Source: Theionarchaea archaeon (GTDB lineage Archaea > Methanobacteriota_B > Thermococci > Methanofastidiosales > SZ-28-30). From it: a stretch of 64,000 bases of DNA. The stretch spans positions 64,001-128,000 of the forward strand of contig JACVGT010000001.1 of NCBI GenBank assembly GCA_018992685.1, given 5' to 3'. The notes beneath the pieces were generated by a model, which had not been told where the DNA came from, did no database searches, and was given only the letters and a program-made list of their open reading frames with translations. This document shows, piece after piece, positions 1-64,000 of this stretch (positions are counted from its first letter, which is position 1; every line of letters starts with the position of its first letter). The translations under genes were made by a program, and so were the position numbers.

Positions 1-358
1 TCTCATTGGAAAGAGCCAGCTTGCTGGCCATCTGGTACCCCCCTTCCACATAGAGGATTTTGGTGATAGTTCCCTGCATGGGACTTCTGTTGACATGAAT
101 GTCTATGGGATTCATGAAAATTGCAATTAGATAGCAGTCCTCCGTTATCAGTCCCGTGAGCTCTTCCAGATAGATCTCGTGTCCATTTTTCACCACGACG
201 GGAACGTCCCCTGCCTTCACAGTCTCTATGGCAATGATCTTGCCGTCAGCTGGTGATACCACTCCTTCTAGAGGGATCTGTCTGTCAGGGTCCCTGAAGA
301 ACTGGAATATGAAAATCAGAAGAGCAAATACCGGAATGAGGACCCACTTCTTTTTCAT
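1..358 (-). CDS. psd: Phosphatidylserine/archaetidylserine decarboxylase proenzyme (5' part; runs off window start)
   Basis: Not in ORF track. Manual translation from ATG 358: MKKKWVLIPVFALLIFIFQFFRDPDRQIPLEGVVSPADGKI...IAIFMNPIDIHVNRSP, with the FFRDP, SPADG and IFMxxxxxHVNRxP motifs typical of PSD. Confidence 0.85.
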   Translation of the reverse strand, partial: MKKKWVLIPVFALLIFIFQFFRDPDRQIPLEGVVSPADGKIIAIETVKAGDVPVVVKNGHEIYLEELTGLITEDCYLIAIFMNPIDIHVNRSPMQGTITKILYVEGGYQMASKLALSNE

Positions 359-505
359 GGTTGACAGAAGAGGAAGAGGTATAAAAAGGTTGTGTAATGA
401 CGGAAGGTTTCAATGTTGACTGAAAATGTTGATAACCATTCTTGATTAGCTGTAATGTAAACTGCTGAGTGGAAGCTTTATTAGGATGTTTGCGGTAATG
501 GCTGT

Positions 506-1498
506 ATGACAGCGTTGGACTCATTGTTGAAAGGAAATCCTGAGGAGTGGCTTCTTGAGGAAGAAAATCCTTCTGTTCGATACTGGACACTAAGAGACAT
601 CTACGGGAAAGATGAGAACGATCCTGACGTTAGACTGGCAAGAGAACAGATCATGGAATCCTATCCTGTCACTGAGATACTGAAGAATCAGCAACCAGGA
701 GGGTTCTGGGTAGCAAAGGAAGATCCTTACCTCCCGAAATATAGGGCAACGCATCATCAGTTGTTGATCCTCTCCGAATTGGGGGCCTCCCCCAGTGAAG
801 AGATTCAAAACACAGTAGATTTATTGTTTGAGATTTATCAGTACGATAGTGGTCGCTTTGACTGGAAAGTGCTGAAAACGGCTAGAGGAAGGTCAAGCAG
901 CCTCATAGATGGTGAATGTCTGACGGGAAATATTGTAAGGGCACTGATTCATTTTGGGTACCTTCACCATGAGAGAACACAGAAGGCACTTCAGTTTCTG
1001 GTGAGAGTTCATGAGACGGGATGGCCGTGCAGGGCATACCCTATTGACAGGAAGAAGGTGTTCCCCGAGAACTGTTACATGGGAGGAGTGAAGCCACTGA
1101 TAGCCCTTTCAATGGTTCCAGAAGAAGAACGAACCGCCGAAATGAAAGAAATTATCGAGAAGGAAGTGGAAATCTACCTGGAGAATGAGATTTTCATGTA
1201 CTTGAAGGATGAACGAGGAAGGAGGAAACCAAAACCCGGATGGACGAGATTTGGGTTTCCCCTGTTCTATCAATCAGATGCACTTGAAGTCCTAGATGTC
1301 CTCACGAAGCTGGGAGTGCGGGATGAGCGAATGCAGAAAGCAGTCGATTTGGTGCTTTCCAAGCAGAGTGAGAACGGGAGATGGAACCTGGAAAATACAT
1401 TCAATGGCAAGATGTGGGTGGATATTGAAGAAAAAGGCCGTCAGTCGAAATGGATTACTCTAAAGGCCGTGCGAGTGCTGAATCGATTCTACAGGTAG
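506..1498 (+). CDS. Prenyltransferase/squalene-cyclase-like alpha-barrel hypothetical protein
   Basis: 330 aa; QW-type repeats (QQPGGFW, KQSENGRW) and C-terminal SKWITLKA. Confidence 0.7.
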   Translation: MTALDSLLKGNPEEWLLEEENPSVRYWTLRDIYGKDENDPDVRLAREQIMESYPVTEILKNQQPGGFWVAKEDPYLPKYRATHHQLLILSELGASPSEEIQNTVDLLFEIYQYDSGRFDWKVLKTARGRSSSLIDGECLTGNIVRALIHFGYLHHERTQKALQFLVRVHETGWPCRAYPIDRKKVFPENCYMGGVKPLIALSMVPEEERTAEMKEIIEKEVEIYLENEIFMYLKDERGRRKPKPGWTRFGFPLFYQSDALEVLDVLTKLGVRDERMQKAVDLVLSKQSENGRWNLENTFNGKMWVDIEEKGRQSKWITLKAVRVLNRFYR

Positions 1499-1543
1499 CT
1501 ATCAGCACCATATGCGCCCTCAGGCATGAGTACCAGCACACCG

Positions 1544-2341
1544 CTATGGAGGATAGGCGAGAAGATTCACAGCACCTCTTTCGTCGATTGTTATGTAGGT
1601 GTCTTTTATGAGGTGGGGGACACTGGTGTCGTCCACCCATGACCCAGTATTAGCCATCTTCTGCTCCGGATCCACATATGAATGGTGTGTGTGCCCATAC
1701 ACGATGAAACAATCCCCAATCTGATCTTCAAATTCCTCTCTTTTCTTTACAGCTTCTTTCTGTATGTTGTTCATAGCTTTTTCTTGCAGTCTTTCTGCAG
1801 GCAGCCCCACAGCAGTCTTGAACTTCTGCTTCAGTCTGGATTCCGTTCCAGTTGTGTCGAAATGACCGAAACATGTCTTGTAGAGGTTCCAGAGGCCGTC
1901 AGCAGTGCGACCAGTAGCATCATCCCCCATACACAAAATGCCTGCAAACTGTTGGTAGCTATCCAGACTGTCGGGGAATTCAAATTGATGCCCGTGGACA
2001 AAATAGTATGATTGGTCCCCATATGGGATGAGAGTTTCCGTTCCTACCTCCACATTGTATTTTCGTTCTAGATTCTCACCTGCCTCAATCATGTGATAAT
2101 CGTGGTTTCCCACCACATAATGGACACTCTTCGATTCTCGCATTTCTCTCAGCAATTCCAGTATGTCACTGTATTCAATAAGCAGTTTCACTGGATCCCT
2201 TCTCCACATGTCAAAGATGTCGCCCATCAGCACGACATGATCTATCTGAGGGTTCAATAATATGTCCTGCAGAAATCTTCTAAAAATACGCTCTTCACAG
2301 CAGGAAAATCCCAGATGCACATCGGATAAAGCAACTATCAT
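1544..2341 (-). CDS. Calcineurin-like metallophosphoesterase (LpxH-like)
   Basis: Motifs SDVHLG, GDIFD, GNHD, HGH, GHTH, NTGSW. Confidence 0.88.
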   Translation of the reverse strand: MIVALSDVHLGFSCCEERIFRRFLQDILLNPQIDHVVLMGDIFDMWRRDPVKLLIEYSDILELLREMRESKSVHYVVGNHDYHMIEAGENLERKYNVEVGTETLIPYGDQSYYFVHGHQFEFPDSLDSYQQFAGILCMGDDATGRTADGLWNLYKTCFGHFDTTGTESRLKQKFKTAVGLPAERLQEKAMNNIQKEAVKKREEFEDQIGDCFIVYGHTHHSYVDPEQKMANTGSWVDDTSVPHLIKDTYITIDERGAVNLLAYPP

Positions 2342-2492
2342 GTAACCACCACTCTTTCTAGCTGTCTAGAATTATAAGTATTTGGTGTGTAGCAAAATGT
2401 GAAAAACGGAGAGAGAACCCAGAGCGAAATGCATAAATTTATGTCAGGTGTGAGAGTAGTAAGAGGCTCAGATTGAATACAGGGGGTTATGA

Positions 2493-3107
2493 ATGGAATA
2501 TGCAGTCGAAGGAATGATAGGATATGTGAGCTATTTCACGCTGGGTGTTCTTTTCTTCTTTGTGATATGGAGTTTTACAGAGAAGATCACGTGTCATATG
2601 GTTAGAGATGGCCATATAGGAGGGCTCCTGGGGCTTATTGCTGCAACGTATGGATTTTGGTACCCCTTTGTCCCCTTTCTGAGGATTCCCTATGTGGTGC
2701 TCCTAGGAGTAGGATCTCTGGCAGGCTCAACTCTCTCCAGATTTGGCATGGTCAATACATGGAGTACGCGTTACAGCAGATTCACCCTGGCAGGGATTGT
2801 TATCGGCCTAGCAGGATTTGACATTCTTCAACTTGTTCTATCTGTATTGCTGGTATCCTCCCCGTATCGGGAGATTGGAACGTTGATTTCATGGGTGCTC
2901 CTAGTCTATGGGATCAGTCCCTGCAAAATCATAGGAGCAGTCATAGAGAACAGTGGACTCCCCCGCTCAAAGTTCATTTGGGTTGCTTTCATTCTGGCAT
3001 GTGTGGTCTTCCTTCCTCTCGAATTCCCTCTCATTTATGGTTTGATGTCCCTGAGTGCGGTTCTCGGAACGCTCGCCGGCTTGGTATTTGCATGCAGAGC
3101 CGGATAG
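2493..3107 (+). CDS. Multi-pass membrane hypothetical protein
   Basis: 204 aa with about 6-7 hydrophobic segments; GGGGGT RBS-like sequence upstream. Confidence 0.65.
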   Translation: MEYAVEGMIGYVSYFTLGVLFFFVIWSFTEKITCHMVRDGHIGGLLGLIAATYGFWYPFVPFLRIPYVVLLGVGSLAGSTLSRFGMVNTWSTRYSRFTLAGIVIGLAGFDILQLVLSVLLVSSPYREIGTLISWVLLVYGISPCKIIGAVIENSGLPRSKFIWVAFILACVVFLPLEFPLIYGLMSLSAVLGTLAGLVFACRAG

Positions 3108-3240
3108 TGAGTCTTTCTAAAGACGTGTTATACGTTCACCGTATCCGAAGCCTCCATGACTCTCTGACAGCAGAGTATGTTCTCTCCTCCCGCTCTCCAG
3201 TCCATATCTTTAAAAGGATACATTCACCTGGAATACGGCC

Positions 3241-5973
3241 ATGATATCTGAAAGCATACAGAAGCTGATGGAACGGAAGGGGTTCACATCGTTTACGCTT
3301 CCCCAGGAAAAAGGAATTCCACCCATTAAAGAGGGTAGGAATGTCTTGGTTATTGCCAGAACGGGATCCGGAAAAACGGAGGCTGCTATTTTCCCGATAT
3401 TTGACAGATTACTTTCATTACGAAAAATCAGGGGAATCAAGGCCCTGTATATTGCCCCTCTGCGTGCTCTGAACCGTGATCTTCTGGAGAGAATGGAATG
3501 GTGGGCAGACCAACTTAAAATAAAGATAGAAGTTCGCCATGGGGATACGTCCCAGTATCAGAGGCGCAAACAGGCAGAATCCCCTCCTGACCTGTTGATT
3601 ACGACCCCAGAGACCTTGCAGGCTATCCTCCCTGGAAAAGTCATGAAGCAGCATCTGAGAGAGGTCCAGTATGTGGTCATTGACGAGATTCACGAGCTGG
3701 TAGAAGACAAGAGAGGAGCACAGCTCTCTCTGGGGCTGGAGCGGCTGACAGAGATGACACAGAAGCCCTTCCAGCGGATTGGACTATCGGCCACGGTGGG
3801 TTCACCTGAGGAGGTAGCCTCATACCTGGGAAAGAATGTGGAAATAGTAGATGCAACTGAAGACAAGGACCTGGTAGTGCAGGTGGAATATCCCTTGGAA
3901 GAGGACATGGACCTGGCTTCTCAACTTCACATCAACTTGGAAACCGCAGCCCGCATCATCAGGATACGGGAACTGCTGGGAGAACACACGAGCGTCCTGG
4001 TTTTTGTCAACACCAGGGAAATGGCAGAAGTTCTGTCTTCTCGCTTCAACATTGTAGACGAGAATGTTGACGTCCACCACTCATCGTTATCAAAGTACAT
4101 GAGGATTGAAACAGAAAAGAGGTTTAAGTCACAGGAATTGAAATCCATCATCTGTACCAGCAGTATGGAGCTGGGCATTGATGTGGGCAGTGTGGATCTG
4201 GTGATCCAGTACATGTCACCCCGTCAAGTGTCTCGACTGATCCAGAGGGCGGGGAGATCAGGGCATAGATTGGGTGAGGTATCGAAAGCGGTAATTCTCA
4301 GTGTCAACGAGGACGATATTCTGGAGGCTGCGGTCATTGCCAGAAAGTCTCTGGGTCATGAACTGGAAGAATTGAAGACCTATGAACTGGCGCTTGATGT
4401 TCTGGCTCATCAGGCAGTGGGGCTGGCTATTGACAAGTACAAGGTGGGAATCGACGAAGCCTTGGCCATCATCCGGAGAGCATTTCCTTTCAGGAATCTG
4501 AGCAGAGAGAAGTTTGTGGAGGTGCTGCAGTTCCTGAAAGAATTACACCTGGTTTGGATGGATGAAGAGGAATATGGGAGAAAGAGATCTTCATACCACT
4601 ACTACTTTGAGAATTTGTCCATGATTCCTGACACGAGACAGTACCGCACTATTGAGGTTGGTTCTCAGCATTTCATTGGAGTGCTAGACGAAGAGTTCAT
4701 TTCCACCAAGGCTGAAATAGGGAGTTCTTTCATTATTAAGGGCAGAGCGTGGAATATTGCAGATATACAGGAAGATGTGGTTCTGGTGACAGAAACAGAA
4801 TCTCTCGGTGCTATCCCTGCCTGGGATGGGGAGCTAATACCTGTTCCTTACGAAGTGGCTCGAGAAGTTGCTGACATGCGAACTCGAATTGAGGAATACC
4901 CTGTCGATAGAAACGCGCTGGAAGTGGCCCAGGCATATCTGGAAGAACAGAGTCAGTGGTTTCTTCCCACAGCAGATGAGATTATTGTGGAGGTATTCGC
5001 CAATTTCGTCATCCTGCATGCACCCTTCGGTTCCCTTATTAATGAGACTATCGGTAGGTTGGCCGCCTCTCTCGTTTCTGCAAAGATTGGAGCAAGTGTC
5101 TTGATGCGCTCTGATCCCTACAGGATAGCCTTCCAGTTTCCTGCAGCTCCTGATTACGAGAGTGTAATTCATATGCTGAGGAGCACAGATCCCACACATA
5201 TTCAGCCCATCCTGGAGATTACGCTGAAGAGGAGCAACTTGTTCGGGTGGAAGCTGGCTCAGGTGGCACGGCGATTTGGAGCTGTATCAAGAGATGCGGA
5301 GAGATATCGGTTGAAACGGCTGATCTATGCATATGAAAATACCCCTCTGTATGAGGAAACGATCCATGAGATTGTCAGGGAGAAACTTGACATTGAGAGG
5401 GCAGAGGAGGTGCTCCGGAAGATCCAGGGGGGTGAAATTTCTATTCGCATTCATCAGTCCAGTGATCCTTCCCCCATGGGAATGTCAGCTATCAGCAGCA
5501 TGGGGGCTTCTGATATTGTGTTCCCCAAGAGGGCAGAACGGGAGATTCTGAAAACACTGCAGGCTAGGCTGGAGAAGAGGCGAATCAAATTATTTTGCGT
5601 GCACTGCGGCGAGTGGAGTGCCACCTTTACCATAAAGCACCTGGATGACTACCCCAAGTGTCGATTGTGTGGGGCACGATTCCTTGCGATTCTGGATAGA
5701 CGGGACAAAGACACTATGGCTGCCATCAGGAAACGGTTGAAGAAGCAGAAGATAAGCGAGGATGAGGAGGAGCTAGTGATCAGAGCAAAGAGATCTGCTG
5801 ATTTGATGCTGGCCTACGGAAAGAAGGCAGCGTTGGCGTTGTCCGGAAGGGGGATTGGCCCTCAGACTGCGTCCAGGGTTCTGGCAAAGATGCATACAGA
5901 AGATGAGGAGTTGCTGCGAGACATACTGGAAGCTGAGAGGACATATGCCAGGACGAGACGGTTCTGGGACTGA
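3241..5973 (+). CDS. lhr: Lhr-like DEAD/DEAH-box SF2 helicase
   Basis: ARTGSGKT, PLRALNRD, TTPETL, IDEIHE, LSAT, HHSSLS, ELGIDVG, QRAGRSGH; C-terminal CxxC...CxxC zinc finger as in archaeal Lhr. Confidence 0.93.
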   Translation: MISESIQKLMERKGFTSFTLPQEKGIPPIKEGRNVLVIARTGSGKTEAAIFPIFDRLLSLRKIRGIKALYIAPLRALNRDLLERMEWWADQLKIKIEVRHGDTSQYQRRKQAESPPDLLITTPETLQAILPGKVMKQHLREVQYVVIDEIHELVEDKRGAQLSLGLERLTEMTQKPFQRIGLSATVGSPEEVASYLGKNVEIVDATEDKDLVVQVEYPLEEDMDLASQLHINLETAARIIRIRELLGEHTSVLVFVNTREMAEVLSSRFNIVDENVDVHHSSLSKYMRIETEKRFKSQELKSIICTSSMELGIDVGSVDLVIQYMSPRQVSRLIQRAGRSGHRLGEVSKAVILSVNEDDILEAAVIARKSLGHELEELKTYELALDVLAHQAVGLAIDKYKVGIDEALAIIRRAFPFRNLSREKFVEVLQFLKELHLVWMDEEEYGRKRSSYHYYFENLSMIPDTRQYRTIEVGSQHFIGVLDEEFISTKAEIGSSFIIKGRAWNIADIQEDVVLVTETESLGAIPAWDGELIPVPYEVAREVADMRTRIEEYPVDRNALEVAQAYLEEQSQWFLPTADEIIVEVFANFVILHAPFGSLINETIGRLAASLVSAKIGASVLMRSDPYRIAFQFPAAPDYESVIHMLRSTDPTHIQPILEITLKRSNLFGWKLAQVARRFGAVSRDAERYRLKRLIYAYENTPLYEETIHEIVREKLDIERAEEVLRKIQGGEISIRIHQSSDPSPMGMSAISSMGASDIVFPKRAEREILKTLQARLEKRRIKLFCVHCGEWSATFTIKHLDDYPKCRLCGARFLAILDRRDKDTMAAIRKRLKKQKISEDEEELVIRAKRSADLMLAYGKKAALALSGRGIGPQTASRVLAKMHTEDEELLRDILEAERTYARTRRFWD

Positions 5974-6322
5974 GAGTCAATAGAAAAGGGAGATTCACTT
6001 CTGGTGGATGATGGGAAGAATTGGCTGCACTTTTCAGGAGGTGATTGCTCAATTTTGAGAGACACATTTCTCGCTGGTTTCTGGTGGGCGTTGGAGATTC
6101 CTTTCTTGAACTTCGTTTTAAGAAAAGATACAGAAAATCATTGTTCATCTTTCGAATTTCTCGAATCCTAACCGAAAATCTTATATAGATCAAGTGAGAA
6201 GACATTGTTGTCGTGAGGCTACGGAGTACCACATTCATGGTGAATCGCCTACTCCTGTCGGCCCCCTCATCGATAAATACTCATGAGTTTCGGGAAGAAT
6301 CTGCAATTTGGGAGGGAAAAGC

Positions 6323-6997
6323 GTGGTTTCGAAAAGAGAATTGACAATCGGGTTAATTTTTCTATTGTTGGTATTTTTCTCGTTCTATTATGTTCAAGAG
6401 AATAAGAGACGAGAATCCTTAAGAACCTGGACTTACTCAGAAAGCCTTGAGGATCATCAATCTCCACAGGCCTTAGAAGAGACAATCGGGTGCGGAAAAG
6501 GAGAAGAAAACGAGAACGAAGACGAAGACAAGGATAAAGACAAGGATAAAGACAAGGATAAAGACAAGGATAAAGACAAAGGTAAAGGCCAGGGTAAAGG
6601 CGGTGGGAAAACTCCATCGCCCCCACCCACTCCTACTTCTTCCCCAGTTCCTACTCCTACTTCTTCCCCAGTCCCTACTCCTACTTCTTCCCCAGTCCCT
6701 ACTCCTACACCTACTCCTTCTCGAATTCCTTCAACGCCCATGCCACTAACTCCATCTCCAACTCCCACATCTCCACCCCCCGCCCTTGTCACTCCCTCCC
6801 CTGTTTCTACCTTCAGTTCACCTATGCCTGCGTCTCTCACTCTGTCTCCTACCATTGTTTCTGTCCTTCCTTTATCATCATCTCCAGCTACCCAACATCG
6901 ACCCACCTTGGAGGAAATCGGGGCCGTGTCCAGTATCATTGCATTGATGTTTTGCATGTACCAGTTTCTGTTCAATGGACATCAGAAGCAAACCTAA
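6323..6997 (+). CDS. Membrane-anchored low-complexity protein (DK repeat plus Pro/Ser/Thr linker)
   Basis: GTG start after GGGAGG; N-terminal and C-terminal TM helices flank DKDK and PTPTSSPV repeats. Confidence 0.6.
   Translation: MVSKRELTIGLIFLLLVFFSFYYVQENKRRESLRTWTYSESLEDHQSPQALEETIGCGKGEENENEDEDKDKDKDKDKDKDKDKDKGKGQGKGGGKTPSPPPTPTSSPVPTPTSSPVPTPTSSPVPTPTPTPSRIPSTPMPLTPSPTPTSPPPALVTPSPVSTFSSPMPASLTLSPTIVSVLPLSSSPATQHRPTLEEIGAVSSIIALMFCMYQFLFNGHQKQT
6527..6579 (+). repeat. 12-bp tandem repeat GACAAGGATAAA x4 plus partial
   Basis: Read directly; encodes DKDK. Confidence 0.9.
6629..6708 (+). repeat. 24-bp tandem repeat ACTCCTACTTCTTCCCCAGTYCCT x3 plus partial
   Basis: Read directly; encodes TPTSSPVP. 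Confidence 0.9.
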
Positions 6998-7044
6998 TGG
7001 GTCAACAAGAATGAGCTGAACAGAAAAGGGCTCAGACTGATACT

Positions 7045-8271
7045 TCAGAAATCCCAATCTGGATGAGGCTCAGGTATGCACAAAACCCGATCGAGGTCAT
7101 CCAGTAGCTCCTGGGGTCCGTGGACATCATCTGTAGCTGCAAGACCTGTTGCGGGACGGACTCTCAGCCAAAGGCGAGTAAAAGCACCTACTGAAGCTTT
7201 CAAGGTGGGAAGTGTTCCATCCTTTCCTACCTCTGCATGTGAGGAGGGCCCCAGCGTGACCACGTACGTGCCTGAGACACCCTTCCAGGGTACATCAGCA
7301 GGAAGAATAGCTTCTATTGGATCAGAAAGCACCAGATTGAAAGAAATCTCTCCTCCAGGTAGATGAGTCTTCTCCAAGCATTCTTCTAGGTTCAGTATTC
7401 TCATCTGCCAGTACGCGTATGTCTGCATGCGATTCTCGAATGCAGATTTCTGTGTCACCTGACGGATTCTAAAGGGCATCTCAAGGAGATCCTGTAGTTG
7501 GAGGCCGGGAGGTTCTCGCATGGCAACCAGGTGAATCTGGTCCTCCAAATTCTTGATCAAGGCCATGAGTTCACAGAACTGCTGAAACGTTCGGTATACC
7601 ATCCATTCCACATTGTATGGTCCGTGTTCTGCCTTTTCTGCATTGACCCAGATATGGTGAGTGAGCTCTCCATTTCCAAAATAACCCAGACCGAACCCAT
7701 TTTTCTGCCATGCCATCTGTGCTCTGGTATATTCTGGGGCATGGAGGTTACAGGCACCATGGCTCCGCATCCTGTTGAGGCGACATTGATGAACCGTCTC
7801 CCAGTCCTTCGCCGTCAACCGTGAGGGAACACCTGCTTCTGTCTTCACTCGTATATGTCTGGGATCAAATGCGGCCCATTTTTCATAGCTGCCAGTGCCA
7901 AATCCCAACAAATTGTAGAATCCCTGCTCAAACATTCCCAGGCCGCAAACCGCCGCCCCTTGATGTGCATCAGATGCTATGGCTGCAGCAGTCAATCCCT
8001 TTGCCAGTCCCTGCTTCCTGGCGACTCTGCTGGTTCCCACACTTGTGACCCATGAAAAAGGAAGATCCTCCTTCATGTATCTTATGTTCCCGGAGACTGT
8101 GGTAACAAGACATTCGGCTTCATCATTAGTTTCTGCTATCAATGCTCGACTTCCGTCAATGAAAACAATGAGGGGTTCTTCTTGACCATCCTCTAGCCAC
8201 CCCACTTCTTTCCAGATGCGAATAACACTGTCCTTGTCCTTCTGCCGATTATATTCCCGGAATATGGCCAT
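7045..8271 (-). CDS. Eis-like GNAT acetyltransferase with C-terminal SCP2-like domain
   Basis: Acetyl-CoA motif VARKQGLA, FYNLLGF; ~400-aa tandem-GNAT/SCP2 layout. Confidence 0.75.
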   Translation of the reverse strand: MAIFREYNRQKDKDSVIRIWKEVGWLEDGQEEPLIVFIDGSRALIAETNDEAECLVTTVSGNIRYMKEDLPFSWVTSVGTSRVARKQGLAKGLTAAAIASDAHQGAAVCGLGMFEQGFYNLLGFGTGSYEKWAAFDPRHIRVKTEAGVPSRLTAKDWETVHQCRLNRMRSHGACNLHAPEYTRAQMAWQKNGFGLGYFGNGELTHHIWVNAEKAEHGPYNVEWMVYRTFQQFCELMALIKNLEDQIHLVAMREPPGLQLQDLLEMPFRIRQVTQKSAFENRMQTYAYWQMRILNLEECLEKTHLPGGEISFNLVLSDPIEAILPADVPWKGVSGTYVVTLGPSSHAEVGKDGTLPTLKASVGAFTRLWLRVRPATGLAATDDVHGPQELLDDLDRVLCIPEPHPDWDF

Positions 8272-8380
8272 GTGATCACTGCATCCACTTCTGGAAACAT
8301 CAGCTAAAAACCTTTTGGTCCTCCTTTTTGCTGTTCAATGAACAAGAATGCACCATTCTGTGTGCATTAACCTGATACCT

Positions 8381-8405
8381 CAAAAAAAGGAGAAAAAAGA
8401 AAAAA
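8381..8405 (-). terminator. Oligo-T terminator after the S8 protease gene
   Basis: A-tracts on + strand (T-tracts on the coding strand) directly after the stop at 8415. Confidence 0.55.
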
Positions 8406-8414
8406 GGGAAGAAT

Positions 8415-9986
8415 TTATCGTCTCTTGATTACAACTCCCAATCCTACGAGTACTGATATCAGTGCTGTTCCGAGGCAGATACCACATTCGCATCCGCAAT
8501 CACCATCTGGCGGAGGAGATACACCTGGATTACTCAGTACCTGCTGTACTGCTCCATATGCATCCACGCGGCCCCACCCCCATAGACAGTCTTTGTTGAC
8601 GTTGCCCTTATCAATTGCACTGGCACCCATACAGTTCTTGATCTGTAGAGGCGTTGCAGTGCCATTGGCATCCAGCATGAGGGCGGCAACGCCCGCAATA
8701 TGGGGAGTGGCCATTGATGTGCCAGACATTGCGACGTCACTGCATGAGGTCCCTGCACGAGCAGCGTATATAGAAACCCCTGGAGCTGTGATATCTGGCT
8801 TTGTTCTATCATCTGTGGTGGGTCCTCTGGAAGAAAAGCTGGCCAGGGCATCAGATTTGTCTGAGGCGCCGACAGTGATGACCTTGGTGGCGTCTCCTGG
8901 CGTACTTATGGTGCAGCACGTTGGACCATCATTTCCTGCAGCACACACCACCACTACTCCCTGGTCTACTGCCCAGTTGGCTTCCAAAGCTAGAGCACTT
9001 GTTCCGTCGCCGCCAGCACCACCCAGCGACATGCTTTCCACATCTGCACCCTGAGCTACTCCAAAGTCGATTCCCTGGATAATCGCAGTATCAGGGCATG
9101 ATCCGCCTGAGTTACACACCTTGGCGCCCATCAATGATGCACCTCTGGCTACACCGTATGGCGAATAAGCACCTGCGGCAATAGAAGAACAATGTGTCCC
9201 GTGCCCGTGATCATCATAGGGTGTCGAGCCAGATCCAATGTAGTCTGCCCAGGCAATGATCTTTCCGGTGGGATAGCTGCCGGGGAAATCGCAATGGTTG
9301 TCGTCAATCCCCGTGTCAATGATGCAGATCTTGATCCCCGTCCCGTCATATCCTGCAGCCCAGCAATCGTCAGCGTTGATCAATGGAATGCTCTGGGATA
9401 GTGTTATGTGGGCCACACCTTCAGCTTCCACAAACATGATGGTACACTCTTCGGAGAGCGCTTTGATCTTGGAAACCCGAATATCCACTGAAGCTCCCAT
9501 ACCACTCAGGAAGGAGTAGTGCACAGAGCCGAATTTCTCCAGGACTGCACCCGCTGACGGATCTTTGAACCACACCAAAACACGCACGATACTACTTTCA
9601 CTCATCCCTTTGATCTTGTCTCTAATGGACCATTTCATCTTGGCAGCATCATTGGGCACCACTGCAACGAATTCCCCGGGCCCTACTTCAGTCAGATATG
9701 TCTTGGGGACTCTGAATGTAGAATCATCCATCTGCACCACAGGCAGATTTTCGATGTTTATCTCTCTGGATACTCTCGCTATGACTCCCGGGGTCACCCG
9801 CACGTACAAGAAGTCAGAGTCTTCCCCAGCAATCTCCACATTGAGAGTCAAAAGATCCCTTCCTTCATATCCAAAGGTTTGCACGTGAATAATGGCTTTC
9901 TGCGGCGTCGCACTCACAGAATAAAGCGAGAAACAGAGTACTGCTACTGTAATCAGCACCAATACCTTTCGACGGTTATTCATCAT
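8415..9986 (-). CDS. Secreted subtilisin-like S8 serine protease with C-terminal membrane anchor
   Basis: Signal peptide; catalytic motifs IDTG, HGTH, GTSMATPH; C-terminal Cys-rich motif, TM helix and KRR. Confidence 0.93.
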   Translation of the reverse strand: MMNNRRKVLVLITVAVLCFSLYSVSATPQKAIIHVQTFGYEGRDLLTLNVEIAGEDSDFLYVRVTPGVIARVSREINIENLPVVQMDDSTFRVPKTYLTEVGPGEFVAVVPNDAAKMKWSIRDKIKGMSESSIVRVLVWFKDPSAGAVLEKFGSVHYSFLSGMGASVDIRVSKIKALSEECTIMFVEAEGVAHITLSQSIPLINADDCWAAGYDGTGIKICIIDTGIDDNHCDFPGSYPTGKIIAWADYIGSGSTPYDDHGHGTHCSSIAAGAYSPYGVARGASLMGAKVCNSGGSCPDTAIIQGIDFGVAQGADVESMSLGGAGGDGTSALALEANWAVDQGVVVVCAAGNDGPTCCTISTPGDATKVITVGASDKSDALASFSSRGPTTDDRTKPDITAPGVSIYAARAGTSCSDVAMSGTSMATPHIAGVAALMLDANGTATPLQIKNCMGASAIDKGNVNKDCLWGWGRVDAYGAVQQVLSNPGVSPPPDGDCGCECGICLGTALISVLVGLGVVIKRR

Positions 9987-10439
9987 ATCACCTCCTCTCT
10001 CTTTTCTGTCTTGCTTTTAACAACCTGTTTACTTCTCTGATACTACTATTCATTCCATATATATAAACATTTCGTCATTAGACATCTTTTGTGTCTTTAT
10101 AAAAAGAAAAAATGAATATATGAGATTTAGAAGAGTTTTACATAATAATGATCTAATCGTATATCATTCCCGACCAAAAAAAGTGTATATAGTCTTATCC
10201 GGGATCAAATGTGTAGCTAGATGTACTGTCCTAGACGAATGGTTTGCCTTTATAAACCTTTCGCCCGTACAGGTACACAATCTGGATTGCCATTCGACGT
10301 AGGTGGATCTAACACAGAATGTCCCACCAATCACTGAACATTCATCTTTCAGGAATAGTCGCACCAGAAAGTGAGAAATTGCAGAAAGATCATATGTGGG
10401 TATTCTCAGCCAGGCAGTACACGTCATGGGGATAGGCAG

Positions 10440-11096
10440 TTACACTTTCTTTGCCGTATAGCAAATATCTGCCATCTGCCAGCCACCACCTTCAGGGTGA
10501 TTTTTCTCAATGACAAGTTCAGTAATTCTCTTTTCCTTCCTGATGACCTCAAAGGCTTCAAAATACGCGTCTGGTTCAGTATCCTCGTAATAACTGCATA
10601 TGTGTCCTTCCTTTGTGATGCCAGAATACCACTCTTCTTCCTGGAGAAATTCACCTGGAGAGACTTCTTTTCCGCGTCCGAACCAACAGTCATCAACAGA
10701 CACAAAATTGACAAAACAGAGTCCTTCATTCTTGAGAACCCGTCTAATCTCCTGTACAGCAGTGGCTGTGTCTTTCTTTGATAAATGGCATACAGTGTTG
10801 ACAGAGTACACAAAGTTCATTGATTCGTCTCTGAAGGGGATGTTTCGAATGTCTCCCAGCATGATAGGTACATTCAGGTTCGTCTCCCTGCAAAACTCGC
10901 GCGCGAGCTGAATCTGCTCAAGGGTACTGTCAATTCCAACAACTCTGTACCCCTGCTCACGGAAAAGAGCCAAGGGCGGGTAATTGCCTCCTGCACCACA
11001 ATCCAGGATCTCCTTCTCGAGGGGACTTTCATTGCACTCTCTTAGGAACCCGTACAGGGGCCGCACCAGGGGATGGGAGAGAATAAAGGGCTTCAT
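10440..11096 (-). CDS. Class I SAM-dependent methyltransferase
   Basis: ILDCGAGG motif I, GDIRNIPF, RVLKNEG. Start moved to ATG 11096 behind AAGGTGA RBS. Confidence 0.85.
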   Translation of the reverse strand: MKPFILSHPLVRPLYGFLRECNESPLEKEILDCGAGGNYPPLALFREQGYRVVGIDSTLEQIQLAREFCRETNLNVPIMLGDIRNIPFRDESMNFVYSVNTVCHLSKKDTATAVQEIRRVLKNEGLCFVNFVSVDDCWFGRGKEVSPGEFLQEEEWYSGITKEGHICSYYEDTEPDAYFEAFEVIRKEKRITELVIEKNHPEGGGWQMADICYTAKKV

Positions 11097-11185
11097 TTCA
11101 GTCACCTTACTGGTTCTTCTGACGACATGTGTGCTTTGGTGTTTGAAAGAAAAAGATTTCGCAAGAACAGCACTCACTCGACAGG

Positions 11186-13546
11186 TCATACAACGCCATG
11201 TGCAGTCCTCGAAATGATCTCATCCTGTAGCTCCTTTCCAATATCTACAAAGTAGTCGCTGTATCCTGCCACCCTGACAATCAGATCCCTGTACATTTCC
11301 GGGTTTTGCTGGGCCTTCCGCAGGGTTTCTGCATCAACAACATTGAACTGTATGTGGTGTCCTCCCAGTGCGAAATACGTGCGTATCAGGTGCGCCAGCT
11401 TCTCTATTCCAGCAGTACTCTGCAGTACGTGTGGCAGGAATTTCTGGTTTAGTAGGGTTCCCCCTGTCCTGACATGATCAATTTTCGAGGCAGACTTTAT
11501 CACAGCAGTGGGTCCATTGAGGTCTGCTCCCTGACTGGGGGAAATTCCGTCTGAGAGAGGTTCTCCCCGTCTCCTTCCATTGGGCGTGGCTCCCGTGGTC
11601 TGGCCAAAATAGATGTGCACAGTGGTGGGCAGCAGATTTATGCGGTATTCCCCACCCTTGGTGTTGGGTCGTCCGTCCACCAAATCAAAGTACATATCGA
11701 AGACATCTCTGGCAATGGAATCAGCATAGTCCTCATCATTGCCGTACTTTGGAGCATCTACCAGCGATTGCCTTGCCCTTGTACATTCCTCAAAGTTCCT
11801 GGCAAGACTGTGAAGCAGCTCTTGCATGGTCATTGAATTCTCATCAAACACACAGTACCTGATGGCAGCAAATGAGTCTGTCACTGTTCCCATGCCTACT
11901 CCTTGAATGTAGGTGGAATTGTACCGCGGGCCTCCATCATGATAGTCTCCCCCCTTTTGTATGCAGTCATCAATCAACAATGACAAGAAAGGGGCAGGCA
12001 TCCACTTTGCGTACAACCTCTCAATGATATTATTGTATTTGATCTTCAGATCAACGAAATACTTCAACTGGTTCCTAAATGCTTTCATTATTTGTTCAAA
12101 AGAGGTGAATTGAGTGGGATCCCCGCTTCTAATGCCTACCAGGTCCCCCGTGATGGGATCGATCCCATCATTCAATGTAATTTCAAGGATTTTTGGCCAG
12201 TTCATATACCCTGTCAAGATACAGCTTTCTTTCCCGAAAGCACTGATGGTAACACATCCACTGGGTCCACCAGCCCTGGCATCCTCAACAGATTTCCCCA
12301 TGCGCAGGAACTCCTGCTGGATTACATCTGCATTGAAGATGGAAGGCTGACCAAACCCACTCTTGACTATGTGGAGAGCTCTCCTCAGGAATCGTTGGTC
12401 ATTTTTTGCTGATAACTGGATACACGTACTGGGCTGGATTAGTCGCATTTCGTCAATGACGTCAAGAATCACATAGGAGAGTTCATTGACTGCATCAACA
12501 CCGTCTTCTGTGATTCCCCCAACATTGATCAAGGAGAAATCCTGGTAGGTCCCACTCTGTTCTTCAGTGATTTCCACCTTGGGAGGGGCTGGCTGGTTGT
12601 TGATCTTGATCCAGAAGCACTGGAGCAACTCCTTGGCAAAGTTCTCAGTCATAACGGTGGTTTCCAGATCCTCCTTGTAGAAGGGATACAAGTGCTGGTC
12701 AAGTCTCCCCGGATTGAAGGAATCCCACACATTCAACTCTGTGATCACACCCACGTGGACAAACCAGTACATCTGCAGAGCCTCCCAGAAGGTACGGGGT
12801 GCAAGAGCGGGAACGTGAGAGCAGACCTTGCCTATCATTTCAAGCTCCGACTTCCTCTGAGGGTTCTTTTCCGTCTCTGCTAATCTTCGGGCTTCTCTGG
12901 CATATCTCTCTGCAAATTCAATGAGTGCATGTAGGGTAATGACCATGGCTCTCAGTTCCTGTTCCTTCCAGTAAGCATCATCATCGTTGTAGTAATCCAG
13001 GTTACGCAGTGCATCCTCAATTTCCTCCTCGAGGGCCAGTAAGCCTTTATGATAAATCTTATCGTCCAGAATAGCATGGCCGGGGGCTCGTTGCTCCATG
13101 AATTCTGTGAACACTCCAGCATCAAACGCTCTCTTCCACTGAGCTGACACTGCGCAGAACACTCGCTCCCGCATGGTCTTCTGGTTCCAGAACGGGATGA
13201 TTTTTTCCCTGAATACTCTTTTGACATCTTCTGAAACATGGAACGGTGTCTTTTCCCTGGATGAGAGGACTTCCAAGTCCTCCAGAGTATGGCAGCATAA
13301 TTCAGGATAGGTGGGTGTTGCCTTTGGGGCAGGGCCCCGTTCTCCAACAATGAGTTCACCATCTCCGAGGTAGATGGCCTTGTTCTCCAGTATGTACTTG
13401 AAAGCCAGAGCACGAGTTACCGGAACAGACTGTATGCCAGGTTCGTTCATGTAGAAATCAGTAAGCAATTCGGCCCTTTCTGCAGAGATATATGGCCTTG
13501 TAGTAATACTCTGTTCCCTTAGTCGTCTAACTCTTTCTGATAGCAT
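11186..13546 (-). CDS. Glycyl radical enzyme, trans-4-hydroxy-L-proline dehydratase (HypD)-like
   Basis: C-terminal RVAGYS glycyl loop; HypD-like EQRAPGH, ELNVWDSFNPGRLDQ, SGTYQDF, TGYMN, LPTTVHIYFG; Cys loop reads SGCVT. Confidence 0.85.
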   Translation of the reverse strand: MLSERVRRLREQSITTRPYISAERAELLTDFYMNEPGIQSVPVTRALAFKYILENKAIYLGDGELIVGERGPAPKATPTYPELCCHTLEDLEVLSSREKTPFHVSEDVKRVFREKIIPFWNQKTMRERVFCAVSAQWKRAFDAGVFTEFMEQRAPGHAILDDKIYHKGLLALEEEIEDALRNLDYYNDDDAYWKEQELRAMVITLHALIEFAERYAREARRLAETEKNPQRKSELEMIGKVCSHVPALAPRTFWEALQMYWFVHVGVITELNVWDSFNPGRLDQHLYPFYKEDLETTVMTENFAKELLQCFWIKINNQPAPPKVEITEEQSGTYQDFSLINVGGITEDGVDAVNELSYVILDVIDEMRLIQPSTCIQLSAKNDQRFLRRALHIVKSGFGQPSIFNADVIQQEFLRMGKSVEDARAGGPSGCVTISAFGKESCILTGYMNWPKILEITLNDGIDPITGDLVGIRSGDPTQFTSFEQIMKAFRNQLKYFVDLKIKYNNIIERLYAKWMPAPFLSLLIDDCIQKGGDYHDGGPRYNSTYIQGVGMGTVTDSFAAIRYCVFDENSMTMQELLHSLARNFEECTRARQSLVDAPKYGNDEDYADSIARDVFDMYFDLVDGRPNTKGGEYRINLLPTTVHIYFGQTTGATPNGRRRGEPLSDGISPSQGADLNGPTAVIKSASKIDHVRTGGTLLNQKFLPHVLQSTAGIEKLAHLIRTYFALGGHHIQFNVVDAETLRKAQQNPEMYRDLIVRVAGYSDYFVDIGKELQDEIISRTAHGVV

Positions 13547-13547
13547 T

Positions 13548-14432
13548 TTATCCTCCTATCTGAGGGTTCAGCCCATGATCTTCCAGTATCGCTAGAGCAT
13601 TCTGTATAATGTCTGGTGAAGGAGCGGTATACACAGAACTCTCTGTAGCAAAGAGTCTTTTAGCTTTTTCGACACCCCCCCTGTGGTAGGGCAGCAGAGT
13701 AACCTGGCTAACACGATATGAGGATATCAGTTTCGCCAACTCACTGAGATGCTCAGTGGAACTGTTAACTCCGGGAATAAGTGGGACTCTGACAATCACC
13801 TTATCCGGTGGAAGTAGTTTCAGGTTCTGCAGGATAATTCTGTTGGAGACACCAGTTTCTCTCACGTGAACCTCGTCAGATGCAACTTTGATGTCGTACA
13901 GGAAAAGATCTGTGCAGTTTACGATCTCTTGGAAATACTCCTGTGGTGCATACCCACTCGTGTCTACTGCTGTATGGATTTCATGTTCTTTACACACTTT
14001 TAACAACCTGTACAAGAATTCAGGCTGTGCCAGAGGCTCACCTCCCGAGAAGGTCACGCCACCATGTGATTGATCATAGAATAGAGTATCTCTTCTTATT
14101 TGCTCCAAGACATGGGATTCTGTCATGGGAGTTCCCACCACTTCTAAAGCTCCAGATGGACAGGTCTCAACACAAGCTTTACACAGGTCACACAGGGCCC
14201 TGTCCAATTCTGGGGGGGATGAGTAGTGAATTGCATCCTTCGAACAGGTATTCTGGCAGCTCCTGCAGCCAGTGCACCGTTCTGACCGCCAGGTTAGTTC
14301 TGGATATGGGTTCTTCCCTTCTGGATTGTGGCACCAGTTACAGGTCAGTGGACACCCTTTGAGAAAGACAGTGGTGCGAATGCCGGGTCCATCGTGGAGC
14401 GCATACCGTTTGATGTCAAATACGATACCTAT
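13548..14432 (-). CDS. Glycyl radical enzyme activating protein (radical SAM with ferredoxin insert)
   Basis: Frame stays open upstream of the track's 14207 start: IGIVFDIKRYALHDGPGIRTTVFLKGCPLTCNWCHNPEG...CTGCRSCQNTC...CDLCKACVETCP...SGGEPL. Likely ATA start at 14432, 5 nt after GGAGGTG. Confidence 0.9.
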   Translation of the reverse strand: MGIVFDIKRYALHDGPGIRTTVFLKGCPLTCNWCHNPEGKNPYPELTWRSERCTGCRSCQNTCSKDAIHYSSPPELDRALCDLCKACVETCPSGALEVVGTPMTESHVLEQIRRDTLFYDQSHGGVTFSGGEPLAQPEFLYRLLKVCKEHEIHTAVDTSGYAPQEYFQEIVNCTDLFLYDIKVASDEVHVRETGVSNRIILQNLKLLPPDKVIVRVPLIPGVNSSTEHLSELAKLISSYRVSQVTLLPYHRGGVEKAKRLFATESSVYTAPSPDIIQNALAILEDHGLNPQIGG

Positions 14433-14593
14433 GGTACCACCTCCTGGTAGTGATGTAATGGTGGATATTTAAAAGGTTGTTCTGTACATATGTGCGATGC
14501 AGGAGCAACCGGGGAAAGACGTGATAGTGGTATCACGAATGTCTAAATTCGTGTTACCCATAACCTTTTAAACCTGGCTGGATTCTCTACAGC

Positions 14594-15238
14594 ATGCACT
14601 TTACCGAGGTTTCCGTTGGGGCAGATCTAATCCAAAAGAACGAAGAACTTGCCCTGAAGAACAGAGAACTCCTGGATAGCCACAATGTGAAAGCATTCAA
14701 TATCATGGGAGCTATTGGCTCAGGCAAGACCATGCTCATCGAGCATGCAATTGATCTCCTGGAAGGCCGATATGCCTGCGCTGTCTTTGCTGGAGATGTC
14801 ATTGCACGCTATGATGCACAGCGATTTGAAAAGAAGGGCACCTTGACTGTTCCTCTGAACACGGGAAAAGAATGTCACCTTGATGCTCACCTGGTGGGCC
14901 ATGCTCTGGAAAAGATAAACCTGCACACCATTGATCTCCTGTTCATCGAGAATGTGGGCAACCTCGTGTGTCCTTCTGACTTTGTTCTGGGAGAGCATAA
15001 GCGGATTGTGGTGGTATCTGTAACAGAAGGTGATGACACCATTGCAAAACATCCAATGATATTCAGGATATCAGATGCTGCAGTGGTGAACAAGATTGAT
15101 ATTGCACAGTTTGTGGATGCTGACCCTGATAAGATGATTGGAGACGCACGGCGCATCAATCCTAAGATAGAAGCTATTAAGACGAGCTGCAAGACAGGAG
15201 AAGGGCTTGATAGATGGATTACTCTGCTGGTGGGATGA
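14594..15238 (+). CDS. hypB: Hydrogenase nickel-incorporation GTPase HypB
   Basis: [38 protein letters not shown]. Confidence 0.93.
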
Positions 15239-15330
15239 CAAGGAGGGGAAGTGCCCTCCTACGTTCATACGTTCGATCTTCCTCCAGGGATTCTGCAAAA
15301 TCTTTTAAGGGATCATGTCACATATGCTCC

Positions 15331-15492
15331 ATGATTGACGATAAATTGCTTGAGATCCTGGCCTGTCCCAAGTGCAAGGGAACCATCAGATTAGAAGGAG
15401 ATAGACTGATTTGCGATGCCTGCAAACTGGCTTATCCCATCCGGGAGGGTATACCCGTAATGCTCATTGACGAAGCAGAGAAACTCACATGA
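15331..15492 (+). CDS. Trm112/YcaR family protein
   Basis: [17 protein letters not shown]...[18 protein letters not shown] is the Trm112 signature; start at ATG 15331. Confidence 0.88.
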
Positions 15493-15751
15493 TCAAGTAA
15501 AGGTGTGGCACAGTCAGAAGCTGCTGGGTTGCTTGAATGTTTCTTCTAGCTGTCATCTCCTTCGAAAAGCTTTTTTTATTCTAATTCCAGGGTTCCAACG
15601 AGACTTTTAGGGGCTGATAATCTGTCTGGTCGAGAAGTGTCCGGCTTCTGCAGAAGAACTCATGGAAAGAGTATCTGGACTTACAGCAGCAGGTTCTACC
15701 GCAATCTTTATATACCTTCGAGAAGATACTATCTCGGTAGGAGGTAAAAAG

Positions 15752-16663
15752 ATGATACGTAGAGTTATTCCAATCTTTATACTGGCAGGATTTATGCTGC
15801 TGGCACCTGCATACAGTCAGCCCAGAACGTATACCGTGAATATTCTGGGCATCAGTCAGCCAGACAGCAGGCTCCCCGTTTCCGAGAATATTACGCTTTC
15901 AGGTCAGCGGTACGTGACCTTTTCTGGTGCTCCTCTTCTTGTGGAGTTCTACGCTTCAGGGTTCGAATGCCCCAATCAAGACCTCAGTTTCTATGTTTCC
16001 TACACCTATCGGAGGGTTCGGCCAGCAAACTTCTTGGAGGACCCCAGCCTGTACGTCATGGAAGGGTTCATGACTTCCACAACCGTCATATCTGAAGGGT
16101 GTTCAGGTACGTGGAAGTCCCCGGGATTGCGCGATGGTATCCACACCATTGGCATCATGGCTTTTGATGGAGCTGGTGCCCAGAGTCCCTGGCACTACAT
16201 CAGAGTTGTCAAGAACAATGAACGAGGAACTGCCATCTCCATGTTTCCAGGAGGTGAAGATGCTGCAGGCTCAACTCAGGAGGAGTTTCCTGTGGACAGC
16301 CAGCCGCAAGTGGTCATTGATACTCCCTCTCTGGTGTTCTCCATCGGAGTGGATCCCATCCAGTATGCAGATATCTATTTCCACTCAAAATACCCTTTTC
16401 CCATTGAATATTTCTACGTTGAATGGATATTCACGTCCGGGAGCGGGTGCACGTATTCGTGTTCAGCCATTGTATATCCCATACGATTCAACGAGGGAGT
16501 GTATCGACTGGACATGACCGAGGTATTTGCCAATGAATGGGATAAGCCAAGCGACTCCTATGGCAAGTGTGCATTTGGTCCAGGAGACTTCATCGTCACA
16601 ATCAGCGCCAAGACTGCTGAGGGACTGGGACCCAGCGCTCTCGTGGTCATAAGTTTGAATTAG
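15752..16663 (+). CDS. Secreted hypothetical beta-rich protein
   Basis: GGAGGT RBS before ATG 15752; signal peptide MIRRVIPIFILAGFMLLAPAYS; Ig-like GLRDGIHTIGIMAFD segment. Confidence 0.65.
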   Translation: MIRRVIPIFILAGFMLLAPAYSQPRTYTVNILGISQPDSRLPVSENITLSGQRYVTFSGAPLLVEFYASGFECPNQDLSFYVSYTYRRVRPANFLEDPSLYVMEGFMTSTTVISEGCSGTWKSPGLRDGIHTIGIMAFDGAGAQSPWHYIRVVKNNERGTAISMFPGGEDAAGSTQEEFPVDSQPQVVIDTPSLVFSIGVDPIQYADIYFHSKYPFPIEYFYVEWIFTSGSGCTYSCSAIVYPIRFNEGVYRLDMTEVFANEWDKPSDSYGKCAFGPGDFIVTISAKTAEGLGPSALVVISLN

Positions 16664-16664
16664 T

Positions 16665-17450
16665 TCATAGGTTGTACAGTGTGCGAACCTCCTGGTCGTG
16701 GATTCTGTCCACCATGTCCTCAGTCAGAGTGCCGGTGTTCACAAGCTTCAGGGTAGTCTTGGGAACAGTCTTAGGACCCAGGACTGCTCCAGGTCTTCGT
16801 GGATCATCAATGTAATCAGTCTCCATGAGGAATTCCATCCTGGAGGTTACAGCCTGTGTAACATTGGATTCAGTGGCCAGAATGGAAGGGATCATACTCT
16901 TGTACTCAGGATGAGGAGAAGCAAAGTGTTTGATGACCCGGGTACAGCCTAGCTCCTTGACCAATCTGTCAAGGGAAGCAATACCATCACTGTCCAATGA
17001 TTCAGTATGCAGTTGAATAGGACAGTCCAGCTCCCGGGATCGTTTTAAAGCTTGTATCATGTACTCGTGAGAAGCCTCATAGGTTTCAGCAGACACAGGA
17101 TAATGGGGCCTTCCAAACTCCCCCATGCCAACTACCTTCTTTTTCTCCACATAGGATTCCACAACATCGAGAGCCTGGTAGCACACGTCTTCTTTCCCTT
17201 TGTTATATAGTCGGTCAAATTCAGCAGGGTGCAGCCCCACCACAGCGTAGCATTCTACAATATTCCTCACTGCCTGGCACACGGCCAGCGTCTTTTCAAC
17301 CTGCTGTACAAATTCTTCTACACTCTGGGGAAAGCCGGGTTTCTGGACTAGAATGATTCGTCCTCCACCCGCTTTCTTGAACTGGTTGACAGCGTCAAGG
17401 AACAACCCTCTTCTGTCAAGGTGCATGTGGTTATCAGTTATTGCTGTCAT
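16665..17450 (-). CDS. TatD-family metal-dependent hydrolase (archaeal)
   Basis: DNHMH, GLHPAE, GEFGRPHY, QLHTE, ETDYIDDPRRPGAVLGP. Confidence 0.88.
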   Translation of the reverse strand: MTAITDNHMHLDRRGLFLDAVNQFKKAGGGRIILVQKPGFPQSVEEFVQQVEKTLAVCQAVRNIVECYAVVGLHPAEFDRLYNKGKEDVCYQALDVVESYVEKKKVVGMGEFGRPHYPVSAETYEASHEYMIQALKRSRELDCPIQLHTESLDSDGIASLDRLVKELGCTRVIKHFASPHPEYKSMIPSILATESNVTQAVTSRMEFLMETDYIDDPRRPGAVLGPKTVPKTTLKLVNTGTLTEDMVDRIHDQEVRTLYNL

Positions 17451-17465
17451 CGTGTCACTCCAACG

Positions 17466-18194
17466 TCAGCTTTCCTTCTCTTCCTCTCCCCCTCCCTTTT
17501 TTCCTCTTTCCCTTTCCTTTTCTTCCTCATTTTCTTCTCCTTCCAGATGGCAGCTCTCCTGTGTTCCCAGTAATATCTTGTCCAATACCAATTCTTCATC
17601 TACTTTGGTGCAGTAGCACCCATCTTTCAGGAGGGGAACACCCTGCACGGGGCACAGAGCTGAAAGCTCCATCATACTGTAGTTGAGCTCATATCCGCAG
17701 GCAACTCCAAGAGCTCCCGTTGGCCTGTCCTTTTTTGCAATGCGCTTCACAAAACTTCCCCCTGGTACAATGTACACCTTATAACCCTCTGCTTCCGCCC
17801 TTTTCTTCAGGTTTCCTATGACACACTGTCCACACATCTTGCATTGGACCCCATACTGGGTCAGAAGGGCGGGGCACGTTGGGTTGCGCAAACACTGGGG
17901 AAAAACCAGAATTCTTCCATCAATAGCTGATTGTCTGAATGCCTTCTCATATGTCCTGTTCCGTATTTCAATGCCTATTTCGTCAACATATCGCTCACTC
18001 AATCCCACCAACCGGATCAATTTTTTCAGAAGGAAATACAGGCTATCAATAACATACAGGACAAATCGGGGCAAGATCATAACCCCTTTTCGTAGTAAGA
18101 TGAATCCCAGCAGTAGTGAAATGGCAGCAGTGACAAAAAGGAAGACAAGAGAAAAAATGAGGAGTTTTCCTATGAATGCATACGGAATCTGCAT
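17466..18194 (-). CDS. DUF116 family membrane protein
   Basis: PQCLR...CKMCGQC...PGGS...GVAC..EL...GC pattern; N-terminal TM helix. Confidence 0.8.
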   Translation of the reverse strand: MQIPYAFIGKLLIFSLVFLFVTAAISLLLGFILLRKGVMILPRFVLYVIDSLYFLLKKLIRLVGLSERYVDEIGIEIRNRTYEKAFRQSAIDGRILVFPQCLRNPTCPALLTQYGVQCKMCGQCVIGNLKKRAEAEGYKVYIVPGGSFVKRIAKKDRPTGALGVACGYELNYSMMELSALCPVQGVPLLKDGCYCTKVDEELVLDKILLGTQESCHLEGEENEEEKERERGKKGGGEEEKES

Positions 18195-18198
18195 CCGA

Positions 18199-19152
18199 TC
18201 ACATTTTCACGCCAATCTTTCTTAACGCTCTCCTGACTTCGACAATTGCATTTTCCACATCTTCTCGAGTTTTTGCACCAGTACATACGATTTTTCCTGA
18301 ACCAAAGAGCAACAAGACCACCTTAGGTTTTTTCAACCGGTAGATCAATCCTGGAAACTGTTCAGGTTCGTACTCGCAGTTAGGAAGGCCAAAGACAATT
18401 GCATCTAGGTTTAATTCAACTCCCAGGTCTGCTGAAGCCACAATATTTTGAACGACAATTTCAGGTCCTCTGAACCAGACAAACACCCCTGCATCTTCTC
18501 CGGGAATGTGACGGGGTTCTCGAGCAGGATTTATAGAATCAAGTCCTGACAGAGTGGGCTGTTCTCTCAATTCAAAAGGAATTTGAGGAGGGTTGGCTTT
18601 ATTCTTACCTACAAAGACAGATTCAGGCTTATATGTGGAGTCTACCTTGATATCAAAGGTGATAACACCTTCAGCTTCAAAATTAATACCTCTTTGTCCC
18701 TCCAATGCAGATCCTGAAAAGGTGATAGTATTCTTATCGCTCTTAACCTTGTCTTTCTTGAGCTCTTTCTTTCTCTGCTCTTCATCTACATACTTCACAT
18801 TCTTGACGGACTGAGCGGTTATTGTCCCTTCAAATGCGTGTTCAGTGCCGTCGCCACTCCATCGCACCTGCCACATCGGATCAGGAATAGGAGTATCTTC
18901 TTTCTTGAGAAGATCAATAATCTTGTAGATGGCTCTCCTGGATTCCTCCGGTGACTTGGCTCCTGTGCACACCAGTTTCCCAGAACCAAACACAAGAGTG
19001 GCGGTCTTCGGATCATCGAGCCTCAAGACCAAGCCTGGAAACTGTTCAGGCTCGTATTCGATATCTTCTACAGCAGTTGCTATTCGTTCCAGATCAATAG
19101 TTTCATTCAGGGTGGCCGATGTAACAACGTTTTGTATTTTGACGTTCTCCAT
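18199..19152 (-). CDS. tbp: TATA-box binding protein with ~138-aa internal insertion
   Basis: Two TBP repeats (QNVV/QNIV...YEPEQFPGL...FGSGK.VCTGAK) separated by an unusual insert; 317 aa. Confidence 0.95.
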   Translation of the reverse strand: MENVKIQNVVTSATLNETIDLERIATAVEDIEYEPEQFPGLVLRLDDPKTATLVFGSGKLVCTGAKSPEESRRAIYKIIDLLKKEDTPIPDPMWQVRWSGDGTEHAFEGTITAQSVKNVKYVDEEQRKKELKKDKVKSDKNTITFSGSALEGQRGINFEAEGVITFDIKVDSTYKPESVFVGKNKANPPQIPFELREQPTLSGLDSINPAREPRHIPGEDAGVFVWFRGPEIVVQNIVASADLGVELNLDAIVFGLPNCEYEPEQFPGLIYRLKKPKVVLLLFGSGKIVCTGAKTREDVENAIVEVRRALRKIGVKM

Positions 19153-19404
19153 CTATTCACCTCTCTTTTAGAGAAGGAACCTCGGCTTTATAAAGGTTCT
19201 CTTAAAAGAAGGAACTTCAGACCATAGAATGGCGACTCATGTACTGGCAGGAGAAGGGTAACATGAGGCAGTTTGGTGTACGTCCTCATCGGTATGGACA
19301 ATTCAGGTGTCTATGAACACGTCACATGCCCGCTTTACACGAAGTTAAGACTTGCGAGACTGAGAACCTGGATGTGAAGATCAAAAAAAGAAAGAAGAGA
19401 TGAA

Positions 19405-20301
19405 TTAGGTCGTTTCCTGTTCTTCCTTGGAGCCTTCAGAGACTTTTTCTTTCAGGAGTTCCCCGATTCCAGCAATACTTCCCAGGATTCCACTGGCTTC
19501 GTACGGCAGGAACACTTTTGAGGCTTTCCCGTCTGCAATCTTCTGGAGGGCCTCAAGATATTTGATTGCAATGAGGTCGTTGGTGGGGTTCCCCTTGTGG
19601 ATCGCACCGAAAACAGTATTAATGGCCTGGGCTTCTCCTTCTGCCACAGTCTTTTTCTGGTACTTGTCAGCATCTGCGACTCTCTTGATAGCCTCTGCCT
19701 GTCCTTCAGCATTCAATATTGCAGACTGCTTCTGACCTTCTGCCTCAAGAATCATGGCTCTCTTGTCTCGTTCTGCCTTCATCTGGCGGTGCATGGCTTC
19801 AGTGACATCTCTGGGGGGTTCAATCCGCTGCAGTTCTACTCTCGATACTCTAACACCCCATTTGTCAGTGGCATCATCGAGAATCTGCCTCAATTTCGTG
19901 TTGATGACTTCTCTGGACGTCAGTGATTCATCCAGAGACAGGTCACCCACTAGGTTCCTCAGGTTAGTCTGGGCTAACTTGGTAGCTGCTGTGTAAAAAT
20001 TGGCCACGTTATATGTGACCTTTACCGGGTCAGTGACCTCATGGTAAATGACTGCATCCACCTCTACCACCACGTTATCTTTGGTGATAACGCCTTGAGG
20101 TGGGACATCTACCACCTGTTCCCTCATGTCGACCTTTATTAGCCGTTCGACAAACGGAAAAACCAAGGTCAGTCCGCTGTCCACTGTCCGCTGATATCTG
20201 CCCAATCTTTCAATGAGTCCTTTTTGCCACGGCCGTATTATTTTGATGGCTGTTGCCGCAATTATGACCACTACTACGGCCAATACCACAAACTCTATCA
20301 T
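19405..20301 (-). CDS. SPFH/Band-7 (stomatin/QmcA-like) protein
   Basis: [39 protein letters not shown]. Confidence 0.92.
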
Positions 20302-20745
20302 TTACTCATCCTCCTTTATGGGGGCTACCACCAGATGGGTTCCATCCAGCCTGACAGCATGTACTTCCGTGCCCTCCGGTATGATTTCCCCTGTTTCGCT
20401 GTCTGCCCGCCATTCCTCCTTTCCTATCCTCACCATTCCCTCATTACTGATATTGTCCACGCGCACCAGGACAACACCTGTTTTTCCAACATATCGATCA
20501 GCCCCTACCCCGGGAGGCTGCTGCTTGGTGAAACGATCAGCAAATCGTCGGGACATTATCACCAGAATGCTGGCACTCACCAGGAAGATACCCCACTGCC
20601 AGGCTGGGCTGAAACCAAGATATGCTGTAATGCAGGCCAGTGCGGATCCCACGGCAAACCAAGACAAGAAAAATCCCGTGGTAAAAATTTCACCAATGGC
20701 GAAGATACCTGCAAGGATCAACCATAATAACCAGTTCTCAATCAT
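20302..20745 (-). CDS. NfeD-family partner protein
   Basis: TM N-terminus plus OB-fold GMVRIGKEEWRA...V..LDGTHLVV; adjacent to the SPFH gene. Confidence 0.88.
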   Translation of the reverse strand: MIENWLLWLILAGIFAIGEIFTTGFFLSWFAVGSALACITAYLGFSPAWQWGIFLVSASILVIMSRRFADRFTKQQPPGVGADRYVGKTGVVLVRVDNISNEGMVRIGKEEWRADSETGEIIPEGTEVHAVRLDGTHLVVAPIKEDE

Positions 20746-21192
20746 GACCTCACCTTTTCGCAAGAGACACCTTTATCACGCGCAGCTTGATCACTGTGTC
20801 CCCATGCAGGCTTTGCTACAGGGTTGCCCTCTGTGTGATCTTCACTGGGTGTCACCGCAAACCTGCCGGTGATGTACTCTAAAGGTATCACGTCACTACA
20901 TAGCTGGACTCGTATTTAAACATTTCCCACTTCTGTCCAGAGTCACTATCGAGACTACCTGCTACTGAGAGTATATCACTCAGTATGTACTTCCTTTTTG
21001 GCTCGTGCTCTATATCAGTATCTCCCTCTTATTATGTGCAGAAATTATGTGTATTCTTGCTGAGTCATGATACGTAAATAAGCACAAAATATGACATAAT
21101 AAATAATATTTTATTAATACAATTTTATTTTAAAAATCAAGTGAAAAATATTCTAACAAAAAGTTTATATATATCATATAGCAAATCTTGTT

Positions 21193-21483
21193 ATGAAAAA
21201 TCCATTCCTCAATGAAAAGAAAGCACTGATCATGATGAATTTGCTTGATGGAGCAGATTACATACGTCATATCGCAGAAAGCAGTAATACCATGTACCCT
21301 CACGCTCTACAGACACTAAAACTCCTGGAAAAGAGAGGATATGTTGATTCCAAGAAAGAAGGAAGAATACGGATGTATCAACTCACTGAAGAAGGGAAAA
21401 AGGTAGCTTCTCTGATACAGGAATTGTGGGATATGACCCAGGATCAGGGAGGTGGTCAGGTTAGTGCTGGGAGCCAGGAGTGA
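21193..21483 (+). CDS. Winged-helix transcriptional regulator
   Basis: LKLLEKRGYVDSKKEGRIRMYQLTEEGKK wHTH wing; AAAAAGTTTATATA BRE/TATA upstream with a near-leaderless start. Confidence 0.8.
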   Translation: MKNPFLNEKKALIMMNLLDGADYIRHIAESSNTMYPHALQTLKLLEKRGYVDSKKEGRIRMYQLTEEGKKVASLIQELWDMTQDQGGGQVSAGSQE

Positions 21484-22238
21484 GAAGAAAGAGCGTTTTG
21501 TTGTGCGGAAGATTCCTGAGGTTCCATGGCTGTAACCCAATTGCCAGCAACCTGAGCTCTCTTGCTGTGCAGAAATTCTATGAAACCTCGACTAATAGAA
21601 TTGCCAAGGTTAAAAGGCACGGTTCTGGATTGTATATGGAACTTCCGTACCTCCTGTGTGCAGAAATTTTTTATAGCATTGGCTTATCTAGGATAAAATA
21701 ACAGATGTAATATGAAGAATATATATTATAATATTTTATATAAAAAATTTTTTTGATATTATTTTATTACTAATATTTTGTTTATAAAATTTCATATATA
21801 CTATATTATATGATTTATTTTATTAATAAAGTAAAATAGGGATTGATATCCACGATCTAGAATCTTCGATTGATGTGCACCTTCCAGACAGATAGGTAGA
21901 GAGCAGAATACGCAACACTTCATGGAAGAATTTATAAGCAAAGGTACATATTAGTATCATACGTAGCTACTATCTCCGATAGAAAAACGAGTGGAAGTGC
22001 TGGTGTCATTACACGAGTGTATTGACAGAACCTGCAATCGTGCTGACATTTCACGTGAGGTCCACTGATGTGTCCTGTAACATGGAGCGCGCGTGAAAAG
22101 ATGTCATACCATTTCAGCAGAATCCAAGCCGAGAGGAGATAGAATACTTCCCAACAGCAGGGGAAACCCTCACACATCCCTGAAAGAACACCAGTACCTC
22201 AGAGAAATCGCAGTGATGGGCTGAAAGAGGTACGAATC

Positions 22239-23186
22239 ATGAGAAAGGCTAATGTCGTTATATTGGCAGCAATCTTCATCCTGTTCCTGATATCTGTATC
22301 TGTCTACGGGAAATATGATGAAACGAGAAGAGAAAAAACTCTCCCCCATAGATACAAGGACCTCGTCTATGAAAGCCCTACACATACACCTCATGGATTG
22401 TTCTTCTTGGATGGATACGTGTGGATCTCCTCTTCATATGACCATGCTTTGCTACAGTATGATTTGAAGACAGAAACCGTGGCTAAGACGCTGCCATTGC
22501 CCTGTGTTGAAGCTGCAGGACTGACCTATGACGGGAACGATTTCTGGGTTGCTGACTACAGCAGGAGAACTATCTACAAAATCTCTCCAGAAGGTGAGGT
22601 TCTCGATTCCTTCACGACACCCTACAGTACACCCTGGGGCCTCGCGTGGGATGGCCAGTACCTGTGGATCTGTGACGTCTATGGATTTGAGGAGTTTCCA
22701 GATTTGTCTGCTGCTCTGTATCCAGATTCTATTCTCTACCAGTATGACCCAGACACTCATGACGTGCTGAGAATTCTTGAATCCCCCACCCCATTTGCAG
22801 GCGATATTGCATACAAAGAAGGTGAACTTATTGTTAGCGGGTGCTCCTCCAGAAAGATATTTCATGTAGATATTGGCACAGGGGAGACAACACGCTGGTA
22901 TTACTCACCTGAACCATATCCTCGGGCAGTTGCAACCGATCAGAATGATACTGTCTATGTCTCAGGCATGATCACCATGGATCTCTGGGAGATACAGCTG
23001 AATAAGAGGGCACAGTGGAAGGATTTCTTCAGGGTTCGTGACATCAAGGTTCCATTCTGGATCATACTCATTTTCCTGATTTTTTCAATACCCATCTTTA
23101 TGGATGAACTGCTAAAGCGGGAATATACCAAGAAACGAAACGTATGGGAAGAAGAGCCACGATGGTGGCAATTCTGGAAGGAATAG
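22239..23186 (+). CDS. Membrane-anchored beta-propeller protein (YncE/NHL-like)
   Basis: Repeats GLTYDGNDFWVAD and GLAWDGQYLWICD; N-terminal signal/TM and C-terminal TM. Confidence 0.75.
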   Translation: MRKANVVILAAIFILFLISVSVYGKYDETRREKTLPHRYKDLVYESPTHTPHGLFFLDGYVWISSSYDHALLQYDLKTETVAKTLPLPCVEAAGLTYDGNDFWVADYSRRTIYKISPEGEVLDSFTTPYSTPWGLAWDGQYLWICDVYGFEEFPDLSAALYPDSILYQYDPDTHDVLRILESPTPFAGDIAYKEGELIVSGCSSRKIFHVDIGTGETTRWYYSPEPYPRAVATDQNDTVYVSGMITMDLWEIQLNKRAQWKDFFRVRDIKVPFWIILIFLIFSIPIFMDELLKREYTKKRNVWEEEPRWWQFWKE

Positions 23187-23202
23187 GAAGTGCTCACAAC
23201 TG

Positions 23203-24027
23203 CTAAAAGACGTCGAGATCTCTCCCTGAGACTACCCTCCCCTTGTAGGAGCATGTGATTTCTCTGAGAAGGTCATCCTCAGTGACTCCCCAGAAAAGCT
23301 GGTGGTACAGCACCAGGAGACCAGGAGCCGATTTTCTGGCAAGGTCAGCAAGTTCCCGTGATGAGGTGTGAACAGCAGTGTGATAGGTCTGCCATATCAG
23401 GGGTCTCGTTTTCAATCCCTGGGATGAATAAACTTCATGGATGAGGATGTCACTTCCTCTGGCTTTCTCGGCAACGATCGAGGAAGGGGCTGTATCCCCG
23501 GATATGACTATTGTCCGATCTGGAGTGGTTACTTTGAACCCAAAGGCTTCGAGTGATCCATGACTCACACGAAAAGCGTCAACCTCCACTCTTGAATCTG
23601 TATAGATGATTCCTGGCTGAACCTCATGAGCATCAACGTTATGTCCTGTGGGGTTTGCCGGTTCAAGTCCTTGGACTCTTTCTACAATGTCAACTTCATA
23701 CGCAGCGAGAATATGGTCAGTCATGGGTTTTGTGCCAGGAGGCCCATATACTTCAAGGTGACTATGCCTTCCCAAGACCCAGGGTGTGAGAATGAGATCA
23801 GGATACCCTGCTGTATGGTCAGAATGCAAATGAGTAAGGAATCCCTTGTTCAGTTGGTGCATGTTCAGACCAGCTGCAGCGGCACGCCTCACAGTGCCAG
23901 GTCCGAAATCGAAAAGGTACACTTCCTCATCAACAACGAGAGCAACGGAGGGCCCTGAGCGCTCAGGGTCAGCATTAGGGGTTCCGGTTCCCAGGAGGAT
24001 AATCTTCGTTCTCTTTCTGGCAGTCAT
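23203..24027 (-). CDS. MBL-fold hydrolase, RNase Z/arylsulfatase-like
   Basis: LLGTG.P, FLTHLHSDH, SGDT, LIHEV, HT, LYH. Confidence 0.88.
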   Translation of the reverse strand: MTARKRTKIILLGTGTPNADPERSGPSVALVVDEEVYLFDFGPGTVRRAAAAGLNMHQLNKGFLTHLHSDHTAGYPDLILTPWVLGRHSHLEVYGPPGTKPMTDHILAAYEVDIVERVQGLEPANPTGHNVDAHEVQPGIIYTDSRVEVDAFRVSHGSLEAFGFKVTTPDRTIVISGDTAPSSIVAEKARGSDILIHEVYSSQGLKTRPLIWQTYHTAVHTSSRELADLARKSAPGLLVLYHQLFWGVTEDDLLREITCSYKGRVVSGRDLDVF

Positions 24028-24542
24028 GATAATCCATAAAATGTGCCTATTAAAGGATTGTCATGGCGGGCTGATTTCGGATTTCACTTCCCCTCGCCAG
24101 GTTCATGCAGTCTTTTGAAGAAATCAGAAGGAACGGGTTGTCGCCTATTGGCTGGCTCTCTTCTTGTTCTGTGGATTTCTCATCCCCGTCCTCCCCCTGT
24201 TGGCATGGAGGATACTCGAGCATCTGCTGAGACAGAAAGATTTAAATTACCAAGTAGAGTAGGGGGAGAAGCTTACTGTCAAACTGGTGCTGGCAGCGAT
24301 TGTGGGCAGCCTTTGTTCGGCAGCCTTCTTTCACGAGGGGCGAGGGACTGCAGAAAAAATCAATGGGCATATTCCGGTGGAGATGAATGCTGAATAGCCA
24401 GGGGCACCAGAAAACGTGGAAGATGACACTTATGAGGTGTAAAGGGAAGAAAAGTTCTCAGAAAGGCAATCCCGTGAGAGCAAGAAGAACCTCTTTGCAT
24501 AATGGGGAAGACGTAAAGATGAGAGTAGTGAGGTGAACTAGC

Positions 24543-24833
24543 ATGAAAAAACCCTTTTCAAAGACGAAGAGAATCTCACAGACAAGAATGAAGGCCAAGT
24601 CAGGCAGAGGGATAAAGAAACCTTCACAAGTCAGAAGATTGGGAAAGACCAGGAGGACCGAGAGGTCAGTAGTGGCTATGGTCAATTCTCGAACAAGCAG
24701 AGCAAGAACTGGTGCAGCAAGACCACGAGGCGCAGTGAATACGAGGAGAATCAGGATAAAGGGAATAGCGCTCAAGAGAGCGGCAGGGAGAAGATCGTCC
24801 AGGAAAGCAGGAACAAGGAAAAGGAAAGCATAA
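24543..24833 (+). CDS. Small extremely basic (Arg/Lys-rich) protein
   Basis: GAGGTGA RBS upstream of ATG; 96 aa dominated by R/K with a single acidic residue. Confidence 0.55.
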   Translation: MKKPFSKTKRISQTRMKAKSGRGIKKPSQVRRLGKTRRTERSVVAMVNSRTSRARTGAARPRGAVNTRRIRIKGIALKRAAGRRSSRKAGTRKRKA

Positions 24834-25107
24834 AGTCAGGAGACATTGGTTGCAAGGGGAGGAGCATCCATGTTCAACACGGATGTGGAAGTTAATATTT
24901 GTTGGATTGAATTAATCTTGTAGATGACTTTCGTAGGTTATCCCTAAATCTCTCCCTGTCTCTCTTAGGTTAAAGGAGGTTTCTTCCAGCTCTGTATTCT
25001 CCCTGGCTTCCAGGTTTTCTTCGCGAGAACTTTTCCTTTTATCTGCGGTTCAGGAATACTAACCATTAGAAATGTGAATTTTAAGCGGAAAAAGGGCTCA
25101 AATCTAC

Positions 25108-25425
25108 CTACGATTTCTCCCTCTCCAGTTTGAATATCACAGGTCGTAACCCGTCATGGCAGCACACAATAGAAATACCTTTCTCTTTGAACCAGGGCAT
25201 GTCCCCACCAAAGGACAGTACCCGGACGCTGGGAAACAGGGTAATCCAGGCACTGGTGCAGGGAAACCCTTCAGGCATTGCACCACCTTTACTCACAAAC
25301 TGCTGGCCATCCTTCAATATTCCACATGCCCCCAGAGATTCTGCAGGTGTAACAGGGGGGTTCTCAAAAACCTCTGATGGATGCATTCTTTTTACCACTG
25401 TTATTTTTACTTGTTCTACGGGCAC
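25108..25425 (-). CDS. TIGR04076-like small Cys protein
   Basis: VKITV...C...GQQF...PEGFPC..AW...CCHDGLRPVIFKLER. Confidence 0.8.
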   Translation of the reverse strand: MPVEQVKITVVKRMHPSEVFENPPVTPAESLGACGILKDGQQFVSKGGAMPEGFPCTSAWITLFPSVRVLSFGGDMPWFKEKGISIVCCHDGLRPVIFKLEREKS

Positions 25426-25695
25426 AAAATCACCACCCTACCTTGGAAAAGCCTGCTTAAGAATGTTTGGCTGGCAGTGAGAAAAAAGCCAATACGTTCT
25501 CGGTGTGTTGTGAAGAATTATCATACATTCGGGGGAGACTCGAGCACTGAGAGCAGACGCGGGGACTATCTGCGATGAACAAAGGTGTGGCTGTCACTTA
25601 CCTTGATTGGTGGTTGGTACAGTGTATCTGTATCTGCAAACCTTTATATGGATTCTCTCCTAGACTCATCGATAAGTCGAAATTCAGGTGATACC

Positions 25696-26223
25696 ATGAT
25701 CTGTCCGATTTGCCGGACGTCGAATGACATAGGAGTGAGATTTTGCAGGAAATGTGGGTCCAGTCTCCAGCAGCTGGACAACTACACAGATTATGTGGGG
25801 GCCAGCGCCCGGGCATCCGCTTTCCTGCTTGATACGCTCGTTACTATCGTTCCCACAGCTTTCATTCTGTGGATTGCCGTCGGGTTGTCTGGTATCAGGA
25901 TCCTAATCATTCTTCTTTTGATGAGCTGGGTATATTCTGCAGCACTGGAAAGTTCATCCCGGCAAGGCACCCTCGGAAAGATGGCTGTTGGAATAAGAGT
26001 GGTGGATTTTCATGGAAAGAGAATTTCGTTTGGAACAGCCTCAGTGCGATACTTCGTTAAAGTCGTGACTCTCGGCAGTTTCTGGTATTTAGTTTTGGTT
26101 TCCGAAAAAAGACAGGGAATACACGATATGGCTGCAAACACCTACGTAGTAATGGATGGCCCCTATTCTCGAAGAGAGTCCACGCACAAAACTCCACGGT
26201 GGTTTGGAGTATACAGAGAATAG
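25696..26223 (+). CDS. Zinc-ribbon plus RDD family membrane protein
   Basis: CPIC...FCRKCG, then RASAFLLD...TLGKMAVGIRVV...QGIHDMAANTYVV; GGTGA RBS before ATG 25696. Confidence 0.88.
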   Translation: MICPICRTSNDIGVRFCRKCGSSLQQLDNYTDYVGASARASAFLLDTLVTIVPTAFILWIAVGLSGIRILIILLLMSWVYSAALESSSRQGTLGKMAVGIRVVDFHGKRISFGTASVRYFVKVVTLGSFWYLVLVSEKRQGIHDMAANTYVVMDGPYSRRESTHKTPRWFGVYRE

Positions 26224-26455
26224 CCATGCAAAAGAATCAGCACTACAGCAGAAAAGGAGGTTCAGGTCAGTCCACTAGTATTCTAGATTATTCGAGGAGT
26301 CTCAGAATCCTCGGTCTCATTGATCCTGGTCTGGAAATAAAGTTAATTGCCATCGCAGGTCCAGGACAGGACCTCTATGGTTTTTGAGAACATCTTAGTG
26401 TCAAGTTGAATCTCTACCCAATCACGTCTATCTCTAAGTATGTCGGTTTGTCTTT

Positions 26456-26471
26456 CGAAAAAGTTTATATA
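26456..26471 (+). promoter_or_regulatory. BRE/TATA promoter of precursor A / ABC unit
   Basis: CGAAAAAG-TTTATATA about 45 nt upstream of ATG 26517. Confidence 0.65.
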
Positions 26472-26516
26472 CCCCAACCTACTATGTACTGTAACTACTT
26501 TACAGGAGGTGACAGA

Positions 26517-26627
26517 ATGGAGGGATACTCCGGGAAATTCCTCATGAAGATAGAGGAACTGGAAAGAGCTGGAAGTGAGAAAGCTCTAGCAATCTGCTGT
26601 GGCGGATATGGTACTGTAGACCTGTGA
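26517..26627 (+). CDS. Putative RiPP precursor peptide A (36 aa)
   Basis: GGAGGTGA RBS at 26505-26512; MEGYSGKFLMKIEELERAGSEKALAICCGGYGTVDL with a charged leader (KIEELE) and a CC-containing core; first gene of the RiPP-like locus. Confidence 0.72.
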   Translation: MEGYSGKFLMKIEELERAGSEKALAICCGGYGTVDL

Positions 26628-26652
26628 TCCACAGTATTCGGGTCTGCCATTA

Positions 26653-26668
26653 TTTTTTTCTTTTCTTT
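26653..26668 (+). terminator. Oligo-T terminator/attenuator after precursor A
   Basis: TTTTTTTCTTTTCTTT between the precursor and the ABC ATPase. Confidence 0.5.
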
Positions 26669-26681
26669 GTCTGGTGATACG

Positions 26682-27650
26682 ATGGAATACGTCATTGAAA
26701 CAAAAGATTTAGCCCGCGAATTCGATTCTGCAGAAGGCGTTCTCCTCAAGAAAAAGAGAAAAATCATAGCCGTTGATCACGTTACGTTCGGAGTGAGAAA
26801 GGGAGAATTATTCGGTCTCCTGGGCCCCAATGGAGCTGGAAAAACAACCACCATAAAGATGCTCACCACGCTACTTGTTCCCACTGAGGGAGATGCCTAT
26901 GTCCACGGCTGGCACGTGGTGAAAGAGGCGCAGAAGATTCGCAACCACATCAACGTCATATTTGGAGGGGAAAGAGGCTTGTACCTCCGATTGAGTGGAA
27001 AGGATAACCTGCGCTACTTCTCAGATCTCTATGGTGTTCCTGCCACCACACAGAAGGAACGAATCCCTGAACTTCTCCAGCTGGTGGGACTCGCAGAACA
27101 TGGGGAGAGAAAAGTGGAAACATACTCACGAGGCATGAAGCAGAGGTTGCACATTGCAAGGGGATTGATCAATGACCCTTCTATAATTTTCATGGACGAA
27201 CCCACAATTGGACTGGATCCAGAGGGAGCTCGTTCCCTGAGAGCAATCATACAAGGGCTGACTTCCAAGGATAAGACGATTTTCTTGACCACTCACTACA
27301 TGTTTGAGGCTGATGAACTCTGCACCAGGATTGCTCTTCTCAAGGAAGGGAAGATCTTAAAGATTGATACGCCAAAATCCTTCAAGAATGAGGTATCTCA
27401 CGTCACTATCATTGAAGCAGAGGGCCACCACATTCCCCGAGAGCTCATTGATGCATTAGAGGCACGTCAGACCGTACGAATGGTAACCACTTCTCAGCAG
27501 GACATGAACCAGGTCCTTCAGATCCAGACCGAACCCTCAACGGATGTAGTCATGGACATACTCCAGAGCCTGCACACAGCCCGGCTTTCTAACATCCACA
27601 TACGTGAGCCATCACTGGAGGACGCATACATCAAAATAATGCAGGGATAA
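26682..27650 (+). CDS. ABC-2 exporter ATP-binding subunit
   Basis: GPNGAGKTT, YSRGMKQR, MDEPTIGLD, TTH. Confidence 0.93.
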   Translation: MEYVIETKDLAREFDSAEGVLLKKKRKIIAVDHVTFGVRKGELFGLLGPNGAGKTTTIKMLTTLLVPTEGDAYVHGWHVVKEAQKIRNHINVIFGGERGLYLRLSGKDNLRYFSDLYGVPATTQKERIPELLQLVGLAEHGERKVETYSRGMKQRLHIARGLINDPSIIFMDEPTIGLDPEGARSLRAIIQGLTSKDKTIFLTTHYMFEADELCTRIALLKEGKILKIDTPKSFKNEVSHVTIIEAEGHHIPRELIDALEARQTVRMVTTSQQDMNQVLQIQTEPSTDVVMDILQSLHTARLSNIHIREPSLEDAYIKIMQG

Positions 27651-27652
27651 CC

Positions 27653-28429
27653 ATGGGTATGAGAACGATTTTTTCAGCTTCAAGACAGGCATTCTACGAA
27701 TTTCTGGCACGACCAGTATGGATTTTCGAAATGACTGTTTCTCCCTTTGTTTTTGCCACAGTTGCCTTGATCATGTTCAGGGACTCACCCTCAACCAATT
27801 CCACGTATATTGTAATGGCCGGGGGTATTATGGGAATGTGGGGAAGCACCCTCTTGGGTGCGGGTTATTCAGTGGTCATTGAACGATATTTTGGAACTTT
27901 ACAGTACTTGTTCGCCAGTCCCTCCTCCCTGGAAGAAATTATTGCAGGTAAAGCCCTCACCAGTGCCGTCATGGGGCTGTGGAATCTCGTTTTCGTCTTC
28001 CTGATTGCAATCATTCTCTTTGGAGTTGACATAGAGATTGCTCACCCTCTCACTTTCTTACTGGCATTGGGGTTGTGTCTCTTTTCTTTTTCAGCCCTGG
28101 GGATACTCTTGTCCACTCTGTTCGTATTGAGCCGTTCTGCTGCAGCTTTAGGAAATATTCTGGAGTTTGCTGCTTTTGTAGTATGTGGCATCATGTACCC
28201 TATCTCTTTCTTGCCTGTATGGATCCGTCCTCTCTCATACATTCTAACACCCACCTGGGGAGCTCAGGTATTGCGGTGGGCCGTGATAGAACCTCAGTTA
28301 GGGGAAGGGTTCTGGATTGGTGTCGCCATGATTGGTATACTCTCTTGTTCGTACATAGTGATTGGCCACTACCTATACTCCCGGATTGATTATCAGGTGC
28401 GAGTGACAGCCAGTTTGTGGAGGTTTTGA
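27653..28429 (+). CDS. ABC-2 exporter permease
   Basis: Six TM helices; ERYFGTL, CGIMYPISFLP. Confidence 0.9.
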   Translation: MGMRTIFSASRQAFYEFLARPVWIFEMTVSPFVFATVALIMFRDSPSTNSTYIVMAGGIMGMWGSTLLGAGYSVVIERYFGTLQYLFASPSSLEEIIAGKALTSAVMGLWNLVFVFLIAIILFGVDIEIAHPLTFLLALGLCLFSFSALGILLSTLFVLSRSAAALGNILEFAAFVVCGIMYPISFLPVWIRPLSYILTPTWGAQVLRWAVIEPQLGEGFWIGVAMIGILSCSYIVIGHYLYSRIDYQVRVTASLWRF

Positions 28430-28431
28430 TT

Positions 28432-29220
28432 ATGGATGCACTACGGGCAGCCTATAGCAGTGCAGTGTTCTCATACAAGGGGTTACTTACCTGGATAGAG
28501 CCCCGGAACTACATTGGGATGAAATTCATTGTGCCCCTCCTGCAAATGTCATTCTTTGCCTACGTAGCCAAGAATGCTGGAGGAGCAGAAGCCATGTCGT
28601 TCGCTGTGGTCGGCAATATGGTCCAGCTGTGTGCTGTTACATCGGTTCTGGGCATGTCAATGGCGGTGGGAATGGAACGGTATTTTGGCACCTTACCTCT
28701 TCTCCTCGTGAGTCCCACTAACAGGTTTGCCCTGTTTATGGGGCGTTCTGTCGTGTATGTGCTGGACGGGGTTACCAGCACCCTGGTGGGGCTGGCATAT
28801 GCGGTATTCCTTTTTGGTGTAGATTTTTCCCAAGCTAACCCTGTTCTCCTGGTGGTAATCTTTCTTGTTACATCCTTTGCCCTGTCAGGATTTGGACTGT
28901 TGATTGGAAGTCTGTCTTTGTACACGAGAGAAGTTGTGGCTGTGGCCAATGCATCGTATTTTGCTCTGTTAATCGTGTGTGGCGTGAATTTTCCGGTGAC
29001 AGAATTACCTCATGTCCTGCAAGGGCTTTCAAAAGTCCTCCCCTTGACATATGGCATCCAGGCGACACGAGAGGTGGTCCAGGGAGCTTCCTTCACAGAT
29101 GTACAGGGATTGATTGGAGCTGAAATTCTCTTTATGGGTGCCCTCCTCGTCGTTGGTTACTTCTTTTTCAGGTACTTTGAGCAAAAGGCTAAAAAGAAGG
29201 GCACCTTTGAGCTGATCTAG
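28432..29220 (+). CDS. ABC-2 exporter permease
   Basis: Six TM helices; ERYFGTL, CGVNFPVTELP; paralog of the preceding gene. Confidence 0.9.
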   Translation: MDALRAAYSSAVFSYKGLLTWIEPRNYIGMKFIVPLLQMSFFAYVAKNAGGAEAMSFAVVGNMVQLCAVTSVLGMSMAVGMERYFGTLPLLLVSPTNRFALFMGRSVVYVLDGVTSTLVGLAYAVFLFGVDFSQANPVLLVVIFLVTSFALSGFGLLIGSLSLYTREVVAVANASYFALLIVCGVNFPVTELPHVLQGLSKVLPLTYGIQATREVVQGASFTDVQGLIGAEILFMGALLVVGYFFFRYFEQKAKKKGTFELI

Positions 29221-29228
29221 GTGAGTGT

Positions 29229-29804
29229 ATGAAAGTCATGGGTATTGATTGTTCCCAGAAACGGAGAGATTCTACCGGTAGGCATCTCTTGCAGGTCGCA
29301 CTAGAGAAGATAGAATCTTATGCAATTACCACTGATGCCATCAGACTAATTGATTACACGCTGGAGTTGTGCACAGGCTGCAATCAGTGTGTGACAGGAG
29401 GTATGTGCCCCATTGACGATGATTTCGATAGCATCTGTGAAAGGGCTATCCCTGCTGATGCACTCCTTTTTGTGTCTCCAGTGTACTGGGGGAGATATCC
29501 CAGTATTCTGTCGTGCTTTATTGACAGGATGAGGAAGATCACAACAATGCCTCATCCTCTCTACAGGAAGAAGGCAGGCCTCATCGTTCAGACAGGGATC
29601 ACTGATACAGCACTGACTGTGGGCAGTTTTGGCCAGCTGTTCAGGTCGTTCAACATGATCAATGTCGTCGCCGTGGGACTTGGTATGATGGATTATGAGG
29701 GACGCCCATTAGAAGACAAGAATGCAATAGCTCTTGTCCAACTGGTGGGAGAGCGGTTAGTCATGGGACTGCAATCAGAAAAGATCAAAGAGATTTTCGG
29801 ATGA
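29229..29804 (+). CDS. Iron-sulfur flavoprotein / NADPH-dependent FMN reductase family
   Basis: CTGCNQC...CPIDDD cluster motif; ADALLFVSPVYWG...FIDR. Confidence 0.85.
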   Translation: MKVMGIDCSQKRRDSTGRHLLQVALEKIESYAITTDAIRLIDYTLELCTGCNQCVTGGMCPIDDDFDSICERAIPADALLFVSPVYWGRYPSILSCFIDRMRKITTMPHPLYRKKAGLIVQTGITDTALTVGSFGQLFRSFNMINVVAVGLGMMDYEGRPLEDKNAIALVQLVGERLVMGLQSEKIKEIFG

Positions 29805-31020
29805 AGACATAGGGAGTCACCAGTTCTCTGTAGGAGGGGAAAGGGTTTTCTTCTCGTATCCCTGTGCCCTCGATGGATTTCATCAGATCAAAAACATTCC
29901 CCTTCAGAACAAAAGGTGGTACTCTTCCCACAAAGTCTCCTTCTCTAACATAGTAGGCCCGCTTGATGTTAAAAACGTATTCTCCTGAGACAAGGTTTGC
30001 ACCCTTGTCATTGACAACTTCCTCAACAACCACACCAGTAAACTGGCTAAGAGAGTTGCTTCCTTCTTTGACCAGTACATTCCTGGGTCCAATCTTGGGC
30101 GGGGCCATGATTGAGGTGCGTACAGCATTCCCTGTGCTTTCTGTTCCATCAAGAAGCGCATGAAAATGATCATATAAGATGTGGGTCAAGATCCCGTTTT
30201 TTATTATTGGATATCTTCGTGACGGTATTCCCTCACCATCACAGAACGATGTCCTCACTCCTTCAGGGTACAGACCATCATCAAAAAGCGTGAACTCTTC
30301 TCCTGCCACATCTGTGCTACTGGCAATACGGGAAATCCCCCGTTTTACTCTGTCAACACTCACCTGCCAGATCAAGGGACGTAACACTGCATAGAGAGCC
30401 CGTGAACCCAGGGCAATGTGGGAAAATCTATATTCTGCATCCTGCGTGTAGCGGTCAATATACTCCTTGATACATCTCACAAGAGACTCACTGTCTCTAT
30501 CCCACAGCCGGGATGAGTTCACTATGTTGAACGTAGATGTTCCTGCTGATACGTCTATATCCAGCACGAAGAAGGTACTCTTTTCTTCAACATCAAGGCC
30601 TGCAGTCGTTTGCAGTGAGAAAGATGATTCTCTGCAGTATATCAACCCCTTTGAAGAAAGTCCGTGGTCCAAGAGCCCCTCGACGATTTCCATGCAATAG
30701 CCTGTGAGGTCCGTGATGTCAGCCCGCTCTATTTTCGGATCACAAATTCCTTCCACTGAGGGATATTTCTGCACTCCAGGAAACGCTATTTCCCACTGGT
30801 ACTCCGTGTCCAGAGCACGGGCAGACTGGAGAGCCTTCTCAACCTGTTCTGTTGTGTTACACGGCATGTTACAGTAATTGAACCCTACTTTGTTTCCCTT
30901 AATAACCCGGACTGCCTGCCCCGATACCTGCACTTTTTGGGGTGTCATTGTTCTTCCCTGGAACTCTACGATGGTATCGGTATACTTTCCCTGGAAAACC
31001 TCACTCTCACACGTACTCAC
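29785..31020 (-). CDS. pmbA: PmbA/TldE family protein
   Basis: FCDGEGIPS..YPIIKNGIL, STGNA.R, ANLVSGEY; no HExxxH; follows tldD. Confidence 0.82.
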   Translation of the reverse strand: MSTCESEVFQGKYTDTIVEFQGRTMTPQKVQVSGQAVRVIKGNKVGFNYCNMPCNTTEQVEKALQSARALDTEYQWEIAFPGVQKYPSVEGICDPKIERADITDLTGYCMEIVEGLLDHGLSSKGLIYCRESSFSLQTTAGLDVEEKSTFFVLDIDVSAGTSTFNIVNSSRLWDRDSESLVRCIKEYIDRYTQDAEYRFSHIALGSRALYAVLRPLIWQVSVDRVKRGISRIASSTDVAGEEFTLFDDGLYPEGVRTSFCDGEGIPSRRYPIIKNGILTHILYDHFHALLDGTESTGNAVRTSIMAPPKIGPRNVLVKEGSNSLSQFTGVVVEEVVNDKGANLVSGEYVFNIKRAYYVREGDFVGRVPPFVLKGNVFDLMKSIEGTGIREENPFPSYRELVTPYVFIRKSL

Positions 31021-32303
31021 GAAAGCACCTCCACCTCTGAGAATTTCAAGAACGGTGTCAAGCTAGATGATGGAATGAACTGTCGACCCTTTGAGCAGTG
31101 TCTCGTCACGAGTTCCCGTTCTTTTCCCACCCCCTCAAGGTGGGAAAGGATTTCATTCACATTTATTCTCATATTTACGTTACGCACAGAGTATCCCTCT
31201 ACGAGATGGTTCCCAGACTCTGCAACAAGAGACAGAACATCTTGTTCATACTGGAGTTCCGCTGCACCCAGGCTGTCAACAACAATATCAGCTCCTTCAC
31301 ATAGTTCTTCTGTGGATTGATTTCCAGGAAGAACCTGAATATTACTGGTTCGTACCAGGGGTGGACACAGGACACTCTCTGAAAGGGCATTGGCAGTGGG
31401 GTTACACGAGAGAGCACCTGCAGTTTCCCTTGAATGCAGCAAAGAGGTTAAGACGCCTTTTTTAATGACGGGAGTTCCTTCTGCCTTGACACCTTCATCA
31501 TCATAGGAATACTGGCCAAATGCGTTCTCCAGTAACGGGTCATCGATGCATGTGCAATCGTTTGAAGTGATCTCCTCTCCCAGATGGTCAGCCAGCACAC
31601 TCTCCCCTCTCAGCACTTTGTCGGCCTCGAGCCCATGCCCTACGACTTCGTGGATGAGAATTCCAGTAATTTCAGGGGCGAAAACGATGGTGTACTTTCC
31701 TGGGGAAGGCGAACCCACTTTCTTGGGGAATGTGTTCATTTTTTCCTGCAGCTTTCTTATGACCCGCTCCTCTGACAAGAATTCAAGACCATATGGCGCG
31801 ATCAAGAACCCTTCTCGGACGTAGTCTCCCATCAGGGCAAAAATGATTCCTGTGGCTGCTTCCTCTGTTTGAATATGTGATCCCTCCGAATTCTCAAAAA
31901 GGTCCATACTGTAATAGTCATTAAATCCCAGGTAGTAATGGTTAATCAGCGGATTCTCATCAATTCCAGATGATTCTACTAGTGTTCTTATTTCCCTGAT
32001 CTTTTCTTCGATTTCTGTGGTATGAGGAGGATATACTGCCTGCGACGGTTTATCGACGTGGTGGCAAGGACTTTCAGCCAGGACGGCACCCTGAAAGGGG
32101 AGTGATGCCGAGATTTCTTGTGCTCTCTCTATCAAGGTATGGGGGTCAGTTTCCCCCGAACGGGCATAAAACCCCCACCTCCCTGCAGCCAGCACTCGGG
32201 CAGATGCCCCTCGATTGCAGGTAGTGACGCACCGGACAATATGGCCATCCCGTACATCAATGGATGTTCTCCACAGGGTATTTGCTCTCAATTCAACGTG
32301 CAT
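31017..32303 (-). CDS. tldD: TldD family metalloprotease
   Basis: HEVVGHGLEAD zinc motif, YDDEGV, LLHSRETA, C-terminal CSKGRQ. Confidence 0.87.
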   Translation of the reverse strand: MHVELRANTLWRTSIDVRDGHIVRCVTTCNRGASARVLAAGRWGFYARSGETDPHTLIERAQEISASLPFQGAVLAESPCHHVDKPSQAVYPPHTTEIEEKIREIRTLVESSGIDENPLINHYYLGFNDYYSMDLFENSEGSHIQTEEAATGIIFALMGDYVREGFLIAPYGLEFLSEERVIRKLQEKMNTFPKKVGSPSPGKYTIVFAPEITGILIHEVVGHGLEADKVLRGESVLADHLGEEITSNDCTCIDDPLLENAFGQYSYDDEGVKAEGTPVIKKGVLTSLLHSRETAGALSCNPTANALSESVLCPPLVRTSNIQVLPGNQSTEELCEGADIVVDSLGAAELQYEQDVLSLVAESGNHLVEGYSVRNVNMRINVNEILSHLEGVGKERELVTRHCSKGRQFIPSSSLTPFLKFSEVEVLS

Positions 32304-32311
32304 AAATCCAC

Positions 32312-33400
32312 CTATGGGTACCTGCAGTCCTTCTCTGGGTCTATCAAAGCATATTCAGGAAATTTCCCGATATGATAGAAGGCCTGGCACATGGGGTAAG
32401 GAGCCAGAAGATCACCAAACTCAGCAAATGCCATGGCTCTGCAGAACCCGCCACAAATCCTGGCAGCATGACAGTTACCACACACACCTTTCAGGCTGGT
32501 TTTATTGGACTGATCCAGTATTTTGAACATGGGGTGTCTCTTTATTTCCTCAAACGTATTGATGCGCAGGTTTCCAGCTTTCATGTCAGGATGAAGTGAT
32601 AACGCTGTACATAGGCTGACATCTCCCTGGGGGGATACTCCCATGAGTTTCCACCACGGGCAGGTCACATACTCTTGGACATCGTCAATATTCTCTGCAG
32701 GCATCAACGCCAAGGGTAAATCTGTGATGATCCTCAGATCGTCGAGGTACTTTGCTTTTAGGTGAAAATAGGCTTGGAGCGTCTTTTCCACCAAGGTGAC
32801 ATCGGTGGGCTTTTCACCAGATCTACCAAGGGGAACAGTCTGCGCAAGAATTCGAAAAATGCTACATTCAGTTTCAATGCCAAGAGTGATAATCTCCTCT
32901 AACTGAGGAAGGTTTTCATGAGTGACATACGTGGAAATGCCGTGGTCAATATCATATTCTTGCAATAGATTCAGCCCGTTAACAGCTCTTTCAAAGGCAC
33001 CAGGACGCCCACGCTGGGCATCGTGGACGTGACCAATACCATCAATGCTCACCCCCACAGATGCATTCTTGTACTGGCTGAGCAACTGGGCAATTCCTGG
33101 TGTAATTAACGTCCCATTTGTTTCTAAGTTGAGGAGGACACCGCGTTCCAAGACGATGGTGAGTATTTCTTTGATATCTTTCCGTGCAAGAGGTTCTCCG
33201 CCTGTTATTGACACTTCAGCTAATTTGCCGTCTGATGCAACTGTGTCGATGATTGAAGCGACTTCTGCAGGCGTAATTTCATTTTCGAATGCTTTTCCAG
33301 GTCCTGCTTCCAGATAGCAGTGTTTACACGCCAGGTTACACTCTCTCGTCACAACAACATACAATCGGGAAAAGACTTTACCATTTCCAGGGGATTCCAT
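32312..33400 (-). CDS. Radical SAM/SPASM domain protein (no RRE)
   Basis: CNLACKHC, TGGEPL, ETNGT; SPASM cysteines C...GDVSLC...CGNC...CGGFCRA...C. Confidence 0.92.
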   Translation of the reverse strand: MESPGNGKVFSRLYVVVTRECNLACKHCYLEAGPGKAFENEITPAEVASIIDTVASDGKLAEVSITGGEPLARKDIKEILTIVLERGVLLNLETNGTLITPGIAQLLSQYKNASVGVSIDGIGHVHDAQRGRPGAFERAVNGLNLLQEYDIDHGISTYVTHENLPQLEEIITLGIETECSIFRILAQTVPLGRSGEKPTDVTLVEKTLQAYFHLKAKYLDDLRIITDLPLALMPAENIDDVQEYVTCPWWKLMGVSPQGDVSLCTALSLHPDMKAGNLRINTFEEIKRHPMFKILDQSNKTSLKGVCGNCHAARICGGFCRAMAFAEFGDLLAPYPMCQAFYHIGKFPEYALIDPEKDCRYP

Positions 33401-33547
33401 GAGAGAGACTCAATCCCGTAAGGTTAAAAGGTTATCTATAGTAAGGGTTGGAATAGAGAAGGAACGCAATGATATTTTAGGATGCTACTCCTTCACGGGG
33501 GTGTTACTCCTTCTCTGTTCCCTTCTTGTCATGATATTCAGCCTCCC

Positions 33548-34717
33548 TCAGCCCTGCCTGCGCTGTCTCAGAACTGATCGGACCAGCAATACTGCATTGA
33601 TACACAAGATTCCCAAGAATACAATGCTGTCATATGATGTTCTGACCTCTCCAGAGACTCTGGAAAGAGTTCCCACAATTCGTGGAACAACATAAGAGAG
33701 AAGAAACAATGCAGCGGCGATATTCCCGAGCACGAACACCACAGAGTACCCTCTAACGATACGCATCTCACGTTCCGGCACAGCAGAAAGGTCGTGGTAT
33801 GAAAAACGATCCCAGACTCTGTGTAATTTGTTGCCCAGAAAAGCCACCGTATCTCCAAAGAGATTCTTACAGTTGAAGTAGTTGGTGATAATGTAGTAGA
33901 CGTCAGTCTGCATAAAAAAGAGACACTGCCACAACGTGGAAATTAACTGCAAAAGGATGAAGGCCTTCAAAAATCTCAGGGCAACGTTATCCGACTCCCG
34001 GAAGATCCACATGATGATGAGAACCAGAGAAACAGTCACCAGGTCCGAAAGTATTCCCGCGAAGTACACCCTGTACCTCTTCTCTGCCGGCACTGTCCAT
34101 ACAGAGGTTATATCAGTTTCTGCCACGACAAAGTATAATCGATGGCTGATACGGAACTGGGCGTCCAGTCCTAAAGACTTTGCTGCTGCCAGATGGTAAA
34201 ACTCGTGCTTGAACACAAAGAGCCAGCTCACTGCAAAAGTAGTCAGCAATGCAACCGTATACGAGTCCACAAACATGAAGTCACCGAATTTGGGAAAGAA
34301 CTGGGGGGTTGTCAGAAGGATCATTCCCCCTAGAACCATTACTAGCGTATAAAAAACGTATGCTGGCTTTGAGAAAAGTATTTGGGCTTGTTCCGGTTTT
34401 AAATTTTCAAAGTATGCATGAATTTCCTCATGTTCAGTTTCGATCAGTTCATCATCAATTTTCTGGACGAATCCTACTTCTATCAGGCTTTCTATGAACT
34501 CTTCAAGTTCTACTTCTTCCCTGAATTTCTCTTCCAGGTTCTTTCTGGCTTCTCCTATAGTCAATCCCTTCTTGAGCAGGTTAATAGCTTCTACACCCAC
34601 CTCGGGTAGACTGATGAAAGAACCAATTTCCCTTCTGCCTACAATCCATTCTCCTTCCTGCAGACTCATGTCCAGAGGGTAGAATGTGATCACAGAATCC
34701 TTTTGCATGCCAGTCAC
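33548..34717 (-). CDS. RRE(PqqD-like)-fused M50 intramembrane metalloprotease
   Basis: N-terminal ~90-aa RRE-like wHTH (AINLLKKGLTIGEA...LEEFIESLIEVGFV); HEFYH, VYFAGILSD, FFMQTDVYY; multiple TMs. Confidence 0.8.
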   Translation of the reverse strand: MTGMQKDSVITFYPLDMSLQEGEWIVGRREIGSFISLPEVGVEAINLLKKGLTIGEARKNLEEKFREEVELEEFIESLIEVGFVQKIDDELIETEHEEIHAYFENLKPEQAQILFSKPAYVFYTLVMVLGGMILLTTPQFFPKFGDFMFVDSYTVALLTTFAVSWLFVFKHEFYHLAAAKSLGLDAQFRISHRLYFVVAETDITSVWTVPAEKRYRVYFAGILSDLVTVSLVLIIMWIFRESDNVALRFLKAFILLQLISTLWQCLFFMQTDVYYIITNYFNCKNLFGDTVAFLGNKLHRVWDRFSYHDLSAVPEREMRIVRGYSVVFVLGNIAAALFLLSYVVPRIVGTLSRVSGEVRTSYDSIVFLGILCINAVLLVRSVLRQRRQG

Positions 34718-36024
34718 TCAATCAACTCCAGGACTTCTCTTTTCGTTTCCTCATCTCCCCTTTTCAGCAGTTCTTTGATGATCAAGGCGGTAGCTGGGCA
34801 CCGGTAGGGATCTTTCTTGTAAAGAGTCTGATGATATGCAAGAGCATGACCCCTGCACCCCCCGCCGCAGAAGAATCTATGCTTACAGGTCTTGCAGGGT
34901 TCGACTTTATGCACATTCAAGCTGTACAACTCCTGAAGCACTTCTGAATGCTTCCAGATTTCCCGCAGTGTGGACTTTGTGATATTTCCCAGCCTTAATG
35001 ATTCATATTTGGTGAGCATACAGGGGTATACATCTCCTGCTGGCGTTATCACAGGGGACGTTCCAATGGAACACCGTTCTCTGGGGACTACCAGCATGCT
35101 GATTTCTCCCTCGTCTGTTTCATGGGTATAGCAGAAATGCTCACACATTTGCTGAGGAGTCAGTAACAATGCGCTGTTGAATCCCCTCCCTGTGGGAGAA
35201 ACGTTCGCACTGCTGAGAGGGACTCCCAGTTCTTGTCCTAACCTATAAAGAGCATCCAGTTCATGAAAATTCTCCCTGGTGAGCACAGAACTGATAGAGA
35301 CATCAATATCGACTTCCTTCAAAGCCCTCATACCCTGTATTGCTTTCTTGAATCCTCCCTTCATCCCTCTGATAGCATCATGAGTCTCTGGATTGGCTCC
35401 ATCAAGACTTACCTGAACACTGTGGATTCCCGCTTCTTTGAGCTGGTGAGCGACCGTTCGATTGATCAATGTGCCATTGGTTAGGAGGTTAGGCTTCAAC
35501 CCTGCAGCATTCACCTTTCTTATCATGTGTAAGGTCAGATCTTTCTTGAGCAGAGGTTCGCCCCCCGTGATGGTAACAGGAGTAACCTGCAATGAGATGG
35601 CCTCATCCAGCACCCTGTCAATCTCCTCTTTATTGAGTTCATTGTGGTCGGGAGCTCCTGCACTGGAAGCACAGAATTTGCAGTGCTCATTGCACCGGTA
35701 CGTGACTTCAATATTGAGAGATGAAGGGCAGCTATAGTCATAAACAGGTTTTATGAAAGAGGGGGTCTGGCAGAGGGCCAGGATATTTTCATGTTCCAAA
35801 TACTCCATGAAAGGAGTGACAGCTTTTTCAACATCTCCTGGCGATTCACCATACTGCTCCGACAGAATACGTATCAAATCCTCATACGTGTGGGTGCCAT
35901 CACACAGCTGCAGGACTGCCTGGGCAGTTTCATCAACTCTGAAGATAGCCGAATCCAGCAGCAAGTAGTTACCTTTGCTGGTATTCCTGATAAATACCTG
36001 ATCTCTCACTCGTATGTACGCCAT
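34714..36024 (-). CDS. RRE(PqqD)-fused radical SAM/SPASM peptide maturase
   Basis: N-terminal PqqD-like DETAQAVLQLCDGTHTYEDLIRILSEQY; CNEHCKFC; SPASM CSIG...GDVYPC...CKTC...CGGGC...C. Confidence 0.92.
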   Translation of the reverse strand: MAYIRVRDQVFIRNTSKGNYLLLDSAIFRVDETAQAVLQLCDGTHTYEDLIRILSEQYGESPGDVEKAVTPFMEYLEHENILALCQTPSFIKPVYDYSCPSSLNIEVTYRCNEHCKFCASSAGAPDHNELNKEEIDRVLDEAISLQVTPVTITGGEPLLKKDLTLHMIRKVNAAGLKPNLLTNGTLINRTVAHQLKEAGIHSVQVSLDGANPETHDAIRGMKGGFKKAIQGMRALKEVDIDVSISSVLTRENFHELDALYRLGQELGVPLSSANVSPTGRGFNSALLLTPQQMCEHFCYTHETDEGEISMLVVPRERCSIGTSPVITPAGDVYPCMLTKYESLRLGNITKSTLREIWKHSEVLQELYSLNVHKVEPCKTCKHRFFCGGGCRGHALAYHQTLYKKDPYRCPATALIIKELLKRGDEETKREVLELIE

Positions 36025-36327
36025 TCTATCACCTCTTGGGAGAAGGGAAGTACCTCCATGCAGTCGAGTCTTGTCTGCTCCAGATTTAACATGGGGCTAC
36101 GCGGGCTGTCTGCCTTTTTCCTGATTTTCTGATAGATATGAATTTCGTCTTACACCCTCTCTCTTCTGATTGATGAAATATACTCAATGGTTAGTTATTT
36201 GAATCTATGCTCTGAAAGATGTAACAATACCATCTCCTGCGCGTGCCGCCCAACCTTACCAGTTAAAAATCACCTGCAGTGAACCCCCAAAGCATCTTCT
36301 CTCATCATTATGTAATGGTTTTGACTC

Positions 36328-36351
36328 AAAAAAAAGAAAGATCAAAAAAAA
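36328..36351 (-). terminator. Oligo-T terminator after precursor B
   Basis: Two long A tracts on + strand directly downstream of the stop at 36360. Confidence 0.6.
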
Positions 36352-36359
36352 CGAGAGTT

Positions 36360-36449
36360 TTAGAGACAGACCATCTTGGATTCCTTCCATACGTTGTCAG
36401 TGAAGGCTGTGGTCTTTTTCTTTTCAAGCTTTCTGACGGCAATTGACAT
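36360..36449 (-). CDS. Putative RiPP precursor peptide B (29 aa)
   Basis: Below the ORF-track cutoff. GGAGGTG RBS 6 nt upstream; MSIAVRKLEKKKTTAFTDNVWKESKMVCL; own promoter and terminator; directly upstream of the RRE-rSAM. Confidence 0.75.
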   Translation of the reverse strand: MSIAVRKLEKKKTTAFTDNVWKESKMVCL

Positions 36450-36494
36450 GGTTTACACCTCCTTTGGTTGGATGTGGGCTCTTCTCGTTATGAG

Positions 36495-36509
36495 TATTTA
36501 AGTCTTTCC
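36495..36509 (-). promoter_or_regulatory. BRE/TATA promoter of precursor B
   Basis: Minus strand GGAAAGA-CTTAAATA about 45 nt upstream of ATG 36449. Confidence 0.55.
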
Positions 36510-37046
36510 ATATGAAATTATGGAACACATATATTATAAGTAATAAATTAGCATCTCTTTGTAATATTGATCTCTGATTTTTTTTAATATAGTCAAGCTG
36601 ATGCCCGAGACAGTCATTGATGGTACGATTCTTTTTTTTGAAGAAAAGGGGCCATTAGTCATGTTCGCACGTGATACGATTGAAAGAGTACTAGGAGATC
36701 ACAAAGAGAAATTGAGACAGTTCTTGTGTATCGTGGATTCTCCTGCGAATATGAGATCACTGATGCTATGTAGACCTGATAAATTGGCTTATTCAATTCG
36801 GATAACGCCAATTATCCGCACTCAGTTCTTTTCCTTCACATCTGGACCCTTCTCTGGCATCCTGATGGAGTTCCTTCAAATCTGAAACACGGTTTCCCAG
36901 TATCACCATCTCAGTTCAACCTAGAAAGCATATTTCTTGAGGCTCCAGATTGAGAAACGACATCCTGGTATTCTACGGGAAAGTGGTGTGGAGAATGCTA
37001 TGCCATGCCAGATGCCACGGAAAACTACTTCTCAATCTTTTGTTTC

Positions 37047-37460
37047 TCATGCAACTGTGAAGATGAGAACGACATCACCATGAGCATCTGTCAATTCCAA
37101 TGTAGCACTGACAATGACATATCCTTCTACTGATTCCAAAACTTGCAGAAAGTCAAGTTCCTGTTCCATTACTCCTTCAGGTTCACTACAGTACATTTCA
37201 GTGACCCCAACAGGGCCGAATTCGATGTGCCCTTTATTAGCAGTGTATTCCGAAAAATAGGAATTGCACCCTGCATCTCCTGTAATTCTGCCGTCCTGAA
37301 ATTGAGCAGTGATTCTGGTGTCCCGCAGAACAGTGACCAGTCCCGTCTCAGTTCTGTAAGAGTCCAAGATCCATATGTTACCTTCCAGGGATATAGGTTT
37401 CTGACCGATACATCCTATTGCCAAACCCAGAAAAATAATCACCAATGAGGACTTCTTCAT
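37047..37460 (-). CDS. META/HslJ-domain lipoprotein
   Basis: Lipobox-like LAIGC; GDAGCNSY...TEMYC...MEQE. Confidence 0.88.
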   Translation of the reverse strand: MKKSSLVIIFLGLAIGCIGQKPISLEGNIWILDSYRTETGLVTVLRDTRITAQFQDGRITGDAGCNSYFSEYTANKGHIEFGPVGVTEMYCSEPEGVMEQELDFLQVLESVEGYVIVSATLELTDAHGDVVLIFTVA

Positions 37461-37730
37461 TATGATATCACCTCAGTATAGTATTCATATCCTTCTTGAA
37501 ATAACTTTTGGTCCTTTTCAAGAATTCACGGGTTCCCCAGATTACCCATCCTTTTGATTTGAGCATCACGATATCGCTGTGGCTGATGCTCTAGACCGGC
37601 TACAGGAAACACTTCAGTCAGTGTCCACATCGCAATCATTGAATGACTGTTGAAATGGATTCAGCAGTATTCATGTTCCAGAAGGAATTCAAAACATATT
37701 ATTCATAAAAAAGAAAAAAGAAGTTGATAC

Positions 37731-37835
37731 TTACTTCTTTATTGCCAGTTTTGCACCACAAACGGAGCATGTTCCCTTTTCTGTAATCGTCGGGGCGTTG
37801 TCTAGGGTAGCTCCACAGAGTCCACATTTAGCCAT
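37731..37835 (-). CDS. 34-aa zinc-ribbon microprotein
   Basis: AAGGTGA RBS; MAKCGLCGATLDNAPTITEKGTCSVCGAKLAIKK (two CxxCG); T-tract downstream. Confidence 0.7.
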   Translation of the reverse strand: MAKCGLCGATLDNAPTITEKGTCSVCGAKLAIKK

Positions 37836-38206
37836 ACTATCACCTTGAATACATATGAAAACTCCTTAGATAAATAATTTTCGGTTCAGAATACAAGAAA
37901 AGATTCGTGGCTCACAGTTTTCAGAGATCATGTGCTTCCACTCTTCTCAAGATGGTGCAGATACGGTGCCGTGCAGTAGCGAGTGATCTGGAAATGTTTT
38001 TCAGTCCCTAATGGCTTTTTCTCTTGTGGCTCTAAAGAAAGTGTATAGAACCCTGTCACGTTTCCAAGTACCAGCAGAGGAGAAAGTCTTAAATAGCAAC
38101 ACGTTTACATAAAGCAACGCTGAGATGACATATGAACTTGTAGAAATATATATGTAGATAAGTTGTGCGTTATTGCAGGAAATAGGTTGAAGGAGGAGTG
38201 ACACGG

Positions 38207-39535
38207 ATGACAGAAATCAATGACTCTTTGCGGAAATTCTGGAAGTTCTGTCAGCAAAAACGGTTGGATCAGGCTGCAATTAGAGCAATTCCTTACATTG
38301 GTCCCTCAATTTGTGATATCGTTTACGGAGGAACTGAAAAAGATCTCAAAAATCTCATTGAGGTACTTAATCTGACGATAGAGCAGCAGAATGAAATAAT
38401 TTCGAAATTAGAATCTGTCATGAAGCCCCCTTTGGAGTGTATTCTTGTGATTGGGAGTGGGTATGTGGAGTATCTCCTGGAATTACACGGTGATTTCGAG
38501 CTTGGACGAAAGCATGTAGTTACCTGTCATGAGTTCATAGGGGGGAGCGGCATCAACCATACTCTAAGGCTAATTCATGCTGGATTTCCAGCGCTTCCTA
38601 TCTTATCGATAGGGAAAGATCAACTAGGACAGAATATAAGAGAAAAGATTTTGATTTCAGCTAAGAGAGCTGGGATTTCGCAACAGGTCCTTACTTTTAT
38701 TGATTCTGAAGAGTTTTTTGCAGCTAACATTAGGACTCCGCTTTCAGCCATCGTCGTGGGAAACGTACGAAAAACCAATTTCTCGTCGCAAATATATGGA
38801 AGCACGTATTTTCTCGACCATGTGAGAAGCCGGCTAGAGTATCTTGACGCACAACCGAATATTGACATTAAAGCTATCATTATAGGCCATATCCATGCTG
38901 ATAGCCCAGACTTGATCCCCTCGCACATGGGGGAGTGCACGAAACATATCATCGATTCATTCAGTGGCAAACGTTTTCTGTTTGGCAATTTCGGAGACAG
39001 TCAGATCTGTATGGGTGTTGATTTCTGGGAGGAGCACCTGCGTAAACTCAGCGTATTCCAGCTCAACCTAAACGAAATGAGAAGATTTTTTGGCCCCGAT
39101 GGTTCGAAGAAGTCCTTGGTTGATATTGTTCACTGGTTCAGAGACAAACGGATTACTGCTGTCATTACCCTCGATAAGTTTGGTGCTGTTGGTATCCATA
39201 AGGACGGCCAGAATCGCGTGATACTGGCGTGGCCTTTTGAACTTGAAGATTATGTTGATTCGACGGGAGCAGGAGACGCATTCGGAGCAGGCCTAACTTC
39301 AAAACTCTATCAAAAGGGGAATTTCTCGTTTGGGGAGTTCCTCAGTGCAATCGAAGAGGCAAGAGTCTGGGCAGCCTATGCGTGCACCACTCTGGGTGGG
39401 GCGACACTGTGCCCCGATCAACCATCGCTTCGAGAATTCCATCAGCACGTCTTGGTACAGCCGCACCCCATAGAAGTTCAACAGATGGAACATGCAGAAC
39501 GAATCCTGCAGATCCTGGACAAGGCATATCAGTGA
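38207..39535 (+). CDS. PfkB/ribokinase-family carbohydrate kinase with N-terminal extension
   Basis: GGSGIN, IGKDQLG, VDSTGAGDAFGAG. Confidence 0.85.
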   Translation: MTEINDSLRKFWKFCQQKRLDQAAIRAIPYIGPSICDIVYGGTEKDLKNLIEVLNLTIEQQNEIISKLESVMKPPLECILVIGSGYVEYLLELHGDFELGRKHVVTCHEFIGGSGINHTLRLIHAGFPALPILSIGKDQLGQNIREKILISAKRAGISQQVLTFIDSEEFFAANIRTPLSAIVVGNVRKTNFSSQIYGSTYFLDHVRSRLEYLDAQPNIDIKAIIIGHIHADSPDLIPSHMGECTKHIIDSFSGKRFLFGNFGDSQICMGVDFWEEHLRKLSVFQLNLNEMRRFFGPDGSKKSLVDIVHWFRDKRITAVITLDKFGAVGIHKDGQNRVILAWPFELEDYVDSTGAGDAFGAGLTSKLYQKGNFSFGEFLSAIEEARVWAAYACTTLGGATLCPDQPSLREFHQHVLVQPHPIEVQQMEHAERILQILDKAYQ

Positions 39536-39817
39536 TTGTAATTTCTGTTTCTTGATTCTTCCTTTCTACTGCTCTCATTCTTATGGACATCTCTCTTGCC
39601 CAAATGCACCTCGATGGCAGGCACGTCACTGCCCCGTGTCCATCCACTGCACCCATCCCCTCAGAATGAGTGTCAACCAATCATTTTGATTGGAATGGCT
39701 ACTGAGCCGGCAATACATTCTCTCAGTGGCAATTTCATGCTAGATCTGGCATAGCGATTAAGAGAGAGACGGAAATACTTTTATACTACTTCCGACAATA
39801 CCCTTCGAGGTTAGAGA

Positions 39818-39997
39818 ATGAGGAAACAAATGCTCAGAGAGACACTTATAGCAACGATACTCTTCGCCATAGTATTTGCTGCTTTACTGATCTTCGTTGG
39901 AATAGAGGGTGTCGAAACTCCAATAGAAAAAGCTGTTGCAGTGATTATTGGCAGTGTGGTATTTTTCATTGCCTCATATACCTTCAAGAGAAAGTGA
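39818..39997 (+). CDS. Small two-TM membrane protein (59 aa)
   Basis: GAGGT RBS and TTTTATA box upstream; MRKQMLRETLIATILFAIVFAALLIFVGIEG...AVAVIIGSVVFFIASYTFKRK. Confidence 0.6.
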   Translation: MRKQMLRETLIATILFAIVFAALLIFVGIEGVETPIEKAVAVIIGSVVFFIASYTFKRK

Positions 39998-40147
39998 CCT
40001 GATAACCATGAACCCTTCCATAACCCCTCTCTGTGATATTATCTGTGCGAAAATCCGATTTATCCACCGCCAATCGAACGCCAGGGAGATACAGGCCAAA
40101 GTATTTAAATAGGGATGAGCCATAAGGCCATAGCAGGTGATGTATAC

Positions 40148-40501
40148 ATGGACAGAATCATTGCCTTTTGCGGATTAAAGTGTACAGAATGTCCCGCATT
40201 CCTGGCAACCCAGAGAGATGACGATGAAGCTCGAATCAAGGTGGCTGAGACCTGGTCTTCCATCTATAATTCAGATTTCAAGCCACATGACATTAATTGT
40301 GATGGATGTATCTCGAAGAAAGGGCAACTGTTTCGATATTGTACTGTTTGTGAGATACGAAAGTGCGGACAGAAAAAGGGAGTAATCAACTGTGGTTACT
40401 GTGACGAATATGCGTGTCAGAGACTGCAGGAGTTCTTTTCACAGGCTTCGGAAGCCAAAAAGAATCTGGAACACATCAGAAAGACACTGTATACTCTGTA
40501 G
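40148..40501 (+). CDS. DUF3795 Cys-rich protein
   Basis: IAFCGLKCTECPA...CDGC...CEIRKC...NCGYCDEYAC. Confidence 0.85.
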   Translation: MDRIIAFCGLKCTECPAFLATQRDDDEARIKVAETWSSIYNSDFKPHDINCDGCISKKGQLFRYCTVCEIRKCGQKKGVINCGYCDEYACQRLQEFFSQASEAKKNLEHIRKTLYTL

Positions 40502-40857
40502 ATCATCCGCTACCTGTGCTGTCCTTCAATGAGTACTGTCTGTGGCAGAGAACTCTCACCAATAACCGTTTCAGATGGTTGCATGTGTGGATCAGTTGCA
40601 GCCTGGGAGCCTGCCTGACTCTTTCCAGTAGAGATCTTTTTGGTGTATTTCAGGAGATGGGACATAGGTTCTCGGTGAATAATTTCACTATAACCGAGAA
40701 TTTCCCCATTTCATTCCACTGCCTTTCCTTAACCTCGTAAACCTGCATTAAAATCTCCTTGAGGCTCAACTGATGGCTATCTTTGCAAATAACAAATTTA
40801 ATTGGAAAAAAGAGTCTTGAGAGTTAATTTTATATAGTCTGCGATATCCCTTACCTG

Positions 40858-41787
40858 ATGATAGAGGAGTCTGTCTACAACGTACTGAATGCGCTGCAAA
40901 CAGCCACAGTACTCAGTCCTGAACTGAAAGGTGAGCTCCTGGCAATCCTGGCTGCATTGTGCTGGGCAGCTGGCGGTTCTATTTACAGGAAGGGTCTGGA
41001 CACGACAGATCCTTGGTCGGGGAACCTCATGCGTATAACACTGGCTTCGTTGGGATTCCTGGTTCTCATGGTGACCAAAGGGACACTTATAGAATCCCTT
41101 GCGCGTGTCAGTACGTCTCTTGCACTGTGGCTTATTCTCTCTGCATTCATGGCTCTTGTCCTGGGTGACTATCTTCTTCTCAGATCGCTGAAGGATATCG
41201 GAGTGGCTCGTACGATACCAATCAGTTCTACGTATCCCCTTTTTGTGGTGCTGTGGTCTGTCCTTTTCTACGGGAAGGAAATCAGTTACGTCGTGGTCAT
41301 TGGGACCGTTTTCATCGTTGCCGCCATCAGGCTCATTTCAGAACCCCAACAGAAGATGTCAATAGACGCCTCCCTATACACCAAAGGGGCTGTAATTGCT
41401 TTGTCTGCAGCTGTGTGCTGGTCAATCAGCATTGTGATGCTGGATTACCTCACCCAGTTTCTGCCTTCAGAAGCTGTGGCAGGATTCAGGTTTATTGTGT
41501 CTGCAGTCATGCTGTCAGCAATTGTCTCTCGCAGTGGATTTTTCTGGGACAGAAACTCCTTGATGTGGATTGGTATTGGAGGAGCGCTGGTACTAATTGT
41601 AAGCAACTATGCATTTGTGGAGGCTATCAGAATGGCAGGATCGGTAGCTGTAGCCCCTATCACATCGGTGTATCCTGTGATTTCTGTTTTCGTGGCAGCA
41701 ATCTTCTTGAGAGAAAAGCTCAGCCTGAAGATTCTGGCAGGAACACTCCTTTCATTTTCAGGGGTCATACTGGTAATCATGGGCTAG
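40858..41787 (+). CDS. EamA/DMT family transporter
   Basis: Ten-TM two-repeat layout; PISSTYPLF, AIFLREK. Confidence 0.88.
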   Translation: MIEESVYNVLNALQTATVLSPELKGELLAILAALCWAAGGSIYRKGLDTTDPWSGNLMRITLASLGFLVLMVTKGTLIESLARVSTSLALWLILSAFMALVLGDYLLLRSLKDIGVARTIPISSTYPLFVVLWSVLFYGKEISYVVVIGTVFIVAAIRLISEPQQKMSIDASLYTKGAVIALSAAVCWSISIVMLDYLTQFLPSEAVAGFRFIVSAVMLSAIVSRSGFFWDRNSLMWIGIGGALVLIVSNYAFVEAIRMAGSVAVAPITSVYPVISVFVAAIFLREKLSLKILAGTLLSFSGVILVIMG

Positions 41788-41998
41788 ATGAAGCTCACTA
41801 GATATCCAGATTCGGGAGATCAGGCTTTCTGAACGGTTCTTGAACGGAACTTTCTCTCTGATTATGAATGGAATCAGTAGGATATTTGGTTGGACTGTTG
41901 CTCGAGGTCTCCAAGTGAACTCATACGTGTGGCACAGGTCTTCATTTACTGCAACAGTGACATGTCGTATGCAAAATCCTATAAATTAGGATACCTAT

Positions 41999-44989
41999 AT
42001 GTACATGATGAACAAAGAACTTGTTGTCACCAAGCTTCTTACCAACAGGACAACTCTTGCCATTCTCCTCCTCCTAAAAACCCAGCCCCTCCACTGTCGG
42101 AAGATTGCTGCGATCCTCCATAAGAAGGAAGCTGAAATAGCAAGGAGACTTTCTCAATTGGAGAGGGTGGGTATTGTCAGGGGGGAATGGGTCTATAAGG
42201 ACAGGAATATAAAAGTCTATTTCCTGGAAGTAGACACTATAAGCATCCAGATAACTGCAGAGGGAGTACACATGCAGTATAATCCAGAAAAAAGGGAGAA
42301 TTTCTATTCCCTAGAGAGTATTTTTCGGTTCGATGTCCCGGAACCCGACTGTTTAATAGATAGACGCCAGCAATTAGAAGCACTGGACAGGTTCTCATTT
42401 GTTGTTGTAACAGGGATTGCTGGCATAGGGAAAACTACGCTGTCATCCTACTACGCGCACCTGCTCAAAGAACGGGGAAAAAAGGTTTTCTGGCACAGTT
42501 TTTCAGAACTGGATTCAGTACCGTATGTGGTGAAGAAACTGGCCACCTTTCTTGCTTCTCTGAACCGTCCTGACCTTCTGAATTATTTGAAATCTGATGG
42601 TTCTGATATGCGGGTAGTTACCGCTTTTCTCTTGGAAGGAATGGGTGATGGGCAGACTGCTTTCTTCTTTGACGACTACCATCTGGTGATGACTGAATCC
42701 ATGAATGAGTTTTTCAGCTCACTGAAGCTGTGCAAGGGAAAGATATGTGTGATCTCCCGGTACAGGCCGCCCTTTCTGTCAGTATTTGATGATGTCTCAG
42801 AGATACGACTTGGAGAAATGGATGTCATGAGTACCAGGGAGATGCTGGATAGGAAGGGCTACCACATCCAGGCAGACTCTCTGGAGAGAATATGGAGGAA
42901 AATCGGAGGGCATCCCCTTGCAGTAGAGTTATTGTGTCAGGCAGCATCCGGTGAGGACCCCGGGCTCGTGACAGAAGAGATTCCCTCCTCGAATGTTGAG
43001 ACGTACCTGTGGGATGAAATCTACGCCCAGCTACCTCCTGAAGAACAGCAGGTCCTGATGATATTGTCCATCTTCATGAACCCTGTGACTGCGGTTGACG
43101 TGGAGCCATTGTGTTCTTTTCGGAATGTGAGGACAGTGCTCAGACGCTTGATGAAGAAAAATCTGGTGAGACGAGTTGACAATAAATACACGCATCATGC
43201 TGTCACCAGGTCCTTCTGCCGATCTCTTCTCCATGATGCCAAAAGTCTTCATTGTGAGGCAGCACATGTATGCCTGCAGCGAGGAACTCCCACCAGCATC
43301 ATGGAAGCAGTGTACCATCTGGTGGCAGGAGAACGCCATGATGAGGCAGTCCAGGTTGTCCGTGGCTACAGTGATATGCTCATCAATGAGGGATATGCAG
43401 AATCTCTCTTAGGTGTCACAGGAAAATTAGGAGCTGAATACAGACGCCAGCTGAGGGAAGTGGAAGGAGAGATTCACGTGTTGAGGGGCGAGTATGATGC
43501 AGCCATTGCATGCTACACTGATCTTCTCCGTGAATCGCCCCTGGGTCATTCTTCTTTATACAGAAACCTGGGGCATGTGTTCGAGAGGAAGAGAGAGTAC
43601 CAGAAAGCAAGGACTCTCCTTGAGGAAGGACTCGCACATGCAGGGTCAGACCTCCTGGAACAAGGAAAAACACAAGTTCAGCTCGGTACTGTGCACGCTG
43701 CTCTCGGTGAGGTGGGTGAGGCTCTTGCCTGTTGTGAACGCGCAGGAGAATGTTTTAGAGTTTTGGGATACCAGAAGGGACTTGCTCAGGTATACACAGA
43801 AATGGGAAAGATATACCGATTCAATAATACAGAAAAAGCGCTGGAACTACTGTTCTCCAGTCTGGAGATCAGCCAGAGTATTGGAGATTTTCGGGAAGCA
43901 GCTTCTACCTTAAGTACAATTGGCATTGTCCTGTATGAGAGAGGGCAGACGGGTGAAGCTGTTACCTATTTTGAAAAGAGTCTCGCCATTTCAGAGCAGA
44001 TAGGAGATATGGTGGGGATTGCCCGGTGCTGCAACAACATTGGTGTAAAATATGGGCTTGAATGGAACTGGGTCATGGCGATGAAATACTATCTCAGGAC
44101 GCTGGATATCTGCCAGAAAATCAACGATAAGAAGGGAATTGCATTCTCCTACAGCAACCTTGGAAGAGCGTATTCATATCTTGGGGCTCCTGAAAAGGCC
44201 ATGGACTATTTTTTCGCGGCATTGACACTACGAGAAGAATTATCTGAAAAGGTGGAAATGGCCTTTCTCTACTACAACATTGGACTAACCCACGAGGAAA
44301 TGGGCAATTTTGAACACGCCATGGATTGGTATAAGAAGAGTCTTGCGCTGAGGGAGGACGTAACCCATGCTCTGGGAGTTGCTTACAGTTGTGCGAGCAT
44401 GGGTAAGTTATTGGGCAAGCTGGGTCAGTACGAGGCAGCACTTGAATATCTCAGCAGGGCTCAGGGGATTCACGAAAAAGAGAAGGGTGCTTGGATGATT
44501 GCCTGTACCAAGCTCCAGTCGGCCCAGGTCCATGTGGAAAGCCATCATCCTGAGCTGGCTCTCGCACTTGTTTCAGAAGGTATTCCCGCCGTTGAAAAAG
44601 CAGGAGACAGAGCTCTGCTCATAGAAGCTCACTGTACTGCTGCAGAAGCATGTGTCGATATAGGAAGGATTGAAGAGGCCAGACATCATGCAGAGATCGG
44701 TCTTGAGGCTGCCACCGCTATCAGGAGTACAAAATATGAGGGGGAAGCTCGAAGAATCTTGGGAAAGGTGTTCATAGCAGCAGGAGAGTATGATTGTGCT
44801 GAGGAAGAACTGAGATTGAGTATGCGCCTTCTCAAGAAGTGCAAGTACGAACTGGGAAAGGATCTTCTTCTGTTGGTCAACCTGTGTGAAAAGAGAGAAG
44901 CCTCAGAAGAGAAGTGCAGGGCACTCAGAGAGAAAGGGTTGGGCCTGTTGAGGGAGGCGCAAGGGCACGTCTCTCTGGAAAATGTGTAA
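41999..44989 (+). CDS. HTH-NTPase-TPR (STAND/MalT-like) regulator
   Basis: N-terminal ArsR-like wHTH, GIAGIGKT, FFFDDYH, GGHPLA, many TPRs. Confidence 0.87.
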   Translation: MYMMNKELVVTKLLTNRTTLAILLLLKTQPLHCRKIAAILHKKEAEIARRLSQLERVGIVRGEWVYKDRNIKVYFLEVDTISIQITAEGVHMQYNPEKRENFYSLESIFRFDVPEPDCLIDRRQQLEALDRFSFVVVTGIAGIGKTTLSSYYAHLLKERGKKVFWHSFSELDSVPYVVKKLATFLASLNRPDLLNYLKSDGSDMRVVTAFLLEGMGDGQTAFFFDDYHLVMTESMNEFFSSLKLCKGKICVISRYRPPFLSVFDDVSEIRLGEMDVMSTREMLDRKGYHIQADSLERIWRKIGGHPLAVELLCQAASGEDPGLVTEEIPSSNVETYLWDEIYAQLPPEEQQVLMILSIFMNPVTAVDVEPLCSFRNVRTVLRRLMKKNLVRRVDNKYTHHAVTRSFCRSLLHDAKSLHCEAAHVCLQRGTPTSIMEAVYHLVAGERHDEAVQVVRGYSDMLINEGYAESLLGVTGKLGAEYRRQLREVEGEIHVLRGEYDAAIACYTDLLRESPLGHSSLYRNLGHVFERKREYQKARTLLEEGLAHAGSDLLEQGKTQVQLGTVHAALGEVGEALACCERAGECFRVLGYQKGLAQVYTEMGKIYRFNNTEKALELLFSSLEISQSIGDFREAASTLSTIGIVLYERGQTGEAVTYFEKSLAISEQIGDMVGIARCCNNIGVKYGLEWNWVMAMKYYLRTLDICQKINDKKGIAFSYSNLGRAYSYLGAPEKAMDYFFAALTLREELSEKVEMAFLYYNIGLTHEEMGNFEHAMDWYKKSLALREDVTHALGVAYSCASMGKLLGKLGQYEAALEYLSRAQGIHEKEKGAWMIACTKLQSAQVHVESHHPELALALVSEGIPAVEKAGDRALLIEAHCTAAEACVDIGRIEEARHHAEIGLEAATAIRSTKYEGEARRILGKVFIAAGEYDCAEEELRLSMRLLKKCKYELGKDLLLLVNLCEKREASEEKCRALREKGLGLLREAQGHVSLENV

Positions 44990-45153
44990 TGAGAGCAGGT
45001 ATTGTTCTTGTCTCATGAAGTATCTTTGGCGACATTTCTGGAGGAAAACCAGTATAATTACTTTCTCACGTTTGATTATTCTTCATATACAAACTATTTT
45101 CAAATCTGAATCTTTCTGACAAACCTTATAAGCCTCCTGCCTCAAGAAGGTGC

Positions 45154-47619
45154 ATGATCATGGTATCTCTCCAAGAATCTGCCCCAGATATCACTCTGGT
45201 GGGAGGAAAAGCATTCAATTTGATGAAATTACAGGATGTTCATGTGCCCAACGGGGTGTGTCTGACTACAGAAGCGTATGATCTTTACTGCAGGCACAAT
45301 AACCTTGGTGATCAGTTGAACAGCATAGCGGCCAATGCAGATTACGATAACCCTCCGCACCTGAAGGAATCAGCACAAAAAATCAGAACGTTGATCATGG
45401 AAGGGGATATGCCCGAAGAAATAACAGTCCTTTTGGATACCGTCCCCTACAGGAATCTGGTGGTACGGTCTTCTGCCACGCTGGAAGATCTCCCTCATGC
45501 AAGCTTTGCGGGCCAGCAGGAGACAATTTTTAACCCTCGAACCCTGGAACAGGGAGTCAAACAGTGCTGGGCTTCTCTGTGGAATGAGCGGGCACTGGTC
45601 TACCGACGTTCCCGAGCTGTTGGGGCCTTGCCCAAGATGGCAGTCATTATCCAGGAAGCAGTACCATGTGATGTCTCAGGGCTAGTATTCACCCGGAATC
45701 CTCTCACTTCAGGTGAAGAGATTGTGGTGGAAGCCATACACGGCCTTGGAGAGCCCCTGGTTGCAGGAGAGATAACACCAGATCGGTACGTTCTAGATAG
45801 AACCCTCAAGATTACTTCTCAGGACCTATCTGACCAGAACCACCAGAGCGTTTTGGCACCCTCAGGTACTCAGAGTGTCCCCTGTGGGAGCACCCCGTGC
45901 CTGGATGATGCTGTACTGAATAGACTCTGCAGGGTCTGTCTTGACATAGAGGCTCAGTTTGGCGAACCTCAGGATGTGGAATTCGGCATCTACAGTGGTC
46001 AGATCCACATCTTTCAGGCACGGCCCATCACGACCCGCAAAGAAGATGTGTGGACGAGAGGGTACAGCGATGATTACTGGACGGGGGTAACTTCTCCTCT
46101 ATATTTTTCTTTGTTGGGCGAATTCCTAGACGTCTATGTCAACCAGGAGGGCAATAGGATCATGGGTTATACTGAGCTGGAAGGTGTCCCTCTCCTCCGA
46201 TACCACAAGGCACACGCTTATTTCAATACAACAGTCCTGCGTGAAGTGTTCAAATACAACCCACAGTGGAGCAGGGTGAAAGAATTGTTGGATTATTTCC
46301 CTGAACATGAACGGCAGACCATGAAAGAGCTGCCCTTCAACCTGTGGAAACGGGTTCTGGCCGAGCTGCGTATTGCCCTTCTGGACTGGGATGGGACCCT
46401 TTTCAATACATACAAAAAGTACAACGAATTCTCAGAGAAATACCTCAAGAATCTGACTGAATTTGACAGTCTCACCCTTGAGGATTTAACTGATCAGGAG
46501 CTCTTGGACCAGTTCTGGCACCTCTACACCCTGTGTCTGAAACACTACCGGCTGGTGCGATGGGGAATTGCCACCCACAACATGGGCATGAACATGATTC
46601 TGAAACGATTCCTCATGTCTTGGTACCGCGGTGATCCTGATCAGACCTACAACATCCTGGTGTCAGGTCTCCCACATAATAAGGCCACAGAGACCAATAT
46701 TGCTCTATACGATCTGGTGGAACCCAGAAAAACAGGAAATTTTGATGCAAAACTGCAGGAATTCCTCCACCAGTATGGACACCGTTCCTATTCCAGGGAC
46801 ATTATCTTTCCCACCTGGCGGGAAAAACCCCAGCTCATTATTGATATCGTGGATTCGCTGGTAGAGAACGAGAGGGACGTCCAGCAGATCGAAGCCGAAA
46901 AGAAGGCCCAGAGAGAAGAACTCACCCAGAACGTCCTGGATGAGATTGAAACCCAGCAATTTGGTTTGGTTAAGAAGCTCGTGTTCAGGATGATACTGAA
47001 CTATGCCCAGATATACATCGGGTTCAGAGAGAACCAGAGGTTCTTTCTGGATCATCAGGATTCCAGGTTCAGAGCTGTGTTTCTGGAAATGGGGAACAGA
47101 CTGGCCCAGCGAGGTGTGTTGCAGCACAGAGATGATGTGTTCTTCTTGTTCAAAGAGGAGGTGTTCACAGCGTTGCAGACAGGAGAGGTACCCCTTGATC
47201 TCCTGACCAAGAGAAAAGCAGATTTTCACACCTATCAGCACACGCTTCCCCCCAAGTTTCTCCAGGGCAACCTGGAATTCGATGAGGATATTTCCTATCA
47301 GAAAGCCCTCATAGGCGTTGCATCAAGCCCGGGCGTGGTCACAGGCACTGCGAGACTCATACAGAGCATTGAGGAGCTTCACACCATTGAGAAGGATGAG
47401 ATTCTGGTGGCAACCTGTACAGACCCTGGGTGGACTCCCATTTTCATCAAGATCAAGGGATTGGTTACAGAGACGGGAGGAATTCTCTCTCATGGGGCGG
47501 TAGTCTCCAGGGAATACGGGATACCTGCAGTAACGGGAGTCAAGAATGCCATGCAGTACCTCAGAGACGGTGACATTGTTACCGTGAATGGGAACACAGG
47601 AGAAGTGCGGGTGAAATAA
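45154..47619 (+). CDS. PEP-synthase-like / rifampicin-phosphotransferase-like dikinase
   Basis: ATP-grasp VGGKA, VRSSA..ED...SFAGQ, QARPIT; C-terminal swivel TDPGWTP...GGILSHGAVVSREYGIP; no PEP-binding TIM barrel. Confidence 0.85.
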   Translation: MIMVSLQESAPDITLVGGKAFNLMKLQDVHVPNGVCLTTEAYDLYCRHNNLGDQLNSIAANADYDNPPHLKESAQKIRTLIMEGDMPEEITVLLDTVPYRNLVVRSSATLEDLPHASFAGQQETIFNPRTLEQGVKQCWASLWNERALVYRRSRAVGALPKMAVIIQEAVPCDVSGLVFTRNPLTSGEEIVVEAIHGLGEPLVAGEITPDRYVLDRTLKITSQDLSDQNHQSVLAPSGTQSVPCGSTPCLDDAVLNRLCRVCLDIEAQFGEPQDVEFGIYSGQIHIFQARPITTRKEDVWTRGYSDDYWTGVTSPLYFSLLGEFLDVYVNQEGNRIMGYTELEGVPLLRYHKAHAYFNTTVLREVFKYNPQWSRVKELLDYFPEHERQTMKELPFNLWKRVLAELRIALLDWDGTLFNTYKKYNEFSEKYLKNLTEFDSLTLEDLTDQELLDQFWHLYTLCLKHYRLVRWGIATHNMGMNMILKRFLMSWYRGDPDQTYNILVSGLPHNKATETNIALYDLVEPRKTGNFDAKLQEFLHQYGHRSYSRDIIFPTWREKPQLIIDIVDSLVENERDVQQIEAEKKAQREELTQNVLDEIETQQFGLVKKLVFRMILNYAQIYIGFRENQRFFLDHQDSRFRAVFLEMGNRLAQRGVLQHRDDVFFLFKEEVFTALQTGEVPLDLLTKRKADFHTYQHTLPPKFLQGNLEFDEDISYQKALIGVASSPGVVTGTARLIQSIEELHTIEKDEILVATCTDPGWTPIFIKIKGLVTETGGILSHGAVVSREYGIPAVTGVKNAMQYLRDGDIVTVNGNTGEVRVK

Positions 47620-47620
47620 C

Positions 47621-48496
47621 ATGGAACATCTGGAGCATCCGCCTGGCCCGGAAAAAGAATGGAACGAGAGCTACTATTTCAACTTCTATGATCCCAGAAC
47701 CTGCATCGGTGGGTTCACCCGAATAGGGTTCAAGCCCAACAAGAACGAAGCTGTCGGATACCTGTTCCTGTTCTACCAAAATGAGATTCTGAAGGTCGTC
47801 CTCCAGGACAAGGTCGAGACCGTCCCTGAGAGAATACAGGTAGGGTCCCTGCAGTTTGTCCCCGAATGGACTCTTGCATTTTCTGGCAAGATGGCTGGAG
47901 GAGAGGCCACTATCAGAAATGTCGATGTACGGCTGAAATACGCTCCCCTGCATACAGAATTCAGCTACCTTGCGTGCGTCACCTCTCAACAACAGGAAAT
48001 ATGCAAAGTAGTGTGTGCGGATCATTACGAGCAGATGGGGCTGGTGACAGGGCGCATAACAGTAGATTCTTGTTCTCAGGATATTAGGGCTCTGGGGGAG
48101 AGAGATCATAGTTGGGGGGAACGAGATTGGAATGCCCCTGATCTCTGGATATACGTGACTGCACCCTTTGACCCTGAATTCGGGATCAATATCGCCCAGA
48201 TGCGTATCAATGGAGAAGAAATCAACACAGGGTTTATCATGGAAAACGGAGAGAACTTTCCTGTTCTGGACGTTAAAGCAGAATGTATCACCCAGGATGG
48301 GAGGCAGAAAGAGGTTCTCTACCGCATCAGTGATGTGAGAGGGAGGAGGTTCACACTGAAGGGGAGGGTGTTGAACACAGTGCAAATTCCCTATAGAGGA
48401 AGAGGAGTGTCAGTACTCAATGAGAACTTGACGTCATTCGAGTGCGGGAAAAAGAAGGGATATGGTATTGCTGAATATCTGGTAAGAATAGAGTAA
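47621..48496 (+). CDS. Hypothetical beta-barrel (lipocalin/tocopherol-cyclase-like) protein
   Basis: WNESYYFNF, HYEQ.G, GERDHSWG.RDW, GYGIAEY; coupled to the dikinase. Confidence 0.7.
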   Translation: MEHLEHPPGPEKEWNESYYFNFYDPRTCIGGFTRIGFKPNKNEAVGYLFLFYQNEILKVVLQDKVETVPERIQVGSLQFVPEWTLAFSGKMAGGEATIRNVDVRLKYAPLHTEFSYLACVTSQQQEICKVVCADHYEQMGLVTGRITVDSCSQDIRALGERDHSWGERDWNAPDLWIYVTAPFDPEFGINIAQMRINGEEINTGFIMENGENFPVLDVKAECITQDGRQKEVLYRISDVRGRRFTLKGRVLNTVQIPYRGRGVSVLNENLTSFECGKKKGYGIAEYLVRIE

Positions 48497-48800
48497 ATTA
48501 AAAATAAAGGGCAGCAGGAGGAGGAAAGGGATATTCTCATTGTTCTTTGAGTGACTCCACGCATTTCCTGGGATTCTATGGTGTCGTTGCATCAGGATAC
48601 TCCATATTCTCCCCACATATACCCCGGAAATAAACTACACCAACATGCTTCTCAGGAGGATTTCCCACCCGTGACCAGCCCCTTTTCTTAAGGCAATCAT
48701 CGAAACATTTATAAGTATGTAGATATGCTACCTGCATAGCAAGTCTACCTAGTAGAGGATGGAGGAGAGAACATAGATAACAGGTTGTGAGGTGTACTAG

Positions 48801-49784
48801 ATGAAGATATTGTTAACTGGTGCCTTTGGCAACGTAGGGAGGAGCACACTCAAAGCACTCATAAAGAAAGGATACTTCGTGAGAGTCTTTGATGTTTACA
48901 CAGACCAGACTACGGTTCGTGCACAGGAATTTGAAGATCATCCCCAGGTGGAGATGTTCTGGGGAGATCTGTGTGACAAGGAGGACGTTCTTACAGCGCT
49001 TGATGAGACTATTGACGTAGTCATTCATGTGGCAGCCATTATTCCACCATTGGCAGATAAGAGACCTGAATTTGCCAGAGCCGTGAATGTAGGTGGAACA
49101 GCGAATATTCTCGCTGCCATGGAGTCTCTTGACAGGAGCCCGAGGCTGATTTACACATCCTCAATTTCTGTCTACGGGGATCGAGTGAAAACCCCTTTCA
49201 TACAGGTCACTGATCCTGTGGCCCCCAATGATGACGATGAGTACGCACAGACCAAGCTTGAAGCAGAAAAACGTATTACAGGCTCTGCTGTAGAATGGGC
49301 TATCTTTCGGTTGACCTACATTGTTTCTCCAGAAAAGCTGGAAATGGACCCGCTCATGTTTCACATGCCTCTCGAAACGTCTATTGAAATATGCCACACA
49401 GAGGATGTGGGAGTTGCCCTGGCAAATGCCGTCACATGTGATGAGATCTGGGGAGGCATATATCACATTGCAGGGGGAGAGAAATGCAGGACAACATACA
49501 AAGAGTACATCCAGACCATGATGGAGATATTCGGGCTGGGAAGCCAGTGCCTGCCTGAAGAAGCCTTCAGCACGGGGAAATTTCACTGTGGATTCATGGA
49601 CACGTCAAGGAGTCAAGCCTTACTGAAGTACCAGCACCACACTCTCGAAGATTACTACAGGGAAGTGAAGAAAGAAGTTGGACCGAAGAGATGGTTGATG
49701 CGTCTCGTCTCATGGGCTGCACGGCTCTACCTCTTGAACAAGTCAGAGTTCTACAGAAAGAACAGCAGAAAGCCCACGGTGTAG
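48801..49784 (+). CDS. NAD-dependent epimerase/dehydratase (extended SDR)
   Basis: TGAFGNVG, NVGGT, SSISVYG, YAQTK. Confidence 0.9.
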   Translation: MKILLTGAFGNVGRSTLKALIKKGYFVRVFDVYTDQTTVRAQEFEDHPQVEMFWGDLCDKEDVLTALDETIDVVIHVAAIIPPLADKRPEFARAVNVGGTANILAAMESLDRSPRLIYTSSISVYGDRVKTPFIQVTDPVAPNDDDEYAQTKLEAEKRITGSAVEWAIFRLTYIVSPEKLEMDPLMFHMPLETSIEICHTEDVGVALANAVTCDEIWGGIYHIAGGEKCRTTYKEYIQTMMEIFGLGSQCLPEEAFSTGKFHCGFMDTSRSQALLKYQHHTLEDYYREVKKEVGPKRWLMRLVSWAARLYLLNKSEFYRKNSRKPTV

Positions 49785-49937
49785 AACCTTCTTCTTTTTC
49801 TGTGTTCCCTTTTCGACTATTTGAAGAGAACCACAGAGTTCCATCTGATGTTGTCACAGGGGTCAGGGAAATTGTGGGTTTCATTCTCCTGGGCTGTGGT
49901 CAGTCCATCTCATGATCCATTGAAGGGTATTGATTCT

Positions 49938-51053
49938 TTATTGTCTCACCTTGAGAGCCACAGCTGCACCCGCCACTCCAACAATAGCCAGGAACACGAA
50001 GGACGCAGAGACTCCACTCTGTTCTGCGACAATCCCCATGATCACAGGACTCGAAGTGGCCATCAACCCAGCGAGTCCCTGGACCAACCCCAGGGCGGTC
50101 CCGTACCATGCCTCAGGCACACCCTCCACAAAAGCAGCAGTTGCAGGAACCCACACTACGTAGGCCACGAATCCCAGAGGAATAAGGAATACCCACACAG
50201 AATGGAAGACCACGAGGACCAGAACGGAGGCCGCAAGCATTGACACGAAGATTATCTTTCGTCTGCTGTACCTATCTGTCAGGATTCCTGCCAGAAGTTC
50301 TGCAATAACCCCTGTGCCGTAGAAGAGGGTGATTGCACCCGTTACAGATGTAGTAGAAAACCCTATCTCTTCCAGTTGGATGGGTAGAAATACCACAAAT
50401 CCCCTGAAGAACATGGCAAAACATCCAAAAAGAATGCACATAAGTATAGATTCTTTCTGTACGAGTGGGTATTGGCTTCTTCCAACGTGGGAAGAATGTT
50501 CTTCTCTCACAAAGAAAAAAAGTGCTGCTGATATGAGCCCTGTCAAAGGCAGGAGGAGGAGCACCTCATGCCACCCCCACTTACTCAAGATTATCCCTGC
50601 ACACACGGGGTAGGTGAGTATTCCGATACCTCCACCAACTCCATGGATACCCAGGATTTTTCCCCGTATTTTTTCTTTCATAGACTTGACAAGGAGGGCG
50701 ATTCCACAGGGATGATAGAAGCTCGCTCCAAATCCTGCCAGCAGATTCAGCATGATGAGGGAGGAATATGATGAGCAGAATGACATTGCAAAAAGACTCA
50801 CAGACAGGACAGCCAGCCCGAATGATATGAAGGGCCACTTCACTTTAGAAAAATCAGAAACATATCCTGCAATAATTTGGCCAAATCCAAGGGTCAGTAC
50901 CATGGAACCTCCAAAGATTCCTATCTGCGTATAGGAGAGATTGAAGTCACGTGCAATGAATGGAATAAGCAAGGGCAGCATGAGAATGAGTCCATCGTCC
51001 ACAAAATGTCCCATGAATGTTGCAGCTACGACTCTTTTCATCGTGGCATCCAT
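49938..51053 (-). CDS. MFS transporter (Fsr-like)
   Basis: GHFVDD, GYVSD, SFYHP, GILTDRYSRR. Confidence 0.87.
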   Translation of the reverse strand: MDATMKRVVAATFMGHFVDDGLILMLPLLIPFIARDFNLSYTQIGIFGGSMVLTLGFGQIIAGYVSDFSKVKWPFISFGLAVLSVSLFAMSFCSSYSSLIMLNLLAGFGASFYHPCGIALLVKSMKEKIRGKILGIHGVGGGIGILTYPVCAGIILSKWGWHEVLLLLPLTGLISAALFFFVREEHSSHVGRSQYPLVQKESILMCILFGCFAMFFRGFVVFLPIQLEEIGFSTTSVTGAITLFYGTGVIAELLAGILTDRYSRRKIIFVSMLAASVLVLVVFHSVWVFLIPLGFVAYVVWVPATAAFVEGVPEAWYGTALGLVQGLAGLMATSSPVIMGIVAEQSGVSASFVFLAIVGVAGAAVALKVRQ

Positions 51054-51093
51054 GCACGTACTCTTCTAAGACCTATAAAAATATTGAGGTTTG

Positions 51094-51789
51094 TCAATGG
51101 ACAGTCCCACGTCTTGTAGCATATACAATGGCTGAAACCTCCCACGGCTGGATTTCTACCTGTATCTCAGTGAACCCATGCACCTCCAGAGCACTCTTCA
51201 TGGTAGTAACCCAGGTGGACTCAACGATTATGTGCTTGAGTTCTCTGCCCATTTCTCTCCACGACTGAGACATGTGGAGAACTGACCGGAGCAAGACCCA
51301 GTAGATATTGTAGGTGAGTCTGTAGAATGCGTTTTCTGGATAGGTGAAATCATGGAACACTATGAGCCCCTCTGGATTGAGAATCTTGGAGCAGTTTCTG
51401 ATTACCACATTCATGTTTATATATTTTGGGAGATAACTCGCAGTTATGAGATCATATCGGTTTTCAACAACGTCCTCAGCATTCGCCTGGAAGAATTCGA
51501 CATTCTTCACAGCACTCTTGATTTTCTTGGCTCTGGCATACAGGAGGTATTCTTCCTGAAGGTCAATACCAACCACTGCACTCTCAGGGAATCTCTGTGC
51601 CAGTGCAAAGGTCAGTATCCCTGTACCGCATGCAAGATCCAATATGGTTTTCGGGGTGATCTGACTTGATATTTCCAGGATTCTCTTCTTCCAGGAGCTG
51701 TCCTGCCCCAGGGTAGCGACCTTCACCATGAGATCGTATGTACTTCCTGTGGTGGCAAAAATCTGTCTTACGAGGTTGGGCTGGTCCAT
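51094..51789 (-). CDS. UbiE/MenG-like class I SAM methyltransferase
   Basis: YDLM, ILDLACGTG, GID. Confidence 0.82.
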   Translation of the reverse strand: MDQPNLVRQIFATTGSTYDLMVKVATLGQDSSWKKRILEISSQITPKTILDLACGTGILTFALAQRFPESAVVGIDLQEEYLLYARAKKIKSAVKNVEFFQANAEDVVENRYDLITASYLPKYINMNVVIRNCSKILNPEGLIVFHDFTYPENAFYRLTYNIYWVLLRSVLHMSQSWREMGRELKHIIVESTWVTTMKSALEVHGFTEIQVEIQPWEVSAIVYATRRGTVH

Positions 51790-51942
51790 TCGTTTCTCCT
51801 TGCCTGCCTTCAGTGGCAAAGCTGAATCTTCTTCTTAGAGGAGACGGCATGTTCCTAAGAACATGAATTGAGGTACACGTCTTCCACGAGTGGTTTCCGT
51901 GGTTTGTGGTTCAGTACCATCCAATGGTTCCTGTAGCCTGAA

Positions 51943-52749
51943 TCATCCAGTTCTGTCTCCCAGCCACTTCATTGCATAGTCAACTGCCTCTTTCTGGGAG
52001 AACAGCCGCGACGCTGCCAGTCCGATATATCCTTTCTTCACGTCACATGCTTTCTCAAAATCCTCTCCCATGGCTTCGAATTCGTCACTGTTGTAGTCAA
52101 TATCCTCATAGGCTTTCCATACTCTCTTTCCTTCTTCAAGAACGGGCGCCTCACACATGGTCCTCTTTCGCATGTTCAACCGGTATTCTGCCAGATGGAA
52201 TGAGGTATTCTTTGCGTATGAAACCCCCATCAGGAGAATCCATCCATTGAGTGCGTACAGTTTCCCTAATGGTGATTGGACTCCCAGACTGTAGGAGAAC
52301 CCATGGGTTCCTGTTACCATTCTCTTGTGCCTCCCCCACGCAGCAAAGGACACGGTGGGATGGTTGCTCCTCAGGACTCCGGGAAACGTTCTGAAGCAAT
52401 CAACAATTCTGCCCATCTCGCGGGTGGGGGTGTATATTGGATTGAAAGCAGGCATAGTCTCCTTTATTGTCTTTACCCATTCTTGTGGTACAGGAGGGTT
52501 GCTCCAGTTCTCAGGATTCGAGTAATCACCTGAATGGGTGGGCATAACAAGTGTCCCTTCTTCTGTCAGTGTATCCATGAGTGCCTGAACCACAGCCACC
52601 GGACCGCCGCTTACCCACCCGATTCTGTTCAGAGAAGAATGCACCAGGAGGGTCATCCTTCTGGCAACGCCCAGCCTTCGCAGATCACGTGCCAGGGACT
52701 GCTGTGTCTGGGGGAATGGTGTATTTTCTATGAGGGATGCTTCAGGCAT
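51943..52749 (-). CDS. Aminoglycoside N3-acetyltransferase family (YokD-like)
   Basis: LVHSSL..IGWVSGG, GTLVMPTHS, RSNHP..SFAAWG, SPLGKL, NTSFHLAE. Confidence 0.88.
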   Translation of the reverse strand: MPEASLIENTPFPQTQQSLARDLRRLGVARRMTLLVHSSLNRIGWVSGGPVAVVQALMDTLTEEGTLVMPTHSGDYSNPENWSNPPVPQEWVKTIKETMPAFNPIYTPTREMGRIVDCFRTFPGVLRSNHPTVSFAAWGRHKRMVTGTHGFSYSLGVQSPLGKLYALNGWILLMGVSYAKNTSFHLAEYRLNMRKRTMCEAPVLEEGKRVWKAYEDIDYNSDEFEAMGEDFEKACDVKKGYIGLAASRLFSQKEAVDYAMKWLGDRTG

Positions 52750-52819
52750 AGAACCACTAGGTCTCGAACACTTATATTCTTTTTTTGTGGAAGGGGAGTT
52801 TACATGGGGACCGAGAACA

Positions 52820-54049
52820 TCAGAGCGCTGAGTTAAGCCATTTGGGCCCCTTCTTTGCCTCAATGTGGTGCCCTCCCAGGTATTCCAGAAATCGCTGTAA
52901 TTCCTTGGTGACAGCGTCCTTAAGCTTGCTGTCAGGGTGGTTAAAGAAATGGAAATTCCTTATTTCTAATGTCTGTTCCTCTTTTTTGTAGAAAGGATCT
53001 ATCAGCCCCACATAATCTCCATTATACAGTACGGGCAGGCAGTAGTATCCATATTTCCTGTCTTTGACCTTCTTGTATACTTCCCAGGAATATTCTGAAC
53101 CATACACGGCCTGGAATAATGCCCTGTTCCAGGTAAGAGGGTCCAGGGGGGCCAGGAATCGGAGACAATCCGAGGACGGTTCGGGGGGATCGTGCCACAG
53201 AGTGGAATCCTCTATTGGTGCATAGATCTGACCCTTCCATCCCTCCAAGTGAAGTGAAAAGAGGACACCCTCCTTCTCCAGGTGCCCGAGGAGCTCTCGA
53301 ATTTTTGGCGTCTTCCCAATGCTGTACCATTGTTCTGGCGCCCTCAAGGGGGAAACCAACCGCGATGCCCTTGTGATCATGGTTGCCATCTGATTCATGC
53401 ATTCTTCATCATCAGGAGGTTCTGCTGTATAGACAGACTGGGGAATCACGTCTTCTGCCAGAACGTAGTATTTGCGTGAACCCTCCCTGTGGTGAATTGC
53501 CACTTTCCCGGAGATCCAGAGCCGTTCCAGCAGGACCCGGGAGAGGGCTGTCTGTCCCCACCACCTCACTTTTTTCCATCCTTTAATGTCGAGCGAGGTG
53601 ACGGGGCCATCTTCCAGCATCCTGAGAATGAATGCTGTCTCTCTCTTGTGTTCCTTGAAGAAGGGAGCATTTCTGTTCTGCATGCGGGTTCTCAACCAGT
53701 TGAAGACGGGATATTTTTCCATGGGAAGAATGGAGAGCATTTTGCAGAAGTATTCAAAGAGGTCCCGCTTCTGGTACAACAGGTGGTGCAGGTGACTCTG
53801 CCTGTAGTTTGAAACCCTGCTCTGCACGGTTAGATCTGCATTCCTGCCTGCAACGTCTATGGGGTCTGACTGAATGCACTGGTGTTTCTTTAAAACTCCC
53901 AGCGTCCCGGAGAGACCCTCCTGCAAAGAAGAAAACCCGTGCAGGTGGAATAAGACCTTTCTGGCATGTGAGGGCGTCACCGTGAGCATGAGAGAATGTG
54001 GCATTACCTCTAAAAAAGGTTTGGACTCCTTCCTTCGTGATGAAATCAT
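52820..54049 (-). CDS. YcaQ/AlkZ-family (HTH_42) DNA crosslink glycosylase
   Basis: IQSDPIDVAGRN (QxD), LAPLDPL.WNR, YSWEVY....RKYGYY.LP; GGAGGT RBS before ATG 54049. Confidence 0.87.
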   Translation of the reverse strand: MISSRRKESKPFLEVMPHSLMLTVTPSHARKVLFHLHGFSSLQEGLSGTLGVLKKHQCIQSDPIDVAGRNADLTVQSRVSNYRQSHLHHLLYQKRDLFEYFCKMLSILPMEKYPVFNWLRTRMQNRNAPFFKEHKRETAFILRMLEDGPVTSLDIKGWKKVRWWGQTALSRVLLERLWISGKVAIHHREGSRKYYVLAEDVIPQSVYTAEPPDDEECMNQMATMITRASRLVSPLRAPEQWYSIGKTPKIRELLGHLEKEGVLFSLHLEGWKGQIYAPIEDSTLWHDPPEPSSDCLRFLAPLDPLTWNRALFQAVYGSEYSWEVYKKVKDRKYGYYCLPVLYNGDYVGLIDPFYKKEEQTLEIRNFHFFNHPDSKLKDAVTKELQRFLEYLGGHHIEAKKGPKWLNSAL

Positions 54050-54339
54050 TGGTCTGACCTCCCTTAGAAATATGAACAAAGATAGGTTTGAACAGAGATG
54101 ACGTTCCTTCGTATACTCCCTCAACAGAAATGTGATTCTTCAGCCTCGAAATCAGAAAGAAAGCACCGTTAACCCTGGAAATCCAGAAAACAAAAGGACT
54201 GAAAAAGGAAAGGTGCTCACCCTGGCCAGTGTCTTTCGTAATTCTGATCTTGTCAGATGTGGAGCTCCTCAACAGCAGCACGATGTCAGCCTGTGAAGAT
54301 GAATAGTAACCTTTATAAGCATGGATGCACAGCATTAGC

Positions 54340-54470
54340 TGCAAAGGACTGTAAACAAAGGTTCGTACTTCGATCATTCGGATTCCGTAACTTTTCTGTT
54401 GTAAGTTTTTTGTAAAGAGTTCAGATACGATCTGGGGATATCTCAGAAACGGTCTGAGGAGATGATACAC
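54340..54470 (+). promoter_or_regulatory. Conserved csp 5' leader, copy 1 (putative cis-regulatory RNA)
   Basis: 54340-54416 is 76/77 identical to 56861-56937 and starts ~25 nt after TATA CTTTATAA. Confidence 0.6.
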
Positions 54471-54662
54471 GTGAAAGGAACAGTACAGTGGTTCAATGCC
54501 CGCAAGGGGTATGGATTCATCCAGGATGAAAATGGAAATGACATCTTTGTCCATCAGAGTGCCGTACCCATGGGCGTCTTCCTCAATGAGGGAGATCAGG
54601 TCGAATTCGAACAGGAAGAATCAGACAGAGGACCTCGAGCAGTAAATGTGCGAAAGCTGTAG
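54471..54662 (+). CDS. csp: Cold-shock domain protein
   Basis: KGTVQWFNARKGYGFI (RNP1), DIFVHQS (RNP2); GTG start. Confidence 0.95.
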   Translation: MKGTVQWFNARKGYGFIQDENGNDIFVHQSAVPMGVFLNEGDQVEFEQEESDRGPRAVNVRKL

Positions 54663-54772
54663 GTTGTTGTTGATTCGTAAAGGCTAGTTTGTTCTTTCTT
54701 TTTTTGTTTCTTCAAATCACCTTTCCTTTTTAACCATTTCAATATTCCCAGACATTGAAGACATGTCCATCC

Positions 54773-54967
54773 ATGAAGGAGAAGGAAATGGTTTTGCACA
54801 ATTTTTTCTCTCGCAATAAGAAGATGATTGTTGAACTGGTGGCTGTTGTAGTGGTCTACGGCGTCATGGTTGTCGTTCTTGTGCGCAGGCGAAAAGAGCC
54901 AAAAACCAATCAACCGGGGAAGACGCAGAAAGATGGGATCTTCTCAGATTTATCATTTCTTTCTTGA
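54773..54967 (+). CDS. Possible small single-TM protein
   Basis: Hydrophobic VELVAVVVVYGVMVVVLV followed by RRRK; start uncertain. Confidence 0.3.
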   Translation: MKEKEMVLHNFFSRNKKMIVELVAVVVVYGVMVVVLVRRRKEPKTNQPGKTQKDGIFSDLSFLS

Positions 54968-55074
54968 TTTTTCCCTATCCGGTTTATATGGACTGGAGAT
55001 TGTATTTTGACGGAGTTCCACCAGTGGAAAAACATCTGTTTGGACGTACCCTTTCTGGGGAAAGCAGGAGCTTC

Positions 55075-56469
55075 TCAAGGGGGAAGAGAATCAGCAGTTC
55101 TTTTCTGCAGTCCCCGCACATACATTCGTGCCCATACAAAGGCAGTCGTTCCTCCCGTGATATTGCCCGTGACAATCCCCCACCACACACCTGAAAGTCC
55201 CATGCCGAGGACCAGGGAGAACGTGAAAGCTAAAGGCGCCACCAAGACAATGGTCCGAAAGATTGTTACGATTAAGGCACTGGTCCCCCTCCCTGTCCCC
55301 TGAAACATGGCAGATGACAGCATGCCCCACGAGACCACAGGATAGTAGAAGCACATGATCCTCAGGAACGTTATCAAGTCCTGGGTGATGCGGGCAGCAT
55401 CTGGAGAAAAGGTGAATAACATGGTAATATACGGGGCCAACCCATAGGTTGCTGCAGCAACTACCAGCTCAATAACAATCCCGATTTTTACTGCATACAG
55501 GTGAGCTGCATCGAGCTTCCCGTAGTCTTTGCTCCCAAAAGCAGCCCCCGTCACTGCTGTGACAGCAGTAGCAATTCCCATTAATGGGAGTGACGCAAAA
55601 GTTGCAACTCTCCACCCCGTGGTAAAGACAGCCACACCGTCTGTGCCCCCTGCCCTTACCACAATAACGTTCAAGAACAGCACTGACAAGGACATGGACA
55701 ACTGGGATACAGCTGAGGGGAGCCCCACTTTGAGAATTTCTGCAATAATCTCTTTCCTGAATCTAAATCCACGGAGTGACGGAGAAACGAAGGTAATCTT
55801 CTTGATGAAGATCCAGGTGAATAGTATCAGGGAGGCAACTGTCAAGGACAGGACAGTAGCGACAGCAGCCCCTGCAACACCCATTCCTAAGGTGTAGATG
55901 AAGATGGGGTCCAGGATGATATTGAGTACTGCGCCACTCATCAGTGCATACATTGAACGTGTGGCGTCTCCCTCACCTCTCAAGAGGGCATTGGCGACGT
56001 TGGAAAAGAAAATGACCACACTACCTGCTATAATTACCCGACCGTACTGTGTAGCACTGTCAGTTATGTCTCCTGCACCCATCGCAGAGAAGATGTCCCT
56101 GGCAAAGATGAAAAACGGGATAGCAAAAGCCATGGCTGCCAGCAACATAATGACAATGGTATGAGAACCCACAGTATCTGCACCTTTTTTGTCTCTGGCA
56201 CCTATTCTCCTTGAGATGGCCGATCCCCCTCCAATGCCAATACCTGTGGCCATGGCATTCATCATGAAGAAGAAGGGAAAAAAGAACCCCACTGCAGAGA
56301 GCGCATCAGCCCCCAGCCCTGAAACCCAGATGGCATCCACGACATTGTAGATTGTCTGTATTGACATTGCCACCATCATGGGCAGGGAAAGTTTTATGAT
56401 AGCCTTCTTGGGATCGCCCATGAGGATTTTGGTACCCTTGGTTTCCTCTGCCGGTTTTTTCGCTGGTAT
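55075..56469 (-). CDS. MATE family efflux transporter
   Basis: TKGTKILMGDPKKAI..LSLPMM...QTIYNVVDAIWVSGLG, like archaeal MATEs; LRGEGD, LNIILDPIFI. Start probably upstream of ATG 56421. Confidence 0.9.
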   Translation of the reverse strand: MPAKKPAEETKGTKILMGDPKKAIIKLSLPMMVAMSIQTIYNVVDAIWVSGLGADALSAVGFFFPFFFMMNAMATGIGIGGGSAISRRIGARDKKGADTVGSHTIVIMLLAAMAFAIPFFIFARDIFSAMGAGDITDSATQYGRVIIAGSVVIFFSNVANALLRGEGDATRSMYALMSGAVLNIILDPIFIYTLGMGVAGAAVATVLSLTVASLILFTWIFIKKITFVSPSLRGFRFRKEIIAEILKVGLPSAVSQLSMSLSVLFLNVIVVRAGGTDGVAVFTTGWRVATFASLPLMGIATAVTAVTGAAFGSKDYGKLDAAHLYAVKIGIVIELVVAAATYGLAPYITMLFTFSPDAARITQDLITFLRIMCFYYPVVSWGMLSSAMFQGTGRGTSALIVTIFRTIVLVAPLAFTFSLVLGMGLSGVWWGIVTGNITGGTTAFVWARMYVRGLQKRTADSLPP

Positions 56470-56860
56470 GATGCTCGTGAGATCACCCTCTGTAGATATT
56501 GGTTTGTGTCTCTTCTGGAACTCACCTACAACGTGGGATTGTGAGGTTCTGCCTTGGATTAATCGTCATAACGGTGGGGCGTTAATGACTTATAAACCCT
56601 TCCTGTTACTGGTTCCGGACTGTGACCTTCCAGCCGTTGCGGCTGTTATGCATGGTTGATGAACCGGGTGGCACGCAAGAACTTTTTTTTCAACCAGCGA
56701 AGCTTTTGTTCAGAGTGAGATAGCACGATGGTTCTGGCGTCCAGGTATTTTCTCTTTCCCATATGAGACAGGACTCCTTTTGGATCATATTCCGTCTTGT
56801 TCTGAAAAAAAAGAGGAAAGCGATGATAACCTTTATAAGCGTGAATGTAGAAGAAGGACA

Positions 56861-56968
56861 TGCAAAGGACTGTAAACAAAGGTTCGTACTTCGATCATTC
56901 GGATTCCGTAACTTTTCTGTTGTAGGTTTTTTGTAAATAATTCAGATCTAATCTGAGGAGATGATAAC
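56861..56968 (+). promoter_or_regulatory. Conserved csp 5' leader, copy 2
   Basis: Near-identical to 54340-54416; same TAACCTTTATAAGC promoter upstream. Confidence 0.6.
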
Positions 56969-57160
56969 GTGAAAGGAACAGTACAGTGGTTCAATGCCCG
57001 CAAGGGGTATGGGTTTATCCAGGATGAAAATGGAAAGGATTTCTTTGTTCATCAGAGTGCCGTACCCATGGGCGCCTATCTCAATGAGGGAGATGAAGTT
57101 GAATTCGAACAGGAAGAATCAGACAGAGGACCTCGAGCAGTACGTGTACGAAGGACATGA
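56969..57160 (+). CDS. csp: Cold-shock domain protein (paralog)
   Basis: RNP1 KGYGFI and RNP2 FFVH; highly similar to 54471-54662. Confidence 0.95.
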   Translation: MKGTVQWFNARKGYGFIQDENGKDFFVHQSAVPMGAYLNEGDEVEFEQEESDRGPRAVRVRRT

Positions 57161-57553
57161 TTCTGGCTTCGATTCATGATTACTAGTCAATCGCCCTTCT
57201 TTATTTTTTTTTAGATATTATTCAATTTCTCTCCTTTTTTGATTCTGTCAACCATCAGACGAAACCGTGGATCCCTTCATGACATGGAGGGAGATGGTAC
57301 CTCCCATGAAACTGGAAGGATGTTCTTTCTCTCATCTGATAGAACCCTCCCCCGGTGGTTCTCCTCTTTCAACAGTGTGGAATCAGGGTTCACTGCGGTT
57401 CTCTATGGTAGTCTACAGTACTATGGCTCATCACGAACCGCAGGTGAACTGAGGATACAGGAGTATGCTAAAGAAGGAGGGGACGCAACTCACTTTGCAC
57501 ACGTTTGGGAAAACAGAAAACGAAAAAAAGGGTGAAAGAAAGAAAAATGGAAA

Positions 57554-60500
57554 CTAGAACTCAAGCATCTCCAGTAGGATTTCTATGAGTTCTCTGTACG
57601 CTTTGTTTCTCTGGTAACTCCAGTGAATTGAGGCGATGTAATTTCCCTCGTTGTAGTACTGCTCAGAGTTTTCACAGCACTCTGCTACAAGGGGCAGCAG
57701 CTCCTGCACCCTCTGCCATTCTTCGGGGTACATCTTGTCCAGTCCCTTTTCCAGCACCAGATTCATCAGATGGTTCACCACATCTTCCAGACTCTGGCAA
57801 CAGGGGGTTCTTTCATTGATTTCGAACGTGGGATCACCGCTCTTGATCCGTTCGATGAGATCCCTGAACTCTCTGAAGCAATTGTCTTTGAGGTAGCGTG
57901 CCAGAGGACGGTAAAGCAGCTTTGGCTGATATGGTGTTTTGAGGGAGGGGACAGGGATGCGTGCTGATCCCTCGCCTGACACCGGGGGGAGCCCATGATA
58001 TTCTCCGGTTACAACGACTCTGTTACGAGCTGTCGGTTCCAGACCATTAAAGATTGCGGCAAACGTAATGATTCTGACATCTCCTGGCGCTAGGGGACCA
58101 ATGTTGTTCCAGATGATGGTAGTAGTACCGTCAAGATTGGATACCACTAGGTCTGGGAGGACACTTGCTGCGTTTGCGTAATCCAGTCCAGGGGAAAGAG
58201 TATCCACCACCTGCACTGGGTCCAGGGGAAGCTGTCCCACATTGGTTATGGTGATGGTAAACGTCAAAACGTCTCCCTCTTGAGCCGTCTTAGGAGAGAC
58301 CGATTTCACGACACCTATGGCGAGAGTCAATGGTGTCCCTGATACAGTGATTGTTGAGAAGTCCTGGTCATCTTCCCCAGGAACGTCGTTGCCGGGGGTT
58401 GAATCGGGATCGAGACACTCAGAAGTGTGAACCTGAGCGATATTCGTGATTACTCCTGTTCCAGTGACTTGAGCCGTGATCTGGAGAGTGGCGGAGGCTC
58501 CACTCGCAAGGGTAGTGACAGTCCAGATGCCTGAGCCACTGTCATAGGTTCCCTGGCTCACAACACTTGAGACGTAGCTCAATCCTGTGGGTAGAACATC
58601 TTCCACCGTCATGTCGGTGCAAGCGTCTGGTCCATCATTGTAGACGATAATGGTGAAAGTTATGGTATCTCCCACATTTGGATAGGGATTGCTGACCGTC
58701 TTTTCTACCCTTAAGTCAGCCGTGGGTGGTGCAGCTGTCTCTGAATCTTCGTCATCTTCACTCTGGTCTCCATCATCGTTGTCAGGTGTTGAATCAGGAT
58801 CAGTGTGGTCTGATGCCGTCACTTGAGCTACATTCGTGTAGGTACCAGGAATCTGTACCACCACCTGGAACGTCAAAACCACATTGCTGCCATTTGCCAG
58901 GCTGTTGATCGTCCAGGTCAGAATGGGATCGCCTGAATCATCTCTGGAATCTCCACCTGCTATCGTCCCTGCAGCGTAGACAAATCCACTGGGTATGAAA
59001 TCCTCCACCGTCACGTTGGTGGCTGTATCAGGTCCATCATTGTAGACCGTGATGGTGAAGGTTATAGTGTCTCCTGGATCGGGAATAGAGTTGTCAACAC
59101 TTTTCTTGATCCACAGATCAGCCTGCTGCGGTCGAGCCGTCTCTGAGTCTTCGTCATCTTCACTCTGGTCTCCATCATCATTGTCAGGTGTTGAATCTGG
59201 ATCATACTGGTCAGATGCAGTCACTTGAGCCACATTCTTGTAGGTACCTGTGGCCTGTACTACCACCTGGAACGTCAGACTCACATTGCTGCCATTTGCC
59301 AGGCTGTTGATTGTCCAGGTCAGAATGGGATCGCCTGAATCATCTCTGGAATCTCCACCTGCTATCGTCCCTGCAGAGTAGACAAATCCACTGGGGATCA
59401 CATCTTCTACCGTTACATTGGTAGCTGTATCAGGCCCATCATTGTAGACTGTAATGGTGAAGGTTATGGTATCCCCCACATCTGGATTGGAATCACTGAC
59501 TGTCTTCTCAATCCGCAGATCAGCTGTAGGTACTGCTGCTGTCTCTGAATCTTCATCGTCTTCGCTCTGGTCTCCGTCATCATTATGAGGTGTTGAATCA
59601 GGATCATGCTGGTCTGACGCAGTCACTTCAGCTACATTCTTGTAGTCACCTGATGCCTGTACCACCACCTGGAAGGTGAGACTCACATTGCTACCGTTTG
59701 CCAGGCTGTTAATTGTCCATGTCAAGGTAGGAGCACCTGAATCGTCTCTGGAATCTCCACCTGCTATCGTCCCTGCAGCGTAGACAAATCCACTGGGTAT
59801 GAAATCCTCCACCGTCACATTGGTGGCTGTATCGGGTCCATCATTGTAGACCGTGATGGTGAACGTAATGGTGTCTCCTGGATTGGGTGTGGAATCACTG
59901 ACTGTCTTATCAATCCTCAGATCTGCTTGCTGGGGTGAGGCTGTATCAAAGTCTTCATCATCTTCACTCTGGTCTCCATCATCATTATCGGGTGTTGAAT
60001 CTGGATCATGCTGGTCTGATGCTGTCACCTGAGCTACATTCTTGTAGGTACCTGAGGCCTGTACCACCGCCTGGAAGGTCAGACTCACATTACTACCGTT
60101 TGCCAGGCTGTTGATCGTCCAGGTCAGAATGGGATCGCCTGAATCATCTCTGGAATCTCCACCTGCTATCGTCCCTGCAGCGTACGTGTATCCACTGGGG
60201 ATCACATCTTCCACCGTCACGTTGGTAGCTGTATCAGGCCCATCATTGTAGACCGTAATGGTGAAGGTTATGGTATCCCCCACATCTGGATTGGAATCAC
60301 TGATTGTCTTCTCTATCCTCAGATCTGCTGAAGACGGCACCGTAATCGTTTCATAGTCTTCATCGTCTTCGCTCTGATCTCCGTCATCATTGTTGGGAGT
60401 TGAATCTGGATCAGTCTCAGCACTAGAATACACCTGTGCAACGTTCTTGATTGAGCCAGTCATGGTGACTTGCGCTGTAATCTGCAAGGTTGCACTTCCT

Positions 60501-61555
60501 CCGTTGGCGATGAGACCAACGGTCCAAATGCCAGTTACATTGTTATAGCTGCCCTGGCTTGGAGAAGCAGAAATGTAACTCAGTCCTGCTGGCAGAATAT
60601 CTTCTACTGATACCTCAGTAGCATCGTTTGGTCCATCATTGTACACGGTAATGGTGAAGGTGACATTGTCACCAAGGTTAGGCGTCGAATTGTTAACCGT
60701 TTTCTCCAGCCGCAAGTCTGCAATACCTTTTACTACGATGATTGTAATATCTGGATAGTCTGCGTTATAGTGATAACTGCCCCCACTTTCGTCGGTAATG
60801 AAGGAATCAATATTCGTAGTCCCTGGAGACAGTGCTCTGAACGTCCATACTGACGTGAAATCATCATCCATAGGGAGATCCAGTCGCACGTTGTTCGAGG
60901 TCACAGGAGGACTGGGTGGCTCCTGCCAGGTGACCAAAACGCTCACTGGTTCGATAATGAGGGGATTATACTTTGAAACAGGCAGGTTAACTATATTGTA
61001 ATTCTTTGCGCCAGTTGTACTGTGCACAGTCACAGTAAATGTTGAGCCCACCACCGGAGTTGAGGTGGAAGCCACTATTGACACGACCTCATTTCTGGCC
61101 TGAGACCTCAATCGTTCCACACTCAGCGTTCCTGTAATAGTATCCGCTGTTCCTGTGTCTGTTCCCTGAACTGTAATGGTGTAATTTCTTGTGGTATTAT
61201 AGGCACCAGAATTCCTGGTTATTTCAATAAGATAGAAAAGATCCACTGTTGCCCCAGCTGCAATGTCCCCCAGTGACTTGACAGCTGATTCATTCGGTGC
61301 CAGGTTAATATACGTATTGACTGATGTCCATGATAACGTTCCAACAACGCTGTGTGCTGTTGTGCCCGCTGAATTCGTGACATGAATCTGAATGAGATAT
61401 TGATTTGGCCCATCGTTGACATTGTTATGGTCTAGCCCCATTCTGTCCCACGATCCCTTGACAAGTTGGAGTGTTCCCGCATTTGCCAAGGGGAGCATCT
61501 GAAAGAGCATGATGCCCACTGCTAAAGCCGCCAACGTTACTTTCCTCTTTTTCAT
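57554..61555 (-). CDS. Large secreted DUF11-repeat surface protein
   Basis: Signal peptide; about seven Ig-like repeats (ADLR.EKTV...GDTITFTITVYNDGPD.AT.V.V.D..P) with acidic DPDSTPDNDDGDQSEDDED loops; Cys-rich helical C-terminus. Confidence 0.9.
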   Translation of the reverse strand: MKKRKVTLAALAVGIMLFQMLPLANAGTLQLVKGSWDRMGLDHNNVNDGPNQYLIQIHVTNSAGTTAHSVVGTLSWTSVNTYINLAPNESAVKSLGDIAAGATVDLFYLIEITRNSGAYNTTRNYTITVQGTDTGTADTITGTLSVERLRSQARNEVVSIVASTSTPVVGSTFTVTVHSTTGAKNYNIVNLPVSKYNPLIIEPVSVLVTWQEPPSPPVTSNNVRLDLPMDDDFTSVWTFRALSPGTTNIDSFITDESGGSYHYNADYPDITIIVVKGIADLRLEKTVNNSTPNLGDNVTFTITVYNDGPNDATEVSVEDILPAGLSYISASPSQGSYNNVTGIWTVGLIANGGSATLQITAQVTMTGSIKNVAQVYSSAETDPDSTPNNDDGDQSEDDEDYETITVPSSADLRIEKTISDSNPDVGDTITFTITVYNDGPDTATNVTVEDVIPSGYTYAAGTIAGGDSRDDSGDPILTWTINSLANGSNVSLTFQAVVQASGTYKNVAQVTASDQHDPDSTPDNDDGDQSEDDEDFDTASPQQADLRIDKTVSDSTPNPGDTITFTITVYNDGPDTATNVTVEDFIPSGFVYAAGTIAGGDSRDDSGAPTLTWTINSLANGSNVSLTFQVVVQASGDYKNVAEVTASDQHDPDSTPHNDDGDQSEDDEDSETAAVPTADLRIEKTVSDSNPDVGDTITFTITVYNDGPDTATNVTVEDVIPSGFVYSAGTIAGGDSRDDSGDPILTWTINSLANGSNVSLTFQVVVQATGTYKNVAQVTASDQYDPDSTPDNDDGDQSEDDEDSETARPQQADLWIKKSVDNSIPDPGDTITFTITVYNDGPDTATNVTVEDFIPSGFVYAAGTIAGGDSRDDSGDPILTWTINSLANGSNVVLTFQVVVQIPGTYTNVAQVTASDHTDPDSTPDNDDGDQSEDDEDSETAAPPTADLRVEKTVSNPYPNVGDTITFTIIVYNDGPDACTDMTVEDVLPTGLSYVSSVVSQGTYDSGSGIWTVTTLASGASATLQITAQVTGTGVITNIAQVHTSECLDPDSTPGNDVPGEDDQDFSTITVSGTPLTLAIGVVKSVSPKTAQEGDVLTFTITITNVGQLPLDPVQVVDTLSPGLDYANAASVLPDLVVSNLDGTTTIIWNNIGPLAPGDVRIITFAAIFNGLEPTARNRVVVTGEYHGLPPVSGEGSARIPVPSLKTPYQPKLLYRPLARYLKDNCFREFRDLIERIKSGDPTFEINERTPCCQSLEDVVNHLMNLVLEKGLDKMYPEEWQRVQELLPLVAECCENSEQYYNEGNYIASIHWSYQRNKAYRELIEILLEMLEF
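58735..60330 (-). repeat. Four near-identical ~400-bp intragenic DUF11 repeats
   Basis: Recurring DNA blocks such as TCTCTGGAATCTCCACCTGCTATCGTCCCTGCAG at ~58940, ~59345, ~59745 and ~60145. Confidence 0.85.
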
Positions 61556-61671
61556 TTGATCACTCCGTTCTTTTTATGCGAGGATAAATAAGTACTTTTC
61601 GCTTACAAGATGGAAGTGTAGAGTCTCGATATATCTTTGTCTTTTCTTCCAGTTATCAGGCTTCATTTCAA

Positions 61672-62031
61672 TCACTCTCCATCCTTTTGCAGAGCAGTCC
61701 ACAGAGGTATTGCGGGCGGAACCCTATGAAGGAGTTTCTCCTGAGTTACAGATTCGTAGGGCTTCATATTGCAGAGGAATTGTACATAGACAGAAGCTGT
61801 TGCTTCAGATTTTGCTCTTGATAAATTACATCCGAGAGAATTCAGTTTTACGCGGTTTCCTTCCTTTGATGCGAGTCCCCATATTTCATTTGCATTGATC
61901 TTTCGGGGATAGAGGTTCTTCTCTTCAGCGATTGCATGAGTTTCTTCGATTGTCACAGCCGCAGGATCTGTTCTTAAATGGTCAACTATTGCCTGAACAT
62001 CTTCCAGATTTGCTAGAATCGGCAAAGACAT
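61672..62031 (-). pseudogene. Probable truncated gene remnant (N-terminal wHTH-like fragment)
   Basis: GGTGGAGG RBS and a plausible N-terminus (MSLPILANLEDV...RKINA.EIWGL...LNSLG), but the C-terminus looks out of register; family not securely recognised. Confidence 0.35.
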
Positions 62032-62323
62032 TCTCTAACCTCCACCTATATGCTTGCATTGCCTTCTTGATTTTTTTGATTCTCCAGAGCCCCCTGTGAG
62101 GAGGAGGCTGGCTTATCTGCTGGCTGAAATGTTGTGGCACGCATTACTGATTTTCAATGGAGGAGCGAGGATATTGAGAGCTATAGCATCATGGATTGAG
62201 TTTCATCTTTCACCTTCTTATGTGCTCTTCAACCTTAAAGCTCTTTCCACTGCCAGGAACGCTGCTCTTGGTGAGAAACTCTTGCCAGTAGTTGACATCA
62301 GTGATTGTTGCGGGAGGTAGAAC

Positions 62324-62830
62324 ATGGAAGAAAAGCCCTTTGACCCTGTCACAGTGGATATTCTGGAGAGGATTGTTGAAAACCGGAAGTGTACGGAAGA
62401 AGAGTTGAGGGAGAGCCCAGAAGTGATCAAAGAGAGCCAGAGAATCATAGACGATCTTGAGAGGAATGGACTCATAGAAATAGTACAGGAGACAGTGAAA
62501 CTCACAGAGAAAGCCAGGATTCTCCTGAAAACTTTTAATGAACTGGGCAGTATACTGGAGGAAGGAGGTGTGACCATGGAACATAAAGAGGACGATCAAG
62601 AAGGGTATTTCCGTGAAATGTTTAATTTCTGCTGCATTTTAAGAGGAGAAGTAAAGTACTTAGAGGAAATCAAAGAGCACATTATTACAGAGTACGTGAG
62701 GACAGAGAAAATCAAATTGATCAAGCCAACGTATGATAAAACTGAATTGTACATTCTGACAGATGCCCAGTGGAAAGAATACCAGACATTGAAGGAAAAG
62801 GATCGAAGATTGATTGAATCTTTGGGTTAA
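62324..62830 (+). CDS. wHTH protein fused in frame to a second small protein
   Basis: GGAGGT RBS; IDDLERNGLIE...VKLTEKAR wHTH; internal GGAGGTG RBS before in-frame ATG 62576. Confidence 0.65.
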   Translation: MEEKPFDPVTVDILERIVENRKCTEEELRESPEVIKESQRIIDDLERNGLIEIVQETVKLTEKARILLKTFNELGSILEEGGVTMEHKEDDQEGYFREMFNFCCILRGEVKYLEEIKEHIITEYVRTEKIKLIKPTYDKTELYILTDAQWKEYQTLKEKDRRLIESLG

Positions 62831-63122
62831 GTACAGAAATCCAGGATTTTTCCAGATTTAGTACGGGAGACGGCACATGGGAGATTCAAACCATAGCAAA
62901 GGATGTGGACGACAGTCATTGTATCCATGTCCTGTACTGAAACCTAAAGAGGTGAACCCATGGAACCAAAAAGTGACTTTGAGGGACACAGTACTGTGCT
63001 GTCTCTTAGAAAGAAGTGTGACAAATCTGAAGCGGATCTTCCATTGCAGGAGAGAGAACATATAGAATCACAACCTGGATGCCCATGTAGTTACCCAGCA
63101 TCTGTAACCAGGGGGTGGTTCA

Positions 63123-64000
63123 ATGGATGATAGTCTGTACACGTACTACAGAATCTATAACCAGTTGTATGAGAACCCCTTTGTGCCTGTGGGGGAGATT
63201 GCCTTAAAATTGGAGATGTCTGAAGCTGATGTCAATACGTGTCTGGATGGTATGTACCAGTCTTCAATCTTGCTGGGACCTGTTATCTCTGTAAAGCCTG
63301 CTTCAACCTATCACGTATACTGCTATTTTTTCAAGGCTAATGACCCGAAAAGCCTGTTAAGGTCTTTCCAGGAATCAGTTGTCTCCAAGAGTAGAGGATC
63401 GGGTGACTGGAATGTCATGGTTATTACTGACCAGGAGATGGAATTTACTGCAGGGAAAGGAGACTGTATTCATTCCGGGAAAAAGGGAGGAACCTTCATT
63501 TCCAAGGTCACCCAATTGGACTGGGATCACTCCTTAAAGGAGATATCTTCCCGGATACGTACTCCTGACACCAAGAGTATCTCGTATGAGGAGGCACCAC
63601 TATTGAATTGGGGTGAGAAGGAATGGATGTTATACCATGCTTTCCAGTTGAATGCGCGGCAGGACCCAGATCCCGTTCTCAAGAAGTTAGGGATTGACTC
63701 TAGAACCTACAGGAACTGGTTATCCACCTTATCCATGGCAGCTCATGTACAACCAGCCTTTAACTCTCATGGATTTTCTAAGTGTGGGATGTTTGATTTC
63801 CTCTTGAAATCAGACTACCAAAACCAGATCATGGACATTCTGGGGTTACTCCCCTGTTCCTGTGGATTTTTCTCTGCAGGTGACTTTCTGCTGGTAAGGT
63901 TCTTCCTCACATGGCCTGGCGAAGCCAAGAAGGTGGACACCATCTTACGGTACCTGGAGAAGTATGGCTACTGTACCGATTGGTTGAGGTCCTTCATCCT
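63123..64000 (+). CDS. Hypothetical tandem Lrp/AsnC-like HTH protein (runs off window end)
   Basis: Not in ORF track. Open frame from ATG 63123: MDDSLYTYYRIYNQLYENPFVPVGEIALKLEMSEADV...; second HTH-like unit WGEKEWMLYHAFQLNARQ...LKKLGI. Confidence 0.65.
   Translation, partial: MDDSLYTYYRIYNQLYENPFVPVGEIALKLEMSEADVNTCLDGMYQSSILLGPVISVKPASTYHVYCYFFKANDPKSLLRSFQESVVSKSRGSGDWNVMVITDQEMEFTAGKGDCIHSGKKGGTFISKVTQLDWDHSLKEISSRIRTPDTKSISYEEAPLLNWGEKEWMLYHAFQLNARQDPDPVLKKLGIDSRTYRNWLSTLSMAAHVQPAFNSHGFSKCGMFDFLLKSDYQNQIMDILGLLPCSCGFFSAGDFLLVRFFLTWPGEAKKVDTILRYLEKYGYCTDWLRSFI

What the first reader, a model, noticed from the sequence alone, without database searches (positions are those of the whole stretch)
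18466..18879. TBP with a ~138-aa domain inserted between its two repeats
Seen: both TBP repeats are intact, but residues ~92-229 (PMWQVRWSGDGTEHAFEGTI...GINFEAEGVITFDIKVD...VFVGKNKANPPQIPFEL...HIPGEDAGVFVWFRG) sit in the inter-repeat linker, giving 317 aa. Established: archaeal TBPs are ~180-200 aa with directly joined repeats. There are no intein hallmarks (no N-terminal Cys/Ser, no terminal His-Asn). Inference: a beta-sandwich domain. From memory it resembles a bacterial extracellular module in which GxxxW precedes WxxRW; the reversed order here would imply circular permutation. It could add a ligand-sensing or partner-binding surface to the basal transcription machinery, and it includes a basic patch (RKKELKKDKVKSDK).
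Basis: partly seen in the sequence, partly recalled or inferred. Interest (0 to 1): 0.8.

Follow-up and report, generated by a model that had tools for sequence, protein, structure and literature searches.

The report
TBP with captured secreted-protein domain
The only TATA-binding protein of one genus of uncultured sediment archaea carries, between its two halves, a folded 138-residue domain that is one unit of a repeat otherwise found in secreted bacterial proteins, an apparently undescribed alteration of a universal transcription factor.

Summary
Window 18199-19152 (-) encodes a 317-aa TBP with both PF00352 repeats intact and 138 residues (92-229, window 18466-18879) in the inter-repeat linker.

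It is not an artefact, intein or intron. Eighteen protein clusters from independent assemblies hold it, contigs of other studies bridge both junctions, and dN/dS of the insert is 0.066.

The insert occurs only in one genus of Theionarchaea. Each of its three genomes shows a single TBP locus, and the sister genus has a canonical 180-aa TBP.

It models as a confident beta-sandwich (pLDDT 87) with no Pfam, NCBIfam or PDB match.

HMMER finds 79 homologous cluster representatives. Most look secreted, and the domain is often C-terminal or in tandem arrays behind NHL propellers.

The insert equals exactly one array period cut in a shifted phase.

No other copy exists in 133 genomes of the phylum, and the two named carriers found are bacterial records. 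What the insert does is unknown.

The parts
18199..19152 (-). tbp gene, 317 codons plus stop. It is the only TBP locus found in this genome.
18880..19152 (-). TBP repeat 1 (residues 1-91) up to the end of helix H2 and ...TPIPD
   Evidence: Pfam match. 81 of 87 compared positions are invariant among 20 orthologues.
18466..18879 (-). 138-residue insert (residues 92-229), equal to one period of a secreted-protein beta-sandwich repeat
18565..18876 (-). Conserved core of the domain (residues 93-196, W-Q-V-R-W ... I-P-F-E-L), shared with all homologues
   Evidence: phmmer matches cover query 2-105 in most hits. AF2 pLDDT is 80-97 here.
18733..18792 (-). Lys/Glu-rich loop (residues 121-140), 4 residues longer than in the nearest homologues.
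   Evidence: A4 alignment. Net charge +2, 4 of 20 positions invariant.
18547..18570 (-). L-R-E-Q-P-T-L-S (residues 195-202), invariant in all 20 orthologues, at the exit of the core into the linker
   Evidence: The 10-residue block starting just after it (model 111-120 = residues 199-208) has the lowest pLDDT outside the C-terminal end (60).
18466..18489 (-). G-V-F-V-W-F-R-G (residues 222-229), the closing strand. It is homologous to the first strand (g-Y-x-I-W-x-D) of the next unit in tandem arrays.
   Evidence: Predicted strand at residues 222-228 in both models.
18202..18465 (-). TBP repeat 2 (residues 230-317)
   Evidence: Pfam match at 232-312. 84 of 88 positions invariant.

Best explanation
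This is a real, translated domain insertion in the sole TBP of one Theionarchaea genus.

Shown:
- 414 nt encoding exactly one period (core plus linker plus the first strand of the next unit) of a tandem beta-sandwich repeat sits in frame in the H2-to-S1' linker of tbp. The repeat is otherwise found in proteins that look secreted; the two named carriers found are bacterial records.
- Both TBP repeats are nearly invariant.
- The insert is under strong purifying selection.
- The genome has no second TBP and no other copy of the domain.

Inferred:
- The piece was cut at the short turn between native strands 1 and 2. Its two ends should therefore lie side by side, which would let it fold as an autonomous domain budding from a loop without disturbing the saddle.
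- The DNA came by horizontal transfer from outside the phylum.
- TBP still binds TATA boxes and TFB.
- The domain adds a lineage-specific interaction surface. I think this more likely serves a protein partner, or packs against the transcription machinery through the invariant L-R-E-Q-P-T-L-S segment, than makes DNA contacts.
For: Anatomy:
- Two PF00352 repeats, E 1.8e-64.
- The insert is a single block relative to canonical TBPs.

Reality:
- 18 of the 120 listed clusters are 314-317 aa orthologues.
- The full gene is present in G001 and a contig-end fragment in G002.
- Contigs bridge both junctions.

Selection:
- Nei-Gojobori, G000 against G001: insert 32 synonymous and 10 nonsynonymous differences, dN/dS 0.066. 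Repeat 1 has 26 and 0. Repeat 2 has 35 and 3.
- Length is kept in 19 of 20 orthologues. 55 of 138 positions are invariant.

Fold:
- AF2 of the insert alone gives pLDDT 87.3 and pTM 0.82, with ten strands.

Origin:
- phmmer against 1.84 billion representatives finds 80 hits at E <= 1e-3. One is the TBP cluster itself; the best others reach 2.5e-38 to 1.1e-33.
- In tandem arrays the match runs over query 2/3-135 with a period of about 135-140 residues.
- The insert aligns end to end with units cut from W-H-x-R-W to D-A-G-Y-F-x-W-Q-D.
- Of the 79 homologues, 54 have an N-terminal hydrophobic segment, 39 end in the domain and 34 have two or more copies.
- Their partner domains are NHL, FG-GAP/UnbV_ASPIC, beta-helix, PKD, sulfatase, GH8 and PhoD.

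Distribution:
- A profile of the domain finds only the TBP in the own genome (7e-31; next best E 1.9).
- It finds only the three genus genomes among 133 genomes of the phylum.
- The sister genus has a 180-aa TBP.
- There is one TBP locus in each of G000, G001, G002 and G003.
Against: - No experiment or model here shows what the insert contacts.
- Its position relative to DNA and TFB rests on recalled TBP structures, not on coordinates, which the tools do not give.
- Purifying selection could reflect only the need to keep a foldable passenger in an essential protein.
- The loop that looked basic is poorly conserved and the insert is near neutral.
- No RNA data were available.
- The genomes are 84-91% complete, so a second TBP or a donor gene cannot be strictly excluded.
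- Only two homologues could be tied to a named genome record, one a Desulfobacterales MAG and one labelled only 'uncultured bacterium'. The bacterial origin is therefore a weak inference.
- Pairing of the first and last strand is inferred from homology and predicted secondary structure, not seen in coordinates.
Confidence: 0.6

Rival explanations
1. Tolerated passenger. The domain landed in a permissive loop and has no function of its own. It is conserved only because a misfolding insert would cripple the one TBP and a precise deletion is rare.
For: The insert evolves much faster than the TBP repeats: mean pairwise identity 0.778 against 0.985. Its dN/dS is 0.066, against 0 and 0.014 for the repeats. 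No partner, ligand site or family with a known function was found. The permuted cut gives adjacent ends, which is the property that makes an insertion harmless.
Against: dN/dS of 0.066 is low for a mere spacer. An eight-residue segment outside the domain core (195-202) is invariant in 20 of 20 orthologues, although it has no counterpart in the homologues' linkers. No orthologue among the 18 clusters has lost or shortened the domain.
Confidence: 0.3
2. Regulatory lid. The domain folds back over the DNA-binding or TFB-binding surface of its own TBP and gates promoter binding, in the manner of TAND or Mot1-type TBP inhibitors (comparison recalled).
For: Both connections to the saddle are very short (P-D-P on one side, none on the other), so the domain is held close to the core. 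There is no direct evidence.
Against: Nothing points to it. The insert is not markedly acidic or DNA-like (net charge -1). A sole TBP that is inhibited by default would need a release mechanism, for which there is no candidate.
Confidence: 0.06
3. An intein, an intron or an assembly chimera, that is, sequence not present in the mature protein or not present in the organism.
For: The size (138 aa) is in the range of mini-inteins (size range recalled). The insert lies at a domain boundary.
Against: Intein: there is no Cys/Ser/Thr at either splice position, no His-Asn, and no Hint/intein family even at E <= 1. The sequence is instead homologous to a secreted repeat domain. Intron: protein-level selection is clear. 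Chimera: independent assemblies and bridging contigs hold the junctions, and composition equals that of the host gene (GC 0.447 against 0.454 and 0.420).
Confidence: 0.02

Closest known systems
Canonical archaeal TBP (nearest solved: Pyrococcus woesei 1PCZ, and its TFB-DNA complexes 1AIS and 1D3U)
   Same: Both repeats match: E 2.3e-52 to 1PCZ and 86-89% identity to the sister-genus 180-aa TBP. F38, F55, F266 and F283 and the Y-E-P-E-Q-F-P-G-L motifs are invariant across the compared TBPs. Their roles in DNA kinking and TFB contact are recalled, not tested.
   Different: In 1PCZ repeat 1 (ends at residue 93) joins repeat 2 (starts at 95) directly (alignment shown). All 35 listed solved TBPs matched as two stretches; their linkers were not inspected. 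Here 138 residues forming a separate domain lie between the repeats.
Uncharacterised beta-sandwich repeat of apparently secreted proteins (P0122-P0124, P0128, P0135; the 984-aa protein of a Desulfobacterales MAG at L016:909-3863)
   Same: 28-35% identity over the whole unit including the linker. Best whole-protein E-values are 2.5e-38 to 1.1e-33; those proteins hold 3-7 copies each. Shared motifs are W-H-x-R-W-S-G-D, D-G-x-D-F, F-D-L-x-I-D, V-x-V-G and I-P-F.
   Different: The native order has strand g-Y-x-I-W first; in the TBP that strand is last. The native context is behind a hydrophobic N-terminus with propellers or enzymes; here it is inside a cytoplasmic DNA-binding factor. The TBP version has a charged loop 4 residues longer. 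The family has no Pfam or NCBIfam model.
Mini-inteins in essential archaeal genes
   Same: An in-frame insert of about 140 aa in a conserved housekeeping protein, with patchy taxonomic distribution.
   Different: No splice-junction residues and no Hint fold signature. The fold prediction and the homology point elsewhere.
Other TBP appendages: C-terminal tails of some archaeal TBPs (P0089, P0097) and, as recalled, the eukaryotic N-terminal region
   Same: Lineage-specific additions to an otherwise invariant saddle.
   Different: Those are terminal, low-complexity tails. This is an internal, folded, foreign domain.
Cohesin, adhesin and pilin Ig-like beta-sandwiches (9IFR CLIPPER, 2XDH, 5NRM and others)
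   Same: An all-beta sandwich of similar size. They make up most of the best Foldseek matches.
   Different: No match has E <= 0.001; the best is 0.13. TM-scores normalised to the query are 0.36 or less among the rows shown. No dockerin was found in the own genome. This is a resemblance only.

Membership tests
TATA-binding protein (PF00352) | Two tandem TBP repeats scoring above the curated cut-off | tested here: met
   214 bits against a cut-off of 22.9, two stretches. Each repeat scores 108-111 bits in the genome search.
TATA-binding protein (PF00352) | Conserved Phe pairs and the stirrup motif E-P-E-Q-F-P-G-L in both repeats (their function is recalled) | tested here: met
   F38, F55, F266, F283, E36/Q37 and E264/Q265 are invariant in the 15-sequence alignment.
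TATA-binding protein (PF00352) | Repeats joined by a short linker of about 5-8 residues (canonical architecture) | tested here: not met
   138 extra residues relative to all canonical sequences aligned.
TATA-binding protein (PF00352) | Binds the TATA box and TFB and supports transcription | not testable with these tools
   Inferred only, from the intact repeats and from this being the single TBP locus.
Intein (Hint domain) | Cys/Ser at the first residue, His-Asn at the end, Cys/Ser/Thr at +1, and a Hint family match | tested here: not met
   The insert starts P-M-W, ends F-R-G, and is followed by Pro. No intein or Hint family appears at E <= 1.
Uncharacterised secreted beta-sandwich repeat (no database name) | Significant sequence homology over the domain core | tested here: met
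   79 non-TBP representatives at E <= 1e-3 and 16 at E <= 1e-10. A profile of 94 segments plus the insert itself hits the TBP at 7e-31; that score is partly self-matching.
Uncharacterised secreted beta-sandwich repeat (no database name) | Native strand order (g-Y-x-I-W before W-H-x-R-W) and export context | tested here: not met
   The order is permuted. The host protein has no hydrophobic N-terminus and is a TBP.
Cohesin / Ig-like adhesin domains | Significant structural or sequence match | tested here: not met
   Best Foldseek E is 0.13, with none at or below 0.001. Pfam CshA_repeat has E 0.086, below its cut-off. The permutation may hide a true relation, since Foldseek aligns in sequence order (my inference).
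Archaeal bulge-helix-bulge intron | BHB motif at both junctions and removal from RNA | not tested
   The junctions were not folded. The idea was rejected indirectly by protein-level selection and a confident fold.

The most novel reading that the evidence does not exclude
The captured domain has turned the universal promoter-recognition factor into a regulated one. It binds a lineage-specific protein or small ligand, as its secreted relatives presumably bind something outside the cell. Through the rigid two-point attachment at the pseudo-dyad, it gates or redirects TBP-TFB-DNA assembly genome-wide. That would be a global control point in basal archaeal transcription with no known parallel.
Probability: 0.12. 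Interest if true: 0.85.

Novelty: new variant of a known kind. Interest (0 to 1): 0.66.

Why it matters
TBP is one of the most conserved proteins of archaea and eukaryotes. Its two-lobed saddle is usually decorated only at the termini. Here a whole foreign domain sits inside the saddle of what appears to be the organism's only TBP, has been kept under selection through the diversification of a genus, and derives from a module of apparently secreted proteins.

This matters in two ways. First, it is a natural experiment on how much the pseudo-dyad face of TBP can carry while basal transcription still works. Second, it shows how a tandem repeat can supply a ready-made, circularly permuted unit whose ends meet, which is the geometry that domain insertion needs.

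It also defines a beta-sandwich family (79 cluster representatives) for which neither Pfam nor NCBIfam has a model. Public records name the protein only 'TATA-box-binding protein' or 'hypothetical protein'. Three full-text searches found no description of it.

Tried and rejected
- ESM Atlas by features for residues 90-231 gave no usable hit.
- phmmer of the insert against PDB sequences gave 0 hits at E <= 10.
- NCBIfam had nothing for the insert or nine homologues.
- Pfam had nothing for the domain in 10, 35 or 69 proteins. There were only weak sub-threshold IMP2_N matches over the hairpin region: 4 of 10 proteins at E <= 0.01 and 2 of 69 at E <= 0.001.
- Foldseek against the PDB had no match at E <= 0.001.
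- The search for related loci on genome contigs failed with A3 and then A4 for want of a conserved stretch. It was replaced by a degenerate-pattern scan.
- The metagenome-contig scan was swamped by canonical TBPs sharing Y-E-P-E-Q-F-P-G and returned none of the 317-aa orthologues. Long matches there proved to be two adjacent tbp genes. dN/dS therefore rests on a single pair of genomes.
- Complex prediction, sister-genus TBP core against the insert as separate chains, gave no verdict (score 0.02, controls not run). This is no evidence either way.
- The look-up of sequencing runs listed no RNA holder, so expression is untested.
- In the laid runs, X1, X5 and X6 had no listed contig over 18376-18657. 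One low-depth joint, 18306 to 19040 (skips 733 nt, side 20, X5 only), is not a multiple of three. I take it for cross-matching between TBP repeats or another organism's tbp.
- The first full-length AF2 run had a poor TBP part (mean pLDDT 59) because the alignment held only near-identical orthologues.
- Dockerin (PF00404) in the own genome: none.
- Earlier findings of this scan held nothing on this place or sequence. The word search returned other TBP oddities in other genomes that do not bear on this one.
- Supplementary files of papers were not consulted.

Full report
**Observation**

The minus-strand ORF at window 18199-19152 encodes 317 residues. Pfam finds the TBP family twice in it, with whole-protein E 1.8e-64 and the best stretch at residues 232-312.

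In an alignment with canonical archaeal TBPs, residues 92-229 form one block without counterpart. The nearest canonical protein, the 180-aa TBP of the sister genus (P0020 = G003), reads ...GEGTPIK-GEPEITVQN... where this protein reads ...KEDTPIPDP[138 residues]GPEIVVQN....

**Is it real?**

Among the 120 best of 8000 scored relatives, 18 clusters (61 member sequences from NCBI, JGI, ENA and Logan) are 314-317 aa long, 86-91% identical and cover 99-100% of the query. Sources call them 'TATA-box-binding protein' or 'hypothetical protein' of Theionarchaea.

In 20 aligned orthologues the insert keeps its length, apart from one single-residue deletion. 55 of its 138 positions are invariant. The TBP repeats are almost frozen: 81 of 87 and 84 of 88 positions invariant, and mean pairwise identity 0.985 against 0.778 for the insert.

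Contigs of public runs bridge the N-side junction in four runs. They bridge the C-side junction in X7, which belongs to a study other than the possible source of this assembly. In X1, X5 and X6 no listed contig covers 18376-18657, which proves nothing. X5 and X6 also hold a second variant, 42 differences in 463 nt, with the same junction.

Base composition of the insert equals that of the gene: GC 0.447 against 0.454 and 0.420, with the genome at 0.467.

**Is it translated and selected?**

Between this genome and its congener G001 the insert has 32 synonymous and 10 nonsynonymous differences (Nei-Gojobori dN/dS 0.066). Repeat 1 has 26 and 0. Repeat 2 has 35 and 3. This rests on one pair of genomes.

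It excludes an RNA intron and junk DNA as far as sequence can. An intein is excluded by the absence of Cys/Ser/Thr at the splice positions, of His-Asn, and of any Hint family at E <= 1.

**Distribution**

The TBP family search finds only this locus in the window's genome, which is 91% complete. It likewise finds one locus in G001 (88% complete), G002 (84%; a contig-end fragment that includes residues 205-317) and G003 (91%; canonical).

Of 41 related genomes searched with the whole protein, 38 have a TBP match. The insert region matched only in the three genomes of the window's genus. The insertion is therefore genus-specific, and the altered protein is, as far as can be seen, the only TBP these organisms have.

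**What the insert is**

It has no Pfam, NCBIfam, PDB-sequence or ESM-Atlas match.

AlphaFold2 of residues 89-232, with an alignment of 35 sequences, gives mean pLDDT 87.3 and pTM 0.82, with ten beta strands and no long helix. The first full-length model already had pLDDT 80-91 in the insert core but a poor TBP part.

Foldseek against the PDB gives nothing at E <= 0.001. The best matches are adhesin, cohesin and pilin sandwiches, with the lowest E at 0.13 and query-normalised TM-scores of 0.36 or less among the rows shown.

A full HMMER search of 1.84 billion cluster representatives finds 80 proteins at E <= 1e-3, 17 at E <= 1e-10 and 4 at E <= 1e-30. One of them is the TBP cluster itself.

In the 79 others the domain occurs one to seven times per protein:
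- 34 have two or more copies.
- 39 end in the domain, within 12 residues of the C-terminus.
- 54 have an N-terminal hydrophobic segment by a crude hydropathy rule.

Among the 69 of these 79 that are 1400 aa or shorter, the accompanying Pfam families are all typical of exported proteins (typicality recalled): NHL propellers (8), FG-GAP/UnbV_ASPIC (4), beta-helix/NosD (3), PKD (2), sulfatase C-terminal domain (2), and GH8, PhoD and CHRD (1 each). No family covers the domain itself.

**The phase shift**

In single-domain homologues the sequence runs G-[KR]-P ... g-Y-x-I-W-x-D - turn - W-H-[ILV]-R-W-[ST] ... D-G-x-D-F ... F-D-L-x-I-D-G ... V-F-V-G ... P-F.

The TBP insert begins at W-Q-V-R-W-S-G-D and ends with E-D-A-G-V-F-V-W-F-R-G.

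In the tandem arrays of the nearest relatives (P0122-P0124, P0128, P0135) the HMMER alignments run from query residue 2 or 3 to 135. They therefore pass through the linker into the D-A-G-Y-F-x-W strand of the next unit, with a period of about 135-140 residues. Units cut from W-H-x-R-W to ...W-Q-D align with the insert end to end at 28-35% identity. The invariant columns extend into the terminal part (P121, P125, G130 and W134 of the aligned sequence).

The insert is thus exactly one period of such an array taken in a shifted phase. For the fold this is a circular permutation: native strand 1 has become the last strand.

In the native domain, strands 1 and 2 are separated by only a few residues. 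The ends of the insert should therefore lie next to each other, which is the geometry required for budding out of a loop of another protein. Both models predict a strand at residues 222-228.

**Origin**

- A profile built from 94 homologous segments plus the insert finds only the TBP in a six-frame translation of the own genome (E 7e-31; next best 1.9).
- A profile of phase-shifted units finds only the three genus genomes, each time inside tbp, among 133 genomes of the phylum.
- A motif scan of one genome per prokaryotic species found the close subfamily in two records: a Desulfobacterales MAG and one labelled only 'uncultured bacterium'.
- The Desulfobacterales protein is 984 aa, has a hydrophobic N-terminus, and carries two C-terminal copies.

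I infer horizontal acquisition of a repeat unit from outside the phylum, probably from a bacterium. With about 30-35% identity to the best relatives and host-like composition, the event is old and the donor is not identified.

**How it probably works**

Shown:
- Both TBP repeats, with their conserved Phe pairs and E-P-E-Q-F-P-G-L motifs, are intact.
- This is the single TBP locus.
- The insert is a folded domain under purifying selection.

Recalled, not tested: in solved TBPs the H2-to-S1' linker lies at the side of the saddle near the pseudo-dyad. That is away from the concave DNA-binding sheet and from the C-terminal stirrup that holds TFB.

Inferred: the protein still nucleates the pre-initiation complex, and the domain adds a surface.

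Two features are specific to the TBP version:
- The Lys/Glu-rich loop (residues 121-140) is 4 residues longer than in the nearest relatives. It is poorly conserved (4 of 20 positions invariant), its net charge is only +2, and the insert as a whole has net charge -1.
- The segment L-R-E-Q-P-T-L-S (residues 195-202) is invariant in 20 of 20 orthologues, although the homologues' linkers vary there.

I therefore favour a protein contact, or packing against the transcription machinery, over extra DNA contacts. The evidence for this is thin.

The main rival is a passenger domain conserved only for foldability. I give it about 0.3.

**Comparison with the known, and novelty**

The protein is a member of the TBP family by every sequence criterion tested, except the canonical short linker. 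The insert belongs by homology to an unnamed family of apparently secreted beta-sandwich repeats, but departs from it in strand order and cellular context. It is not an intein.

Three full-text searches found nothing on a TBP with an internal domain:
- Theionarchaea plus TATA-binding protein returned 1 paper, a Thermococcales review seen only as a listing.
- 'archaeal TBP', 'insertion' and 'inter-repeat', at least two of three, returned 203 papers, of which 15 were listed and none was relevant by title or abstract.
- TATA-binding protein plus domain insertion plus archaea returned 1 paper, on TFIID evolution, seen only as a listing.

Supplements were not consulted.

I rate it a new variant of a known kind, of clear interest to students of archaeal transcription and of domain evolution.

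Noticed in passing
proteins P0022-P0025 and P0028, aligned: TBP homologues of 272-289 aa with three TBP repeats in one chain, from ENA and JGI metagenome contigs of 1.2-11.7 kb. They could be real triple-repeat TBPs or assembly or duplication artefacts.
   Followed up: no
L062:4001-5115, L084:3519-4635, L094:4001-5118: Pairs of adjacent tbp genes (181 aa followed by 183-184 aa, 17-19 nt apart) on metagenome contigs. The upstream copy is divergent, for example Y-N-P-T-E-F-A-G-L in place of Y-E-P-E-Q-F-P-G-L.
   Followed up: partly
genus g4 genomes, e.g. G014:C55:2909-3160 and G011:C20:7014-7262: Open frames of 103-104 aa with a weak match to a single TBP repeat (E 8e-7 to 4e-4), in 12 of the 17 genomes of that genus. 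They are present in addition to the normal TBP.
   Followed up: no
proteins P0162, P0185, P0198 and P0199: Small proteins with a hydrophobic N-terminus and one copy of the domain. They share an extra C-terminal motif, roughly [VY]-W-[VI]-P-G-H-x-x-x-x-G-x-[WF]-[IL]-[IP]-x-H-x-R, rich in Trp, His and Arg.
   Followed up: no
window 18667-19129, runs X5 and X6: A second contig variant with 42 differences in 463 nt. It has higher depth than the variant identical to the window (274 against 11 in X5) and spans the same repeat-1/insert junction. A sister population with the same insertion co-occurs in those samples.
   Followed up: partly
window 17466-18194 (-), 16665-17450 (-), 19405-20301 (-), 20302-20763 (-): Neighbours of tbp, read from the translations only. 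Downstream is a Cys-rich membrane-anchored protein with a Glu/Gly/Lys-rich tail, then a TatD-like hydrolase. Upstream is an SPFH/stomatin-like gene preceded by an NfeD-like gene. Nothing suggests a link to the insert. The sister genus has a different downstream gene, AIR-synthase-like (L006:3-758).
   Followed up: no
window 20850-21300 and 21600-22050: Two stretches of low G+C (0.26-0.35, against about 0.47 for the genome) in the composition profile.
   Followed up: no
L016:909-3863 (-): The Desulfobacterales protein that carries two C-terminal copies of the domain also has a segment that looks dockerin-like to the eye (G-D-M-N-N-D-G-Q-L-N-L-K-D-A ... D-A-D-I-N-A-D-R-R-I-G) just before them. 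It was not scanned against Pfam.
   Followed up: no

Follow-up and report, generated by a model that had tools for sequence, protein, structure and literature searches.

Two adjacent gene sets, most likely each for a small enzyme-modified peptide, in an uncultured marine-sediment archaeon

Several described peptide systems resemble parts of the locus reported here. In the daptide leader peptidase MpaP/DapP, an RRE and an intramembrane site-2 (M50) protease are fused (10.1101/2023.03.08.531785). In the Bacillus epipeptide system (yydFGHIJ/epeXEPAB), a short peptide is encoded together with a radical SAM epimerase, the M50 membrane protease EpeP and an ABC transporter; a review has an M50 entry for epipeptides and describes an N-terminal 'pencil sharpener' trimming by TldD/E which halts at modified residues (PMC10885120). 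The TldD/TldE (PmbA) proteases (M103) of microcin B17-type leader removal form heterodimer-type pairs with HExxxH in TldD only, and are encoded outside the cluster in the characterized LAP cases. The thioether- or C-C-crosslinking maturases of sactipeptides and ranthipeptides (CteB, PapB), of the streptide type (StrB/WgkB) and QhpD combine an N-terminal PqqD-type RRE, a CX3CX2C radical SAM core and a full SPASM domain, and adjoin a short precursor.

The window analyzed here, a stretch of 64,000 nucleotides in total, most likely contains two adjacent, previously unstudied gene sets of an uncultured marine-sediment archaeon, each for a small enzyme-modified peptide. The locus comprises 11 genes, all of them real according to ORF analysis and Pfam/NCBIfam searches, in two converging units whose 3'-ends overlap at 29785-29804. 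These positions agree with a previous sequence-only reading of the window, whose domain calls and assignment to peptide-maturation (RiPP-type) machinery were also upheld. As seen from the genes present, their domains, their conservation and their co-location, module A (36449-33548, minus strand) consists of a 29-aa peptide (pep29), an RRE-containing radical SAM/SPASM enzyme (rSAM1) and an RRE-M50 protease. In module B/C (26464-33400) a 36-aa peptide (pep36), an ABC-2 exporter and a flavoprotein converge on PmbA, TldD and an RRE-less radical SAM/SPASM enzyme (rSAM2). With moderate confidence we regard these as two juxtaposed RiPP-type systems rather than one, and we read both as known enzyme classes combined with new precursor families. 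No match to either module was found in the published literature, in agreement with the earlier statement that this enzyme combination is uncharacterized in archaea.

The module A precursor pep29 (36360-36449, minus strand) reads MSIAVRKLEKKKTT / AFTDNVWKESKMVCL, with the putative cleavage position between the two parts. A Shine-Dalgarno sequence (AAGGAGGTG, 36464-36456) and a TATA-like box (CTTAAATAC, about 36502-36494) can be read upstream, together spanning 36456-36502; an identical CAGGAGGTG Shine-Dalgarno sequence, along with a TTTATAAAT/TTATAAGTAT box, stands before both paralogous peptides of the genome. Two oligo-T tracts (36328-36352, minus strand) right behind the stop codon likely represent an archaeal terminator or attenuator. 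The spacer to rSAM1 measures 335 nt, compared to 43 nt in an orthologous locus (L061). Module A peptides share the leader x[RK]K[LV]E…TT and a WKExKxxC end, which is invariant across 8 aligned peptides, and their linker varies in length and sequence. A family profile searched against 1.84 billion proteins (E<=1e-3) yielded 27 cluster representatives of 29-56 aa, all with both the leader and the WKExKxxC end, two of them showing conservative exchanges (Glu/Asp or Lys/Arg) in the latter. Translated in six frames, the genome contains the pattern WKE.K..C.* 3 times, in each case upstream of an rSAM1/M50 cassette, and a leader profile made without pep29 picked pep29 out of 118,411 small-ORF starts (E 2.6e-4). 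The precursor family matched no Pfam or NCBIfam family, and differs from known crosslinked-RiPP precursors in its leader ([RK]K[LV]E..TT) and its end.

rSAM1 (34714-36024, minus strand) matches Pfam PqqD (1.6e-09; 38.4 bits, cut-off 23.4), Radical_SAM (3.5e-30) and SPASM (2.8e-11). It shares the RRE, the CX3CX2C core and the full SPASM domain with the crosslinking maturases named above, and like these adjoins a short precursor, here one whose conserved C-terminal motif contains Cys, Trp and Lys. Unlike these, it reached no curated cut-off: WgkB scored 170 bits (cut-off 650), MftC 167 (265), AhbD 162 (500), PqqE 145 (381) and StsB 132 (625), and PapB, AlbA and SkfB were not among the 25 best NCBIfam families listed. 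As these scores are far below the cut-offs and the best are nearly tied, the chemistry of rSAM1 cannot be read from homology. The genome encodes 5 rSAM1-type paralogues forming a clade (34-42% identity; next-best match 30%). The triad of peptide, RRE-rSAM and RRE-M50 protease is present in all three cassettes of the genome (C7, C3 and C19). In relatives and metagenomes the peptide was found upstream in 8 out of 10 rSAM1+M50 loci (L061-L068); in the other two (L010 and L011) the upstream side is cut by the contig end.

The third gene of the triad (33548-34717, minus strand) overlaps the rSAM1 stop by 4 nt at its start and encodes a 389-aa protein without a Pfam match of its own (E<=0.01). Among 20 aligned relatives, 16 matched Peptidase_M50 and 8 PqqD; some M50 relatives carry the JGI name 'putative peptide zinc metalloprotease protein'. 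H171, E172, H175 and D272 do not vary, and 27 out of 27 aligned relatives have both D272 and the HEFYH motif. In the AF2 model (pLDDT 81), residues 8-86 match the RREs of lasso B1, TbiB1 and PqqD (Z 10.4, 9.8 and 8.8), the best match, to an RRE from solved RRE-leader complexes, extending over 79 residues with an rmsd of 2.0. The membrane part resembles RseP, SpoIVFB and the M. jannaschii S2P (Z 8.8, 8.5 and 6.7). Relatives, motif and model thus identify the protein as a fusion of an RRE with an M50 (site-2-type) intramembrane metalloprotease, and the N-terminal RREs which the sequence-only reading had assigned to this protein and to rSAM1 proved real (AF2 model against solved RREs; Pfam PqqD). 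It shares with MpaP/DapP the fusion architecture and the presumed role of an RRE-dependent intramembrane leader peptidase, which we predict for module A. Daptide clusters encode MpaB/C/D/M-type enzymes, whereas the partner here is an rSAM/SPASM enzyme and the peptide has the leader [RK]K[LV]E..TT and ends in Cys plus one residue; aminotransferase, alcohol dehydrogenase and methyltransferase domains were not found in this cluster by Pfam. In a predicted complex, residues 1-100 of the protease and pep29 scored 0.32, compared to 0.02 for the best of 3 controls; contacts agreed by at least 92% between runs, with a partner pLDDT of at least 52. In the calibration, 116 out of 157 solved complexes and 2 out of 215 mismatches reached that mark, those at scores <=0.60 being 18 of the 157 and both passing mismatches. 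Since the calibration contained chains of 30 residues or more and RRE-leader complexes have been solved, the pass may reflect structures already known to the predictor, and the prediction weakly supports a pairing of this RRE with pep29.

Judged from these sequences, the RRE of rSAM1 would bind the pep29 leader MxIxV[RK]KLE...TT, and the enzyme would install one or more radical-mediated crosslinks in the C-terminal WKExKxxC[LM]. As the crosslink we would guess first at a thioether joining the invariant Cys with one of the WKExK residues, and second at a Lys-Trp C-C bond. The RRE-fused M50 protease may bind the same leader and cut at the membrane, probably behind the TT pair, which would leave a product of about 15 residues. 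Altogether, module A is very probably a peptide-maturation pathway.

The sequence-only reading had taken the plus and minus units together as one complete pathway. Such an integrated pathway, in which both rSAM enzymes, the M50 protease, TldD/PmbA, the flavoprotein and the ABC transporter act on one or both peptides, could yield a product that is doubly modified or has two components; the protease might, for example, remove the leader, TldD/PmbA trim the remainder and the transporter export it. The tight packing of the genes, the converging units with overlapping ends and the lack of an exporter in module A itself are in line with this, and the cassettes with 2-3 rSAM genes per peptide (C3, L064, L065 and L068) make additional rSAMs acting on the pep29 family plausible. 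Moreover, a 4,183-nt contig of another study, with 1 difference, runs from the 3' part of the flavoprotein gene (29486) through PmbA, TldD and rSAM2 to the 3'-end of the M50 gene, and the JGI contigs with an M50 orthologue and with a flavoprotein orthologue have the same length of 28,012 nt. Thus, more than one strain has modules A and B/C side by side, and the two could act together. We nevertheless consider a single pathway unlikely. The conserved unit is only peptide, RRE-rSAM and RRE-M50 protease: in L061, with an M50 protease of 76% identity, rSAM2, TldD and PmbA, like the other B/C genes, are absent within 10 kb of the M50 gene, and neither C3 nor C19 has these three genes nearby. In one accession series the M50 orthologue (MBU7047976) and the rSAM2 orthologue (MBU7046800) are 1176 numbers apart, and rSAM2 falls outside the clade of 5 rSAM1-type paralogues. 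Instead of belonging to a minus-strand unit, rSAM2, TldD and PmbA travel with the plus-strand flavoprotein: in 5 Theionarchaea/Methanofastidiosia MAG records, orthologues of flavoprotein (65-77% identity) and rSAM2 lie exactly 3 accession numbers apart, a spacing from which, rather than from the DNA, we derive the order flavoprotein, PmbA, TldD, rSAM2 seen in the window. A two-component product of shared enzymes is also unlikely, as pep36 lacks the leader of the RREs' cognate peptides and did not match the module A leader profile.

Besides the two juxtaposed systems which we favor, it was considered that only module A is a peptide pathway, with rSAM2, TldD/PmbA, the flavoprotein and the ABC-2 transporter serving protein or cofactor maturation, or detoxification and efflux, and pep36 being a small structural or regulatory protein. 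The enzymes of module B/C partly fit this improbable view. rSAM2 (32312-33400, minus strand; Pfam Radical_SAM 1.8e-24, SPASM 7.6e-07) has CX3CX2C at residues 21-28 and CX2CX5CX3C in its SPASM part, lacks an RRE, and its top curated matches AhbD and NirJ are enzymes of haem pathways. These scores, however, amount to about one third of the cut-offs (AhbD 161/500, NirJ 143/515; ScmF 142/400). Membership of either rSAM in AhbC/D or NirJ had been named as a finding that would speak against a peptide pathway; the best score was 162 against 500 bits, and the RiPP-type reading is not refuted on this ground. A YydG/EpeE-type model was not among the 25 best NCBIfam matches for either rSAM, and the epipeptide system also differs from this locus in that the ABC transporter here sits in the other module. 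rSAM2 orthologues comprise 9 clusters at 76-84% identity, followed by a drop to 40%.

TldD (31017-32303, minus strand; Pfam PmbA_TldD_3rd 1.6e-44 and PmbA_TldD_1st) carries HEVVGH, and in its PmbA/TldE-like partner (29785-31020, minus strand; PmbA_TldD_3rd 3.3e-38), which has a 4-nt overlap between its start and the TldD stop, no HExxxH was seen. This TldD scores 152 bits with the archaeal TldD model of NCBIfam (cut-off 635) and is therefore a divergent paralogue. The pair is one of 7 in the genome and flavoprotein paralogues are also common (4 on contig C5), mostly away from rSAM genes, hence the presence of both is less specific. In contrast to the characterized LAP cases the pair lies inside the cluster, beside a peptide-modifying enzyme, and TldD/E-like genes are on record in pearlin RiPP clusters as well (PMC10885120). 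In support of module B/C as a peptide system, another region of the same genome (C17:5740-21313) again contains TldD-PmbA, an RRE-rSAM, a Shine-Dalgarno-led 30-aa ORF and an ABC-2 transporter. The flavoprotein (29229-29804, plus strand) had been read as an Fe-S flavoprotein. Its flavodoxin-type fold (Pfam FMN_red 3.5e-19) and compact Cys motif (CTGCNQCVTGGMC, CX2CX2CX5C) were confirmed; as Fer4_21 reached 19 bits against a cut-off of 35, Fe-S binding is at most suggested by the motif. The transporter is encoded on the plus strand by a DrrA-like ATPase (26667-27650; Pfam ABC_tran 9.5e-28; NCBIfam drrA 297 bits, cut-off 312), for which an alternative ATG start at 26682 has GGTGA upstream, and by two ABC-2 permeases (27653-28429 and 28417-29220; Pfam ABC2_membrane 1.7e-17 and 3.6e-18).

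pep36 (26517-26627, plus strand; MEGYSGK...AICCGGYGTVDL) is located 5.7 kb from rSAM2, on the other strand. Its signals, read from the sequence, are TTTATATA (26464-26471), which follows an A-rich BRE-like stretch, and a Shine-Dalgarno sequence, AGGAGGTG (26504-26511). Both short ORFs of the locus are closely preceded by GGAGGTG and, at a distance of about 50 nt, by a TATA-like box, a signal pair limited to 19 small ORFs of the 3.03-Mb genome. Eight of these 19 sit less than 1.5 kb from an rSAM/SPASM gene, a zone covering 4.1% of the genome. As proposed earlier, both short ORFs are real conserved genes, and for module A homologous peptides were found beside orthologous rSAMs. A protein collection contained the exact pep36 sequence and two single-residue variants, and there is no paralogue in this genome. 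The contigs encoding pep36 (13,787 and 22,074 nt) equal in length contigs with rSAM2 orthologues (77-78% identity), the shorter also one with a flavoprotein orthologue (about 66%); if contigs of equal length are the same contigs, an assignment based on lengths and not on DNA, pep36 is 35-36/36 identical where the enzymes are 66-78% identical. Contigs of a diverged relative cover pep36 with 6 listed changes; 2 of these are synonymous, A17G and L23F are also among them, and the last 12 codons have none listed, while the neighboring ABC gene aligns only in patches. Conservation over the whole length would be compatible with either a precursor or a small folded protein. Against a role of module A alone stand the gene order kept in the 5 MAG records (accession spacing), the signal pair that marks rSAM-linked small ORFs and a CCGG C-terminal end beside a SPASM enzyme, TldD/E and an exporter, which is standard RiPP logic. 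For pep36 as the substrate of module B/C the case is about evenly balanced. In that role, rSAM2 would modify pep36 at its CCGGYG end, possibly with the flavoprotein as electron donor, and the product would be exported by the ABC-2 transporter, its N-terminus having been trimmed by TldD/PmbA.

Precursors of cofactor-type RiPPs (PQQ, mycofactocin), unlike those of typical antibiotics, combine an invariant motif at the C-terminus with a linker that varies. Production of a peptide-derived cofactor or small molecule by module A in the way of PqqA/PqqE or MftA/MftC, with Trp, Lys, Glu and Cys as building blocks, would fit this pattern in WKExKxxC and the presence of MftC and PqqE among the best matches of rSAM1, but is very unlikely given scores under both cut-offs, the presence in one genome of three paralogous cassettes whose peptides differ, an RRE intramembrane protease known as leader peptidase of secreted RiPPs, the daptides (10.1101/2023.03.08.531785), and the finding of no conserved dehydrogenase or other cofactor-using partner beside the triad in the loci examined.

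By sequence comparison, the short peptide family of module A was found beside related proteases in many bacteria. Clusters of a peptide, a ThiF-family gene and an RRE-M50 protease occur in Nonomuraea, Microtetraspora, Fictibacillus, Cohnella, Tumebacillus and others and are unnamed as far as we found. They share with module A the RRE-M50 family (25-34% identity), the leader M.I.[IVA][KR]KVE..[TA]T and a Cys at or near the C-terminal end, and differ in having a ThiF/E1-like adenylating enzyme instead of rSAM/SPASM as maturase and cores of 5-13 residues without the WKExK motif. In 37 out of 56 other RRE-M50 loci, all bacterial, a ThiF-family gene is located directly upstream in place of the rSAM gene, and 22 of the 56 contain an ATG-started peptide with this leader. 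Thus, the leader stays with the protease while the maturase varies.

All eleven ORFs proposed by the sequence-only reading were recovered from the sequence at their positions. Its domain calls were borne out by Pfam and NCBIfam, except for a 389-aa protein, for which our Pfam scan returned nothing at E≤0.01 and PqqD only at E 0.067. The plus strand carries pep36, a 36-residue peptide (36 codons, 26517-26627), with the signals TTTATATA (26464-26471) and AGGAGGTG (26504-26511) upstream and a T-rich tract 3' of the ORF. It is followed by an ABC ATPase (26667-27650), two ABC-2 permeases (27653-28429 and 28417-29220), all assigned by Pfam, and a flavoprotein with FMN_red fold and a compact four-Cys motif (29229-29804; Pfam and sequence). 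The minus strand carries pep29 (29 codons, 36449-36360), preceded by AAGGAGGTG and a TATA-like box and trailed by two oligo-T tracts, rSAM1 with PqqD, radical SAM and SPASM domains (36024-34714; Pfam), the 389-aa membrane protein (34717-33548; motifs, relatives and model), and rSAM2, a radical SAM/SPASM protein without N-terminal extension (33400-32312; Pfam). These are followed by a TldD-like protein of 428 aa (32303-31017) and a PmbA-like protein of 411 aa (31020-29785), both assigned by Pfam and sequence. As claimed, the two units converge, and their ends overlap at 29785-29804.

The first three genes of the minus strand form a unit that recurs elsewhere. In the genome studied here (3.03 Mb, 45 contigs, 91% complete) three homologues of the 389-aa protein, termed RRE-M50 in the following, were found, each adjoining rSAM1-type genes. 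These cassettes are located in the window (contig C7), at C3:57211-62705, where three rSAM genes precede the M50 gene, and at C19:14974-17736. Short ORFs of one family, MSIAVRKLEKKKTTAFTDNVWKESKMVCL, MKFNVRKLETVSTTVAAADDVVPWKEAKLQCL and MKFNVKKVESISTTAVAPAAKNPWKETKMQCL, lie upstream of them, and the pattern WKE.K..C.* had exactly three matches in the six-frame translation of the genome, all at these cassettes. An rSAM1-type gene followed by an M50 gene was found at 10 loci of relatives and metagenomes, with the peptide directly upstream in 8 (L061-L068); in the other 2 the contig stops inside the rSAM genes or immediately ahead of them. Hence, the expectation that conserved short ORFs accompany orthologous rSAM genes held for the pep29 family, with a precursor gene beside the rSAM1-type enzyme in 3/3 cassettes of this genome and 8/10 loci elsewhere. 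rSAM1 and its four paralogues are 34-42% identical, and the next rSAM/SPASM gene of the genome reaches 30%.

A leader profile built from 18 peptides, leaving out pep29 of the window, was searched against 118,411 small-ORF starts. It retrieved pep29 with 23.8 bits (E 2.6e-4) at rank 4, behind entries used in the model. A family profile of 8 archaeal peptides, run against 1.84 billion cluster representatives at E≤1e-3, yielded 27 representatives, all of 29-56 aa and all with the leader, joined by a linker variable in length and sequence to an end of the (P)WKE[SAT]K.[QN]C. type. All 8 aligned peptides share W-K-E-x-K without exception, and conservative changes occur in two of the 27 representatives (Asp for Glu in P0160, Arg for the first Lys in P0176). 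One Cys, a candidate sulfur donor in the core, is invariant in 8/8 aligned peptides and 27/27 representatives.

In several cassettes one peptide is accompanied by an extra rSAM1-type gene, or by two (L064:11891-13225, L065:3794-5128, L068:3759-5093 and, in the genome studied here, C3:57211-61461). Judged from gene content, the peptides of these cassettes may be modified more than once. The spacer between pep29 and rSAM1 (36025-36359) comprises 335 nt of non-coding DNA, and that of L061, the orthologous locus of 76% identity, 43 nt. Contigs of a relative carry an 88/89-nt replaced stretch at 36080-36169 inside this spacer. Further small ORFs of the pep29 family were found neither in the 335-nt spacer nor in the 147-nt spacer before rSAM2.

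The 389-aa protein is soundly identified as an RRE fused to an M50 protease by an invariant motif, the Pfam matches of its relatives, and model comparison. A large protein collection contained 29 relatives besides its own entry. Some are named 'putative peptide zinc metalloprotease protein' (JGI), a Theionarchaea MAG contributes one, and another, from Cohnella, is labelled 'PqqD family protein'. H171, E172, H175 and D272, i.e. HExxH and a downstream Asp, are invariant in 27/27 aligned M50 sequences. Scanned singly, 16 of 20 relatives matched Peptidase_M50 (PF02163; best E 1e-05) and 8 of 20 PqqD. In an AF2 model calculated from the alignment (mean pLDDT 81), residues 8-86 superimposed with VIA-align on the RRE 6jx3_B (Z 10.4, rmsd 2.0, 79 residues aligned), on 5v1u_A (Z 9.8), and on PqqD 5sxy (Z 8.8). 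An RRE is built of a winged helix and a three-strand sheet, and the first two structures are lasso-peptide B1 RRE domains solved with leader peptides. Thus the RRE domains assigned in the sequence-only reading, for which absence of the fold had been named as refutation, are found in rSAM1 by Pfam PqqD and in the M50 protein by its model. The membrane part matched RseP (Z 8.8, 164 aligned), SpoIVFB (8.5) and the M. jannaschii site-2 protease (6.7), values in a range common for helical proteins, so that the motif and the Pfam matches of the relatives carry the weight for this half. Foldseek with the whole model gave no match at E≤0.001 and only local rows, with probabilities of 0.99 for TbiB1, 0.97 for McbB and 0.77 for SpoIVFB. 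A sequence profile of the M50 family had no match at E≤1 among PDB sequences.

A complex prediction of M50 residues 1-100 with pep29 scored 0.32, the best of 3 controls scoring 0.02, with contact agreement of at least 92% and a partner pLDDT of at least 52 in the runs. The score mark was reached by 116/157 solved complexes and 2/215 mismatches, and at scores of 0.60 or below by 18/157 solved complexes and both passing mismatches, in a calibration that contained no chain shorter than 30 residues, pep29 having 29. Since RRE-leader complexes have already been solved, the pass may reflect likeness only, and it lends weak support to leader binding.

Both rSAM proteins carry a radical SAM core and a SPASM domain. 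Radical_SAM was matched at 3.5e-30 by rSAM1 and at 1.8e-24 by rSAM2 (CX3CX2C motifs CNEHCKFC and CNLACKHC), and SPASM at 2.8e-11 and 7.6e-07 (CX2CX5CX3C motifs CKTCKHRFFCGGGC and CGNCHAARICGGFC). rSAM1 has an N-terminal PqqD-like RRE (38.4 bits, cut-off 23.4), which rSAM2 lacks because its radical SAM motif begins at residue 21. The type of crosslink that rSAM1 would form is not readable from homology, as its best curated models score almost equally and fall well short of their cut-offs. Likeness to the sactipeptide and ranthipeptide maturases lies in the peptides, with the invariant core Cys of the pep29 family and two adjacent Cys in pep36, whereas the enzymes stay below the curated cut-offs (StsB 132/625 for rSAM1; StsB 112/625, PapB 81/340, SkfB 90/300 and AlbA 72/850 for rSAM2). 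The StrB/WgkB type gave the top match of rSAM1, 169.5 bits against a cut-off of 650 and nearly tied with MftC and AhbD, and the conserved Trp and Lys lie a few residues apart in the W-K-E-x-K core. For the mycofactocin and PQQ maturases, rSAM1 scores below the cut-offs as well (MftC 167/265, PqqE 145/381). Enzymes of the AhbC/D and NirJ type, with which clustering would have spoken against a peptide pathway, are matched far below cut-off by rSAM2 (AhbD 160.8/500, NirJ 142.8/515, AhbC 122.8/650) and by rSAM1 (AhbD 162.1/500).

QhpD joins Cys to Asp or Glu, and WgkB-type enzymes form a Lys-Trp C-C link. By analogy to the sactipeptide and ranthipeptide enzymes and QhpD, a Cys thioether would be our first-ranked crosslink, followed by a Lys-Trp C-C link of the WgkB type. 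In the proposed pathway the RRE of rSAM1 would bind the pep29 leader, radical crosslinking would take place inside the invariant WKExKxxC, and RRE-M50 would bind the leader and cleave it at the membrane.

The RRE-M50 family is also present in Nonomuraea, Microtetraspora, Streptomyces, Cohnella, Paenibacillus, Fictibacillus, Tumebacillus, Thermoanaerobaculia and DPANN archaea. An rSAM1-type gene is absent from all 45 of these loci. A ThiF-family gene (Pfam ThiF about 1e-49 in the two loci tested) is located just upstream of M50 in 37 of 56 non-rSAM loci, and an ATG-started peptide, e.g. MTIEIKKVEEVETTGNSNSC or MKIVAKKVEKVKATMDAELCPGLGSC, was found in 22 of the 56. The bacterial leader, M.I.[IVA][KR]KVE..[TA]T, aligns in register with its archaeal counterpart, and the bacterial cores comprise 5-13 residues, mostly with a C-terminal Cys (e.g. 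TTGNSNSC). Leader and M50 thus stay paired across ThiF and rSAM loci while the maturase changes, which is the strongest indirect indication that the M50 RRE reads the leader and that cleavage occurs after the TT/AT pair. Such a maturase swap with leader recognition kept, ThiF being the bacterial variant, represents a natural experiment on the evolution of RiPP pathways. Sets of peptide, ThiF-family and RRE-M50 genes are located at L019:8497-11158, L060:8643-11224 and L034:8787-11065, with 34 more among L016-L060 and L069-L080; a name or a paper for them was not found in our literature search.

Daptide clusters resemble this system in their peptidase. According to a daptide preprint, their leader peptidases are RRE-fused site-2 proteases, accompanied by an ELExMEAP leader, a C-terminal Thr and the enzymes MpaB/C/D/M (10.1101/2023.03.08.531785). 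The 389-aa protein shares the RRE and M50 features of MpaP/DapP. In contrast, peptides of the pep29 family differ in their leader and close with Cys plus one residue, and Pfam detected no domains of the MpaB/C/D/M type in this cluster.

The remaining genes of the window, pep36 with exporter and flavoprotein on the plus strand and PmbA, TldD and rSAM2 on the minus strand, probably form a set of their own. The orthologous locus L061 contains the peptide, rSAM1 and M50, and no rSAM2, TldD or PmbA within 10 kb downstream. These three are not found near the C3 and C19 cassettes either. Orthologues of rSAM2 form 9 clusters at 76-84% identity, after which identity falls to 40%, and flavoprotein orthologues are 65-77% identical. 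The accessions of flavoprotein and rSAM2 orthologues are exactly 3 apart in five MAG records, all from Theionarchaea or 'Candidatus Methanofastidiosia' (MGD2248147/MGD2248150, MBU7046797/MBU7046800, MBU7018211/MBU7018208, MBU7026761/MBU7026758 and KYK31035/KYK31038). This is the spacing predicted by the window order flavoprotein, PmbA, TldD, rSAM2, and from the accession numbers we infer that the two genes between are PmbA and TldD. The M50 orthologue MBU7047976 is 1176 accession numbers away from the rSAM2 orthologue MBU7046800. Two observations count against a clean separation. An M50 orthologue and a flavoprotein orthologue have a contig size of 28,012 (JGI) in common, and a 4,183-nt contig from another study runs, with 1 difference, from the 3' part of the flavoprotein gene (29486) to the 3' end of M50. 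Thus, the juxtaposition of the two gene sets recurs in close relatives.

The TldD/TldE pair is encoded by adjacent genes with PmbA_TldD domains (Pfam 1.6e-44 and 3.3e-38), of which only TldD contains the HExxxH motif (HEVVGH), none being seen in the PmbA-like protein. The window TldD differs from the housekeeping archaeal TldD equivalog, scoring 152 bits against a cut-off of 635. No TldD orthologue was found in 34 genomes of the order, the best match outside its own gene being 31% identical, and no rSAM2 orthologue in the 133 genomes searched, with a best match of 35% identity.

For pep36 the exact sequence and two single-residue variants (…VDF and …TIDL) were found in the protein collection. 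The genome contains no paralogue, and in six-frame translations of 133 genomes from the phylum no match rose above chance level, the best (E 0.039) falling within Thermococcus ORFs of roughly 180 aa. Copies of pep36 lie on contigs of 13,787 and 22,074 nt, equal in size to contigs with rSAM2 orthologues of 77% and 78% identity; a contig with a flavoprotein orthologue (about 66% identity) also has the size of 13,787 nt. These equal sizes suggest that pep36, 5.7 kb from rSAM2 in the window, is co-located with rSAM2 orthologues, so that for this peptide the expected proximity to an orthologous rSAM gene is plausible. If the equal-sized contigs are the same contigs, pep36 is far more conserved than its neighbors. 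Contigs of a diverged relative from three further studies cover 26515-26623 with at least six changes. Those listed give two synonymous changes and, in addition, the substitutions A17G and L23F; for the last 12 codons the listing shows no change. The same contigs align only in patches to the adjacent ABC gene. A leader shared with the pep29 family (KIEELE resembling KKVEEVE) was considered and rejected because the leader profile gave no match. The 90%-identity cluster containing pep36 (P0246) also lists P0248, a Lys/Arg-rich protein of 316 aa without visible likeness, which is probably a clustering artefact.

SPASM peptide maturases without RRE exist. rSAM2 would modify the CCGGYG end of pep36, with the flavoprotein as a possible electron source. 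The N-terminus of pep36 would be shortened by TldD/PmbA until the modification blocks further progress, analogous to the 'pencil sharpener' model of TldD/E-type trimming described in a review (PMC10885120), and the ABC-2 system would export the product. This system would represent TldD/E encoded within a radical SAM peptide cluster.

We consider the window to hold two compact systems from Theionarchaea, an uncultured sediment lineage. A joint reading in three parts is possible, and doubtful as a whole. The [RK]K[LV]E..TT leader and RRE-M50 would form an old cross-domain 'leader plus peptidase' chassis that became coupled to maturases unrelated to each other: in Actinomycetota and Bacillota to adenylating enzymes of the ThiF type, in Theionarchaea to rSAM/SPASM enzymes. 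The archaeal branch would be a new RiPP class with an undescribed crosslink topology in WKExKxxC. Beside it, a second new class would be present, its near-invariant 36-residue peptide matured by an RRE-less SPASM enzyme together with a TldD/E pair and a flavoprotein reductant that are both dedicated to it. With its defined precursor family, minimal three-gene set and clear residues W, K, E, K and C, the pep29 system could reveal a new crosslink.

Each enzyme class found here is already known in RiPP biosynthesis. According to a 2025 archaeal survey, few archaeal RiPP products have been identified and many rSAM-type clusters are without products; ranthipeptide and sactipeptide clusters are among the abundant classes, and class II lanthipeptides are taken up next (PMC12144867). 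In 2026 an archaeal SPASM enzyme was characterised whose substrate is a Cys-rich protein (PMC13692751). Our literature search, with subscription journals and bioRxiv supplements (possible sources of genome-mining tables) outside its scope, yielded no trace of the WKExKxxC precursor family, of a leader shared with bacterial ThiF/RRE-M50 clusters, or of the set of pep36, rSAM2, TldDE, flavoprotein and ABC exporter, and no papers on Theionarchaea RiPPs or ThiF plus M50 clusters. This agrees with the earlier statement that the enzyme combination is uncharacterised in archaea.

Homologues derive from sources named Theionarchaea or Methanofastidiosia, and DNA of the locus was found in marine-sediment, sediment and mangrove metagenomes of six studies, two of them possible sources of it. 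In a sister species both flanks (window 22442-26229 and 37690-41791) are syntenic on the loci L103 (G001:C106) and L104 (G001:C60). The cluster itself (26230-37690) was not found at that place, where the short contigs run into unrelated DNA, and it may be an accessory insertion.

The two peptide genes share their expression signals with few others. A genome-wide screen of ATG-started ORFs of 20-60 codons, requiring GGAGGTG no more than 18 nt and a TATA-like box 30-75 nt upstream, retained 19 ORFs, including pep29 and pep36. Eight of these have an rSAM/SPASM gene less than 1.5 kb away, although such surroundings make up 4.1% of the genome. The genome contains about 39 rSAM/SPASM ORFs, 7 TldD/PmbA pairs, and at least 8 small ORFs that are led by a TATA box and a strong Shine-Dalgarno sequence and lie no more than 1.5 kb from an rSAM/SPASM gene, e.g. 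C3:84211-84351, C7:40714-40809, C9:71514-71603 and C14:99814-99894. As predicted from sequence, these candidate modified peptides are an unusually rich set for a 3-Mb archaeon. The region C17:5740-21313 of the same genome comprises TldD-PmbA, a Shine-Dalgarno-led 30-aa ORF (C17:9218-9310), an RRE-rSAM, a free 90-aa PqqD protein with an rSAM, and an ABC-2 transporter, and probably encodes another peptide pathway.

Follow-up and report, generated by a model that had tools for sequence, protein, structure and literature searches.

Within the 64,000-nucleotide stretch of archaeal DNA analysed here, hereafter the window, a short ORF occupies positions 36360..36449 of the minus strand (read from 36449 to 36360) and comprises 29 codons plus a stop, with the translation MSIAVRKLEKKKTTAFTDNVWKESKMVCL. 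A stop precedes the codon before the ATG, so that this ATG is the sole possible start. The Shine-Dalgarno sequence GGAGGTG, which occurs 15 times in the whole window when both strands are taken together, lies 6 nt 5' of the ATG (36456..36462, minus strand), and a BRE/TATA-like box, AAAGAC followed by TTAAATAC (36494..36507, minus strand), is found approximately 45-58 nt 5' of the same codon. Both T8 runs of a putative archaeal-type oligo-T terminator, read directly from the sequence (36351-36344 and 36335-36328, minus strand), appear within 35 nt 3' of the stop, and they account for two of the three runs of at least eight T on the minus strand of the window. All the elements that the original prediction had attributed to a stand-alone 29-aa micro-gene at this position, namely the BRE/TATA element, the GGAGGTG site and the oligo-T tract, are indeed seen in the sequence. 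A scan for sigma-70 promoters and hairpins, which is not applicable to archaeal signals, gave no relevant signal near the gene.

Comparison with two orthologous loci from metagenomes, L028 and L029, brings further evidence on the reality of this gene. Seven synonymous and three nonsynonymous codon differences separate the precursor from its L028 counterpart (dN 0.060, dS 0.458), and eight nonsynonymous differences separate it from that of L029, four of them within residues 16-19. In DNA alignments, the Shine-Dalgarno block AGGAGGTG appeared identical at all three orthologous loci (window, L028 and L029); the GGAAAGAyTTAAATA block is kept between the window and L028, L029 has a different A/T-rich box in place of the TATA-like block of the window, and T-rich tracts 3' of the peptide stop occur in both orthologs. 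In sediment-metagenome DNA from four runs, none of the 40 differing places listed, out of 55 in all, falls within 36360-36475, the interval of the ORF and its Shine-Dalgarno sequence; at least 20 lie in 36207-36359 and at least nine in 36476-36520. A second, more divergent metagenome contig showed 15 differences across 36346-36473, and the apparent sparing of the ORF and Shine-Dalgarno sequence offers just a weak hint. Rfam matched nothing in 35900-37100 at E<=1. Taking these comparisons together with the profile matches to 37 peptide clusters described below, the 29-codon ORF is confirmed, at the level of sequence comparison, as a real gene whose conservation lies far above chance.

The peptide belongs to a family that is larger than the single genome from which the window derives. 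The source genome encodes two paralogs of the precursor besides the window copy, and a survey of 133 genomes of the phylum recovered six peptides in three genomes, all three within one genus. Two sister genomes (88% and 84% complete) contained no ortholog of the window locus, the best rSAM match reaching 42%. A profile built from the six peptides and searched against 1.84 billion representative proteins gave 38 matches at E<=1e-3, including 13 at E<=1e-10, with a best E of 2.4e-17; all but one of the 38 are peptide clusters of 29-65 aa with the same build as the precursor. Neither Pfam nor NCBIfam holds a family for these peptides, a single 65-aa representative giving a chance-level match (E 0.046), and a literature search limited to the main text of non-subscription papers did not find the family described. 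The family, which no curated entry and no paper found covers, is undescribed and comes from marine-sediment archaea.

All members share a three-part build: a conserved basic leader with TT at its end, followed by a hypervariable linker and a conserved C-terminal motif. The leader of the window copy (MSIAVRKLEKKKTT, residues 1-14; 36408..36449, minus strand) contains E9, which is invariant among 43 aligned peptides, as well as M1, K7, T13 and T14, each kept in at least 90% of them; the stretch originally read as a short RRE-binding leader (IAVRKLEK..TT) is conserved across the alignment. Residues 15-20 (AFTDNV; 36390..36407, minus strand) form the linker, which has no conserved column and varies from 5 to 14 residues across the family. 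In the C-terminal motif (WKESKMVCL, residues 21-29; 36363..36389, minus strand), the proposed modification site, three residues (W21, K25 and C28) never vary among the 43 peptides and two more (K22 and E23) are kept in at least 90% of them, which defines the conserved target as W21-K22-E23-x-K25-x-x-C28-L29. Most members have one Cys per peptide. Two aromatic-X-X motifs had been put forward as core elements. W-K-E coincides with these conserved positions; F-T-D falls in the hypervariable linker and shows no conservation across the family, which makes it unlikely as a required modification site, and this candidate was rejected.

One feature speaks against a RiPP precursor: a variable middle followed by a conserved C-terminal motif is the opposite of the usual 'variable core' pattern.

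Downstream of the peptide lies a gene for a 436-aa PqqD(RRE)-radical SAM-SPASM protein (34714..36024, minus strand), in which Pfam delimits PqqD at residues 25-82, Radical_SAM at 105-262 and SPASM at 322-381, with the latter two domains scoring above their cut-offs; the gene had been anticipated as an RRE-rSAM, and the domain assignment agrees. Both the CxxxCxxC motif (C111/C115/C118) and seven SPASM cysteines (C318, C335, C377, C380, C386, C390 and C409) are shared without exception by five paralogs. The best full-length PDB match is PqqE (6c8v, E 2.5e-24). Among the best 25 of 102 NCBIfam matches, no model of a characterised maturase reached its cut-off for this enzyme, so that enzyme similarity favours no single chemistry. 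The top match, WgkB (NF050035), attained 169.5 bits (cut-off 650), its best stretch spanning only residues 97-298, the rSAM core. MftC (TIGR03962, 167 bits, cut-off 265), PqqE (TIGR02109, 145.2 bits, cut-off 381.35) and StsB (NF045574, 132.1 bits, cut-off 625) also fell short, as did YydG (TIGR04078, 54 bits, cut-off 300, at window positions 35014-35721). Within those same 25 of 102 matches, the SkfB, PapB and AlbA models hit the second rSAM of the locus only, all below cut-off, and the cyclophane-forming (3-CyFE) rSAM family was not present.

Modelling of the complex between peptide and rSAM points to the leader as the part recognized by the enzyme. The model scored 0.79 (runs 0.57, 0.79 and 0.80) and the best of three controls 0.01; the score mark, attained in 116 of 157 solved complexes and in two of 215 mismatched pairs, was calibrated on a range that does not include precursors of fewer than 30 residues such as this one. 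Runs agreed in at least 60% of contacts, with a partner pLDDT of at least 56. On the peptide side, residues 1-15, 17 and 19 were predicted to contact the RRE (rSAM residues 21-37 and 54-79), in addition to rSAM residues 260, 269-272, 299-313 and 424-426, and residues 3-8 appeared paired with RRE residues 27-34 at an expected error of 0.9-1.6 A; residues 20-29 were not confidently placed. Since leader-RRE complexes of related families have been solved, the passing score may partly reflect likeness to them. A putative docking of the leader on the rSAM RRE, as originally proposed, has the support of the model, which places residues 1-15 on that domain.

The third gene (33548..34717, minus strand), overlapping the rSAM gene by 4 nt, encodes a predicted RRE-fused M50-like intramembrane metalloprotease of 389 aa. 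We call this product M50-like because of its HExxH motif (H171-E172-x-x-H175), invariant in nine relatives, and its fold. PF02163 gave no match in the window protein at E<=1; it matched seven of nine members, with a best E of 8.3e-6, all below the gathering score (on the L005 copy, 20.2 bits against a cut-off of 27.2). Structural comparison with VIA-align retrieved the site-2 proteases SpoIVFB (Z 9.1, 128 residues aligned, rmsd 4.5), RseP (Z 8.6, 125 residues, rmsd 3.5) and MjS2P (Z 6.6), values that are middling for helical proteins. That this gene carries a second RRE was likewise part of the prediction, and the N-terminus does show an RRE fold: hhalign related it to the rSAM PqqD domains with 85.6% probability, and the wide VIA-align search found the lasso B1 RRE at Z 10.5. 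A Foldseek search of the model against the PDB returned nothing at E<=0.001, with RRE structures as the only entries at probability 0.96-0.99. A contig search with the M50-like alignment yielded four loci: two Theionarchaea/Thermococci MAG loci that end before the peptide position, a Nanoarchaeota MAG locus (L024) in which none of the six flanking ORFs scanned was an rSAM, and a Woesearchaeota locus (L025). The RRE-M50 relative at L025 likely serves another substrate. Our literature search, covering non-subscription papers without supplements, found no RRE-M50 fusion described in rSAM RiPPs, and PMC12710340 makes no mention of M50, archaea, metalloprotease, site-2 or membrane.

The triad of peptide, PqqD-rSAM and RRE-M50 is present at every locus readable end to end. 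Both paralogs in the source genome (L002 and L003; in wider context, L004 and L005) lie directly 5' of a PqqD-rSAM/SPASM gene, with an M50-like gene after it. Conservation in syntenic loci had been named beforehand as a check, and the order peptide, rSAM, M50-like is kept in both metagenome orthologs, whose rSAMs are 72% (L028) and 61% (L029) identical to that of the window. The distance from peptide stop to rSAM start amounts to 335 nt in the window versus 43 nt in L028 and L029. Comparison with these orthologs delimits a window-specific spacer (36025..36327, minus strand) that runs from the peptide terminator to the rSAM ribosome-binding site; it has no second copy elsewhere in the genome and is shortened or replaced in variant metagenome contigs. 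This longer distance, together with the two T8 runs, suggests that coupling between peptide and enzyme may be looser in the window locus.

Downstream of the M50-like gene, after a gap of 147 nt, the window locus contains an accessory module specific to it (29785..33400, minus strand), which by Pfam consists of an RRE-less rSAM/SPASM gene (33400..32312), a TldD-like gene (32303..31017) and a TldE/PmbA-like gene (31020..29785). Membership of these three genes in the conserved cassette was considered and rejected, since the module is missing downstream of the cassette in both L028 and L029. Adjacency alone suggests a link to the precursor peptide, and these genes probably provide extra tailoring or leader trimming particular to the window copy. 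Farther along, an ABC ATPase and two ABC-2 permeases are encoded at 26667-29220 on the strand opposite to the cassette; these genes were not found at L028 or L029.

Synteny, conservation and the leader-RRE model support the ORF as encoding the peptide on which the adjacent radical-SAM enzyme acts. We consider it very likely that this is a genuine RiPP precursor gene, whose leader docks on the RRE, whose motif is modified by the rSAM and whose product is cleaved by the M50-like protease. According to this scheme, the basic leader (residues 1-14) would add a beta-strand to the N-terminal PqqD-type RRE of the rSAM/SPASM enzyme, which would then modify the invariant W21-K22-E23-x-K25-x-x-C28 stretch, and the intramembrane, site-2-protease-like M50 metalloprotease, with its own cytosolic RRE, would remove the leader and possibly also free the product at the membrane. 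Cross-linking, leader cleavage and export are inferred here. The chemistry would comprise at least one radical-mediated intramolecular cross-link within the C-terminal motif. The chances appear evenly balanced for a thioether joining Cys28 to Lys25 or Glu23 at a side-chain or alpha carbon, and equally so for a C-C link from Trp21, whether to Lys25 (streptide-like, i/i+4) or to Glu23 (three-residue cyclophane). Occurrence of the Cys28 thioether and the Trp21 C-C link together seems rather doubtful, and an outcome with neither of them, for instance epimerisation, is unlikely. Only tentatively do we propose a new archaeal RiPP class, the first from a Theionarchaea-like lineage, in which a single RRE-SPASM enzyme might generate a compact, possibly bicyclic Trp/Lys/Cys ring system with an as yet undescribed type or topology of cross-link, and with an RRE-guided site-2-type intramembrane protease coupling leader removal to membrane release.

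Other explanations of the locus have to be weighed against that of a cross-linked RiPP precursor. The ORF is very short and is known here from DNA alone, so it could have arisen by chance, or the conserved DNA could act as a non-coding leader that regulates the rSAM operon. However, conservation operates at the amino-acid level, synonymous changes dominating in leader and motif, the 37 peptide clusters are independent, with E values down to 2.4e-17, the conserved Shine-Dalgarno sequence keeps the same spacing to the ATG and Rfam offers no match, all of which makes either possibility extremely improbable. The triad of peptide, rSAM and membrane M50 protease also matches the Epe/Yyd layout and, with the ABC ATPase and two ABC-2 permeases at 26667-29220, could form an epipeptide-like cassette, whose rSAM would act as a peptide epimerase and yield a linear D-amino-acid peptide devoid of cross-links. 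This seems quite improbable, since the YydG model scores far from its cut-off (54 of 300 bits), an epimerase would not need the invariant Trp, Lys and Cys of the substrate, and the ABC genes run on the opposite strand and are missing from L028 and L029.

Alternatively, the peptide might, like PqqA or MftA, give rise to a small peptide-derived cofactor or redox molecule, with only the invariant Trp, Lys, Cys and Glu being kept and the rest serving as a scaffold degraded by proteases. PqqA and MftA likewise conserve a short stretch at the C-terminus; at full length the enzyme is matched best by the PqqE structure and by the models of MftC (167 bits) and PqqE (145 bits), and TldD/E-like proteases are present within the window locus. 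Against this, those two models remain far under their cut-offs (265 and 381 bits), the family occurs in a single genus of the phylum, for which 133 genomes were searched, and no conserved cofactor-dependent enzyme adjoins the cassette at the loci examined. Moreover, a single genome carries three paralogous cassettes, each with a leader of its own and a private RRE to match, which have the look of diversified natural products and not of one cofactor, and we regard a cofactor precursor as having little probability.

To our knowledge, few radical-SAM RiPPs have been characterised from archaea. The host archaea here are uncultured marine-sediment organisms with more than 20 SPASM paralogs per genome. 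The system reading as a cross-linked RiPP precursor is a compact and testable three-gene cassette of a 29-35 aa peptide, one RRE-SPASM enzyme and one RRE-M50 protease, and a natural alignment of more than 40 substrates pinpoints three invariant residues; such a defined cassette and alignment afford a direct route to a possibly new cross-link. In addition, the cassette could serve as a test case for RRE use by an intramembrane protease in RiPP substrate selection. The closest paper found concerns a Cys-rich protein substrate in Methanococcus (PMC13692751).

Among known systems, EpeX/EpeE/EpeP (YydF/G/H) of Bacillus subtilis shares with the window the order of small precursor gene, radical-SAM enzyme and membrane M50 metalloprotease. 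YydG is an rSAM epimerase. The window differs in that its two enzymes each have an N-terminal RRE, its rSAM has a full seven-Cys SPASM domain and a low YydG score, its substrate contains invariant Trp, Lys and Cys, and its host is an archaeon. PMC10885120 identifies EpeP as the M50 protease acting in the epipeptide pathway, with presumed roles in cleavage and export.

Streptide-type systems likewise use an RRE-SPASM rSAM, whose target is a short conserved motif close to the C-terminal end of a ~30-aa peptide. StrB/SuiB enzymes form Lys-Trp links, WgkB a Trp-Lys link and NxxcB a Cys-Asn thioether; the motifs are KxxxW and WGK, the streptide pair is spaced i/i+4 and the thioether follows the spacing of NxxC. 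The i/i+4 spacing equals that of W21...K25 in the window peptide, and the NxxC spacing resembles K25-x-x-C28. However, the Trp/Lys order is reversed, order and spacing are unlike KxxxW and WGK, the precursors have no sequence relation, the protease of the window is an RRE-M50 fusion, and the likeness to WgkB concerns the rSAM core alone. The names StrB/SuiB, WgkB and NxxcB are those of the streptococcal rSAM RiPP families listed in PMC11851443.

A PqqD-type RRE and a SPASM rSAM acting on a conserved C-terminal motif are common to the window and to the PQQ (PqqA/PqqD/PqqE) and mycofactocin (MftA/MftB/MftC) pathways, but here the RRE is fused to the enzyme, several paralogous cassettes occur per genome and no PqqB/C-like or MftD/E/F-like genes were seen near window-type cassettes. 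Sactipeptide and ranthipeptide maturases (CteB, SkfB, PapB, StsB and the archaeal CrpC) also combine RRE, rSAM and SPASM, and their substrates carry a donor Cys in the core, like the C28 of the 43 peptides; unlike them, the window family has mostly one Cys per peptide, and the StsB score (132 bits) is far from 625. Archaeal SPASM enzymes such as CrpC install thioethers according to PMC13692751, and the CrpC substrate CrpA is a large Cys-rich protein, whereas that of the window is a 29-aa peptide. With triceptides, defined by three-residue aromatic-X-X cyclophanes, the family shares a conserved W-K-E and not F-T-D.

More broadly, the locus shows generic features of RRE-dependent radical-SAM/SPASM RiPPs, with a co-oriented short ORF beside a PqqD-RRE rSAM, a CxxxCxxC motif and a seven-Cys SPASM domain. 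Finally, bacterial PqqD-M50 fusions, annotated as 'PqqD family protein' or 'M50 family metallopeptidase', exhibit the same domain fusion and length (~360-405 aa) as the M50-like protein, which gave feature scores of 0.95-0.97, a feature similarity and not an alignment, to clusters mostly from Bacillota and Actinomycetota, and is 25% identical to a 'PqqD family protein' of Cohnella.

The 29-aa open reading frame at 36449..36360 on the minus strand is a real precursor gene and belongs to an undescribed peptide family. It translates as MSIAVRKLEKKKTTAFTDNVWKESKMVCL, followed by a stop, and since its reading frame opens just one codon ahead of the ATG, a single start is possible. A GGAGGTG motif (36462-36456) lies 6 nt ahead of the ATG, preceded by a BRE/TATA-like AAAGAC and TTAAATAC (36507-36494) whose position would imply an archaeal transcription start ~20-25 nt before the ATG, and two T8 runs (36351-36344 and 36335-36328) come after the stop, all of them read from the minus-strand sequence, which confirms what the original prediction had described. 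GGAGGTG occurs 15 times in the 64-kb window, both strands together, and two of the three runs of T8 or longer on its minus strand are those that follow the peptide stop. The window is G000:C7:64001-128000 of a source assembly of 3.03 Mb and 45 contigs, and DNA matching the stretch is present in marine-sediment metagenomes. Upstream of the peptide gene there is a META-domain lipoprotein-like gene (37047-37460, minus strand) and, between the two on the plus strand, a 94-aa ORF without family match (36601-36885).

Searching the source genome with the peptide returned two more copies, MKFNVKKVESISTTAVAPAAKNPWKETKMQCL on contig 19 and, on contig 3, one of 32-35 aa, both immediately upstream of a PqqD-rSAM/SPASM gene. 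The contig-19 cassette (locus L004, 7975-10866) comprises the peptide, one rSAM and then an M50-like gene, and that of contig 3 (locus L005, 4988-10706) one precursor, three tandem PqqD-rSAM/SPASM genes and then an RRE-M50-like gene. Among 61 relatives searched with a three-peptide profile, full-length matches (E<=2.1e-12) were confined to the source genome and two sister genomes (G001 and G002), the remaining 11 genomes with E<=1 having partial matches (E 0.14-0.81); a peptide match at E<=0.01 was found in 3 of 133 genomes of the phylum, all three from one genus. A six-peptide profile matched 38 of 1.84 billion representative proteins at E<=1e-3 (13 at E<=1e-10), and these 38 include 37 peptides that are 29-65 aa long and alike in build; six representatives (P0020, P0028, P0032, P0034, P0036 and P0038) carry the window's leader type MSIxVRKLE, P0020 differing from the window peptide at 3 positions. 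The remaining match, a 226-aa repeat protein, was rejected as spurious. None of the curated families in Pfam and NCBIfam covers the peptides, and no description of the family appeared in the freely accessible article texts searched.

A metagenome scan with the RRE-rSAM retained four loci out of 45 pattern matches, two with rSAMs 72% (L028, over 436 aa) and 61% (L029) identical to that of the window, the others being a partial match at 26% and a fragment of 22 residues. The original prediction had named conservation in syntenic loci as a check, and the peptide is indeed kept with the rSAM and M50-like genes in L028 as well as L029: a peptide of 29 or 30 aa, belonging to the window subtype, stops 43 nt ahead of the rSAM gene, with the M50-like gene after it. 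When the DNA of the three loci is aligned, AGGAGGTG is invariant and T-rich tracts lie past the stop in all of them, and a GGAAAGAyTTAAATA block is common to the window and L028. The codons differ by 7 synonymous and 3 nonsynonymous changes from L028 (dN 0.060, dS 0.458) and by 11 and 8 from L029, for which dS is saturated and four of the eight nonsynonymous changes fall in residues 16-19, a pattern that marks the frame as translated and kept by purifying selection. Conserved signals for translation and termination show the peptide gene as a micro-gene that is under selection and looks translated, and the cassette of peptide, RRE-SPASM rSAM and RRE-M50-like protease is conserved. Response-regulator, PAS, GAF and DUF835 proteins were seen just past the cassette in two of the five loci read through (L004 863-7781 and L028 9609-12209), neighbours that offer a weak lead towards a tie between the peptides and signalling.

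Among 43 aligned peptides (the window peptide, 36 representatives and 6 from loci, those of L029 and P0036 being identical), E9, W21, K25 and C28 are invariant and M1, K7, T13, T14, K22 and E23 are at least 90% conserved, and the linker from T14 to W21 has no conserved column and a length of about 5-14 residues across the family. These columns define a three-part build: first a basic leader, conserved and closed by TT, then a linker that is hypervariable, and at the C-terminus the conserved motif (P/V/I)-W-K-E-small-K-x-(Q/N/V)-C-hydrophobic. Of the two aromatic-X-X core motifs proposed at the outset, W-K-E is conserved, and F-T-D, which lies within the linker, is not.

The RRE-rSAM gene (36024..34714, minus strand) encodes 436 aa with domain matches to PqqD (25-82), Radical_SAM (105-262) and SPASM (322-381), and C111, C115 and C118 plus seven SPASM cysteines are common to five paralogous RRE-rSAMs. 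With seven SPASM cysteines instead of eight, a site on an auxiliary cluster could be left open for a thiol of the substrate. Among solved structures, PqqE is the closest in sequence (6c8v, E 2.5e-24). No characterised-maturase model in NCBIfam attains its cut-off on this enzyme or on the second rSAM, the best bit scores on the former being those of WgkB (169.5, cut-off 650), MftC (167, cut-off 265) and PqqE (145, cut-off 381). RRE-rSAM/SPASM matches at E<=1e-20 number 23 in G001 and 21 in G002, tandem arrays of RRE-less copies included, an expansion of SPASM maturases unusually large for genomes of 2.5-2.8 Mb.

The predicted binding of the leader to the RRE of this enzyme is supported by a complex model, for which the full-length RRE-rSAM (alignment of 5) and the peptide (42-row alignment) were supplied with alignments built in-house. 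The score was 0.79 (runs 0.57, 0.79 and 0.80) against 0.01 for the best of three controls, for a peptide shorter than the calibration set. Of 157 solved complexes, 116 attain this mark, as do 2 of 215 mismatched pairs; part of the score may reflect likeness to complexes of leader and RRE that are solved for related families. Between runs, at least 60% of contacts agree, with a partner pLDDT of 56 or more. Peptide residues 1-15, 17 and 19 are modelled in contact with enzyme residues 21-37 and 54-79, both of the RRE, and with 260, 269-272, 299-313 and 424-426. The tightest pairs join peptide residues 3-8 to enzyme residues 27-34, in the way that a strand is usually added to the sheet of an RRE, and residues 20-29 have no confident placement.

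Overlapping the rSAM gene by 4 nt, a 389-aa membrane protein (34717..33548, minus strand) carries H171-E172-x-x-H175, invariant in nine relatives, seven of which match PF02163 (Peptidase_M50) at E<=1 (best 8.3e-6) and six, weakly, PqqD; the sole domain match of the window copy is PqqD (E 0.067). Compared profile to profile with the rSAM PqqD domains, its first 95 residues gave a probability of 85.6% (E 5.6e-6). An AlphaFold model (mean pLDDT 70) had no Foldseek match at E<=0.001, and a wide VIA-align search related residues 8-86 to a lasso-peptide B1 RRE (Z 10.5, rmsd 2.0, 79 aligned), TbiB1 (Z 10.0) and PqqD (Z 9.0), and residues 100-287 to SpoIVFB (Z 9.1, 128 aligned), an RseP orthologue (Z 8.6, 125 aligned) and the M. 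jannaschii S2P (Z 6.6). Since such Z values are middling for helical proteins, the protein is to be read as M50-like on motif, weak profile match and predicted fold combined. Its relatives occur in Theionarchaea archaeon and uncultured Thermococci archaeon MAGs, and the protein collection has 14 orthologs of the window copy at 58-93% identity. An Atlas search by feature similarity returned bacterial clusters of the same length, whose names are 'PqqD family protein' or 'M50 family metallopeptidase', and identity is 25% to a protein of Cohnella with the former name, so other lineages too have the fusion of RRE and M50. Relatives ~30% identical were also seen in Nanoarchaeota (L024 8001-9419) and Woesearchaeota (L025 6891-8309) MAGs; none of six flanking ORFs scanned in L024 is a radical-SAM gene, its neighbours including a rhomboid protease and a histidine kinase.

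Compared with the orthologous loci L028 and L029, the window holds ~290 additional nt past the T-runs and ahead of the rSAM ribosome-binding site. This spacer (36025-36327, minus strand) has no match in Rfam and no second copy elsewhere in the source genome, and variant contigs are shorter over this stretch and carry other sequence in place of its part 36080-36169. Past the membrane protein, a 147-nt gap is followed by an RRE-less rSAM/SPASM gene (33400..32312) and then TldD-like and TldE/PmbA-like genes, all on the minus strand; in L028 and L029, no second rSAM or TldD/E comes next. The gap (33401-33547, minus strand) contains GGGAGG and then a 9-codon ORF, and nothing recognisable as a precursor ORF was seen for the rSAM2-TldD-TldE module. 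Convergent with the cluster end are an ABC ATPase and two ABC-2 permeases (26667-29220, plus strand), followed by an FMN-reductase-like gene (29229-29804); the ABC genes, missing from L028 and L029, could serve export or immunity.

On sequence and modelling grounds, the system appears to work like an RRE-dependent radical-SAM RiPP. The leader would dock onto the RRE of the rSAM, which would take a hydrogen and cross-link inside W21-K22-E23-x-K25-x-x-C28; the M50-like protease would bind the same leader through its own RRE and cut it at the membrane. The oligo-T tract may allow precursor in excess of the enzymes, and the extra rSAM and TldD/E at the window locus might add tailoring or leader trimming. 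Two links, or one link and a positioning role, would best account for Trp, Lys and Cys all being invariant. A thioether at Cys28 has roughly even chances, and the prospects of a C-C link at Trp21 are about equally balanced; that both are formed seems somewhat unlikely, and that neither is, unlikely.

For each specific, characterised family tested, the system scores too low for membership. By sequence, PqqE and MftC are nearest to the RRE-rSAM, both below cut-off. One SPASM enzyme from archaea that installs thioethers, CrpC, is known, with a Cys-rich protein as its substrate (PMC13692751), unlike the present system with its 29-aa peptide. In gene layout the closest is the epipeptide cassette, with its membrane M50 protease EpeP (PMC10885120), but the model of the epipeptide enzyme YydG lies far under its cut-off on the RRE-rSAM (54 against 300 bits). 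In substrate logic, the system is alike to the streptococcal short-motif rSAM RiPPs.
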